Origin: Trichinella spiralis
Lineage: Eukaryota
Length of the DNA: 64,000 nucleotides
Reading direction: 5' to 3'
NCBI RefSeq assembly: GCF_000181795.1
Contig: NW_003526940.1
Location: forward strand, 3,137,293 to 3,201,292
A program made the translations under genes and the position numbers. Every line of letters begins with the position of its first letter. Positions within the stretch are counted from its first letter, which is position 1. Shown here piece after piece: positions 1-64,000 of the stretch. The notes under the pieces are model-generated. The model was given only the letters and a program-made list of their open reading frames with translations, ran no database searches and was not told the DNA's origin.

Positions 1-633
1 GGTGTGGGTTCTTTTGGTTATTAAGGGTTTGGTTTACTTTGGTATAGGGGCAGAGAAGGTTGCAAGGATGTCAAATGGAAAAATGTGGATGTGACCTGTG
101 TGATCACAAAAAAGGATCACTTGGAAAGGTGCCCAGGGGAAGGAGCATTTAGCATACAAAATGGAAAAAAAGGCGGTTTTGAAAAAAAGAGGCGCGGAAG
201 AAACAATATCCATCCTCGCCATTTACGATGAAGTTTCCGCCGCGTCCGCTGTGCCATCTGCATCTGGCCATTTTCCGCTTTTCAAGCGGATGAAGTCCAC
301 GATGTACAGCCATCAGACAAAGCAATACCTAAAACTGCCTGAACATCGTCGGAACTAGCAAATCCCTGACGCATTCAGGACAACAATGGCCGGTGAAGAT
401 TTTTTGCTGTGGCAGAGTGCATCGAGTCATATATTGGTATTGGCTACGGGTTCTAACATTAGACTGATGGCAACCAGGCGAACCTGGGCATTGGATGGTA
501 CATTCAAGATTGTACCACAATGGTATCAAAAACTGTTTACCATCCATACCTTTTTGGCGGGCAAGCTGGTGCCAGCAGTCTATTGTTTATGTACGGATAA
601 AGATCTTACGTCAATCTTAATCCACAAACAATA
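1..633 (+). pseudogene. MULE (Mutator-like) transposase fragment, family A
   Basis: Frameshifted ORFs 161-358 and 386-634 contain MEKKAVLKKR...IYDE and WALDGTFKIVPQWYQKLFTIH...GKLVPAVYCLC (MULE DDE domain, first Asp in DGTF); homologous to copies at 16.4 kb and 52.4 kb. Confidence 0.85.
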
Positions 634-1400
634 ATTTGTGATTTTGAAATCTCTCTGATACCACTTTGTTAATATTGTTCACTGTTAGATTGTTTGTTGT
701 TGTTGTTGACTGTTCTTTACTGTTGTTGTTTCTGCTCTTGATTCGTGAAAAATCAAAATCACTATTTAATTTATTTTTGTATTGTATCGTTTTTTCTGAA
801 TTATTACTATCGCATGTGATATAACGTAACTGTGGTACAATAAAATATTGAATAATGATAAAAGTTATTATTGAAAACGTTGATCACTAAAAAGTATAAA
901 CTTCACTAATAATATATTGGAAAAACAAAATTTCAATGAATGATAAAACTTATAAATCTTGATTGAAACAATTCCCAAATAAGGAAGGATTCATTATTAA
1001 TGTTACGGCACCACTATGGAAGTTGAGTGGGCCTAAATGGAATATTGAACCAATGAAATGAAGAATATTACAGCGAATCCACCACAGGGNNNNNNNNNNC
1101 TAATCACACTGCCCAATATAAATCAATGAGCATTAGATAAGGGAAGCTAATAAGACGACGAATTGAAGGTCCAATGAAATAGCGAGTTCAACGACGTTTT
1201 CTGTCTGGCATAAGATGAAGAATTGGCAAATTAATTGAATATTTTCTGTCATATGTGTTTTGGAATGGAACGCTTTGTAAACTGGCAATTGTATCTAAGA
1301 TCGTAAAATCAAAGTTTGACAAACAAGCCTGGCCTAAGTCTAAATCAATTGGTGTGAAATGAGGTGTGTAATAATAACTTTCAAATTTAATTCGACTTGC

Positions 1401-1806
1401 CAGTGTCCAATGTTCCCATCTGGGAACCTACAACTTTGGAATGCTACTGTTTCACCATTATTATCGAGAATTCATTGCAAATTTGTATATGGTATTCCTA
1501 CTGCTTGCTCAAATTTCCATTGCAGTCGCAAGGTGCAAAACCAAAAATTCATTGAAAAATTACGTAATAAGTCATGCTGACTCAACAAGTAGAAAACTAG
1601 CCAAATCTGAATATTTGTAGATAACGGTAAGTGTTTCTATAGTACACATATAACATATCAATTAAAAGAGCACATCGAGCTGAGTAAAATTTGTTTTAAT
1701 AATTCTGTTTTTTTGTTACGACACTAATTTTGTTCGAAAAAAACTTACACAAATTTAGAAATTTAAGTGTGAATAGCATGTTCCTCCACGGGAACATTGG
1801 ACACTA
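1401..1806. mobile_element. ~400 bp MITE with terminal inverted repeats (possibly piggyBac-like); second copy 4650-5055
   Basis: CAGTGTCCAATGTTCCC at 1401 and GGGAACATTGGACACTA ending at 1806 give a 16-bp perfect inverted repeat, imperfectly extendable to ~27 bp; no transposase inside. Confidence 0.6.
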
Positions 1807-2110
1807 AACGGTTTATATAATATAATATATACGCTTCAAGTTTTAAAAATATTCATAGAAGGCAGTTAGGCTATTATAATTGAACACATATTTCGACAAT
1901 CGTTTGCTGAACGTTATTTATACATTTATATAACGTTCGTTAAATTGCAATTCAATTCATAATCAATTTCAATATAAAAAAATTATCTTCGTATTTTTTA
2001 TTCAAATGACCAACATTTTTACTGACTACAAAAAAATAATTATTGGACAATCAATAACAAAATCCAATAAATGTCAATGATAATAATAATAATAATTAAT
2101 TAATATGAAT

Positions 2111-3235
2111 TCAACGTTTTCCATAATGCCTTCTTTTCCATTTTAGAATTTCTTCATCCGATTCCAAGTCAGCAATTTTTCTAGGCTCCTTTGTTAAGCA
2201 TATTTCACAATGTAAGTGCTGTTTGTCGGCAGTTGGCTGCATTTTGTGCTTCTCTTTACAATAGCCAACAAATACACCAAGTTCTAATTCTTCAGTACTG
2301 AGCAAATAAGAGAAGCTATCACCCAACGAGAACTAATCAAACACAGTTTGCTTTTGTAAAATTAACATCAATCCAAGAGAAATAAATAAATAAATAAATA
2401 TATATATATATATATATATTTACCACTTTAGCTAAAACAATATCCCCCTCTTGAAAACACTCGTACATACTGACTTCAGTTTCATTTTTCGCAGAACCGT
2501 ACACATTTTCTTTCCTTTACAATTTAATAATTACAAAAACAATAAAAAACACATTAAACAAATCCTTTACCGGATAATGCCTACAAATGGGTAAGGCAAA
2601 ATATTGTTGTGAACCATCAGTATGGTGCATTTTGCATATTTATTTGCAACACCAGTCACCTGAGAAGAAGAAAAAGAAAAGAAAATTTTTGAAATGCTAA
2701 ATTATAAATATGTATATATATATATTTCTTTGTTTTTTCAATTAATAACCAACCAGTTAACAATTTCTTCTTACCCGACAAGTGACCACCGCCTGAGGTG
2801 ACGGTAAAATACTTGTTGAGGAATTTTCACGTACAACTTCAACAACAGCCTTGAAAAATGGAAAACAGAAAATTATTTTATCAAAAACGATGATGAATTA
2901 AATTTAACAATTAAAGGTGTTTCAAATTTTAATCCAATAAACAACATGAAAAAGAAAAAAAAATTGTTTTTTTCACAATCATCTTACGCAATCATTCTCT
3001 TTTGTCAATTTCAATTGTCCAGCCAATGAAGCGAAATAATAGCCATGAGCCACGTAACAACCATAACCGGAGCGAATGTTCTCCTCCTGTTCTTTAAATA
3101 ATTCTTCTCCTATTCAATTTCCATATTTCAAAACAAATCAACATTATCACATATGCAACAACAACAATTAACACCTGGAATTACAAATTTTCCACTGAAT
3201 TCTTCAATCAAATCGTCTACTGACTGCATCATCAT
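2111..3235 (-). CDS. EXOSC1: Exosome complex component CSL4/EXOSC1 (6 exons), copy 1
   Basis: Spliced: MMMQSVDDLIEEFSGKFVIPG / ...SGYGCYVAHGYYFASLAG / ...LPSPQAVVTCR / VTGVANKYAKCTI...FVGIIR / KENV...MYECFQEGDIVLAKV / SLGDSFSYLLSTEELELGV...CEICLTKEPRKIA; matches the CSL4 S1 domain plus Zn-ribbon ending in EPRK. Confidence 0.9.
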
Positions 3236-3512
3236 CAGTTTTGTAAAAAAATTAAACCAAAACCAAAAACACATACACAACAACAAAGCTAGAAATGCAA
3301 AAGCAATTTTAGGCGACAAATTTGAATAATAAAAAACAAACAAACAATAGAATTGATTTTATACAGTTTCTGAGACAAACAAAAGCCACAACCACACAAA
3401 AGGAGAAGATGCTTGATTTTATTTTATACTGTATATATTCAATGAATTTCAAAAAAATGAAATTATAACTGTCTTCTTGTTTCAAGTAAGTACGCTGCGA
3501 TCGATCCCTTTT

Positions 3513-4130
3513 TCAAGGAAACAACAAGCTGAAAATTTTTAATGATAAATAGCAGAGGCGGTGAAAAACAGTGGTTTCTTTTTTGAAAAAAATTAACAAA
3601 CAATTACCGGTACGGATAGCCGCGATATTTCAATCGAAACACTGACAGGAGGCAGCTGAATACGATCACCACCAGACCAATTCCGGCATAAGCATAAACT
3701 GAGAAATTTGGAAAAAGATAAAAACAAAACGAAAATAAATAAATAAATCGAATATATTTACGGCGAGTTTTAGAGGATGATGTTTTCGTGTCGGTGGCGT
3801 CGACGAGCAAAATGAATCCCATTGTAATTGCCATATCTACATGTAAAAATTGTTCATTGTAGAAATTCTGCAGAAAATAAATAAAATGCAAATTAATTTA
3901 AAAGAAAGGAAACACATACAAATAAGTGCGACTATGTACGTTTCAACGATAAACTGCATTTGAGTACCTTGAGAAAAAATTGTCTGAAAAGATCCCATCA
4001 ACATATATATGTTTTGTAAGCGTTATAAAAGTGTTACCCACTGTCCAGTTTTAGGAATTATGATAGAAAAATGGAAGAACTTCTGATGTGATTCCACATT
4101 TTGTCCTGACAAGAAAGCAAAGTAATGCAC
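3513..4130 (-). CDS. OST3/OST6-family gene, redundant 3' fragment truncated at gap
   Basis: Duplicate of the 3' exons of the gene at 6735-8435 ([26 protein letters not shown]); indels accumulate toward the contig end. Confidence 0.75.
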
Positions 4131-5354
4131 TAAAAATGGGAGATACCAAAATAGTTTGATCACTTTTCATTAGAAGATGATTATCAAAAAGTTTTCNNNN
4201 NNNNNNCAAAGATTGATAAAACTTAAAAATCTGGATTGATCACTTCCCAAATAACGAATAATTCATTCTGAAGAGTACGTCACCGCTATTAAACGAAAGT
4301 AATCCTAAATGGAATATTTGAACCAATGAAATGAAGAATATTACAACTAATCACAACTGAAGAGTTTGATTCAATGAGCAATTAGATAAGGAAAGCTAAT
4401 AAGACGACGAATTGAAGGTCCAATGAAATAGCGAGTTCAACGACGTTTTCTGTCTGGCATAAGATGAAGAATTGGCAAATTAATTGAATATTTTCTGTCA
4501 TATGTGTTTTGGAATGGAACGCTTTGTAAACTGGCAATTGTATCTAAGATCGTAAAATCAAAGTTTGACAAACAAGCCTGGCCTAAGTCTAAATCAATTG
4601 GTGTGAAATGAGGTGTGTAATAATAACTTTCAAATTTCATTCGACTTGTCAGTGTCCAATGTTCCCATCTGGGAACCTACAACTTTGGAATGCTACTGTT
4701 TCACCATTATTATCGAGAATTCATTGCAAATTTGTATATGGTATTCCTACTGCTTGCTCAAATTTCCATTGCAGTCGCAAGGTGCAAATCCAAAAATTCA
4801 TTGAAAAATTACGTCATAAGTCATGCTGACTCAACAAGTAGAAAACTAGCCAAATCTGAATATTTGTAGATAACGGTAAGTGTTTCTATAGTACACATAT
4901 AACATATCAATTAAAAGAGCACATCGAGCTGAGTAAAATTTGTTTTAATAATTCTGTTTTTTTGTTACGACACTAATTTTGTTCGAAAAAAACTTACACA
5001 AATTTAGAAATTTAAGTGTGAATAGCATGTTCCTCCACGGGAACATTGGACACTAAACGGTTTATATAATATAATATATACGCTTCAAGTTTTAAAAATA
5101 TTCATAGAAGGCAGTTAGGCTATTATAATTGAATACATATTTCAACAATCGTTTGCTGAACGTTATTTATACATTTATATAACGTTCGTTAAATTGCAAT
5201 TCAATTCATAATAAATTTCAATATAAAAAAATTATCTTCGTATTTTTTATTCAAATGACCAACATTTTTACTGACTACAAAAAAAATAATTATTGGACAA
5301 TCAATAACAAAATCGAATAAATGTCAATGATAATAATAATTAATAAATATGAAT

Positions 5355-6455
5355 TCAACGTTTTCCATAATGCCTTCTTTTCCATTTTAGAATTTCTTCG
5401 TCCGATTCCAAGTCGGCAATTTTTCTAGGCTCCTTTGTTAAGCATATTTCACAATGTAAGTGCTGTTTGTCGGCAGTTGGCTGCATTTTGTGTTTCTCTT
5501 TACAATAGCCAACAAATACACCAAGTTCTAATTCTTCGGTACTGAGCAAATAAGAGAAGCTATCACCCAACGAGAACTAATCAAACACAGTTTGCTTTTG
5601 TAAAATTAACATCAATCCAAGAGAAATAAATAAATAAATATATATATATATATATTTACCACTTTAGCTAAAACAATATCCCCCTCTTGAAAACACTCGT
5701 ACATACTGACTTCAGTTTCATTTTTCGCAGAACCGTACACATTTTCTTTCCTTTACAATTTAATAATTACAAAAACAATAAAAAACACATTAAACAAATC
5801 CTTTACCGGATAATGCCTACAAATGGGTAAGGCAAAATATTGTTGTGAACCATCAGTATGGTGCATTTTGCATATTTATTTGCAACACCAGTCACCTGAG
5901 AAGAAGAAAAAGAAAAGAAAATTTTTGAAATGCTAAATTATAAATATATATCTTTGTTTTTTCAATTAATAACCAACCAGTTAACAATTTCTTCTTACCC
6001 GACAAGTGACCACCGCCTGAGGTGACGGTAAAATACTTGTTGAGGAATTTTCACGTACAACTTCAACAACAGCCTTGAAAAATGGAAAACAGAAAATTAT
6101 TTTATCAAAAACTATGATGAATTAAATTTAACAATTAAAGGTGTTTCAAATTTTAATCCAATAAACAACATGAAAAAGAAAAAAAATTGTTTTTTTCACA
6201 ATCATCTTACGCAATCATTCTCTTTTGTCAATTTCAATTGTCCAGCCAATGAAGCGAAATAATAGCCATGAGCCACGTAACAACCATAACCGGAGCGAAT
6301 GTTCTCCTCCTGTTCTTTAAATAATTCTTCTCCTATTCAATTTCCATATTTCAAAACAAATCAACATTATCACATATGCAACAACAATTAACACCTGGAA
6401 TTACAAATTTTCCACTGAATTCTTCAATCAAATCGTCTACTGACTGCATCATCAT
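5355..6455 (-). CDS. EXOSC1: Exosome complex component CSL4/EXOSC1, copy 2
   Basis: Same exon set as 2111-3235; last-exon translation is identical. Confidence 0.9.
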
Positions 6456-6734
6456 CAGTTTTGTAAAAAAAAATTAAACCAAAACCAAAAACACATACAC
6501 AACAACAAAGCTAGAAATGCAAAAGCAATTTTAGGCGACAAATTTGAATAATAAAAAACAAACAAACAATAGAATTGATTTTATACAGTTTCTGAGACAA
6601 ACAAAAGCCACAACGACACAAAAAGAGAAGATGCCTGATTTTATTTTATACTGTATATATTCAATGAATTTCAAAAAAATGAAATTATAACTGTCTTCTT
6701 GTTTCAAGTAAGTACGCTGCGATCGATCCCTTTT

Positions 6735-8435
6735 TCAAGGAAACAACAAGCTGAAAATTTTTAATGATAAATAGCAGAGGCGGTGAAAAATAGTGGTTTC
6801 TTTTTTGAAAAAAATTAACAAACAATTACCGGTACGGATAGCCGCGATATTTCAATCGAAACACTGACAGGAGGCAGCTGAATACGATCACCACCAGACC
6901 AATTCCGGCATAAGCATAAACTGAGAAATTTGGAAAAAGATAAAAACAAAACGAAAATAAATAAATAAATCGAATATATTTACGGCGAGTTTTAGAGGAT
7001 GATGTTTTCGTGTCGGTGGCGTCGACGAGCAAAATGAATCCCATTGTAATTGCCATATCTACATGTAAAAATTGTTCATTGTAGAAATTCTGCAGAAAAT
7101 AAATAAAATGCAAATTAATTTAAAAGAAAGGAAACACATACAAATAAGTGCGACTATGTACGTTTCAACGATAAACTGCATTTGAGTACCTTGAGAAAAA
7201 ATTGTCTGAAAAGATCCCATCAACATATATATGTTTTGTAAGCGTTATAAAAGTGTTTACCCACTGTCCAGTTTTAGGATTATGATAGAAAAATGGAGGA
7301 CTTCTGATGTGATTCCACATTTGTCCTGACAAGAAAGCAAAAGTAATGCACTAAAAATGGAAGAAAACAAAATAAGTTTGATCACTTTTCATCAGAAGAT
7401 GATTATTCAAAAAAATTTTCAAATTACCAAAGCGAGAAAACCCCAAAGATTTCGATTGTACAAAAAGTCCAAACTGCTTCGCTTCATGTACAAAAGTCCA
7501 CAAACCAACATCAAGAGCAAAAACAGAGCAACCGGGCCGGCATAGTTCGGCGGCCGCATCACTGGGATCTTAACAACATCATCGGTAATAATGATCGTGA
7601 TTATTATAATTTTTTTCCAACAAATAAAATTTCAACTCACCACAACGTCAGTTCTTTCGTGTACCCATTTCGCAATCGCTTCGGCTTGTATGCCACTGCT
7701 GTAAATAAATTTCCCCTCTGTCCAAAAAAGAATCCCAAAAAAAAGAAATTTAATACCACAAACTCACCGTTGAAAATCCATCTTGTCTTGTCGTTTCAAA
7801 TTGCCGCGGGGTGGTACATGCAAAATTATCGGTATTGCGCTAATTCCGAGCTGTAACGAACACAACAATAATGGACAAATTATTTCATAATTGCAAAGTG
7901 AAAAAAATTAATTTTTTTTTCCAAACCGTATGAAAAACTTCACCGGCTTCTTCATAGTCTGCTAAAACGAAATACAAACGTTTGGAATTCATATTCGTAA
8001 AACGATATGAACTCGCGACCACTTCGAATTCATCCTGCACAACGCTAAATAGGATATAATCTGAATTTAAAAAAAACAAACAATTCCAAATAAATCACCA
8101 GCATCCAAACACTTACCTGCAAATTCTACATTGTCTATTACTTTGTGATGTCAGCAAAATAATTACTGAATAATTACGAGGTGACGAGCGGACATACTGT
8201 TGGAATTTCGCATTGTTCAACCGAAGCACGGATCTTTTTGCCAACCAATCTTGCATGAACGTAACCTTCTCCTCTAAACTCTATAATTTTCCTTTATTAT
8301 TTTTTTTAAATATATTTTTTCACATTTGAAAAAATATTAAAATACTAGCTGTTCCTTCTTCGTTTTCTGCGGATTGATGAGTGGCAAAACGGTTAAACAC
8401 AACACTGTCGCTGCTAACCAATATGAAGCATTCAT
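6735..8435 (-). CDS. Oligosaccharyltransferase subunit OST3/OST6 (MAGT1/TUSC3 orthologue), multi-exon
   Basis: Signal peptide [34 protein letters not shown] (thioredoxin-like CxxC); [32 protein letters not shown]-terminal [18 protein letters not shown]. Confidence 0.92.
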
Positions 8436-8649
8436 TCTACTAAATTCCAACGCTAAAATTAATATTTCAAAGAAATAAATATAAAAATATTTTCAAAGTA
8501 AAATACAGATTCCACTGCACACGTTATTACACAAATCAACAACATCTGAATGTGGTGTGAAAATATAATACATAAATAAATACAATTATGAAGCAATAAT
8601 TTATCATCATATAAAAATTAATTCAATGGTGCGTGGTAGTAAAAAAGCA

Positions 8650-9867
8650 TTATTTCTTCGAAGTTCCAAAACATTTGAATCCCATCAGTTTCGATACATC
8701 GGATTCATTTTTATCATCTTCATCATCCGACAAATCAGCACGTTTTCTTTTCGACTTTTCCAATCGCTTTTGCTTCTTGTACTCGGCCATTTTCCTCTCC
8801 TCAAGTAAAAAATAGTTCATTAAAGAAGAAGAATAATAATAATCAATTCTGAAGAATTAATTCCAACAAATACTTCTTCTTGAATTTCTCTCAATCTCTC
8901 TTCAATATCGTAACTTTTTTTCCGCTCTTCCGCTTCTTGCTTTTTCGCACTGAACCGTGCTCTTACATCTTCCAACGTGCTCTTCTTGATACGCATCGAC
9001 ATACCCATATTTCGTTGATCTAATCAAAAAATAAAAATAAACAAACATTTTAGCATTATTGAAATACACGCATATACTTACTTCTCGGATTTCAAAACAT
9101 TTTTCACTTGGTTTAGATAAATGAAAAATTCCCTCATCACATTCTCATCACAGCTTTATTGAGTAGAAAAAAAAATACAACATTATCCATTTTTAATACA
9201 ACATCACCTTAGAATCATTTTACACAGTATCATAGGTGGTAATTTAATTTGAAATATTTCTCTACTTGAAAAAGCTTTCTTGGTTTTTACAAAAATCAAA
9301 AAAAAGTAACCGAAATTCAACAGCCGCTCAAGAAATAAAAACTTACGTTTCTTCCCATTAATATGATCCAAAAAATTTATAGAATCTTTGACAATACAAT
9401 CACATACGTTGCAATAATAACTGAAAATACAAAAAGTTCACTTTAAATATATTTAAACTTGACACACATTGTTACCCTCCAGCTTCGGATGCTGGTGTCG
9501 ATTTGGTAATCACAACTGATTTCCCAACTTTCGAGTCAAGATCAATCTATTTTATAAAAATACAAACATTTGCATAGAAAACTAGAAAAAAACAATTCTG
9601 AACATAAGTAATATTCAAAGAAGAAACAGCATGATACTACAAAATCAATTTCAAATTTAACCCAAAAATCTTATTGCAAACTTTAATTGAACTCACTTTG
9701 TAATCTCGAGGTTTCAAATATTCTCTTATTTTTTTCTCCTTAGGTTCAAAACGTTCATTTGGTTTTTCAGATTCTTCCTCTTTCTCGAGTCTTTCTCTGG
9801 CTAGGCGTTCGTATTCAACTTTATCCCATTTGCGACGATGATCTCCAGGATTAAACGCTGGCTCCAT
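8650..9867 (-). CDS. ZMAT2: Zinc finger matrin-type protein 2 (Snu23, spliceosomal B-complex protein), 5 exons
   Basis: [11 protein letters not shown]...LKPRDYK / [15 protein letters not shown]...GG / [24 protein letters not shown] / [19 protein letters not shown]... / ...[12 protein letters not shown]. Confidence 0.95.
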
Positions 9868-10915
9868 CTTAAGAAAGAATGCAAAACAGTTATCTCTTTG
9901 AAATAAAAAATAACTTATTAAATGCATCATCATATGTATATACGTTAACATGATAAATTCAAACAATTCAAATTAAAAATGCCAACAGATTTCCAACGTG
10001 TAAACTGCCATAAGGCATGACGGAAAATAAAGACAAACCACTAGAAAAATAGAAAAAAATAAGAAAAAGAAATCCCGTATAAACCACTTTCTGAATTTTT
10101 CTGACTATACATTTTAGCCCAAAGATGCATCAAACACAATATCGGAATATAAAATCCGAGCTGAAGATAGCACATCTTTCCAATATAAAATAAGAAAGAA
10201 CGTCNNNNNNNNNNNNNNNNNNNNNNNNNNNNNNNNNNNNNNNNNNNNNNNNNNNNNNNNNNNNNNNNNNNNNNNNNNNNNNNNNNNNNNNNNNNNNNNN
10301 NNNNNNNNNNNNNNNNNNNNNNTACAAGCTTTAAATGTACATATAGTGCATATAAAATAATTAATAAAGATGATAATACACAGACTGTTCAAGAGAAAAT
10401 ATAAATAAAGTATTAATACACAGTAGTTAACATAGTTAATACAATTACAGTATAACATATATAAAACAATCAAGTTCAATTAAAAAGCAATATTTTATAT
10501 ATCTCTTTTCTAATTAAAAGTTAAATAGGCAGACGAATTTAACTTGAATTTTTTTCAACTATTGCTATTCATTGATATTTTGATGTCAAATTCAATTGAA
10601 TTAATTAAACAATTTTTAAAATGGTGTAGCGTACTAGCTTCGTCGTTACTGATGTTCAGGTTTGATGGACTGTATTTTTGTTCAAATGGCGATTTGATCG
10701 AAAGATTAAATCACCGTTCATGAAGTTATGGATATAGAGGAAAGGAAGCAGCAGTTTTGTGGATCACAATGTTTACTGAGATAAATCAACTCAACATAAT
10801 CGATCGCTCAATTAATCTCTTGACGCAAGGTAATTCTTCTGGCCGCTGTCCTACTGACCAGTGCTCTGTGCACTTCACAACTAAGCGACAACCATCCCAA
10901 AATGCCATTCACGGT

Positions 10916-10956
<41 letters not shown>

Positions 10957-11669
10957 TGTTCACACAGGCACTTTCTTCATTATCCCCATTGATCTTTTGT
11001 ACTTCTTGTTAACACTTCCGGTGATGTTGCCGCTTTTCGCCCACGCGCTTAACGTTTTTTAGCGGATGGAGCTTACACGCTGCCCACGCAGTATTTTTGC
11101 TGCCCACTACTACAACTGTCAAATTTTTATCAGCGAGTGCAGAAGCAATGTTATTGTCGTAACACCCACGTCTTTCCCATGGCGTGTTACGACGCCGCTT
11201 CCGGCGCTGTTCTGGTAGGAACAGGCGATAAAGTCAAAATTAACTCACTCCGTCATTGAATAAATAAATTTTAGCGTGTTACAGGATGTAACTGTGTAAC
11301 CGATGGAATTGTTGCTTGCATTTTTCAATTGGTTGTTATAAATCGTTTTCTTATTGGATGATAATGGCGTAGGTTCTCATTGCATACTTATTGCGCCATG
11401 ATATTAGTTCTCTTATCAAACTTTTCATTGGTTCAAATTATTCTGTTTTGATTAGCTGCAATATTTTTCACTTCATTGAATGTACAAATGTTTGACAATT
11501 GATTACGTAACATTAGTATATTTGATGTCAGGTTTGTCTAATGCAGTTGTTTTTCCATTCGTGTATGAATATTTCTTTTTTAATTTGACAGCTTTTAGTA
11601 ATCACTGTTTGTAATGCAATTAAATCATATTAGTTTTTATTAAAAAATTAATTATTAAATTAAAACTTA

Positions 11670-12050
11670 GTTTTGCACCCCTTCCTGTCCTATACGGAAA
11701 CAAACAAATTGTTAATGACAAGGAACACATTCAATACATTCAGCACATACTTTTGAACACTCCCAACCCTTCCTCCGTTCACTGGTATTTTTTAATTTAT
11801 ACGCCCTGCCTTCATACACCAGGACATACTACCGCAACAGTTTGTCACAAGACGTAGCTGACAGATATCAGCCATGACGAAAAATACTGAACAGAACGCG
11901 AACAGAAAACTTTCTTCGAGCCAAACAAGTGAACAGCGAAGGAAAGAATGATTGTGCATGTGAACAAAGAGACAATAAATATGCATTTTTACTCTTGAAT
12001 TTTCTCTTAAATTTTTTTTGCTCTATTCCGGTTTATTTGTCTAGCTCAGT
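11670..12050 (-). mobile_element. 5' fragment (FLYWCH exon and intron) of family-A MULE
   Basis: 11670-11770 is the reverse complement of 52435-52535 (GGGAGTGTTCAAAAGTATGTGCTGAATG...TATAGGACA.GAAGGGGTGCAAA). Confidence 0.7.
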
Positions 12051-12959
12051 CAGCTACGTATAGCTTTATGCCGAACAGCATTTTACTTCTTGCTTATCTT
12101 GCTTTACTATATCTCGTTTATTACAACATTCACAATCCATTTTCGTTTCCATTTCCTGGTCATAGCCGTCCAGCCCAGAAAGCAGTATTCATCAGAATTT
12201 CAGCAGGGAAAAATTTCAGATGCACGATATTATCTGATATTTGATTCTTCGGTTTCTTATGATGAGTCATTACAACAGGCAAACAAATACTGTTCAAAAA
12301 AGTATCAGCCAACAGTTGCTTTCACTCGTCATATAAATTACCGTCTTAGCCAGCAATTACATGAAATTTATGCCTAATATTATTTCCTGTTTGTCAGATG
12401 TTGTTCTGATGAAGGCTACCTAGCTAAAGACTATTCAAGTACAAAGGAAAAATCTAAAATTGATAAATTGTCCACAGCTTCAGTTTTCAGCTAAAACTGG
12501 GAGTGGTGACTGCTGAATGTTAGCATTGAAATATTTTCTAATTTCATCTGTAGGGTTCTCTGAAAATAACGATAATAATGTATTACGATGATAACGAAAT
12601 ATTCAATGTTACAGATCAAAAAGGATCTGTTGCATTGTGAAGCCGCTGCCGTTGTTGTCGTTGAAGAAATAAACAATTGTGATTGTTATTGAACAAGTGA
12701 ACAATAGTTAGTTGCGTTTTCGTTCATAGGGGAGAGAAGTCATTGTATTAGTTCGCTCGCATTTGCCTGTTGTTTGACTGCATCTTCTATAAAATATACT
12801 GACGATTATCTGATAAAATTAGAGATTTGTAAAATTCAGATCTAGCGTAAGGAAAGACAGTTATCGGCAGAACCTAACTGTGAATAATCTAGTGTAGTAA
12901 GATTTCCCTGCGAGCCTACTACATTTCTTTTCTTCGAAAACATTTAATGAAGTTTTGAA

Positions 12960-13590
12960 GTTATTAAGAAGTCACTTCATTCTGAGACTTTTGGAAGTTT
13001 ACCAACGGTTTCTGCACCCCTGACGGCTACAACAACCTGGTGAAGGAGTTGCGGCTTCTGTAGCAGAACTTCGCCATCTGGCACAACACTGCAACTTTGG
13101 TGAAGCGTTAGAGTCTCGAATGAAAGACCAGCTCGTATGCGGCCTGTGAGACGAACCTTCGAAGCAACTGTTGACTGACGGAGAAATGACTTTTGTGAAG
13201 TCTTTTGAGCGTGCACTGTCAGTAGAAGCAGCGAGTGCTCTGGTATCTGACATTCGAGCACTAAACACAACGGTCGCCACGGAAGCGCAGCTCGTAACCT
13301 TCAAGAAAATTGACCGTAACAGCTCGATGTGAAGCGTTCACTGACAACAGGAGAGCACTGACCCACAAGCACTAGCCATTTTAATAACCTTACTGAAATT
13401 GTTGTAAGCGTTTAAGCCACATCGAGTGCGTTTGTAGAGCGAAATCCCAACACACTCTGAAGAAACTAGCTGTGAAACACAACCGGTGTGCTACAAATTT
13501 GATCGCCGTCGAAGAGGAGGAACATTGAATCAGCTGATTAACCATCTCCAATCAAGTGATCAGAGTCTTGCCTTTTGCGAGCGTCTACGT
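12960..13590 (+). mobile_element. Degenerate Ty3/Gypsy gag fragment
   Basis: RLQQPGEGVAASVAELRHLAQHCNFGEALESRMKDQLVCGL*DE...LLTDGEMTFVKSFERALSVEAA is a typical Gypsy gag motif, with in-frame stops. Confidence 0.75.
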
Positions 13591-13600
13591 TAGATTAGAC

Positions 13601-14262
13601 CAGGGATAGGCAAACTTTTTATACCATCGACTTCTTATGGATTCCTTGTTGCCTCATCGACCTTCAAATTTGTAAAATGAATATTATTAACAAGATATTT
13701 CTTTATTATAAGATATCATTTACTTTTTCCACCCGCACTGATTCTCGATCAAATTCATTTCATCTTTATGTTTACTTTTCTTCTCCTTTCTTCACTTTGT
13801 ATATCTGTTCCTATAATGGCCGTATTTATGCGAATGATAATATTAATAACTTCATGATTAAGTTGATAATTTTTTATTTAACTATTATAGTATTTTTTTA
13901 TTTAACTACTTGACATCGTTAATGAGAAGGATGTGTTTGATGAGTGGCAGCAAGGGTATTGATATTTGACTGGAGATAAGTGAGTTTACGGCGTGAACCA
14001 CGCATTTCCGGATTCAATCTGTTCCTCTGTTTTGTTCTTTTTTTATGGTGTCCCTTGACAGTTCAGAAAATTGTAAATTATTGTTACAAAATAGTTTTCT
14101 TCAAATAACTTCGAAATAAATTTTCAAGTGGGATTTCAAAGTTCATATTTGATCCCGGAGTTCATCCACCCCCCCACCGCATTCGGCCCTATACCTTTAT
14201 TGACCTCTTAGATATTCCCATCGACCCCATAGGGTCGATATCTACCACTTTGGCTACCCCTG
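13601..14262. mobile_element. Non-autonomous hAT (Charlie-like) element
   Basis: TIRs CAGGGATAGGCAAAC ... CTTTGGCTACCCCTG; flanking 8-mers GATTAGAC/GCCTAGTC resemble a decayed TSD; subterminal palindrome ATCGACCCCATAGGGTCGAT. Confidence 0.7.
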
Positions 14263-14429
14263 GCCTAGTCGATGTTGTCATCTTGGTTTTGTTGAATTTT
14301 CAATATGATTTTCTAGCAAACAAAGCTGTTGCACAGGAAGAAAAAAAGCAGGAAAGCCGTTGCATTACCTGCTGCCAAGGGTTCGCCGTGGAATTATAAC
14401 AAAATATTTTTAATTTTACATTTTAATAC

Positions 14430-16280
14430 TTACGATTTGCGATTTTAATACAAATGGAAAATGCACAACTGACAAATTTTTCACAGTTGCAGCTTCCAAG
14501 CTTAACCAAGGAATGACAACTACTAAATTCTTAGCATCTGATTAATTTCTTGATTTTACTGGGAGTGTTCTATTTAAATCTTTCTTGTTTACAATCTAAG
14601 AATTTTACTTTAATATTCACAAAGTTGCCTTCATTACGAAACAAACATCCATATATGTATTTTTATACATGTCGATGAGTTTTGCTGTTTTTATGAAAAA
14701 TCCTGTTTGACGTTCATACATTTCATGTAAAATACAGTCGAACTAGGTTAAGTGCATAAGATTTTGGCCGAAAAAAATTCCCTGTAGTTAATTAAACGAT
14801 AAAATAATGGATGAATGCATGGAAATTCTTTTTAAATTCCAGGCTCACTTATAACCAAGTTCAAATGTAATTTGAAATGCAACATCAAACAGATCAGCTA
14901 CATCATAGGCGCAGCTTTTGATGCGGAATGTTTAAAGATTTCGTTATCATTAAAATATACATTGAAAGGTTACAAACGGAAATGAAAACAGGTGGAAATT
15001 TAAATGTCACCAACGCACTAGTCGGTTTCGTTCAGATGTAAAAATAGAAAGTTTACAATTTACACCAAATATATAAAACTAAATTTGTTCTTTGATTTGT
15101 AAATAATATTGCAGATTTCTTATTTAAATAAAATATAGGAAGGGAAACAATAACACTGACGAAAGAGGTAAAAACTTTCTGAAGTTAAGAGTAAAACTCT
15201 TTGATTGCTATCAGGAATAGATTTTCATAGAACGGTCACACGGAAATTCAAAATGTAATTCAATGCTAACAAATTAGCAATTGCCATGCCTAGTTTAAGC
15301 TGACAACTGCAGTTGTGGACAAATTCATCACTTGTTGATTTTTCCATTGTATCACAATCACCATTAGCTACTCATCAGAACATTTTCTCGCAAACGGAAA
15401 AGCATCTAATGCATGAATCTCATTTAATTGCTAGCTGAAACGTAATTTATCTGATGAACTCAGTTAAATCAGTGTAAAACACTTTGAAAGCAAAAAGGAA
15501 GCGAAGGACAGCACCAAGCAGAATAGCAGTTAAAGCTGCTTCAAATTCACTCTGTAGACTATTCTCTGAAAATCTTTCCTGATATCAATCAAAGAATTTT
15601 ACTTTTAATTTTTTTTCCATTGTTTTATCGTTTAATTAACTACAGGGAATTTTTTTCGACCAAAATCTTATGCACTTAACCAAGTTCGACTGTATTTTAT
15701 ATGAAATGTATGAACGTCAAACAGGATTTTTCATACAAACAGCAAAACTAATCGACATGTATAAAAATACATATATGGATGTTTCGTAATGAAAGAAACT
15801 TTGTGAATATTAAAGTAAAATTCTTCGATGGTAAACAAAAAAGATTTAAATAAAACACTCCCAGTAAAATCAAGAAATTAATCAGATGCTAACAATTTAG
15901 TACTTTTCCCTCCTTGGTTAAGCTTGAAAGCTGCAACTGTGAACAATTTGTCAATTGTGCATTTTCCCTTTGTGTTAAAATCGCCTTTACCAACANNNNN
16001 NNNNNNNNNNNNNNNNNNNNNNNNNNNNNNNNNNNNNNNNNNNNNNNNNNNNNNNNNNNNNNNNNNNNNNNNNNNNNNNNNNNNNNNNNNNNNNNNNNNN
16101 NTAGCATTAGTGCCATTTGTAACCCGGAAGTTAAAAGTGTTGCTACAACATTCCAGATTTTTCAAACAGATTATTCAATATTCTGACATTACACCCGGAA
16201 GTTAACATCCAATCTTGATAAATTTAAACAGGCAACAAATTTATTTACAAGCAGTGGGGGCGGATTTATATATCAGGAAA
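14430..16280. repeat. MULE-associated long repeat family, two copies in inverted orientation (14430-14810 vs 15617-15995)
   Basis: Reverse-complement match, e.g. TAAGTGCATAAGATTTTGG.CGAAAAAAATTCCCTGTAGTTAATTAAACG; further copies at 22582-22710, 36830-37350, 39065-39585 plus 43895-44820, and 48990-49244. Confidence 0.8.
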
Positions 16281-16438
16281 GAAATTGATAATACACCAAT
16301 GAGAAATGAAAACTAAATGTTGCAAAATGGTTATTTAAAATGAAATTCAAAACCGTCCAATTTATTTTCGTTTGGTGTTGAGTTTACTATCAGTGCTTTT
16401 CGTTCAAGTTATTCAAATCATTTTCTATTCTGTTCCTT

Positions 16439-17941
16439 ATGGCTGATGTCCATGACTAACATGTTGTACCAAATCGTTGCGGTGGTATGTCCCTTGTGCA
16501 TGAAAGCAGGGCATATAAATTAAAACGTGCCGGCAGAAAGAAATATTCGAGGTGCTCGAAAGTATGTGCTAAATGTACAGTGTTTTTCCTTCGTCATTCA
16601 GGGTTAGATTATTTTGGTATAGGATAAAAAAGGCTGCAGTGGTGCCATATGGACCAACCTTGATGTGACATCGGTGATGAAGCGAAATGATCACATCGAA
16701 AGTTGTCCGGTGGATGAGCACTTGGCATACAAAATGGAAAAGAAGGCGGTTTTGAAAAAGCGAAGCGTTGAAGAAACGAAGCCAATCCCGGCCATCTATG
16801 ATGAGGAAGCTTCCGCCGCGTCTGCCGAGCCATCCACATCTGGCTATTTTCCTACCTTTAAACGGGTAAGGTCCGCGATGTACGGCCACCGGGCAAAGCG
16901 ATTCCCAAAACTGCCCAATCATCGTCGGGACCTGCAAATCCCGGTCCAGTTTTGAACAAGGAAGGCCGGTGATAATTTCTTATTGTTGCAGAGTGCATCG
17001 AGGCACATACTGGTATTTGCTACGGGTTACAACATTAGACTGCTGGCAGCCATGCAAACCTGGGGCATGAATGGTACATTCAAGATTGTACCTCAATGGA
17101 ATCAACAGCTGTTTACCATCCATGCCTTTGTGGCGGGCAAGTTGCTGCCAGCAGTCTATTGTTTATGTATGGGTAAAGATATTGGAACATATGGGTATAT
17201 TTTTCAAGCTTTAATAGACAAAGCGGCAGTTCTGGAGGTCTACCTTAATCCAGGTACTATTATCTGTGATTTTGAAACAGCCCTGATACCTGCAATTCGA
17301 GGTTACTTCCCGAATACGCGGGTACAGGGCTGTTAGAAATTCCTCTGGTCGCTCCCGGACTCCTGAGTATCCGTACCTGCGTTCATGGTTACTGTAGCGG
17401 CCTACGGTAGATGACGCAACAGTGTGTGTATTTTTAGATTGTGATAGTGTGTGCGTGTGCATATACTTGTGAGTGTGCGTGGATAGTGCTAGTTCTGGTT
17501 GTCGATTTATTCTTGGTAATCTGACCCTCATAAAGTGCTCTTGTATTTTTGGCATTGTTGCCGGTTGTTGAATCTTCAATAAAGTCTCCCGATACGACTT
17601 TGTTTTCTTGTCACGTTCGGCAACGAACGGGGTTAATCAGCGGTTGAGCAATCAAATAAGGTTGGACTCCCGCGTGAATTATTATTACAGTCCACTAGCG
17701 CTCAGGAGATACAGTTTTGTCGCTAACAAGGGCTGCTACTTCCACTTCTGTCTTATGGACACTTTGATTCAACAAGTGCTATCAGAAAACGTTACCGTTG
17801 GTGACTTAAGACGGGTAAACAGGGTTTATGCTCAAAAGCAACGACAGGTTGCACAAATATACGGGTGAATACACCAACGTTAGACGTACGCTGGAGCAGT
17901 TCCTAGCAGCTTTAATGTATTTAACGCCGGAGCTGATTTAG
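16439..17941 (+). pseudogene. FLYWCH-MULE transposase pseudogene, family A, interrupted by a solo LTR and internally deleted
   Basis: MEKKAVLKKRS...; WGMNGTFKIVPQW...IICDFETALIPAIRGYFPNTRVQG|CYFHFC; stops and frameshifts; segment after CYFHFC is missing relative to the 52.4 kb copy. Confidence 0.88.
17331..17728 (+). mobile_element. Solo LTR (398 bp)
   Basis: TGTTAG...CTAACA termini, perfect 5-bp TSD AGGGC (17326-17330 / 17729-17733), internal AATAAA near 17578; MULE frame resumes after it. Confidence 0.9.
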
Positions 17942-17960
17942 TGCCGTCTTACAATTGCCT

Positions 17961-18420
17961 TTGATATCGTTAATGAGAAGGATGTGTTTGATGAGTGGCA
18001 GCAAGGGTATTGATATTTGACTGGAGATAAGTGAGTTTACGGCGTGAACCACGCATTTCCGGATTCAATCTGTTCCTCTGTTTTGTTCTTTTTTTATGGT
18101 GTCCCTTGACAGTTCAGAAAATCGTAAATTATTGTTACAAAATAGTTTTCCTCAAATAACTTCGAAATAAATTTCCAAGTGGGATTTCAAAGTTCATATT
18201 TGATCCCGGAGTTCATCCACCCCCCTCCACCACATTCGACCCCTATGCCTTTATCGAACTCTTAGATATTCCCATCGACCCCATAGGGTCGATATCTACC
18301 ACTTTGGCTACCCCTGGACTATTCGATGTTGTCATCTTGGTTTTGTTGAATTTTCAATATGATTTTCTAGCGAACAAAGCTGTTGCACAGGAAGAAACAA
18401 AGCAGGAAAGCCGTTGCATT
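17961..18420. repeat. Copy of 13910-14367 (right half of the hAT element plus its flank)
   Basis: Near-identical sequence including the TIR CTTTGGCTACCCCTG ending at 18316 and ~100 bp of the same downstream flank. Confidence 0.9.
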
Positions 18421-19738
18421 AATCTTGTGGCAATATCACTTTTGGATTGGTCACTCAGTGTTTATTACCGAAAACAATAAGTGATGTAGCAGTAAAGAAG
18501 AGTTATTCGACGATGTTAAATATTGCGATGAAAATAAATATGAAAATTGGTGGCATCAATGCAAAATTACTGAAAGATGAAGTGTAAGATATTGAATTCA
18601 AGAATGCGTTTGAAAAAGTTTAAAATGAAAGATTTTTCTTTAGTTTAAATAATTATTTGTATAAAAATAATACATTGGTAATTGGTGTGGATGTGGTTCA
18701 TCCATCTGCTGTAGAGACGTATTTACCATCAGTTGCTGCGGTGCGTATTCATTGCTTTGTTATTCAAAATTATTCGAGAAATATTTTTGATTTCAAGGTT
18801 GTTGGAAACGTGGATGTAACTGTTACAAAATTTAAAGCATCGGTGAAAATCCAATCAGCTAGGCAAGAATTGATCACCGATTTTGTTGATCAGTTTTCTG
18901 AACGAATAATGGAATACTCTGATGTTAATGGTTCAGCACTGAAAAACATTATTGTTTTTCGAGATGGAATATCGAAAGGTCAATTCAAGCAGGTGAAATT
19001 GTGTTCTATCATTAATTAAAGCAAAGTAAGAATTCATTTTTTAAACAGGTTTTGGAAGAAGAATTGCTTGCTCTTCGTCGGGTGTGCAAAAAATTTGCAT
19101 CAAATTACCGGCCGTTAATAACGTTTATTGTGGTTCAAAAGCGACATCATGCTCGATTTGTTTGTTATGATAAAGCTGCAGCACGAGGACGGGGGAAAAA
19201 CATCCCTGCTGGTACTGTTATCGATAGAGTAGTGACATCTCTTGATGAATATGATTTCTTTTTGTGCAGTCATCATGGAATTCAAGTATGACTTTGTGAA
19301 ATGTTTTGAATATTTATTATTATTTTCATTTCAATTGCAGGGAACTAGTACACCGACGCGATATTATGTTCTGTTTGATGAAAGCAACATGGATGTGAAT
19401 GCAATGCAGTTGATCGCATACTATTTATGCCATATATATGGTAGATGTGCTCGTTCTGTCAGTATACCAGCACCGGTATATTTTGCACATTTAGTTTGCG
19501 CCCGTGCTCCTTATCATTTTCTTGCTGCATTGTAAGTTGGATTAATTAACTTATTTAAAAATGAATGAATTATTGAATTTTATTTTTTAGCAATTCTGTT
19601 CAAGTGAAAAGGTTATCTGATGAAAACAGTAACAGTAGTAGTAGTAGTTCCAGCAGTAATTCTGAATCTGTGAAAACAAAATTGGCTAACATAATTGCAC
19701 TGCACAGCAGAGTTGAAAAAATCATGTACTACGCATAA
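18421..19738 (+). pseudogene. Argonaute (AGO clade), 5'-truncated copy: late MID plus PIWI
   Basis: SCGNITFGLVTQC...KINMKIGGIN / VIGVDVVHP / RQELI / IIVFRDGIS / ITFIVVQKRHHAR..GTVID..DFFLCSHHGIQ / GTSTPTRYYVL..CARSVSIPAPVYFAHL / IMYYA*; starts mid-exon against repeat DNA. Confidence 0.92.
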
Positions 19739-21419
19739 CGTGCAGCGACGGCCGATGCTTAATATATTCTAGTGCTTAGTTATTTAGTGCTTATTTAAAA
19801 ACAGTAAATATATTTGTGTATGTGTTTACCTCTAGATCATAGCTTTTCATTCTGCATATTGTTGTGGTAAAAAATAACAAACAATATACATGATGTGATG
19901 AAGAAGGTTCAATATATATGCTATATATTTATGATATTTTATAAATTCATTATACTATTCATAGTGAATTTATAATATTGGGGTGAAGATGTTCGTTTGC
20001 ATGAAAAACCAAATGAGAACGAAACCAAATATTAATATATACATAAGTAAGTGAAGAGTTGTTGGCAAAGATTGAATGTGAAATATTTTGAAACTGGATT
20101 CGAAATTTTCTTTCATGTTTCTGGCATTTAAATTACCTCGCCATAGATGTGCACATTTAGGGCTTCAGTAGGGCTCTTTGAATTGTTTCTGGCTTCCATT
20201 TTACATAAACCGCCAATTACACTTCAAAAGAGCAATGTTTATTAAGAATAATGTCTATTCAAAAGTTCTATTTCTGAAACCACTTGCATCTTCATTTTAC
20301 CTCAATGATAGACTGACTTACAATTTCCAACATGTGCACATTTGGTGAAACATTACTTCCTCTTTCGATCAACACACTGATCAGCTAAGTAAAGCGTAAT
20401 TTTTTTGAGGCTGGTCTCTCTTTAATCGTTGTTAACTTGAAACTGCCGCCCGACTATTTCCGATTGTAATAAACACTGATGTTAAAGCAGCAAAAATTTG
20501 CAAACTATCATCTATCTCTCAGCTTTCAATACCAGCATTCATAAGTAAGAACATGATGTGACACAGAGATACCAAAGCGGCTGATTTTTATTGGCAGCTT
20601 GTTTGCAAAACAACCAGTAGTCAAATGTCCAGTCTCTGATGCTTTACTGCAATTTCGCCCGCTAAACTTTGACCTCATTTTTCTGATTGGTTGTTCGCCG
20701 ATGGCAGTAATTGGCAGTTCAATTAACCTACTTTATTAATTTATTAGATTTTGAAGTAGAATTATTGATCAAAAGTGCATAATCAATGAAATGGCATAAG
20801 TAAATCACCAACTACCGATCAAACCCGGTACATGCTATAAGTGAACGACCAATCACACGGAGGGGGCAGAGTGGCAAAAATGGGAGCCCTCGAAATCAGA
20901 TAACGCTATCTATGAAGCAGCCACTTTTTGTTGAATGTGCGCCATATTTTAATGAAACTTTCAAGAAACAACTACAATCTGATTGTTCAACGCATATTTT
21001 CATTTGGAAAACAGTTAATCTCTGAACTAGATTTTCAAATTGAATAAGAAATTTCATCTTGTACAAAGTGAAACAGTTCTCATGTGAATTAATTTTTATC
21101 AACTATATTGGTTGAATATTCGCACAAAGTAGTGAATAAATAAAGTTACTCTTAATTGGCATTCCTAACGAAAAAGAGTATTTACAACTGAAATTGTACA
21201 TCTGTTCTTTAACATATTGTTCATAGTTAGTAAATCAAAATTTGTTTTAAAATTCTAGTTGTTTAATATTGACGCTTGTTGCCATATATAAAAATTATTA
21301 TGACAATTTTTTAGCCAATTTAATAGTCACAGTTACAATTTGATTACTGTGCTTACTGTAAATCATTGGCGAGTAAACTCTTTATTCGGTTGTTAACAAG
21401 AAAATGATTTTCACTAGCA

Positions 21420-22286
21420 ATGGCTGAACGAAGTAAGTATTGTTGTTTTTTTGTGTAAAAGGTTGAATAATATCGTCAATTGTGGTCTGATTTTTAATCT
21501 GTGAAAAAGCGGTGGCTTAATTGCCAACAATATTTGGCCAAAATCATGGACCGCATCTTATTCCAGCATTTCTTGAACAGTTTGTAATCGGTGAATTACT
21601 TGTAGGCAAAGAAGTGAAATCAATTTCTGATAATCTGTCCCAGTTACGTTTAGTAAGTGTTAGCTAATGTTTTATTTCATTATTTAGTATTGTTATTGTG
21701 GTTGTGGCTATTTTAGAAAGAATTAGTGAAACGTCCTGACTACGGGACTGTTGGCATGCCGATAAAATTAGCTTGCAATTATTTTCCACTGGTAAAACTG
21801 CAGACCGGTGATTTTGTTGTTCACAGATATCACATCCTCATACAACATCCTCGTTTAAATTTGAATAGGTTCGATTTTAATTTGTTGTCAAGTTTTATCA
21901 TAATTTTAATCAGTTTATTTTTTCTATTTTAGTATGGCTTCAAGGGCCATATTTTGGGCATATGTAGTGAAGCGTTTAGATATTTTTGGTGATCCATTTA
22001 AATTAGTATACGATGGGAAGAGTACTTTGTATACAGTTGAAAAATTGCGTTTGAATCAAGTCGCTGAAGAAGCAGTTACGATTCGTTTTAGAAATTTATT
22101 CTTTGGTTTTATAAATTGCAATTTTAAAATATGAATATTTTTATATTTTAAGGATAAATTTTTTTTTCAAAACTGTTCGAGAAAATAAAGAAACAGAAGT
22201 GTCTATATTGATTAAACCCACTGATCTGGCTCGCTTGATTTCCGAAATGCAGAAGCCGTTTCCCTGGATGGAACGGATGAACTTTC
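21420..22286 (+). CDS. Argonaute N-terminal exons (N domain), running into a gap
   Basis: ATG at 21420 followed by GTAAGT donor; KRPDYGTVGMPIKLACNYFPL (AGO N-terminal motif) and LVYDGKSTLYT; ends at the 295-N gap. Confidence 0.85.
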
Positions 22287-22767
22287 NNNNNNNNNNNNNN
22301 NNNNNNNNNNNNNNNNNNNNNNNNNNNNNNNNNNNNNNNNNNNNNNNNNNNNNNNNNNNNNNNNNNNNNNNNNNNNNNNNNNNNNNNNNNNNNNNNNNNN
22401 NNNNNNNNNNNNNNNNNNNNNNNNNNNNNNNNNNNNNNNNNNNNNNNNNNNNNNNNNNNNNNNNNNNNNNNNNNNNNNNNNNNNNNNNNNNNNNNNNNNN
22501 NNNNNNNNNNNNNNNNNNNNNNNNNNNNNNNNNNNNNNNNNNNNNNNNNNNNNNNNNNNNNNNNNNNNNNNNNNNNNNNNNNTATTCCTGACTTTACATC
22601 CCGGAAGGTTAAACATTCCAATTCCTGATTAAATTTCAACAGGGCAAATTTTATTTTACCAAACACCTGGGAGCAAGATTGCTATATCACTAGGGAAATC
22701 AGTATTAGACCCACCACTAACGTTGAGATCATGCACGCTACTACGAGAGGTTTATCTCAAACCCAAC

Positions 22768-22783
22768 GGCCCTTTCTAGGGTC
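22768..22783 (+). terminator. Orphan histone 3' stem-loop
   Basis: AACCCAAC-GGCCCT-TTCT-AGGGTC: same 5' flank and 6-bp stem / 4-nt loop as the H2A, H2B and H3 stem-loops. Confidence 0.7.
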
Positions 22784-23850
22784 ATAATTTTGGTCTTATG
22801 GTGCAGATCGTTTTTTGTCTGAATGAACTGCCGCTTTTGAATCTACCCAATTTTAACATATAATTTAAAATAACGATGAAAAAGTTCCGCTAAATTTTGA
22901 GGATGTATCATAGTCACTCTTCTCATTACAGTCATAATTATTGACACTGCCTATATTCACTTTCCTCAAGAAAATCATTCAGGAAGTCTAAGGAACTATC
23001 ACTACCATATCCTGTGAGTGACATTTTTAAATTTTTGCGACATTTGACATGAAATAGAGGAAACTTTGCATAAAATGGTGTAAATGATACTAAACTTAGA
23101 TCAAACTTTGCATACAATAATGTAAATGATAGTAAAAGTATGGCACATTTTCCATAAAAAGTTAACAAAAAAACCACTAATAATAACTGTTCACAATCAA
23201 GTGGAAAACATGTAGACAAAAAAAAAGATGGTGACTCACCAGTATGAGAGAAAATTAGATAAATGAGAACGATATATGTAAGGCAACGGTTCAACACCTT
23301 TCGCAGACATGACCGCGCAAACTGAAAAAATATTCTGTGATCATTTCTAGGAAGATATGAAAAACAACAGCTGTCATCATTTAGAAATTCTGCTAAAGCA
23401 GAAAGTTTTCGGGGTTTTCTGGACCCCACACCACCTCTAAAGTTTAATAAAAGTTAAAAAATAAAATATAAATAATAGTATAAAAATTAATGAGAGATGG
23501 TAATATGCTAATTTTAGCACTTTTTTTAAATTCTGATGTAATCGCAAGTGATTGAAGATGGCTGATTAGTAAATTGTACTTTTGGCAGTTAAATTACAGT
23601 AAAATATTTTCACTTTTTTTACTTCCTGTTTTCCAACGTTTTATACCATTTTTAACTTTTAACATTAATGATTCAATCACCATGTGCTGCACGTCATCCT
23701 GCTACGTTTACAAAATAAATTCTATTCTCATTTTAACGAAATGAACAACGTCATGTGATAAATATAAAATGAAAAATAATTTAAAATAAACTATGTAACA
23801 AGATACTTTAATAAAATGGCACTATAAAAGTACATGATACAAAAAATTTT

Positions 23851-23866
23851 GGCCCTAAAAAGGACC
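23851..23866 (-). terminator. Histone H2A 3' stem-loop
   Basis: Minus strand AACCCAAC-GGTCCT-TTTT-AGGGCC, 26 nt after the stop. Confidence 0.92.
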
Positions 23867-23892
23867 GTTGGGTTTGGAAAAAAATGTACAAT

Positions 23893-24288
23893 CTACGGTG
23901 ATGATTTAGTCTCTTTTGACAGATCTTCAGCTTTCCTTGGAAAAAGATTTGCATTGATGTTCGGAAGAACACCACCTTGAGCAATAGTTACACCCCGGAG
24001 GAACTCGCTCAACTCTTCATCATTTCGTATTGCCAACTGTAGATGCCGTGGAGTGATGCGAGTCTTCTTGTTATCACGGGCGGCGTTTCCAGCCAATTCG
24101 AGTACTTCAGCGGTCAAGTATTCCATGACAGCGGCAAGATAGACAGGACCTCCAGCACCAATACGCTCAGCGTAATTTCCCTTTTTCAAAAGACGATGAA
24201 TGCGACCAACAGGGAACTGGAGTCCAGCTCGACTAGATCGAGTTTTTGCTTTTCCTTTAACTTTTCCACCTTTCACGCGACCAGACAT
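23893..24288 (-). CDS. H2A: Histone H2A, replication-dependent type, divergent
   Basis: Intronless 131-aa [12 protein letters not shown]...[13 protein letters not shown]...[19 protein letters not shown]...[12 protein letters not shown]; stem-loop present. Confidence 0.97.
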
Positions 24289-24552
24289 CTTCAATTGACA
24301 AACACCAGGCAAACTAAAATCTTTCAACAATGAACGTTTCCCCTGAAATTCCGTTTAAATACTTTGGAAATCAAGAATTAGGTCAAAGTGCAAATTGAAA
24401 CAATTTTCGCTAAATGCTATTGGCTATCGCGCATCAATTTAAAATCTGGTTACTGAGAAACGCTATTGGCTAGTTTCCCCTTGGTTTCAGTATAAAAATT
24501 CTCATTTTAGAAATTTCATTTTCTTTTTGACGTTTCAGCGGTGTGGAATAAC
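24289..24552. promoter_or_regulatory. Bidirectional H2A/H2B promoter
   Basis: 264-bp head-to-head spacer with two GCTATTGGCTA (CCAAT-box) motifs near 24416 and 24462, and TATAAAA at 24491. Confidence 0.75.
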
Positions 24553-24912
24553 ATGACTCCGAAAGGTGTAAAGAAAGCAGGTCAACTCCAGAAAGTGGCC
24601 AAGTCTGGTGATCGCAGACGACGTCGTTTGAGGAAAGAATCGTTCGCTGGTTACATCTACAAGGTCTTGAAGCAAGTTCATGCTGATACTGGCATCAGCA
24701 GCAGGGCGATGTCAATCATGAACAGTTTTGTGAATGACATTTTTGATCGCCTTGCCGCTGAGGCGAGTCGTCTTGCCCAATACAATCAACGCCACACGAT
24801 CACTTCACGGGAAATTCAAACGGCTGTCCGTTTACTTTTGCCTGGTGAACTTTGCAAACATGCGGTCAGCGAAGGGACCAAAGCTGTTAACAAGTACAAC
24901 AGTGGAAGGTAA
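24553..24912 (+). CDS. H2B: Histone H2B, replication-dependent type, divergent
   Basis: Intronless 119-aa ORF ...[38 protein letters not shown]...[27 protein letters not shown]. Confidence 0.97.
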
Positions 24913-24953
24913 ACTGTGTTGCCAGCATATTTAAGTAAATATAATAACCCAAC

Positions 24954-24969
24954 GGTCCTTTTCAGGACC
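24954..24969 (+). terminator. Histone H2B 3' stem-loop
   Basis: AACCCAAC-GGTCCT-TTTC-AGGACC-ACA. Confidence 0.95.
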
Positions 24970-25238
24970 ACATTATTTTTATTCCCATCGATGAAATTCA
25001 TAAATAAAAACTAATACTTTTGTTAAANNNNNNNNNNCATTTGAAATTATTGTTAAAAACTGTGTAAGCTGAAAGGGGCAAGCGATAAACCTCCATCGCA
25101 AATCGTTTCCCGCCTTTTTCCCCAGCCTTATCATTTTTGAAAACTCAGTTCACCACTTACAGTTAAAGGTCAATTGCAGTTATGTATATAAAGGAGTGAA
25201 CATTTATTTTGCTCTCAGTTGAGAGTTTTCGAGTAAAA

Positions 25239-25649
25239 ATGGCGCGTACTAAGCAAACCGCTCGCAAAAGTACTGGTGGAAAAGCCCCACGTAAGCAGTT
25301 GGCCACTAAAGCGGCTCGGATGATTGCCACCAATGCTGATAGAGTAAAGAAACTACGTCGTTATCGTCCAGGGACAGTGGCTCTTCGTGAAATTCGGCGT
25401 TATCAAAAAAGTACAGAACTGTTGATCAGAAAGCTGCCATTCCAGCGTTTGGTTCGGGAAGTTGCTCAAGATTACAAAACTGAGTTGCGATTCCAATCGT
25501 CAGCAGTTTTCGCTTTACAAGAAGCGGCTGAAGCTTACCTGGTTGGCCTGTTCGAAGACACAAACTTGTGTGCTATTCACGCAAAACGTGTCACCATTAT
25601 GCCAAAGGATGTTCAGTTGGCTCGTCGTATACGGGGTGAACGCGCCTAA
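25239..25649 (+). CDS. H3: Histone H3 variant (K27M, G34R, remodelled residues 27-39)
   Basis: Intronless 136-codon ORF with canonical [26 protein letters not shown] start and histone fold; TATATAAA about 50 nt upstream; stem-loop downstream. Confidence 0.96.
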
Positions 25650-25681
25650 CTTTGTTTTGCCTATTTTGTTCATAATCCAAC

Positions 25682-25697
25682 GGTCCTTTTCAGGACC
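25682..25697 (+). terminator. Histone H3 3' stem-loop
   Basis: ATCCAAC-GGTCCT-TTTC-AGGACC-AC. Confidence 0.95.
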
Positions 25698-25909
25698 ACT
25701 TCAATCTGTTTTCATCAGCTACATTCCATTGATTAAGCATCATTTTTCTGAGAAATTAAATATTTAAATGAATTCAAATTCTAAGGTTGTTCAAAATAAT
25801 GATGATCATTTCTACAAACTTTCCATAAAAATATTGTTTTTGAAACAATTTCTGTTATTGTCATTTTATTGTACCACATTAAACCAATACAGAATGAGGG
25901 TAAAACCTG

Positions 25910-26275
25910 TGCTGAGAATAATCAGGTTGATGATTTTCAAGTTCAATACAACTGCGCGCAAGACAGTTGAGTATAACAAACTGAGTCGCTGGCCCTTCTC
26001 AGGCTTAAAAAATTTGCTTAAATTGAGCTGTAATTTGAAAACAAGAAAACACACAGAAGCTGAGATTTATTCAGGCATGACCAATACAAATCAAAAGCAC
26101 AGACAGTCAGACACAATCAAAGCAATCATTCATTCACACGCCACCAACAACACGATCACATTGCTCAGTCATGTTCACGCGTAAAAACGTGACTCTGACG
26201 TCACAACTAACCAAACAACCTCAAGTTACGGTAGCGGATTCAGATTATCAGGCTTGAGCGAAAGAGGTTTTAACA
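25910..26275 (-). mobile_element. Solo LTR related to the BEL/Pao LTR at 39586
   Basis: TG...CA, 5-bp TSD ACCTG (25905-25909 / 26276-26280); shares GTTCAAT.CAACTG, TCTCAGGCTTA and GTTACGGTAGC.GATT...TCAGGCT...GTTTT.AACA blocks with the BEL LTR. Confidence 0.8.
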
Positions 26276-26608
26276 ACCTGTATCTGCCTACGTGTTTACA
26301 ATAAATTTCATTGGTTGTCAGTCTGATGCGTTCTATTTGTTAATTTTTCATTTTCTATCAGTGATCAGCTTTCAGATTCAATTCAAAGCATTAATACTTT
26401 CAATTCAATATTAATTATTATATATTAAAAAATTGTAAGGTTTTTAAAATTAGAAATCTAATTAAATTTTACTGCAGTTGAGTAAAATAATAAATTTATA
26501 TGCAAATAGAAGGAATAAAACAATTAACTACCAGAAATTGGCAGATTCTATGTGACACAAGCAAATGTTCTGGTTAATGCTTTGCTGTCTAATATCTCAA
26601 CATACAAA

Positions 26609-26999
26609 TGTTACTGACTTTTCTGTTGTCGGCAGCTCGACGCTCAGGTTAATAATGGACTGTATTTGATTCGGCGGGAATTCGATTCTCCCAGCGAAGT
26701 AATAAACTTATTACGTCTGTCTACACGAACTCTCAATTAGTTCGTTCTAGTAGCTTAGATAAGCTTCGCTCAACTAGTTCACAGAGAACTATTCGTCGAA
26801 CGCGTCAATTCAATACAAGGGTTAAAGTGAATCCTTTACTCTTGTAGTCACAAATACAATACAAAAAGCGACACGCTTGTCTCAAAAATGGCAAATCTAG
26901 TACTACTCGATCACACGTTGTTGCCACGATTACAACGACAATACAATTACAGTACACTTTCGATAGTCAAGTATCAATCATTTCATACTGTCTGTAACA
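26609..26999. mobile_element. Probable solo LTR (391 bp)
   Basis: TGTTAC...GTAACA termini, flanks ACAAA/ACAAC (4 of 5 match). Confidence 0.55.
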
Positions 27000-27791
27000 A
27001 CAACTTTAACTCTATGCAAAATTCTAACTTCACAAAATTGCAATGGCATTTAAAACCAGATAGGCAGCTATCACGTTCCTTAACAGTATTTTTGATTAAT
27101 ACAAAAGAAAAATGTCATTTTGCGCAAATTTTTTGTAAACTAATAATTTCATTATTGAAAATTAAATTTCATCAAATAAGTTAATTATGAGCTGTTTAAA
27201 ATTCTTTGAAAGTCATCATTCATTGTTCAGGTATGTTGAGCTTTTGGTCAGTTCGATCTGTATTATCACGTAAATCAAGACAACAGACTTAAGATCAAGT
27301 AGCAGAAACACAAGAGCTAGAGAGAGGATTCAAAGAAGCACTACAAAGAAATTAACGGAAATAAGTTTTACTATCACGCAAGGTACTTTGACAAACACAC
27401 ACACGTACACTTACCTATTTGTATATATATATATACACTCAGTAATACAGTATAATGAATTTCAGGTTTCAACATGAATTCTTCATTTCATCAACAAGCA
27501 ATCAACAAGAACAACATATAGTAGGTAACTTAAACGCAAACAAATATCACAACTAGGAATACAGCATTAAGCAATGAGCAAGACGCTCAGCAATAACGAC
27601 AACTCCGTGAGGAAGTGTCTGCCCATTGTTTTCAACGTTCCAATTATATTCTACTTCCAAATCAACAAAACTGAGAACTTCACGAAAGCCATTCACTCTT
27701 TTGCTGATTATGGAAGACATTAATCTGGTTGTTGCTTACTCCCCATTCACGTTTCTATTAAACTTCCTGATAAATTAACGTACCACCATTT

Positions 27792-28347
27792 TGTTAAACT
27801 AATCGTCAAAACTACATGGAGATGTACCAATGTCTTTTAAGATCACCATACTGCTGGTACCTACTTGGTATTGCATACAAAAACTGAGTCATTGCTAATT
27901 GTGAACACTTTGGATAGAATTTCAGAACAGGATTGTACATTCTGCCATTTTGTAAATGGTCAATCTCGATAGCTGCTGTTATTATGAAAATCGTTGGTAT
28001 AGATTTCACGTGTTTTCTTTATTGAATTTTAAACCAATCAATTTTTTTCACTTCTGCTATTAATCACCAACTTCTACCAGGTCAAAAATGCACGGCTATT
28101 GAAAATTTGATGATCATGTCAAACATATCAAACACATAATAGAGCTGCTATGTAATACTTTGGTACTAGGATCGATTTCCCCAAACGATCTCCGTCTACT
28201 TTTTCTAAGCTAAATTTCATTGGTTGTCAGTCTTATCAGATTAGGTTGCCTAGAGAATGGACTGCTTGACTCTCACTTTCCAAAGCTAACAGGACACGTC
28301 AGTGACAATCACTATGCAAATTCATAAGCAAACACAGTGTTTCAATT
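27792..28347. repeat. ~555 bp direct repeat, copy 1 (copy 2 at 30436-30993)
   Basis: ATCGTCAAAACTACATGGAGATGTACCAATGTC ... CACTATGCAAATTCATAAGCAAACAC present at both sites with moderate divergence. Confidence 0.85.
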
Positions 28348-28351
28348 TGAC

Positions 28352-30430
28352 TGTGACGGCCACTGTGAAATTGTACCTGCATATCACGCCCACATTTTTG
28401 TAGGACATCGACAGTAGGGGACGCCTGATCGAAAGCCGGTGATCGTGAGCGGTGCGGCTGTTATTCCGTCATTCTTATTTTGTCATTGTTGTTTTCGCTG
28501 TTCTGTGCTTTGTCTAATAAACTCTTAACCACTCGCGATGGTGTGAAATCACGTAGCATCGACGAACTCTACAAATGGCGAGCGCGGCAGGATCGATGGG
28601 ACGGAATGGATTAGCCCGTCAGAGATACTTACCATGTCATTGAACGTGGAGACCTGGTTCGAAAACTTGGAAAAGTACTTCTGTGCCTCCCGTATAGCCC
28701 CGGAGAGACGAGCTTCCCTTTTTCAGTATCATACTGATGAGGAGGTGCCGGGCGTAATGAGGGCTATGCACGTCCAGGTAACGGACGATTACGATGGACT
28801 GAAATCAGCCCTGTTGGAAGCCTTCGGTGTGCGCACCGGTTAAGAGAGGTTCTCCGCTGAGTTTTTCCGGCGTTAACAGCAACGGGGTGAAAGCGTGCGG
28901 ATTTATGCTGGTCACTCACGCTGGCTGTTCACGAAGGCGTTTACCGGACTGAGTGGTACGCCGCCAAGACCCTGCTGCAACAATTTAAAGCGGGACGTAT
29001 AGTTTAACGGATGCGATCAAAGTTACAGCCCGGGAAGAGCGCATTTGGACAGGGCTCACCGTGCTCAAGGAGAGCGTCTCTTCAGTCAAAGCAGACGCTG
29101 ACCAGGAAGACCTGCAGCCAGCGGTCGACGTCACAGAGGCAATAGCTGCCCCGGTAACGACGCGAAAGGAAGTTGGAGAAGAACTGGCGGAAGTGGCGCG
29201 GCAGTTGAAGCAGCTGCTGATGACGGACATAACTGCGGCTGCAAAGAGAGCGACTCCCCAGCAGCGACGCAGGCAGGAGAAGAAAGACCGGAGAACGTGT
29301 TGGACATGCGGAAGAACGGGCCACATTTGTAGGGTCTGCCAAGCTTCCCCCCTCCCTGACGACCGAACGTCCAGGGGAAGCAGTACTGCCTGAACCTTTA
29401 ACGCCGTTGACACACGATGCCCTGAGATTGAAATACTGACTGTGGAAGGCTCTGTGGGAGATGTGCGATACAGCGTGCTCATGGACACTGGGTCCGCGGT
29501 AACCCTAGCGGACGGAAAATTTATGCGGGACTCGGAGACCCTGTGGGACGTCATTCGCACCGGAGACGCCAAGCCAGGGCGGTGCTCCCCAACGCGGATC
29601 GCCCACTACCAGCGAACGCAGGTGGAATCTCTCCTGCTCGAAATGTTGAGGCGAGACGTTGTGGAGCCGTCGAGCAGCCCCTGGGCGTGGCCAATTTGTT
29701 GGTCGAGAGGTACATCGCGGTCAAGGTCGCTCATTTGAAGCGTCAGTGGTGATGGAGATGTGCCTCTTGTTCTGCATCAGGAAGACACGATTCTCTGCAT
29801 ACCACCCGCAAGGGAATGGACAAGCGGAGAGGTTCATGTGAACGCTCCTCGACATGCTGTCCATCATGTTCGATGGGAACCCGCACCAGTGGGACGACAT
29901 GCAGCCGTTTGTCATGCTGGCGTACAACAGCAACGTTCACGAGAGCACGGGGATGACGCATGCTATCGCCATGTATGGCGGAGAGCTGCGGCTACCGTTG
30001 GACGTGCACATTGGGAACCCGCAGGAGCAAGAAACCCAAAGGATGCCGGAATACATGCGGAAAACCTGAGAGCGCATCGACCGTGTGCACGAGCTCCTGA
30101 AGGACCACCTGTAAACGCAGCAGCGTCGACAGAAGTGCCTGTACGACCGCTATGCAAATGAGACGCATTTCCGCCAGAACGACTTTGTGTGGTTTGCCTT
30201 GCCAAGAAGACGGAAGCTCGACCTCGGCTGGGAAGAGCCCTACATGATAATGTACGTAATGGGGTCACAAACATTCCGGGTGCGTCACCAGGAGCAAAAG
30301 TGCCGCTCACTGGTGGAACACTCTGACCGGATGAAGCGGTACTACACCAGAGAGTTCGCTGGAGAGCGGTCTTTCCGAGGCGGCACCACCAGGCAGCAGG
30401 AACATCACCCGTTTGCGGCGGAACGTACGT
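28352..30430 (+). mobile_element. Deleted Ty3/Gypsy LTR retrotransposon (5' LTR, PBS, gag, protease, integrase remnants)
   Basis: LTR TGT...ACA 28352-28573 with AATAAA; PBS TGGCGAGCGCGGCAGGA at 28576; gag CCHC knuckle CWTCGRTGHICRVC; protease LMDTGSAVT; VVEPSSSPWA; integrase SAYHPQGNGQAERF, LAYNSNVHESTG; RT/RNase H and 3' LTR missing. Confidence 0.9.
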
Positions 30431-32432
30431 CATATTGTTCAACTAAATCGTCAAAACTACATGGAGATGTACCAATGTCGTTTAAGATCACCAGACCGCT
30501 GGTACCTACTTGGTATTGCATGCCAAAACTCAGTGAGTGCTAACTGTGAACAGCATTCTGGATAGAATTCCAGAATAGGATTCTGTTCTACCATTTTGTA
30601 AATGTTCCATCTCGATAGCTGCTTTTATTATGAAAATCATTGGTATAGATTTCACGTGTTTTCTTTATTGAATTTTAAGCCTGCCAATTTTTTTCACTTC
30701 TGCTATTAATCACCAACTTCTACCAGGTCAAAAATGCACGGCTATTGAAAATTTGATGATCATGTCAAACATATCAAACACATAATAGAGCTGCTATGTA
30801 ATACTTTGGTACTAGGATCGATTTCCTCCAACGAACTGCGCCTACTTTTTCTAATCTAAATTTCATTGGTTGTCAGTCTGATCCGATTAGGTTGCCTTGA
30901 GAATGGACTGCTTAACTATAAATTGCCGAAGCTAACAGGACACGTCGCTGACAGTCACTATGCAAATTCATAAGCAAACACCATGTTTCAATTCAATGAA
31001 ATTTAGTTGCGTGCATCAGAGCAGCAACCAATGACATTTGCTGCGAAAAGTAGGCAGAGTTCATTGGGGGAAATCAGGTCTATCCTAATATTTTGCCTCA
31101 TGGTGGAACAAAATAAATTCCTGAATTTTTCAAATCTGACAATTTTATTGAAATTCAACTTCAATTTTACAAGTCTGTAGTATATCATTATGTTGATGCA
31201 TTTAGCATCGTGCCAATTGCTGTTATTATAATAATCTTTGATTTAGATTTCACATCTTTCCTTGATTAACTTCTAAATTAGTCAATTACAAATAAACTAT
31301 GTATATACTTTTGAACATGAACATTTTGCGTTCTTGTTCAACCATTGTTGAAAGTCAAAATTTTTTCCTCTGGCTATTTTAAATATTAAAATTGCAAATT
31401 TGGTCACTTTGTTATCGTCAATTCTAATCAATTTCTTGTTTTTGAACATCTGCCTCAGCACTGACGTTGGCGTTATTTGTGAATAAATTAAAGTTGTTGA
31501 CGCTACATTTAGGATTTTCCAGACAAATTCTGAATTTTACCCAGAAGTGTTGCTAAGCTTTAGTGCGTGAAGCAATTGCTGGAAACCTGAATCACATCTG
31601 AACAACTTGCAAAACGCAAATGCGACAGTTGTAAATTTGCTTAGCTTATCACTTCCGGAAGTATGATTTTATTCTAAAATTTATTCTTTCACTGATCACT
31701 AAGCTGTTCTTGTACTTTGTGCATTATAACATTCTAATAAAATTGATTGCTTATCGCAAGAACCCTTTGAGGCATAACGTCACATATTTAATAATCTGTT
31801 TTCAATTATTCCTATGAAATTATTATCGACTTCAAGATAATAGTAATATTTAACAACACACAATTATATATGAAAAAATGAAATAATAGCATAAGCAATA
31901 ATAGATCATCAGGTTGATAAAAACTAGTTTGTATTGTAGACAGTATTTGTTCATCATATACATCGCAATGAATTCTTTACTTTATAGAATTTGAATGATT
32001 GTTCTCATGACATTTCAAAAAAAGACGACAGTTTCTGGCAAAGCAAGTCGAAGAAATAAGATATACAACTGAGAACTGTGGGATCAGAAGAATATTAAAG
32101 ATATAAAGTGACGGGGTCAGACAAACCAAAATACCGGTAGCGGAAAATTTTTTCTAAAATCAAAATATCATATATCAATACATATACTCTTATTATATAT
32201 TTTTATAGAGGTATGTGTATTTTATTCATATTTTGAAGTAAGCAGTTGCTAGCCAATGATTCCAAATGCTGTAGAACAACACGGAAGTTGCACGTTTTTA
32301 TTGTAAATTACAAATTTTTTCATAAAACCATAAGCATAAGCTAAGAAAGCGTGTCAAACGACTTCTATAATTCGAGTATGTTAATGAGATTTAAAATAAT
32401 GATAATAGTAATGAATAAATTGTTGCATTTAG

Positions 32433-34490
32433 TATGCTTCGACAGACGCTCTTACTCGAATTTTAAATTGTGTTGAAATGGTCAAGAAATCAAATTTCAA
32501 TAGTGATCCATTCTTGAAAAATTTTGGTTTTGCAATTAAAGGCGAACCAATGATTTTTAGTGGATGAGTTTTGCCTGCGCCTAAGTTGGAATATGGTGAA
32601 GGAAATGGAGGACGTGTAAATAATAATTGTTGAAATCACTACTTTTGGAAAAATATTTGTTTCACAATTGGTTTTACATTTCTAGCAAATTATTCTTACA
32701 CCAAAAGATGGAGCATGGAATTCGAATGAATTTAAATTTTTTGGATCTGCTCATTGTGAATCATTCGCATTTGTATCGTTTCTACCACCAAATAAAGTAT
32801 CAATGTTACAGTGAGTATTGAAAAATGTGTAAATAAGTCAAATCAGCTTTGTTGTTTGCATGCCTCATTTTTAGGGAATTTTGTCTGCAAATTGTCAAAA
32901 CATGTCGTAGTACAGGAATTCAAATGCCAGACAATCCAAAAAGCTTTGAACAAGCGGGAAGAAATGATAGTGTAGAAATGATATTCAAACGTATTGCAGG
33001 CAAATGTGACAGAGATGGCATGAAATGTGATTTGGTGTTTGTTGCGTTGTTTTCATCCGAACAATACGGTAATAATTATTTTGTTGTTTTATGATGAAAT
33101 TTATATTATTAATGTTGAACGTATTTTTACCATTTTAAGGTCAAGTGAAATCTTGTGGCAATATCACTTTTGGATTGGTCACTCAGTGTTTATTACCGAA
33201 AACAATAAGTGATGTAGCTATAAAGAAGAGTTATTCGACGATGTTAAATATTGCGATGAAAATAAGTATGAAAATTGGTGGCATCAATGCAAAATTACTG
33301 AAAGATGAAGTGTAAGATATTGAATTCAAGAATGCGTTTGAAAAAGTTTAAAATGAAAGATTTTTCTTTAGTTTAAATAATTATTTGTATAAAAATAATA
33401 CATTGGTAATTGGTGTGGATGTGGTTCATCCATCTGCTGTAGAGACGTATTTACCATCAGTTGCTGCGGTGCGTATTCATTGCTTTGTTATTCAAAATTA
33501 TTCGAGAAATATTTTTGATTTCAAGGTTGTTGGAAACGGGGATGTAACTGTTACAAAATTTAAAGCATCGGTGAAAATCCAATCAGCTAGGCAAGAATTG
33601 ATCACTGATTTTGTTGATCAGTTTTCTGAACGAATAATGGAATACTCTGATGTTAATGGTTCAGCACTGAAAAACATTATTGTTTTTCGAGATGGAATAT
33701 CGAAAGGTCAATTCAAGCAGGTGAAATTGTGTTCTATCATTAATTAAAGCAAAGTAAGAATTCATTTTTTAAACAGGTTTTGGAAGAAGAATTGCTTGCT
33801 CTTCGTCGGGTGTGCAAAAAATTTGCATCAAATTACCGGCCGTTAATAACGTTTATTGTGGTTCAAAAGCGACATCATGCTCGATTTGTTTGTTATGATA
33901 AAGCTGCAGCACGAGGACGGGGGAAAAACATCCCTGCTGGTACTGTTATCGATAGAGTAGTGACATCTCTTGATGAATATGATTTCTTTTTGTGCAGTCA
34001 TCATGGAATTCAAGTATGACTTTGTGAAATGTTTTGAATATTTATTATTATTTTCATTTCAATTGCAGGGAACTAGTACACCGACGCGATATTATGTTCT
34101 GTTTGATGAAAGCAACATGGATGTGAATGCAATGCAGTTGATCGCATACTATTTATGCCATATATATGGTAGATGTGCTCGTTCTGTCAGTATACCAGCA
34201 CCGGTACATTTTGCACATTTAGTTTGCGCCTGTGCTCATTATCATTTTCTTGCTGCATTGTAAGTTTGATTAAATAACATATTCAAAAATGAATGAATTA
34301 TTGAATTTTATTTTTTAGCAATTCTGTTCAAGTGAAAAGGTTATCTGATGAAAACAGTAACAGTAGTAGTAGTAGTAGTAGTTGTAGTAGTAGTAGTAGT
34401 TCCAGCAGTAATTCTAAATCTGTGAAAACAAAATTGACTAACATAATTGCACTGCACAGCAGAGTTGAAAAAATCATGTACTACGCATAA
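32433..34490 (+). pseudogene. Argonaute (AGO clade), L2-MID-PIWI exons with a nonsense codon
   Basis: NFNSDPFLKNFGFAI...SG*VLPAPKLEYG (TGA 32565-32567), QY/GQVK..LVTQC, DVVH/RQE/RDG/AHL tetrad, IMYYA*; 33148-35554 duplicates 18421-20799. Confidence 0.92.
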
Positions 34491-36399
34491 CGTGCAGCGA
34501 CGACCGATGCTTAATATATTCTAGTGCTTAGTTATTTAGTGCTTATTTAAAAACAGTAAATACATTTGTGTATGTGTTTACCTCTAGATCATAGCTTTTC
34601 ATTCTGCATATTGTTGTGGTAAAAAATAACAAACAATATACATGATGTGATGAAGAAGGTTCAATATATATGCTATATATTTATGATATTTTATAAATTC
34701 ATTATACTATTCATAGTGAATTTATAATATTGGGGTGAAGATGTTCGTTTGCATGAAAAACCAAATGAGAACGAAACCAAATATTAATATATACATAAGT
34801 AAGTGAAGAGTTGTTGGCAAAGATTGAATGTGAAATATTTTGAAACTGGATTCGAAATTTTCTTTCATGTTTCTGGCATTTAAATTACCTCGCCATAGAT
34901 GTGCACATTTAGGGCTTCAGTAGGGCTCTTTGAATTGTTTCTGGCTTCCATTTTACATAAACCGCCAATTACACTTCAAAAGAGCAATGTTTATTAAGAA
35001 TAATGTCTATTCAAAAGTTCTATTTCTGAAACCACTTGCATCTTCATTTTACCTCAATGATAGACTGACTTACAATTTCCAACATGTGCACATTTGGTGA
35101 AACATTACTTCCTCTTTCGATCAACACACTGATCGGCTAAGTAAAGCGTAATTTTTTTTTTGAGGCTGGTCTCTCTTTAATCGTTGTTAACTTGAAACTG
35201 CCGCCCGACTATTTCCGATTGTAATAAACACTGATGTTAAAGCAGCAAAAATTTGCAAACTATCATCTATCTCTCAGCTTTCAATACCAGCATTCATAAG
35301 TAAGAACATGATGTGACACAGAGATACCAAAGCGGCTGATTTTTATTGGCAGCTTGTTTGCAAAACAACCAGTAGTCAAATGTCCAGTCTCTGATGCTTT
35401 ACTGCAATTTCGCCCGCTAAACTTTGACCTCATTTTTCTGATTGGTTGTTCGCCGATGGCAGTAATTGGCAGTTCAATTAACCTACTTTATTAATTTATT
35501 AGATTTTGAAGTAGAATTATTGATCAGAATTGCATAATCAATGAAATGGCATAAATAAGGTTTAGTCTGAACTCATCCGCAATAATTCGACCCATTTTTG
35601 TGATTGGCTGGTTGCTGATTGGTTGTCGTTGTGTTGTGCGTTAAATGGCTAATGACTTCTGCTATTTTATTAGCTAACTATTTTGATAAGTGATTGGGTG
35701 AATAACTGTGCTATTTGATTAGCTATTCAGCTGTGATCTAGGATTGGGTGATTGTTGTTTATCAAGTCATGACCAAATATGGGTGCATCACCATTAAAAT
35801 ACTTTATATGGACATAAAAAAGCATTTACTATTTTTTAAAGAGAAAGCATTTAGCTATAACCTGGAAATGTGTATATTTGTTTTTAGACTTTGCAAACGA
35901 TGCTTTTAAATAGCTTTTGCGTTTTACATTTACTGTTACTGATTTACATTCTTGTATGTTTGCTTTTGCACAACTATGCTGATCAACAGACTGTTTTCGC
36001 AGAAACTTTTCTGCTATTCGTTATAAGCGCTTCAGAACTTAGCAAATGTATAGTACAGAAATTTCCATTTTACAACAACAAGAAAATCTGAACTTTATTA
36101 CAATATATACCATGGGCAAGATGGGCAATACAACTTTAACGTGGAATAAGTCCATTTCTAAATTTGTAGACACTGTTCCACGGCAACCAACTTATCGTTA
36201 TGTTGAAAAAATGGAGGTTCGGTCCCACTTGGGCACAATTTTGTTCCCATTCGGTCCCACTTTTCATTTATTGGTCGTTGTCCTCGCTATTTTATTAGTC
36301 CGTAATGTCTTTGTAGTAGTTGGTTTTCCTTGTCTAATCAGTCGATGGTTGAAATCCATCCACTGTGATTATCAGTAATATTTTTTAATTTCAAATAAT

Positions 36400-36755
36400 C
36401 AAATATTCCAAGAAGGATTTTTCATTTTAAATAATATCGAAGGCACTTAAGAAATGAAAATATTTCATATTCTAAAACAGTAATGTCGCATTGAAGCCAC
36501 GTCATTTCAGAAAATTTTCATCGCAATTACAACATCGTGGAGTAGTTTATCCTTATAGATTCTCCGTATATTGGAAAATATAATAAACCATGAGTGTCCA
36601 ATCCAAAAGTGAAAGGCCACAAGATTGAATGCGATAGAAAATGGTAAAAAAAAACATTACAAAAATAATATAAATTTCATCATAAAACAACAAAATAATT
36701 ATCACCGTATTGTTCGGATGACAACAACCCACCAAACACTGAATCACATTTCAAA
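36400..36755 (-). pseudogene. Degraded or noisy Argonaute MID-region fragment
   Basis: Reverse complement of ~33025-33370 including the intron (CATCCGAACAATACGGT.ATAATTATTTTGTTGTTTTATGATGAAATTTATATTATT); next to a contig end. Confidence 0.65.
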
Positions 36756-36829
36756 GATGAAACTCACAAAAGGAACAATATAAGAATCCACCACAGGNNN
36801 NNNNNNNGAATGAATGCATCGATCATGCT

Positions 36830-39585
36830 ATAAAAATACATATATGGATGTTTTGTACAATACGAAACTCTGTACATATAAGTAAAATTCTTGATTGCAA
36901 ATCAGAAGATTTAAATAGAACACTTCCAGTAAATCAAGAAGTAATCAGATGCTAACAATTGGTAGTTGTAACTCCTTTGTTTAGCTGAAAAGCTGCAACC
37001 TGTGAACCATTTGTTAATTGTGCATTTTCTCTTTGTATTAAAATCGTCTTTACCAACATACGTGATGTAATGAGAAAAGCGAAGAATGTTTGACAAAGGC
37101 ATATGCGTTTAATCATGCGTGAAATTAAGTGAAATTGCGAGCTAACACGTAACGTTAGCATTAGTGCCATTTGTTACCCGGAAATTGGAAGTGTTGCTAC
37201 AACATTCCAGATTTTTCAAACAGATTATTCAATATTCTGACATTACACCCGGAAGTTAACATCCAATCTTGATAAATTTCAACAGGCAACAAATTTATTT
37301 ACAAACAGTCAGAGCAGATTTATATATCAGGAGGGAAATCTGTACTAGACCGTTGTTGGCTGTTCATTACTGTTGTTGTTGCTAGTGAAAAATGAAAATC
37401 ACTATTTAGCTTATTTTTTGTATTGTTTTTTCTGAATTATTACCATCGCATTTGATGTAACATCACTTTGGTACAATAAAATATGGAATAATGATAAAAA
37501 TTATTTTCGGGAATGCTGATCATGGAAAAGTATAAACTTCACCACAAATAATATATTTAAATAAACAGAATTTCAATGAATGACAAAACTTCAATCACAA
37601 TAAAAATTTGGAATTTAATCTTTCTTTCGCTCCTGTTCATAAGAGCTATTGTTTTTCTTCTTATGTTTCATTTAAATAAAAAATAAAATCTGGAACTTTG
37701 TTTAAAATAGAAATTTGTGGTTATACATTTTGTGTAAATTGTATTAAATTTCTCTTTCAATATCTAAAGTAAACCCACTACTGGGTTGATTAAACATTGA
37801 AGTTGCAATTCTTGTATTACTATGGTTCAACATTCCAGATCAAAAAATATCTGTTGCATTTCGTAATGATTTTACCAAACAAAATTGAAAGCAAAGAAAA
37901 TTATTATTTTTTGCTCTTTTACCATCGTAAAAAATCATTACATGTCAAATTATGAAAACAAAAAATGACCTAGATAAACACGCTTATTTAACATCTCTTT
38001 TTTCAGCTATCCCTTCTTCAGGCTATTCATTTGTTGCTTCTATATTTTTGTAGAATAATGCAATTAGATAATAAAGATATTTAATTTGTAAAGAACAAAA
38101 CCGTCAATTCTATTTTTCATATTTCACTCCTCAATGCTTATCATCAATGATTGTGCTATTTTCCGTGTCGTAGGTTTGAGATGTGCTTTTGAATGATGGG
38201 AATAAATAATAATGAATTTCAGTTTGTATCTAAAAGAACCGACATATGACAATACACAAAGGGAGATGCCACACGCTCAAGTGAACAAATCATAATGACA
38301 AATACAGGTTGTGAATAAAGATACAAACAATGGCTTAATGTAGCACATTATTATTGTAATATAACAGCTAATCCATTTTTGGGATGGCCCCACTTGGGCT
38401 CAATTTTGTTCCCATTCGGTCCCACTGTTCATTTATTGGTCGTTGTCCTCGCTATTTTATTAGTCCGTAATCTCGCTATTTTATTAGACCGTAAAGTCTT
38501 TTTCGTATTGGTTTTCCTTGTCTAATTGCTCATTGATTCAAATCTTTCCCTTGTGATTATCAGTAATATTTTTTAATTTCATTGGTTCAAATATTCCATT
38601 TAGGATTACGTAACTTTAATAATAGTGACGTAACATAAAAAATGAAAATATTTATTATTCCAAAATTTTATTGTCTGTTTGAAGTTTCGTCATTCATTGA
38701 AATTTTGTTTATTTAAATATGTTATTTGTGGTGTAGTCTATACTTTTTTATTATCAGTATTTTTGAAAATAATTTTTATCATTGTCCTCTATTTTATTGT
38801 ACTAAAGTGACGCTCTATCGAATGCGATAGTAATCATTCAGAAAAAAACATTACAAAAAATAAGTTAAATAGTGATTTTTATTTTTCACTAGCCAACAGC
38901 ACTAACAACAACAACAGTAAACAACATATCAGTGAACGACATTAATAAAGAGGAAACAACGAAAAAGGAAAAAATTAAATAATACAATAGAATGAAATAA
39001 AAAACTAATATAAATAAGCGGTGGCCAGGTGCATTTTTATCTTCTTCCTTGTTTCTTCTTCGATCTATTACCGATTTCCCTCCTGATAGATAAATCTGCT
39101 CCCATTTTTTGTACACAAATTTGTTGCCTGTTGAAATTTATCAAGATTGGATGTTAACCTCCGGATGTAATGTCAGAATACTGAACAATCTGTTTGAAAA
39201 ATCTGGAATGTTGTAGCAACACTTTTAATTTCCGGGTTACAAATGGTACTAATGCTAACGTTACGCGTTAGCTCGCAATTTCACTTAATTTTACGGTTGA
39301 TTTCTCGCATATGCCTTTGTCAAATATTGTTCGCGTTTCTTGTCACATCACATTTGTTGGTAAAGGCGATTTTAATACAAAGAGAAAATGCACAATTGAC
39401 AAATTGTTCACAGTTGCAGCTTTCCAGCTAAACCATGGAGTGACAACTACTAAATTGTTAGCATCTGGTTAAATTCTTGATTTTACTGGGAGTGATCTAT
39501 TTAAATCTTTCTTGTTTACAGTCCAAGAATTTTACTTTAATATTTACAAAGTTGCCTTCATTACGAAACAAACATCCATATATGT
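36830..39585. repeat. Large imperfect inverted repeat (foldback-like, non-autonomous MULE-related)
   Basis: 36830-37350 is the reverse complement of 39065-39585, and 37350-37590 of ~38690-38940; the inner arm also matches 690-950, downstream of the MULE at 1-633. Confidence 0.75.
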
Positions 39586-42500
39586 TGTTCAATCCAACTG
39601 TGTTCAGAACAGCTGAATTTCACTAACGGATCTCTGGTCCTCTCTCAGGCTTATCAGCGTTAATTAAGTTCGGGAACAACAACACACGGAAACTAAGATT
39701 TATTCGGGAAGAATCGCACAACACACACACAAACACAAGGTCACACACTTCCGCTCGCGTTCACGCTCGCCGATTACTCGCAGATTACGTCACCACCACC
39801 AACACACCGGTTACGGTAGCAGATTGGGATCTTCAGGCTCAAACCGAAGAAGTTTTCAACACTCTCCCCCCCCCTCGGTGATGGACCGCAGTTCATCACC
39901 GAACCGATGCTGGCTCAAGAAGAATGAGCGATCTGCTCAGCCGGATGAGAAGGCCTCGGGTAGTCCGTACTTTCACTGACCTCGTGACCCCATCGCTTCC
40001 CGTCAACGGCTCGATGATCACGCCTAGTTTCCAACAATTCCGTGGAACGCCTTCTTCCACTAGGAACACTAGGTCTCCCTTTTCCGGCTGCCGCCCGAAC
40101 TTCGTCCATTTCCCTCGTGAGGTGAGAGTCACGAGATACTCTTCCAGCCATCGATTCCACAGATGTTTCATCAGCAGCTGCTGGTGCCGCCAACGCTTAC
40201 GCAGCTGGATGCGTTCGTCGGGGCCGATGCGGACGCAGCGGGAATCGGGAGCGATGCCAATTCTCGTCCGATGAGGAAGTGCGCCGGTGTTAACGGGGCG
40301 CAGTCATGGGGGTCCTCGCTCAACAAGGTGAGTGGCCGGTCATTGATCCGAGCCTCCAACTCACACAGCACGGTGTGCAACTCCCAGCTGCGGAGTAACG
40401 CTTTCCCCAAGACCTTCCTCAGAGCGTTTTTCATCGATCTTACAAGCCGCTCCCAATAGCCACCGCACCAGGGAGCTCGGTCGGTGCTATACTTCCACTC
40501 GATCTGCCGCATCGCCAACTTTTCCCGGATCTTACCAGCTGAATTTCCGCGAAGAAGGTCTCGCATAAACGAATCAGCTTGCTTAAACGTCCGGAAATTG
40601 TCAGTGTGAATCACACTGGGTCTCCCGCGTCTGGCGATGAATCGGCGGAGAGCGGCCAAGAAACTAATCGTGGTCATGTCAAATACCACCTCCAAGTGCA
40701 CCGCTCGTGTGACCATGCACGTGAACAGGCAGATGTACGCCTTCTGCGCAGGCTGATGTTCATCTTTCACGTACAACGGTCCAGCAAAATCCAATCCCAC
40801 TCTGTTGAATGGGAATGACGGTATCACTCTTTCAGGCGGAAGGTCGCTCATCAGTGGACAAAATGGACGAGCATCATGCTTCCGGCAGATGATGCAAGCT
40901 CTGATGCATCTCTTGACTGCTTGCCGGCCCCGAACTACCCAAAAGCGACGCCGCAAGGCTGCCAAGGTTTGGTTCAGTCCAGCGTGCAATTCTGATTCAT
41001 GAGTTCGTCGCACAAATGGCTCAACAACCGGGCCGTTGCGTGGGAGAAGCAAAGGATGACGGTGGCACCAGGGCAGCGCCGTCCTTGACAGTCTTCCTCC
41101 CACTCGCAAAAGGCCTTCCGTGTCCACGAATGGAGACAAAGCCGCAAGGGGGTCCCCAGCTCGCACAGGGATGGGCCCCGAGGCAGTCTTCGAAACCGGA
41201 AACGCCTCCGCTTGAACTGCTCTCACCCACCGCTTTTCGGCGTCTTGCAATTCTAGCAAGGACAGTTGAGCTCTGATTTTCCGTTATCCTGCGTGGGTTC
41301 TCGCATTCGCGAGGAACCGACAGCAATATGCCGTGACCCTGACGAGGCGTTCCATCGTTCCATATCGAGACGGGTCGATGATCGCCAAGAGACCGGGCTC
41401 TTTCAGGCTGGCGCAAAGCGTGACGACCCTTTTCCTCTCAGGGGACACGAGACGAGTCTCCTCCGGCGAGAGCGCCATAGTCAGGCGCGGCCACTGCTCA
41501 TTAGGTTCCTTCAGCCAGGCCGGACCATTCCACCAGAGTTTGTCCTCACGGAGGGTGTCCAAGGCGCAGCCGCGGCTGAGTTTATCAGCCGGATTGTCCG
41601 CGGTGGGACAATGCCGCCACTGAGAAGGCTCAGTCCGGCTGAGGATCTCCTGAACGCGGTTCGCCACGAAAGGTTTCCACCTTCGTGGGTCGCCTCGGAT
41701 CCAACTGAGGACAATAGTACTGTCGCTCCAACAGGTGGATCGGTTGAAAGGAAGGCCTAATTCCCGTTCCACGTACTCTTTGAGGCGCGCCACGTGGAGT
41801 GCAGCCATCAATTCGAGCCGTGGGAGGCTCAGTCGCCTGACCGGAGCGACGCGGATCTTGGCGAGGCAGAATCTCACCTCCTTGGCTCCGTCCATGGACT
41901 CCGTCATCAGGTATGCCACGGCGCCAAACGCTGTTTCCGAGGCGTCGCCAAAAACGTGCAGCTCAGAGCGGCGAACCTGATCTTTAGGACTGACCATCAA
42001 CGCGCGTGGAACTCTGACGCTGGCCAGAGTCTCCAGTTCATCAGCGACGTCGGTCCTGATGAGCGATTTCTCCGAAGCACTGTCGAGAAGGCAATTGACC
42101 AACCTCTTCTTCCCGTTCTCACCGTAGGCCATCGCTTGGACGACAGGAAGGAGGACCCCGGGAGCCCGAACAGTCGAGGAAAAGTGAACCCCGACGGGAG
42201 CGAGTTCAGTCGCGGCTCTGTCAGAAGCCGCATCTTCTGCTTCCAAATCCTGGGCAGGCGCCGTTGTTGGGTTTTTCTCCTTGACAGCTGCATCCGGTTG
42301 CGCCGCGGGTCTTGCATTTCTTGAAGCTGCTGGCCGCCTGGTTCGTCTGCGGTTCTGACGACGGTGGGGGTTCTGCAAGGCAAGCAGAGGGTGCTGACCT
42401 GGTCGGTCAGGATTCTGCTGGCAGCTACCTCTACGGTGACCTTTTCGCAGACATCCAAAACACAACCCATGCTTCCGGACACATTGCCATAGTTCCGGCC

Positions 42501-43894
42501 CGGAGAGTTCGACGAATCGCGGGCAACTCTCAACAGGATAGATTCCGCAGCACACCACGCAGTTTCCGACTGGATCCACTTGTATGGTGGCCGTCATGAA
42601 ACGCTCTCCCTGCTCAGCCCTCCGTTCTGGTTTCCGAGCGGGCATCTTCCTTGCCGAGCCCTTGATCTGAGATTGGTTCAGCAAGAAGGAGAGGAACACC
42701 GATGAGGTAATTTTCTCATTCGTCAGTTCTTGTACGAATGCCCTCCAGGCTTCCAAGGTGTCTGGCGGCAGCTTCTTCTTGATTATCGGAAGGAGAGCAT
42801 GGAATCCGCTCAAGTTTGCGTCCACATCCTTCCCCAGAGCTCTCAATTCGAGGAAGTGGCGATTCAAGTCATCGAGGAGCCTCGTCAGGTCGGCTGCTCC
42901 GTCATCGGAGCACTCCTTCAAACTGACCACCTTCAACACGTGACTCTCCACCACCTCGGGCACTCGATGGAATCGATTGTGGAGCGTCTGAACGACCTCA
43001 GGGTAATTCTCCGCGCAGACCGTGATTCCTTCAATGGCCTTCAACGCTGCGCCGGACAGACATGACCGCAAATGAAGAAACTTGGTGATGGCACCAAGGT
43101 CCTCCCGTCGATCAATGCTCACCTCGAACTGAGCCCAGAATGACTTAAACTCCAGGATGTTACCATCAAACTTTGGCAGTGGCACCGGTTTCAGCTTTCC
43201 CAACTGCGACTTCGACCCTGATTTTTCGGTCAACGCAGATGTCGCCATGGGCTCTTTGCTCTCCTCCTTCTCTTTCAAGAATGTGTCGGCCCGGGTGCGT
43301 GTTGTAAACACTTCCTTGCATAACTCGCGCCATTCATTAAGGACAGCTTCCAGAGACTCTCCGTCGGGAAGTACGTCTTCCAATGTGACTTGAGCTCAGT
43401 GCGCTTCCGCATACTGTGCATCCAAGGCACGCAGGGCATTCCTAACCGCTAACTCAGAGGAGTCTGTCTCGAGCTGATCCAGCACTTGTTGAATGGTCTC
43501 CCGTAGACGCTTCTGTTCAATCTGTTGGCGCCTCTTAACTGTTTCAATCTTCATCTCGTGAAGCAAGATCAAAAATTCTCAGATTCCGGCCTTCCCGGCT
43601 CGTGGCACCAAAATATATTGCTCAATCCAACTGTGTTCAGAACAGCTGAATTTCACTAACGGATCACTGGTCCTCTCTCAGGCTTATCAGCGTTAATTAA
43701 GTTCGGGAACAACAACACACGGAAACTAAGATTTATTCGGGAAGAATCGCACAACACACACACAAACACAAGGTCACACACTTCCGCTCGCGTTCACGCT
43801 CGCCGATTACTCGCAGATTACGTCACCACCACCAACACACCGATTACGGTAGCAGATTGGGATCTTCAGGCTCAAACCGAGGAAGTTTTCAACA
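39586..43894 (-). mobile_element. BEL/Pao LTR retrotransposon, both LTRs intact, RT deleted
   Basis: 276-bp LTRs 39586-39861 and 43619-43894 (4 mismatches seen), TSD TATGT, PBS TGGTGCCACGAGCCGGGA, PPT GAGGGGGGGGGAGAG; gag (LPKFDGN..F..FW), protease LLDSAS, Pao RNase H LHVFGDAS...LPRLEL, integrase H..H..C..C, DFAGP, DN, APWCGGYWE. Confidence 0.97.
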
Positions 43895-46800
43895 TATGTA
43901 TTTTTTACATGTCGATGAGGTTTGTGGTTTGTATGAAAAATCCTGTTTGACATTCGTACATTTCATATAAAATACAGTCGAACTTGATTAAGTGCATAAG
44001 ATTTTGGTCGAAAAAAATTCCCTGTAGTTAATTAAACGGTAAAATAATGGGTAAGTGCATAGTAATTCTTGCCAAATTCCATGCTCACTTATAAGCAAGT
44101 TCAAATGTAATTTGAAATGCAACATCAAACAGATCAGCTACATCATAGGCACTGCTTTTGATGCGGAATGTTTAAAGATTTCGTTATCATTGAAATATAC
44201 ATTGAAAGGTTGCAAATGGAAATGAAAACAGATAGCAATTTAAGTGTTCACCAACGCACTACTCGGTTTGTTCAGATGTTGAAATATGAAGTTTACAATT
44301 TACACGAAATATATAAATAAATTTGTTTTTTGACTTGTAAATAATATTGCAGATTTTTAATTTTCTATTTAAATAAAATATTCGACTTTAAACAATAACA
44401 CTGATGAAAGAAGTCAAAACTTTGTGAAGTTGAAAATAAAATTCTTTGATTGCTAACAAGAAAGATTTTCATAGAACAGTCAGACGGAAATCAAAAATGT
44501 AACTCGATGCTAACAAATTAGCAGTTGCCATGCCTAGTTTAAGCTGACAACTGCAGCTGTGGACAATTCATCACTTGTTGATTTTTCCATTGCATTACAA
44601 TCGCCTTTAGCTAATCATCAGAATATTTTCTGACAAACGGAAAAGCATTTAATGCATAAATTTCATTTAATTGCAAGCTGAAACGTAATTTATTTGATGA
44701 ACTGAAATAAATGAGTGTAAAACACTTTGAAAGCAAAAAGGAAGCGAAGGACAGCACGAAGTAGAATAGCAGTTAAAGCTGCTTCAAATTCACTCTGCTG
44801 TGGACATCACGTTCTTCGATGTGCTTTATTGTCTTGCCGTTGATACCCGCTGTATTTATCACTCGTTACATCACCCCCCTGCCTTTTAAGAGCAGTCTGT
44901 CTCAGACTGTTTGTGAGACTGCCGTGACATATTCCTTCAGCCATCTTGGAGTGACTGGAATTCTCTTTGATCAGCTTAACTCTGGCTCTTGCGATGGCTT
45001 TTGTTCTTGTTGGCTTGATGTTGCAATGATGACATTATGTAACCGTTTTACATGGTTATCATGATTCTACTACTTGTCCACCCCACCTTGTGGTTTGCCC
45101 CATACACGCATTTAATCGGTCAGTGTGGATCATCAGCTTTTTTGGGGCTTGACATTTTACTTTCTTTATTATATTCTGGCCAACTCGCTGCAGAATGCGG
45201 AATGTACTCTCTCACGTTCTGCCCTAAGTATCCTTCTTTTGTGTAGCCAGCCGGACTTTGTTATTGATACTGAGCTTATACTCATTCTTTCTACTGTTGA
45301 ACCATTTTATCTGACGTCGTAACACTGCTTGAAGCTTCTCGCTTACTTCTTTGAATGTATCTGCTAAATCGTTTCTCAACTTCTACATGTACTCTTTAGG
45401 TGTTTGCAGAGGGAATTCTGGTACATGACGCCTATCAGCAGCGCGGCTTCTCATCCGAAGAAGATTCTGCAATGCGTGGCCTACGTCGACCCATGACTGC
45501 TATTTCACCATGCTAAGAGTGTCGTTGGGATCCAGTTAATTCTGTTTGTTATTGATTGTTCTTGCGCTGAGGGATGAATTAGTTCCAAAAAATTCATGGA
45601 TTTGTTTGCATTTATTCAGACTCATTTGCTGTTCAGATACGTAATTGGTTAATGAGTTACGCTGCTTTATCAGTTACTGAGATATGAGCACGAATTCGAC
45701 GAACAACTTATAGCACGTGATTGACAACTCAGCTTTGACATAGATTAGATGGTTGGTATCATTCAGAGTTTAAGCAGATATGAAATGCTCCACCCTGAAG
45801 TCACCTTATATGGACATAAATAATCACATTTTCCAATTTTTCAAATAATGTACTTCTTTCACATATGACGTGGAATTCACACATTTTTGACATGGCAAAT
45901 GATACCATTCAAAATCTTCAGCGTTCTACACTTCACTGATTACATAAGATCATTCCAGTTGAAATAAAAACATGCTTTTGTAATATTATTCCTTCAAAGT
46001 TATACCGAGCAGCAGCTTATTTTGAACAAAAATCAAACTGCTCTCGCAGTGAGCACTTTCACCAGCTCCCATTTTTGCCACTCGGGCTAGTCTGAACTCA
46101 TCCGCATCCTATTTGTTCCAAACTCCGCCCCCTTTTTGTGATTGGCTGTACGCTGATAGGTTGCACGCGATTGATTGGTAATTGGCTAATGATTCTACTA
46201 TTTTATTAGCTAATAATTATGATAAGTGATTGGGTTAATAACTTTGCCATTTGATTAGCTATTAAGCTTTGATCAAGGATTGGGTGATTGTTATTTATCT
46301 ACTCTTTACTTAATATGGGTGCATTACCATTAAAATACCTTATATGGACATAAAAAAGCATTTACTATTTTTTAAAGAAAAAGCTTTTTAAGATATGGTG
46401 TTAGCTATCTTTTATTGCGTTTAAGAAATTATAACAATAGCAAAGTTAATATGCTTCAAACTAATGTTTAACTTCTTTACATTTGCATATTCTTTGTGTA
46501 TGTTGTTAAGAAGAGCATTTAACAAAATGTCTTGCAATATTCGAATATGGCTTTAAATAAGTGGTTATCTTAGTCAATAACATTAATGATTCTTCAGTTT
46601 TACATTTCATTGTTCACATAATAACTTGCTTTTGTAATTTTACTTCTTCACATCTGTGCTAATCAGCAGACTACTTTGCACATAAACATTTCTGCCTATC
46701 GCTACATGTATGTATGCATAGTATACATAGTATACTACTATGCAAATGTATAGTATGCAGCATCATGTTACAGCAACAATCAATAAGGATCAACAACAAC

Positions 46801-46981
46801 TAACAAGCAATGAAAATCAACAATAACCAACAATAAATAAGATCAACAACAAACAAGCGTGAACTATAATACAAGATATAGAATATATGACAATGACAAA
46901 CTATACAATCATAAGGAATAAAAAATATATACAACAATAATTAATGAAATATATACAACAATAATAAACAGTGCAAAAGTA

Positions 46982-47988
46982 CTATAATCGTAGTGGTTCA
47001 GGAGTATGATACGATATTGCACTCAAAAAATGCTCAACACTAATTTCATTATGAACCAATCTACCCGTAAGCGCAGCTACCCGTCGCTGCTGGACTCCGT
47101 AAGCTGGGCTACGGCTTACGGAGCCCCTTCCATGCATATAGCCATCATCTATTTGCCGCACCACCGTCTCAGTCTTACCCTGTTCATCAAGGATAAGTTG
47201 TAAAAACTGACAAAACCCTAGGTGGTGCTATCTTTCCTAACAGTCAAACAATACACGACGGGTAGCAGTTTACCCCTCAGGAACACATGAAGGGTAAACA
47301 ACTGCTGGTACCAGCAGGGGACAATCTTAAACGTCCCATCCCTGCACCAGCAGTTACTCTGAGCCAACAGCCTCACACCATCCTCGGCGGCAAAAATTAA
47401 TATATCACTGGTCGGCGAATGCTACATTAAAAATTGCGCACCGGATTTCGTTGTCGTCTGCTCGGCAGTAAGCCGCAGATCCTGCCGCCTGGCCGGAAGT
47501 CGTGGGTATCTCTTCGAACGGCTATAATACATCGTGTTCCGGGACTGCTCCCACGTTGGAAAGTGAGGGGCAGTTTCTAGACTGGTGGAGGCATTGCTTG
47601 CCAGTTCATCGAAAATTTCTAATACCGGCCTCAGATCTCCTGCAGCCAGCCTCTTCAATTCATTCAGCTGCTGCTGATGTTAGAATGCATGGGTATCTAC
47701 TCGGCAGCCCTCTGCATGCTCACCGGTTCTGATGACTTCTGTGGCATCAAGGTTAGTATAGCGCTTGCCAGGGCAACCTCTTGTTCCCTAAATTGGAAAC
47801 GAAATTGCAAGCTCATGATACTACACTATAATAACAACGTGCTATAATAAAATAATTCTGTTTACTGATGCACATATCCAACATTTGTCATTGCGATTCG
47901 TCCGCTTGAGGGTGTAACACCTTCCTCTGTACACTAATTTTTGTTGGTTCCTTTGAGTAGAAGCAAACTGAATTTCATCACTCTCCAT
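46982..47988 (-). pseudogene. FLYWCH-MULE transposase pseudogene, family B
   Basis: MESDEIQFASTQRNQQKLVYRGRCYTLKRTNRNDKCWIC / GCPG...H..C; WCRDGTFKIVPCWYQQLFTLH..GKLLPVVYCL; several stops and an internal deletion. Confidence 0.85.
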
Positions 47989-49254
47989 TATTAACAACAT
48001 TCAAATACGAAGCATACAGCTACACGGAAAACCAGGGAAATAAATTTAACGGTTTTGCACTCCGTTTTAAATAACCATTTTGCAACCATTAAATAGCTTA
48101 TGCACCGTTCCGGTTGATTTGTCTAGCTCAGTTAGCTGCGTCATGCATTATGCCCAGCAGCATTTTACTTCCTGCTTCATAGTGTACTTCTCGTTTACTC
48201 CAGTATTAGTAATAATGGAATCCATTTCCGCGTCCATTTTCTGTTTATTGCCGTCCAGTCCAGAAAGTCGTATCCATCACAATTTCAGCAGGCAAATTTC
48301 GGATGATAATATCTGATCTTGTTTCGCTCCTCAGCTAATAACCCTCAAATGCTAAGCACTGAACTGAAACGCAAGACCAAAAAGGAAAATAAATTTGATG
48401 GTTTAAATTCCATTTTAAATAATCATTTTGAAACAACATTTAGTTTTCATTTCTCATTTTATCTACAATTGAAGATCAATTTCGATTGATATTTCTGTGG
48501 CACCTATGCCTTTGTTGATGTTGACAGAAGATTATTAATCACACACAAATGGCGCACAAATGCTGATATCAAAGTATGCGATGTCCACTGCAAAATGAAT
48601 TTGAAGCAGCTTCAAGCGCTTTTGTGATTGGTTGGTGCTGTTCATCGCTTTCTTTCTGCTTTTGAAGTGCTTCACTTTTATTTATCCATGCCAATGGAAA
48701 AATACTGTTCAAAAAAAATGTCAGCCAACAGTTGCTTTCACTTGTGATATAAATTACCTTCTTAGCTAACAATTAAATGAGATTTATGCCTAATGTTCTT
48801 TTCTGTTTGTCAGATATTGTTCTGATGAAGGCTAGTTGAAGGCTATTCAAGTACAAAGGGAAAACGTAAAATTGATGAATTGTCTACAGCTGCAGTTTTC
48901 AGCTAAAACTGAGAGTGGTGGTTGCTGAATGTTAGCATCGAAATACTTTTCTGATTTTGCCTAAATGTATAATGCATCGAATGCCTGAATGAATGCATCG
49001 ACATGTATAAAAATGCATATGTAACAATTGATGCTTTGTAACAAAAGAAACTCTGTAAATATTAAAGTAAAATTCTTGATTTGCAAATAAGAAAGATTTA
49101 AATAGAACACTCCCAGTAAAATCAAGAAGTTAATCAGATGCCAACAATTTGGTAGTTGTAACTCCTTGGTTTAGCTTGAAAGCTGCAACTGTGAACAATT
49201 TGTCATTGTGCATTTTCATTTGTATTAAAATCGCCTTTACCAACNNNNNNNNNN

Positions 49255-50570
49255 GCTTTTGAAGTGCTTCACTTTTATTTATCCATGCCAATGGAAAAAT
49301 ACTGTTCAAAAAAAATGTCAGCCAACAGTTGCTTTCACTTGTGATATAAATTACCTTCTTAGCTAACAATTAAATGAGATTTATGCCTAATGTTCTTTTC
49401 TGTTTGTCAGATATTGTTCTGATGAAGGCTAGTTGAAGGCTATTCAAGTACAAAGGGAAAACGTAAAATTGATGAATTGTCTACAGCTGCAGTTTTCAGC
49501 TAAAACTGAGAGTGGTGGTTGCTGAATGTTAGCATCGAAATACTTTTCTGATTTTGCCTAAATGTATAATGCATCGAATGCCTGAATGAATGNNNNNNNN
49601 NNCCAATCCTGGCACCAGCCAGTTAATTTGAAGCCAAACAGTCTTCACACCATTCGTCGGGCGACAAAAAATTTAATATATCATTGGGTCGGCGAATTCC
49701 AACATAAAAAATTGCGCACAGGTATTTCGGTTTTCGTCTGCTCGGCAGTAAGCCGCAGATCGTCCGGCCTGGCCGGGAAGTCGGTGGGTATCTCTTGGAA
49801 CGGCTATAATACATCGTGTTCCGGGGACTGCTCCCACGTAGAAAGTGAGGCGCAGTTTCTAGACTGGTGGAAGGCATTGCTTCCCAGTTCATCGATAATT
49901 TCTAATACCGGCTTCAGATCTCTTGCAGCCAGCCTCTTCAATTCATTCAGCTGCTGATGATGTAAGAATGCATGGGTATCTACTCGGCAGCCCTCTGCAT
50001 GCTCACCGGTTCTGATGACTTCTGTGGCATCAAGGTTAGTATAGCGCTTGCCAGGGCAACCTCTTGTTCCCTAAATTGGAAACGAAATTGCAAGCTCATG
50101 ATACTACACTATAATAACAACGTGCTATAATAAAATAATTCTGTTTACTGATGCACATATCCAACATTTGTCATTGCGATTCGTCCGCTTGAGGGTGTAA
50201 CACCTTCCTCTGTACACTAATTTTTGTTGGTTCCTTTGAGTAGAAGCAAACTGAATTTCATCACTCTCCATTATTAACAACATTCAAATACGAAGCATAC
50301 AGATACACGGAAAACCAGGGAAATAAATTTAACGGTTTTGCCACTTCCGTTTTAATTAACAATTTGGCAACCATAAAATAGTTTTGCCCCCGTTCCGGTG
50401 GATTGGTTTGGTCCAGTAGGTGGCGGTCAAGCCATTTATCCCCGCCACCATTTTCCTTCCTTGCTTCATTAGTGTAATTTTTCGTTTTACTTCCAGTTTT
50501 TAGTATATAAGGGAATCCCATTTCCCGCGTCCCATGTCTGTTTTCCGTCAGTCCAGAAGTCGTATCCATC
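49255..50570 (-). repeat. Redundant gap-bounded copies of 48655-48993 and ~47360-48275 (MULE family B)
   Basis: Near-identical cores with noisy ends, between 10-N gaps at 49245, 49593 and 50571. Confidence 0.8.
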
Positions 50571-50580
50571 NNNNNNNNNN

Positions 50581-52071
50581 CATTAATAAAGGGGGTATCA
50601 GGGGGATTTCAAAATTACAAATTATTGTTTGTGGATAAAGATTGACGCTAAGGACAGCCGCTTTGTTTATTAAAGCTTGGAATATAAACTCTTATTTGCC
50701 AATATCTTTAAGCGTACATAGCAACAGACTACTGGCACCAGCTTACTCGCCACAATGGCATGGATGGTAAAATCCTATTCATATCATTGAGGTACAACCT
50801 TGAATGTACCATCAGTACCCCAAGTTTTTACGGTTGCCATCAGTCTATATAGGTCAGGTGCTCATCTACCCGGTAGGTTTCAACGTGATCTTTACTATCG
50901 ATCCCAGCCGGAACTTCTAAATCTGTCAACACTGCACCCCCGCCGCCTTCTTTATCCTATACCAATATAAAGTAATTGTTAATAACTAGGAACACATGCT
51001 GTACATTCAGCGCATACTTTTGAACATCTCCAATATCTCTGTTTGCGGGCACGTTTTAATTTATATATCCTGCCTACCATACCACCGAATTGGACCAAAT
51101 CCCGCAACGATTTGGTACAAGATGTAACTCAGGGTACTGAGCAATAACAAGGAACAGAATAGAAAATGATTCGAATAACTCTGGAACGGAAAGCACTGAA
51201 CGCAAACGCAACACCAAAAGTGAAAATAAATTGTACAGTTTTGAATTTCATTTTAAATAACCANNNNNNNNNNGATAGGTAATCATTCCGAAAAAAACCA
51301 TTACAAGAAGTAGGTTAAATAGTGATTTTATTTTTCGTAGCCAACGAGCACTAACAACAACAATAGTAAACAACATATCAGTGAACGACATTAACAAAGT
51401 GGTATCAGGGGGATTTCAAAATTACAAATTATTGTTTGTGGATAAAGATTGACGCTAAGGACAGCCGCTTTGTTTATTAAAGCTTGGAATATAAACTCTT
51501 ATTTGCCAATATCTTTAAGCGTACATAGCAACAGACTACTGGCACCAGCTTACTCACCACAATGGCATGGATGGTAAAATCCTATTCATATCATTGAGGT
51601 ACAACCTTGAATGTACCATCAGTACCCCAAGTTTTTACGGTTGCCATCAGTCTATATAGGCCAGGTGCTCATCTACCCGGTAGGTTTCAACGTGATCTTC
51701 ACTATCGATCCCAGCCGGAACTTCTAAATCTGTCAACACTGCACCCCCGCAGCCTTCTTTATCCTATACCAAAATAAAGTAATTGTTAATAAGTAGGAAC
51801 ACATGCTGTACATTCAGCGCATACTTTTGAACATCTCCAATATTTCTGTTTGCGGGCACGTTTTAATTTATATATCCTGCCTGCCATACCACCGAATTGG
51901 ACCAAATCCCGTAATGATTTGGTACAAGATGTAACTCAGGGTACTGAGCAATAACAAGGAACAGAATAGAAAATGATTCGAATAACTCTGGAACGGAAAG
52001 AACTGAACGCAAACGCAACACCAAAAGTGAAAATAAATTGTACAGTTTTGAATTTCATTTTAAATAACCAT
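50581..52071 (-). mobile_element. Two near-identical internally deleted family-A MULE fragments
   Basis: 50581-51263 duplicates ~51390-52071; minus strand reads WGTDGTFKVVPQ*Y...GKLVPVVCC. Confidence 0.75.
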
Positions 52072-52419
52072 TTTGCAACAATATTTAGTTTTCATTTTAT
52101 ATTTTATCTACAATCGAAGATCAACTTCTGATATTCCTTGTAGCACTAATGCTTTTTGTTGATACTGACAGAATAAAATTAATCACACACAAATAGCGCA
52201 CGAAGAACACGTTGTGACGCGGACGTCCACCATGAGCAGCTGTGCACAATTCATCATTTAGCTTTGTACTAAAATCGCCTTTATCAATTCATCTGATATG
52301 ACAAAAGACGGGAAAAAATGCAGCACATTTATCAAACTCATAGAACAAAGCCGTATTATGTCTAACTGGCGGAAACAAGCGTTAAATGACTAGTAAGAAA
52401 AGGTGTAGAAATTAAACTA

Positions 52420-53700
52420 TACCGGTAAAAAGAGTAAGAGTTGGGAGTGTTCAAAAGTATGTGCTGAATGTACTGAATGTGTTCTTTTTCATTAACAATC
52501 TGTTTGTTTCGGTATAGGACAAGAAGGGGTGCAAAGGCTCAGTATCCACCAACCTGGATGTAACACCTGTGCCTCTCATATGGAAGCATGCCCGGTGGAT
52601 CCGCACTAGGCATACAAAATGGAAAAATGGCGGTTCTAAAAAAGCGAAGCGCGGAATAAACGAAACCCATCTTCGTCATATACGACGAGGAAGCCTCCGC
52701 CGCCTCTGCTGAGCCATCAACATCTTGCTATTTTCTGGTTTTTAAACGGGTAAAGTCCACGATATACAGCCACCGGTCAAAGCGCTACCCAAAACTGCCT
52801 GAACATTGTTGTCAGAACTTGCAAATCTCTGACGCATTCAGGACAACGAAGGCCAGTGAAGATTTTTTATTGTGGTAGTGTGCGTCAAAGCATATCCTGA
52901 TCTTTTCGACGGCCGATAACATTAGACTACTGGCAGCCTTGAAAACCTGGGCCATGGATGGCACATTCAAAGTTGTACCTCAATGCTATCAACAGCTTTT
53001 TACCATCCATACCGTTGTGGCTGGTAAACTGGTCCCAGCAGTCTATTGTTTATGTACCGGCAAAGATATTGGCACTCACGGGTTCATTTTTCAAGCTTTA
53101 ATAAACAAAGTGGCAGTTCTGGTGGTCGACCTTAATCCAGATACCATTATCTGTGATTTTGAAACAGCGTTCATACCTGCCATTCAGGGCCACTTTCCAA
53201 ATACGCGGGTACAGGGCTGCTAATTCCACTTCTGCCAAGCGGTACATAGGAAAGTGAGTGAGCTGGGCTTAAAAACGAGATATCGAATCGAAGAAGAAAC
53301 AAAAAAAGATAAAAATGCTCATTGCCACCGCTTTCCTCCATGTACCAGAAGTTGACACGGGCGTTACACTGCTTGAAGCAGGCACTACGGGTACCCTGGC
53401 AGCTTTATTTCATTACTTTAAGCAAGGGTGGATGACCGATGATAGACTGCCGTTTTGGAATGTACATAATGTAAACATTAGGACAAATAACCACTTGGAA
53501 TGTTGGCATAATCAGTTCAACAAAAGAGCGGGAAAAGTCACGTCAGGTTTTATGAACTGCTCCAGCTCTTGATAGCAGAACAGGGTGTGGTGAACACGCT
53601 CATCAACCAGCTGCTATCAAGAAATCCTGCCGCTGGTTGCTTAAGACGGGTAAACCGTACTTATGCTGAGAAACAACGATGGATCATAAGATATACCGTA
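52420..53700 (+). pseudogene. FLYWCH-MULE transposase pseudogene, family A (most complete copy)
   Basis: WAMDGTFKVVPQ...IICDFETAFIPAI..FPNTRVQGC*FHFCQAV (CxxH) ...RTNNHLECWHN (catalytic Glu); multiple stops and frameshifts. Confidence 0.9.
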
Positions 53701-54385
53701 TTGATTAATAATCCTAGATTGATGTTCTTCTTCCGCTTTGGATTATGGCTGACGATTTGAGTTTGGTTTTAAATATTCCAAATAACTATAATTCACTACA
53801 CGAATGTAGAGTTCACCAGCTGAAACACACCAATGCTTGACAGATAGACATGGGATGGATTTTTGATTGACAAAAATGAAAAAAAATATTTTGCTCAAAA
53901 TTTATTCTAATCTGAAGTTTCAGTAACTGCTCTGTTTACCAAAGTATAAACAAATGTGTTCGTAAATTCGTCACAAATCCATCAACTGGGTCACCCGCGG
54001 TGCCCAACAACAAATGATGGAATAATGTTTCTTTGCTATAAGGCAAAAATAATGCAAAGTTGCCGGCCAAAAGCACTGGATTTTGTGCCGATGGAAAGCT
54101 GCCAAACCAAACCGGTTTCAACATTTATTCATTAGCCACATATTTGCCGGCATTTAGCTGCCTCACAGTGAACAAGTGCGTGGCATTTTTGTACAGCGAT
54201 ACAATCATTTTAAACAAAGCGACTAGCCATGTGGCTTTCAGTGCAGTTCTTCACTTGTGATTCCCACAAGAGCCACGAAAGAAAAATTCAGTATAGGGTT
54301 GGCTTGCTGGTATCGGTGTTTCGCTTAGTTTGTAATTGCACTTGGCATCATAAAAGGTATAAAGAGAGCTCTAGAGCCTGGCTAT

Positions 54386-57300
54386 TTAAGCCATGCTTTC
54401 AGAATCCAGATTTAGCTCGTTCAAAAAATTCAATTTTTTCTGTCCTCTCTTGTTAATTACAAAATAAGACCGAATGATTTGAAATTGTCCATTTTTTAAT
54501 TAAACAAAAAGCTCACATTGTCAATACACTTCTTTGAATTCACATTATTCTTTACCGTAAACCTGAGCGTTTTTCAAATAAGTTATTGCAGCTTTAGCGA
54601 CATTTTCTGCAGTGTCCAAAATAGTATCGTCTGGTACAGGCAGTTCTGTCAGCAGTTCACTCATCTGTACCACTTGCTTATCACTGAACAACTGCTGAAA
54701 TATGGACAATAGTTTAAGTGCAATTTCTGTTCGACACTGTCTAAAATTGAAGTTTATCAAAAAAAAACAACTCTCAACATTCACATATTACGACTAACAA
54801 CTGCAAAATATTGTCAGACGGAACAAAGCACAGCTTGGTGGCTAATTTCTTCAGTTTTCGTTTAGTTACTGCAGAGGATTTCGTCATCGATTCAACCTGA
54901 TTCAAAAAATAAAAAAAAGAAACCAATAATACATAAAAAGAATGCAATGTTCAATGAATCCTACTTCAATATGATGAAATTACACCAAGATTAAATGTAC
55001 GTACCTTACCGGGATCCATTTTCATCAATTCGATCGCTTCAAAATATATTTCTCCCAGAAAATGCCATTCGGAAATGCTAGAGGAATGTTTTTCCAGTGT
55101 CAATTTTTTAATGTTCAACAATTCATCGAATTTTCCTAAACAAAAAAAATTAAAACTTTCTTACATATCAATCACAGCACAAAAATCACTTGAAGCAAAA
55201 CCATACCCTCGAGAAACAGTTTTGGACCAATGTGTTCTGTGAACAGTTGATGCGCCATGTTATAGTTGCACGCTTTCAATTGCCATTTAAATTCAGCCCA
55301 GAAATCCTCTTCTGCATGTGCTCTTAATGCCTGCAAGAATGTTCGTGGTCAAACAAAAAGAAAAAAGTAAAAACATGAATGCGCTGAAACCATAGAACTG
55401 AAAAGCCATTTCTCTGGAATACCAATGGCTTTCACCAGAAAGGACCAAACCTCTTCGTCAGCGCTAAATCCACGGTAAGCAATCATTCTCTGTATGGCAG
55501 TTATTCTTGTTTTCGAGTCTGCAATATGGGAAAGGACAAAAATAGCCCAATGCCAAAGACCAAGCTCTTCTAACTGAGCAGCATAAGCGCAGTGCAAAGC
55601 ATTCAACTGTTCATTCGAAACATTCGTATAACCAACTGCATGCAAAATTGTCCAAAGATGCCAACTGAAGTAACAGAAAAAAAGTTATTAAAAAAATTTC
55701 AAATAAACCTCAAAATTCAAAATAACGTCATTTAATTTATCATAAACCGCACATCAGACTGGCTGAACAACATTTATATTTACCAATGAAACAATAATAA
55801 CTGTTCAATTTAAAATTTCAAAATCAACTAAACAACAACTCACTTTATTTCATCTGAAAACAATTTCATTAATCCAGCAAACGTCTTGTAATTTATTCAT
55901 GTAAAATTCATTAATTTCTTTTTTTTCTTACCTGACTGAATGTTAACATAGAATAACATGCCAAATAAATCATATATACAGTAACACTACTGCGCAGAAT
56001 TGGGAAAGAATATTAGAAGGAGAATTAAATTCAAAAAGGGATCAACGAAAAAAGCTTGTACACTTTGAATATTCAACCGAACGTTTTTCTTAGAAAATTT
56101 CACTTTACAACAAAGTATGTAGAATATATTTGAAATTCAATTAAAAATTCAACATATAAAGACACTTCAATTTCCCTCATACCTCAAATGGTAATCCAAT
56201 GGATCTTCTGACCACGTAGAGTTATTCAGTACACTTTCCAGTGAATGCTTCGTGTTGACAAAAAGCATCAACAAGTGATACAAAATGTCTGTTGCTACAC
56301 AGTCTGAACTACTGTTGTACAAGTAGAGTGGAGAAGGCTTCGGAACGGAAAATTTCTCATGTTCCCAAAACTCACTGTAATGTTTCAGCGCATTTTCGAC
56401 AGATATTGCACCCCCATCGTAGTACCTGAAAATGACAATTGCATGTATTATTTAAAAAAAGAAAAAAGAAAAAAAAACAGCTAGAAATCTTCACACCAAA
56501 GAAAAAATGCAAATGCTGACAACCAATGAACATTGTGAAGTACGTCAATTACTCGGTTACCACTGCGACGCCACGTCACCTGACCAGCGATCAACAAATA
56601 TAATTTGAAAATTTTCGGATTTATAAAATTATCAACCTAAATAATATTTGAACAAAGTACTACTAATGATGAAATAGTTCTATATATAATACTTTAGATA
56701 CGGTCCATGCTTGCAGCTGATCAAGCATCAATTTGCGAGATTCGTCAGCAAGAGTTGCTTGACTAAGCAACGTAGATAATCGATAACACTTTTCAGATTG
56801 GCAAAGTTCAACAGCCTCATCAATGCTACCTTTGATTAGCAATAAAAATATCTCATCAAAAATCTGAAACATGACAATAAAAATTAAAAATACAACAGCA
56901 TAACTAACTGTAAATGAAAAATCTCAAACCTGAAAATCGTCGTTAAGTTCATGATTAAAAATGTATCGTCCACTGCGATTTATTAGCCAATCAGATAATT
57001 TCTGCAAATCGATTACATCTTTCAAATCATCATCACTTTCTAAAAGAACAAATAAATCAATTGTCCATTTAGAACAGATCAAAGTAGAGCTTACCAGGTC
57101 GAGGTTCCCAAAGCGCTTTGCAAAGCAGCACTGCATCCCGGCAGAGTTCAACATCTGGACAATCTGAGAACATTTCGCACATGGAACAATGTTATAAAAA
57201 GAAAAAAAATCAAATTTCATCAACTACTACTACTTTTAGTTTGGTCTTTTAAAATTTCATCGTACGCGACAATTAGCTTCACAGCATCGACAGGCGAAAA

Positions 57301-60300
57301 AAATGGAGACGAATCTTTATCCAATCTTTCGCTTAGATCGAAGCAGCATTTGAGCAACATTTTCAGAACATTCTGAAAATGGATAACTTTTAGAAGAGCG
57401 TTTGAAAAAATACAATCATATATTATTACAAAATAACTGTCAAAAAGGAAACATTTGAGCATTATGCAAAAACAAATGCATATCCCTAATGACAATTTTT
57501 TGCAATCTGTTGCAACTAAGTTAGCAGTGTTTTTTTCTTATTTTTTTGTTTAATAATAAATAATTAACAAAAGTGTAAAATTTATGCGCAAAATTCAATA
57601 TGTATACTTACTTTAAACGCTTCATCGTCACGTTTGGTTTTCATTTGCAAACGTGTAATGGTCGACATGGTATTACTACCTGAAAATAAGAACAACAACA
57701 ACAACAACGTTTCCTGAGAAATAAATCAATACAAATAGCATAATAATAATAATAATACAAGAGGAATATGAGACTCTGTTGCAATGCCATCCTATTCGAC
57801 ATTCGTTGGACAATTGTCTGTGGTGCAGTTTAGCTGGCAAGTGATTCAAAATGGGAGATTTTTGAGGTGGAATAAATTCCACATTAAATTGAACTGCAGT
57901 TGTTTCAGATTCATCGGAAATACAGACATCGTCAGGCTTCTTTTTGGTCTCGGCTAAAATTGCTGCTTCTTTACTTTTTTCATCTTTTCCACCAATATCT
58001 GTCTCATCTATACAGAGAAAAATAAACAAAACTGTTCATATATTTTCTTTTATTCACCATCAAAGTAACTGACCAATCATCAACATGCTGCTTTCGTATA
58101 GGTCGGTTAAAGATGGCAATTGATTAACTTTTTCTTCTTTTTTCATTGAAATGCGTCCAGTTTTCAAAATTGGTAAACCAATACCGCAATCAACTCCTTT
58201 CAAAAGTTTCTCACTACTTGCCAATGCTAATCTTATGCTAGAGTGGGTAATATTTTTTGACTGGTTAGTTTTCAACCGTTCTGCGACCACTCCTTCCGCA
58301 CCATCAGCAGCACCTGTACAAACATACAGAAATATATCGAGAAGAAAAACTTTAAAAATAACAACCAATAATGAGATATTTTTTACTGATATTGCTCTGT
58401 TCGATTGTTTTCTTTTTAGCTGTAGATTCCGACGTGATTTTTCCATTAGCAGAAATGGAAGACGATTTCGGACTTTCAGCGCCCAATTTCACAACAGACG
58501 ATACCGTTGTACAAATACTATTCGCTTTGGGATGAGGCTAGAAATTAAACAAAAATTTTCTCTTTTAAATTTCACTCTTCCATTTTGAAAATTCTACATC
58601 AAACCGATTTATCTTTCGTTTCTTTCTTTTCGACAATTTTTTCTTCCGACTGCTTTGAAAGTGGTCCCCCATTTTCTTCAGCTTCATCCGAATCATCGTC
58701 CAATCCATATTTTGAAAAATGCTTCACCTTGAATAAGACAAAAAATGTAGAAATAGAAACAATTTCCAAATTCATATTCTTCTTCCTCCCAACATCAACA
58801 ACGGGATCAAGAAGAAAAAGAAGAAGAAGAAGAAGAAATATCATGCTCGCGCTTACTTCAAAAATCCAAGAACCAGTAGTTGGAGCATAACTGACAAATT
58901 TCGCGTTCATTTTTTCACACGCCCGTTTCAACTTTTCCTCATAACCAAGATGTTCCAATCGTTTAGCATCCTGAAATCAGTTTTTTTTTTCAAATAAATA
59001 AAACAATTTTGTCAGTCAAATGAAATTTTAAACTTTGACGATGAAACGATGAAAAAAATAATTATTTCCAAATATTATTAATTTTACTTTGATTGGTTCT
59101 TGACGAGTTTTGTCATTGGGCCAGACACGTTCCAATGTGATTATAGCAGCCCGATTCAAGCCCTGACCTATTGGTGGCTTGGACGAGGCGTCCGGATAGA
59201 CGGTCACTTCCTTCAGTTCAAAGAAGACGAGCTTGTCCAAATTGAGATCGGTCAAATTCAACGGTCCTCGCCAAACAATTTTCCCATATCCATGTCGACC
59301 AACTTCGAAACGGTCAACAACGCACTCGCCCGAGCGTGTCATTTTCGACGCCAGTTCGTCCAAATTTGGCGTGAAATAATAATCCGAACGTGTTGATGTG
59401 ATTTTCAAGCCTTTCTTGTTGAATAATTTCACTCCTGTCGACGACGTTCCACTGTCGTTCAGGTCGACAACGTTGGTCGACGCTGACGTTGAATAATTAT
59501 TCTTATCCGACATTTTGCTTTCAATTCCACTTCTACTAGGACCACCACTGGAGGCGATGTGGTCGTATTCAGAAACTTCAACCGTTCCATTTATCGAAAA
59601 ATCCGACGACTTGGTAATGCTTGGACTGCTGTTCGATTTGGCTTTTCGATCTCTGGATGTATTATTATTGATCAGTGAAACGGCCGCGCTTTCATTGTCT
59701 GCATGGGAACCGTTGCTCAAACTGAAAATCCATTTATCATCAATTATATGAAAAACAAAATTATCCAATTGTATAAATTTTCTTCATTTTATATTTTTTA
59801 CTTCGATCCCTCATCTATTGACGTAATTGGCTTCGCATTATCGAAAAATGATAATTCCGGTAGAAACGGGGTACAATTCGTATTGGAACACTAAAATTAT
59901 CACTGCTTTATCAAAGAAAAAAAAACAGAATTTTCATCATTTCTTACTCTTATTTCAAATAAATTATCATTGTCAACAAAATAATTTTTATTAACCACAC
60001 ACACTGCACGTACATTTTAAAAATAACACTAATAAACAACAATTCAGGCAATCGAAAATTTATAAAAATAAAACAGTTAGTAAATATGAAATGAACGGTC
60101 AACACAATTTAAACAAGCAGATGACAAAGTAAATTGGAAACTAATAACGCACATGTATATATAAATAGAAAATTCTTTTACAATAAATAATGATGCTATC
60201 ATGAACAGAAAATACAAATTTCTCAAATCAATTAACTAATAGAATGGCAAATTAGCTGTCTTGTTTATTCGGCAAATGAATAATCATTTTACCTGAACAC

Positions 60301-61168
60301 GTTTCTTCAGCACGAGCTTTTTTATCCTGTCCCTTGGTACAAAACCATCATGCGAACCGCTCACCACTTCTTCGTCCAAATCATCAACCAGTGCTGCCAA
60401 GCTCTTAAGTGAAAAGAATATTAAAAAATAAAAAGAAAATAATGCACAAATTAAAAAAAAAACATGCCTTAGCTTGTCGACTGCTAGCTTGCAAGCGGTC
60501 CATGATTGGTTTTGTAGGTATGCGTGGTGATGACCGAACCGGAGGTAGCATGACCGTTTCCGGTACTACTCTAGACAAAGTGGATAAATCCAAAGCTTTG
60601 CGCATCTGCAGTGGATCTGTTGGATTTTTCAATAACTCCGAATGAGATTCGGTTAATTTCAACAACGGACTTTCGCCGTACGGTGAATTTGCCATCGCTT
60701 GCAACTGAGAACGAACCAAATTTTCTTGCGCTGCCAGAACATTCGGATCACTGGAATTGCAAACAAAAAAAAATATCGATCAAGATATATTATTTCAAAT
60801 CAAACATGCTTACGTTCCAATGGGCACAACGTAATTTGTATTAAGACCTGCACTTTGCTGTGCAACTCCGGGAAAAGAAGAACTGCTCAATGCATTTGCT
60901 TTAAAAAATATACAACAGACTATTTTTATTTCAAAAAAAATATGTAAATATGAAAAACTTTTACCAACCTGGGACAGAAGAAGAAAAAAAAGATAGCGTC
61001 GGCTTGGTGTTAGCTGGAGCACCGAATAAATTTCCAGCAATAGTACTCGAAGGTTGGCTGCTGCCAAATAATCCACTGCCCGAGAACAGTGATGGCTGTC
61101 CAAAAGCTGTCCCAAACAATGACTTTTGTTGTTGCTGTTGTTGCTGCTGCTGTTGCTGTTGTTGCTGT

Positions 61169-61212
<44 letters not shown>

Positions 61213-63930
61213 TTGCTGTTGCAGTGACGTTATTCCACCAAATAAACTTGGTTGTGCTAAAAATATTCACGTGAAAAATTAAAGTTCAAGAAAAAATAAA
61301 CGCTTAACGCTGGCGGGTCAATCAGTCCAAGACAAACACGTGCAAGCTTACAAGTGGGCTGAGGAAAGCCCAATGTTGATGTGCCAAAAGTAGGAAAAAG
61401 TGATGCTGCTGTAGTAGTAGCTGTTTTATTTCCAAACAGACTACCACCAAACAAAGATGCCGTAGTAGCAGGCACCGCAGGCACAGCTCCAAATGGTGTC
61501 TGCTGCGTCTGTCCAAAAATGTTCGCCTTAATAATAAAGCATAAGCCGAGTGTCATCCCTTCAATCGATGATTAAATTACTTGAGTTGCTGCAGGTTGAG
61601 ATTGCAGCTGAGGTTGTCCAAACAGAGATGTCTGGCCAAATATAGATCCAACTGTAGTTGCTGTACTAGTCGCTCCCAAAGCAGGTTGTCCAAAAATGCC
61701 CTAATAATAAATGTTGAAAATGAATAAAATATTTTCACATGCCAACAAATGCTTGTTGCAAAAATAAACCTGCTGTGGCTGTTGTGGTTGCGTTTGACCG
61801 AACAATCCTCCTGTTGGGGCAGCTGTATTAAAGCTGAAAACTGACGTTGTCGTAGCCGGCGTGCTACTGAATAATGAAGAACCAAAAATATTAGTAGTCT
61901 GTTGAGCAGTAGTAGCCGTTTGACCAAACAAGCCAGTGGATGGCTGTGATGCACCAAATGTACCTTAAAACCGATGAATGCTTTATTGAAACAAACAGAC
62001 GAACATCATAACAACACGGTCACCACGCATTTGCCTTACTTGTTCCAAACAACGGTTTTGCTTGATTACCAAAAAGAGAAGGAGCTGAGCTCGCTTGAGC
62101 TGGTGTAGTTGAAAACAGTGAGCCAGCATTACTCTGTGGAGCGCCAAATCCAAATGTAGCCGCCGCAACTGGGCCTTTACGGTTTGCCAAATAATCTTCA
62201 ACTCTAAGTTCCTAATTACATAATACTGTTATAATTACAGGTAAAAAAATTAAATTTAGAAGAATAAATTTAAATTCGGTACAAAATAAATAAAAACAAA
62301 ACTACACACGTTAATATATATATATATATATATCAAAATAAATTATCATAATGAAAGCTCATTTGAAAAATTAAGAAAAATGTAAAAAAAATATTTCCTT
62401 CATTTTTCCTTATATATTACTTCTTCATGCATACTTTATTTACAGATAAATATTCAGAAAATAATTCATAATTGCAAACCTCTACACCACGTAAATGACA
62501 TTTTAGTTAAAATTCTGCGTTTAAAATTTTAAATATTAACTATCAATAAAAATTAAAAAAATATTAGTACACCAACAGTTACATTTTATATGTAAAACCA
62601 ACTGTCTATTGCTTCAATCAACTTCAAAAAAAACTTTTTTTGATTTTCCAAGTACTTCCGCTTGAAAAATTTGTTACATTTTACATAAATTTACATACGC
62701 TAAATATAAAGCAATACTTTAAAACATGTTTATGAACATTAAAAAAAATACTCTGAGGATCAATTCCGACTAAACTGATAATAATTATTTTCGAATTAAA
62801 ACATCGCAAATTAATAATAAATAAATTTTACAGATTTAATACAAAAAATAAATGCAACTGTTTAAATTTATCTATGTAATAAATCTTAGAATTTTCAAAA
62901 CGAAATTGAAAATAAACTTCATCATCAAAGCATACTGTAATTCATCTAATGTGAACAACAACATATAGTATGACGATAATAAACAGAGTAATATACGAAT
63001 TTTACCTCAAAACTTTTCCCTTCATAATGTTTCATTCCAGTTATGCACTGAAGTTTTGTACTTATAGCAGTTTGTATGTTATTCCTCATCATTGTGTCGC
63101 TACCAACAACTGGTTCAAATTTCACTGTTGTACCACTAGCAGTTGTAGTCGAACCAAACAACGATGAACTAGTTGTAGCTGGTGCACCAAAGATGTTGGT
63201 CGCCGCCGCTGGCTGTCCTGCTGGTTGCCCAAATATTGAAGTCGTTCCAACAGTGCCTAATATTACAAAAAATGAAAATTCCTTATAAACAAAATCGCTG
63301 TAATTACCGAATGTTGATGGCGCTGAAGCTCCAAACAATGGTTTATTTTGAGTAGAACTGAAAATGGACGATGCTTGTGCACAAAATGTAGGAGCTAAAA
63401 TATCAATCGAAAGAAATTAAATAATATTAATATTTCACATACTTGTCCCAAAAAGCGATCCCTGAGTAGTAGCTGTAGATCCAAACAATCCTGTACCCGT
63501 GGAAGCCGGAGCAGTGCCAAATAAGCCAGTTGCTTGCGTAGCTGGTGTTGGAGCACCAAATAGGCCAGTAGTTTGCTGCTGACCAAACGGTGCATTAAAC
63601 GAGCCTGAAATATTTTTCGGTGAATTTCTCTAATTTAGAAGGAAACATTTTTCTTCAAATCAAATTCTCAACATATCGAATGATTAGGATGTTTATATTC
63701 GCACCTTATATGAAGTAAAAGCATGCATAGAAACAAATATGAATGAAAATTTATAAAATAATTAGAAGAACCACACACTTCGAAAAATTAAACGTCAACT
63801 GACAAATCTATACACAAACAACCTTAACAATATAAATGGAATTATCAAGGAAGTCAGTTGTTATTCAAACAGGCTTACCTGCGCCGGTTCCAAAGCCGGT
63901 TGTACCAAATGTTGGTTGATTTCCAAACAT
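54386..63930 (-). CDS. NUP98: Nuclear pore complex protein Nup98-Nup96 precursor (multi-exon; stop at 54386, or 54545 if the last intron is not spliced)
   Basis: Start MFGNQPTFGTTGFG; FG/LFG repeats; GLEBS motif GTTVKFEP...LQCITGMKHYEGKSFE/ELRVEDY; NSPYGESPL; autoprotease domain VGRHGYGKI..GQGLNRAAIITL..GSWIFE/VKHFSKYGL; Nup96 YAAQLEELGLWHWAIFVL. Confidence 0.96.
61126..61221 (-). repeat. CAA/CAG repeat encoding 32 Gln inside a Nup98 FG exon
   Basis: 96 nt in frame between SLFGGITSL and KSLFGTAFG. Confidence 0.9.
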
Positions 63931-64000
63931 TATTTTAACGTAATGAAGTCCACAATTAAATAAAGTATTATTACGTCAACTTGAAATGTTGATCCGAGTA

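Follow-up and report, generated by a model that had tools for sequence, protein, structure and literature searches.

A natural histone H3 variant with methionine at residue 27 and arginine at residue 34 in Trichinella spiralis

The window analyzed here, i.e., the whole 64-kb stretch of Trichinella spiralis DNA, contains a histone unit in which divergent H2A and H2B genes are followed by a variant histone H3 gene. The intact H2A ORF (23893–24288, reverse strand) and the intact H2B ORF (24553–24912, forward strand), both supported by protein comparison, lie on either side of a shared promoter (24419–24497) with two reverse motifs and a box that we take to be CCAAT and TATA-like elements, respectively. 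Each gene ends in a histone 3′ stem-loop detected with Rfam and by folding (23851–23866, reverse strand, for H2A; 24954–24969, forward strand, for H2B). The H2A has an unusual C-terminal tail with arginine at the K118 position, and the H2B a short, arginine-rich N-terminal tail; comparison of this H2B with the named T. spiralis protein P0124 gave three differing positions and one extra C-terminal residue, and an exact look-up returned no identical match. An H4 ORF of at least 90 amino acids was not seen within the 64-kb window. Between H2B and H3 lies a gap of 10 Ns. A TATA-like box (25185–25192, forward strand) precedes the H3 gene, an uninterrupted and intronless ORF of 136 codons plus stop (25239–25649, forward strand). 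The H3 stem-loop (25682–25697, forward strand) has a 6-bp stem and a 4-nt loop (fold z −3.6) and matches the Rfam Histone3 family with 26.6 bits (E 4e-4), a score below the gathering score of 34. Codon 27 of the H3 gene is ATG (25320–25322), encoding methionine instead of lysine (K27M), and codon 34 is AGA (25341–25343), encoding arginine instead of glycine (G34R). The intronless full-length ORF, the 3′ stem-loop and the adjoining H2A and H2B genes point to a replication-dependent H3 gene; residues 87–90 read S87-A88-V89-F90, a motif that on a stem-loop gene presumably places it outside the H3.3 type.

Duplications and ORFs of retroelements are abundant in the window. The histone unit lies between two Argonaute-like segments with 98% identity (18421–20803 and 33149–35558; Piwi domain, E 5e-22), and the stretch 21910–22286, judged by its resemblance, is a candidate for the N-terminal exon of an Argonaute gene. 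ORFs for retrotransposon-like gag, protease and integrase, which we likewise assume from resemblance, occur at 39899–43395 (reverse strand) and 28547–30540. What we take to be Nup98-96-like nucleoporin exons extend over 55352–63416 (reverse strand), a region that also holds a long Gln/Cys-coding triplet repeat near 60905–61285. A 3-kb tandem duplication (1123–4196 and 4371–7420) shows 98% identity. A fourth, weaker histone-like stem-loop at 22768–22785 (fold z −1.4, no Rfam match) has the same upstream bases but is not preceded by a histone ORF.

Codons 27 and 34 were checked in independent sequence. At least half of the words of the H3 stretch were found in 14 of the 24 runs listed, 13 from one sample and one from another. 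A contig of run X1 spans all 861 bases of the H3 stretch with four other letters, and a contig of run X3 spans 25130–25575, where 1 of 446 letters differs from the window. No contig differed at codons 27 and 34 among the rows listed (106 weaker rows exist besides), with one of the two samples possibly being the source of the window itself. M27 and R34 are independently present in five distinct named T. spiralis proteins (seven accessions). Contigs from two samples thus match the M27/R34 gene and the named proteins agree, so that sequencing error is rejected and the Met codon is confirmed. This bears out an earlier sequence-only reading of the locus, which had proposed an intact H3 gene with both substitutions, a TATA box and a stem-loop, and had suspected an H3 that would be unmethylatable at K27.

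Compared with the H3 of Trichinella patagoniensis (P0125), which has K27, the window protein carries the changes K27M, S28I, P30T, S31N, G33D, G34R, P38L and H39R, all within a rewritten stretch of 13 residues (27–39, encoded at 25320–25358, forward strand). The same reading had described residues 1–26 as canonical, the fold as little changed and the changes as concentrated around K27–K36. All three points hold: residues 1–26 are identical in the two proteins, the fold differs at three positions (D81E, L90F, I124V), and 8 of the 11 changes fall into residues 27–39 (8/13, against 3/122 elsewhere). R26, A29, V35, K36, Y41, G44, R49, R52 and Y54 are kept, and a single base separates each of the eight changed codons from one for the canonical residue. 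In a scan over any window of the whole protein, 0 of 20,000 random placements reached the observed clustering (p about 5e-5), and permuting residues 1–40 only gave p 4e-4 (0.016 with a 20-residue window); this null assumes equal constraint per residue and rejects even decay, not local relaxation. Ordinary pseudogene decay is rejected by the same test: the changes are clustered rather than evenly scattered, and the ORF is unbroken.

The nearest named protein (T. spiralis, 97% identical to the window H3) belongs to a 90% cluster of 13 members, comprising five distinct T. spiralis H3s (seven accessions) that all carry M27 and R34, one T. patagoniensis H3 with K27, two H2Bs and five fragments lacking the tail. 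The MIATNA tail occurs in 7 of 345 fetched proteins, of which the named ones are from T. spiralis; all seven have M27 and none has Lys27, which refutes a lone K27M mutant copy. The gene model KRY36453.1 contains H2B–H3 twice in tandem with a third H3 end in between. The variant H3s form two sub-types, the window type with K37, L38, R39 and F90 and the type of the named proteins with R37, P38, H39 and L90. Six changes are common to both, P38L and H39R occur only in the window type, and K37R only in the other, in which seven of nine changes lie in the clustered stretch. Since the changes fall on three branches, the stretch 27–39 was altered repeatedly, and one mutational burst is rejected. Of the 18 in-ORF differences listed for other H3 contigs relative to the window, 14 are synonymous, indicating constraint on the remainder of the protein, and 4 restore the canonical residue.

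Contig depth in run X3 was 105–107 for the variant versus 10.7–13.1 for other histone contigs, a ratio of 8–10, and in the low-coverage run X1 it was 6 versus 3, figures that are uncalibrated for copy number; short database contigs may also be redundant. The depths support an estimate of roughly 8–10 copies for an amplified H2A–H2B–H3 unit. On this estimate, if correct, the variant outnumbers every other H3 gene of at least 85% likeness. The sequence-only reading was right about the intact gene but missed the multicopy unit and its two sub-types. Runs X15 and X16, which we guess to be RNA, contain other H3 contigs, the likeness class of the variant being represented by one 36-base piece of low depth. 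Of the runs listed, none recorded as RNA contains the stretch, and neither result is evidence on expression.

With regard to other Trichinella species, protein searches gave no second species with the tail among the best 120 matches of each search (in one, the best 120 of 7941). A search with the fused gene model gave none above 80% identity among the best 120 of 2302 matches, in which tandem H3 models of other animals dominate. At its start, the T. patagoniensis gene model P0125 reads the end of an upstream H2B out of frame, and this part aligns to the window H2B region with a score of 97 versus 22 in other frames; the H2B–H3 arrangement is therefore shared by T. patagoniensis and T. spiralis. 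V74 and Y78 are also common to its H3 and the variant. On the basis of this arrangement and these two residues, the probable source of the variant unit is an ordinary K27 H2B–H3 pair. A contig from organism B over 25269–25459 differs from the window by 11 letters. Five of them are among the differences listed and comprise three synonymous ones, P30 and H39; the other six equal in number the remaining canonical tail residues, as would be expected of a closely related K27 gene with hardly any changes outside the stretch 27–39. In organism A, the closest H3 paralogue (about 92% alike, promoter included) has a 2-base gap at codon 3–4 in run X3 (window positions 25239–25260), which is consistent with the loose end of a contig from X16; this paralogue is probably a frameshifted gene.

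Natural Met27 in H3 is not unique to Trichinella. A pattern scan of metagenomes gave 21 loci, namely 10 in-frame H3 genes with M27 (L002, L008, L011–L016, L018 and L020; proteins P0148, P0153, P0191 and P0192), one doubtful and 10 unrelated ones; none of the 21 is from Trichinella, and the same pattern in the viral_contigs set gave 0 loci. The metagenome proteins share Met27 with the window gene, yet none has its tail and no tandem unit was seen. IBR and SWIB protein neighbors suggest that some of their contigs are giant-virus-like, and others may be of protist origin. In three related contigs (L008, L018, L020), the M27 H3 gene contains an intron and is probably from a protist. At L015:3001–3027 (reverse strand), an H3-like frame has Met at both the K9 and the K27 positions, and at L011:914–2104 a 397-aa protein joins a K27M H3 in frame with a SAM domain. 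In the literature searched, which covered few subscription papers, no published description of a T. spiralis K27M/G34R H3 was found; a multicopy H3 gene combining the two in an animal genome therefore appears to be new.

By residue number, the stretch 27–39 lies in the published footprints of both PRC2 and SETD2. The PRC2 contact region extends from R26 to K37 with contacts at R26, A29/P30, V35 and K36, where P30 forms half of a hydrophobic contact and G33/G34 are probably a hinge without PRC2 contact (PMC7725500). The SETD2 region covers A29–R42, and its tunnel fits only G33-G34 (PMC4973290). For inhibition in trans, the arginine at −1 and the methionine are critical and the +1 position is tolerant (PMC6513997; PMC4853476); H3K27me3 is still lowered by an H3 in which EZHIP sequence takes the place of residues 24–41 (PMC6513997). 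Work in Caenorhabditis elegans reports that about 5% of K27M H3.3 suffices for an effect, that inhibition is most sensitive to residues 26–54, and that K27M action is conserved across species (PMC11621828). The same source describes G33E and G34E as intragenic K27M suppressors, singles out only G34E as weakly restoring H3K27me3, states that G34E failed to restore the mark in human cells, and notes that gliomas carry either K27M or G34 mutations but not both (PMC11621828). K27M also disturbs the worm germ line (PMC6555832). The window protein has Arg at −1 to Met27, as in K27M-type inhibitors of PRC2, and Arg34 together with a retained K36, as in the G34R type. Since R26, M27, A29, V35 and K36 are retained, poisoning of PRC2 by the variant is plausible; for poisoning in trans, the retained and the lost contacts point both ways, and we consider the evidence balanced. 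The description of K27M and G34R as an oncohistone pair, also part of the sequence-only reading, stands insofar as both are present, but they account for only two of the eight changes, and a G34 change is reported to blunt K27M.

As to the putative target in T. spiralis, SUZ12 is stated to be present (10.1101/2022.04.07.487461). Clustering with C. elegans scored MES-6 as present and MES-2 as absent, and Romanomermis culicivorax, related to T. spiralis, has a mes-2 match of 1e-45 (PMC3890508). PRC2 has been lost in the nematode Pristionchus (PMC11075575). A literature search combining Trichinella with enhancer of zeste and PRC2 found nothing.

The reading that we favor, at somewhat less than even confidence, is that the locus encodes a young, amplified and mark-free H3 that is expressed and reduces the H3K27me3 mark in cis and, to a weak degree, in trans. 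An ordinary K27 H2B–H3 pair would have given rise to the variant unit, which was then amplified to its presumed copy number. The variant would be transcribed as a stem-loop mRNA, likely in a restricted stage in which H3K27me3 is lowered, and its near-normal fold would allow incorporation into nucleosomes. If so, these nucleosomes would with certainty lack K27 methylation and acetylation as well as S28 phosphorylation in cis, K4, K9, K14, K18 and K23 would stay available, and D33-R34 is predicted to block K36 methylation by SETD2/NSD-type enzymes in cis. In addition, R26-M27 may enter the E(z) active site and damp PRC2 in trans. This effect would be weaker than that of the tumor mutant because the P30, G33 and G34 changes would act as built-in attenuators, making a dominant poison tolerable. 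The metagenome K27M H3s, unlike the window gene, keep P30 in 10/10 and G33-G34 in 8/10 cases, which counts against this reading. A bolder version, which we regard as doubtful, is that T. spiralis has domesticated an oncohistone, i.e., that an amplified, germline-encoded K27M H3, tuned at suppressor positions, would serve as its own stage-specific PRC2 damper and as a histone-borne equivalent of EZHIP, and may outnumber normal H3 genes.

Alternatively, the unit could be a silent or nearly neutral young array, produced by tandem duplication among the many repeats of its region, hardly expressed and without a function, with the clustering reflecting relaxed constraint or past selection that neutralized a harmful K27M. 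The restriction of the tail to T. spiralis proteins among the matches listed and the duplications and retroelements in the window would suit such an array, as would the apparently frameshifted nearest paralogue of the same organism, which points to birth-and-death turnover. An expressed K27M gene in 8–10 copies would also be expected to be costly, judging from the worm studies (PMC11621828, PMC6555832). Against this, all three ORFs, their promoters and their stem-loops are intact, the first 26 residues are unchanged with few differences elsewhere, and separate branches changed in the same 13 residues, whereas neutral decay would scatter changes. We consider a silent array possible, if rather unlikely.

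The protein might instead be made and act in cis only, the flank changes having abolished PRC2 binding so that its nucleosomes are merely blind to K27, S28 and K36 marks, an explanation that we judge unlikely. Plant sperm and callus H3 variants are similarly mark-blind. The loss of P30, G33 and G34 fits such a role, and M27, being one base from Lys, needs no special selection. The listing of G33E as a suppressor is also in its favor, with weak restoration of H3K27me3 singled out by the source for G34E only (PMC11621828). Conversely, the H3–EZHIP chimera works with its flanks wholly replaced, the +1 position is tolerant (PMC6513997), and G33/G34 are probably hinge rather than contact residues (PMC7725500). 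Moreover, both sub-types keep R26, A29, V35 and K36.

Trichinella lives intracellularly, and several of its species besides T. spiralis also form nurse cells. That the histone would pass into the infected muscle cell and there damp the PRC2 of the host while the nurse cell forms, an idea otherwise backed only by the cross-species conservation of K27M action (PMC11621828), is highly improbable, given that the ORF begins with a normal H3 tail without a leader, that the gene is part of a normal histone unit alongside H2A and H2B and has a stem-loop, and that the tail was not found in other Trichinella species among the matches listed.

Even in a nematode, K27M acts as a dominant poison when it makes up about 5% of H3, and in tumors it does not occur together with G34 mutations (PMC11621828). 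A multicopy animal gene that retains the two substitutions represents a natural experiment on how a tail may be detoxified or tuned, and on whether animals outside placental mammals possess a PRC2 damper of their own. The natural variant protein is directly testable in existing worm and cell assays.

Among known systems, Arabidopsis H3.10 and H3.15 are natural H3 variants that escape K27 methylation via tail divergence; they are not known to use Met at 27, and their cell-type-specific expression has been shown. The T. spiralis variant is likewise a tail-diverged natural H3 but uses Met27. With the K27M oncohistone (PMC4853476, PMC11621828, PMC6555832), it has in common a full-length H3 with R26-M27, A29, V35, K36 and an intact fold. 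It differs in being germline-encoded and multicopy, whereas the tumor mutation is somatic and heterozygous, and in carrying seven further changes in residues 28–39, two of them at C. elegans suppressor positions, where the tumor protein is canonical. With the H3.3 G34R oncohistone, it shares Arg34, the retained K36 and a predicted cis block of K36 methyltransferases (PMC4973290), while adding M27 and D33 and sitting on a stem-loop gene. EZHIP resembles it as an endogenous, lineage-restricted and duplicated carrier of an R-M motif with flanks unlike H3 (PMC6513997; 10.64898/2025.12.12.693809). In contrast, EZHIP is a disordered non-histone protein of placental mammals, outside which the cited account reports no homologues (10.64898/2025.12.12.693809), with proven inhibition and germline expression. 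The window protein is a histone with AARMI rather than the VRMR peptide, so that the likeness to EZHIP is one of how the two may work and not of family membership.
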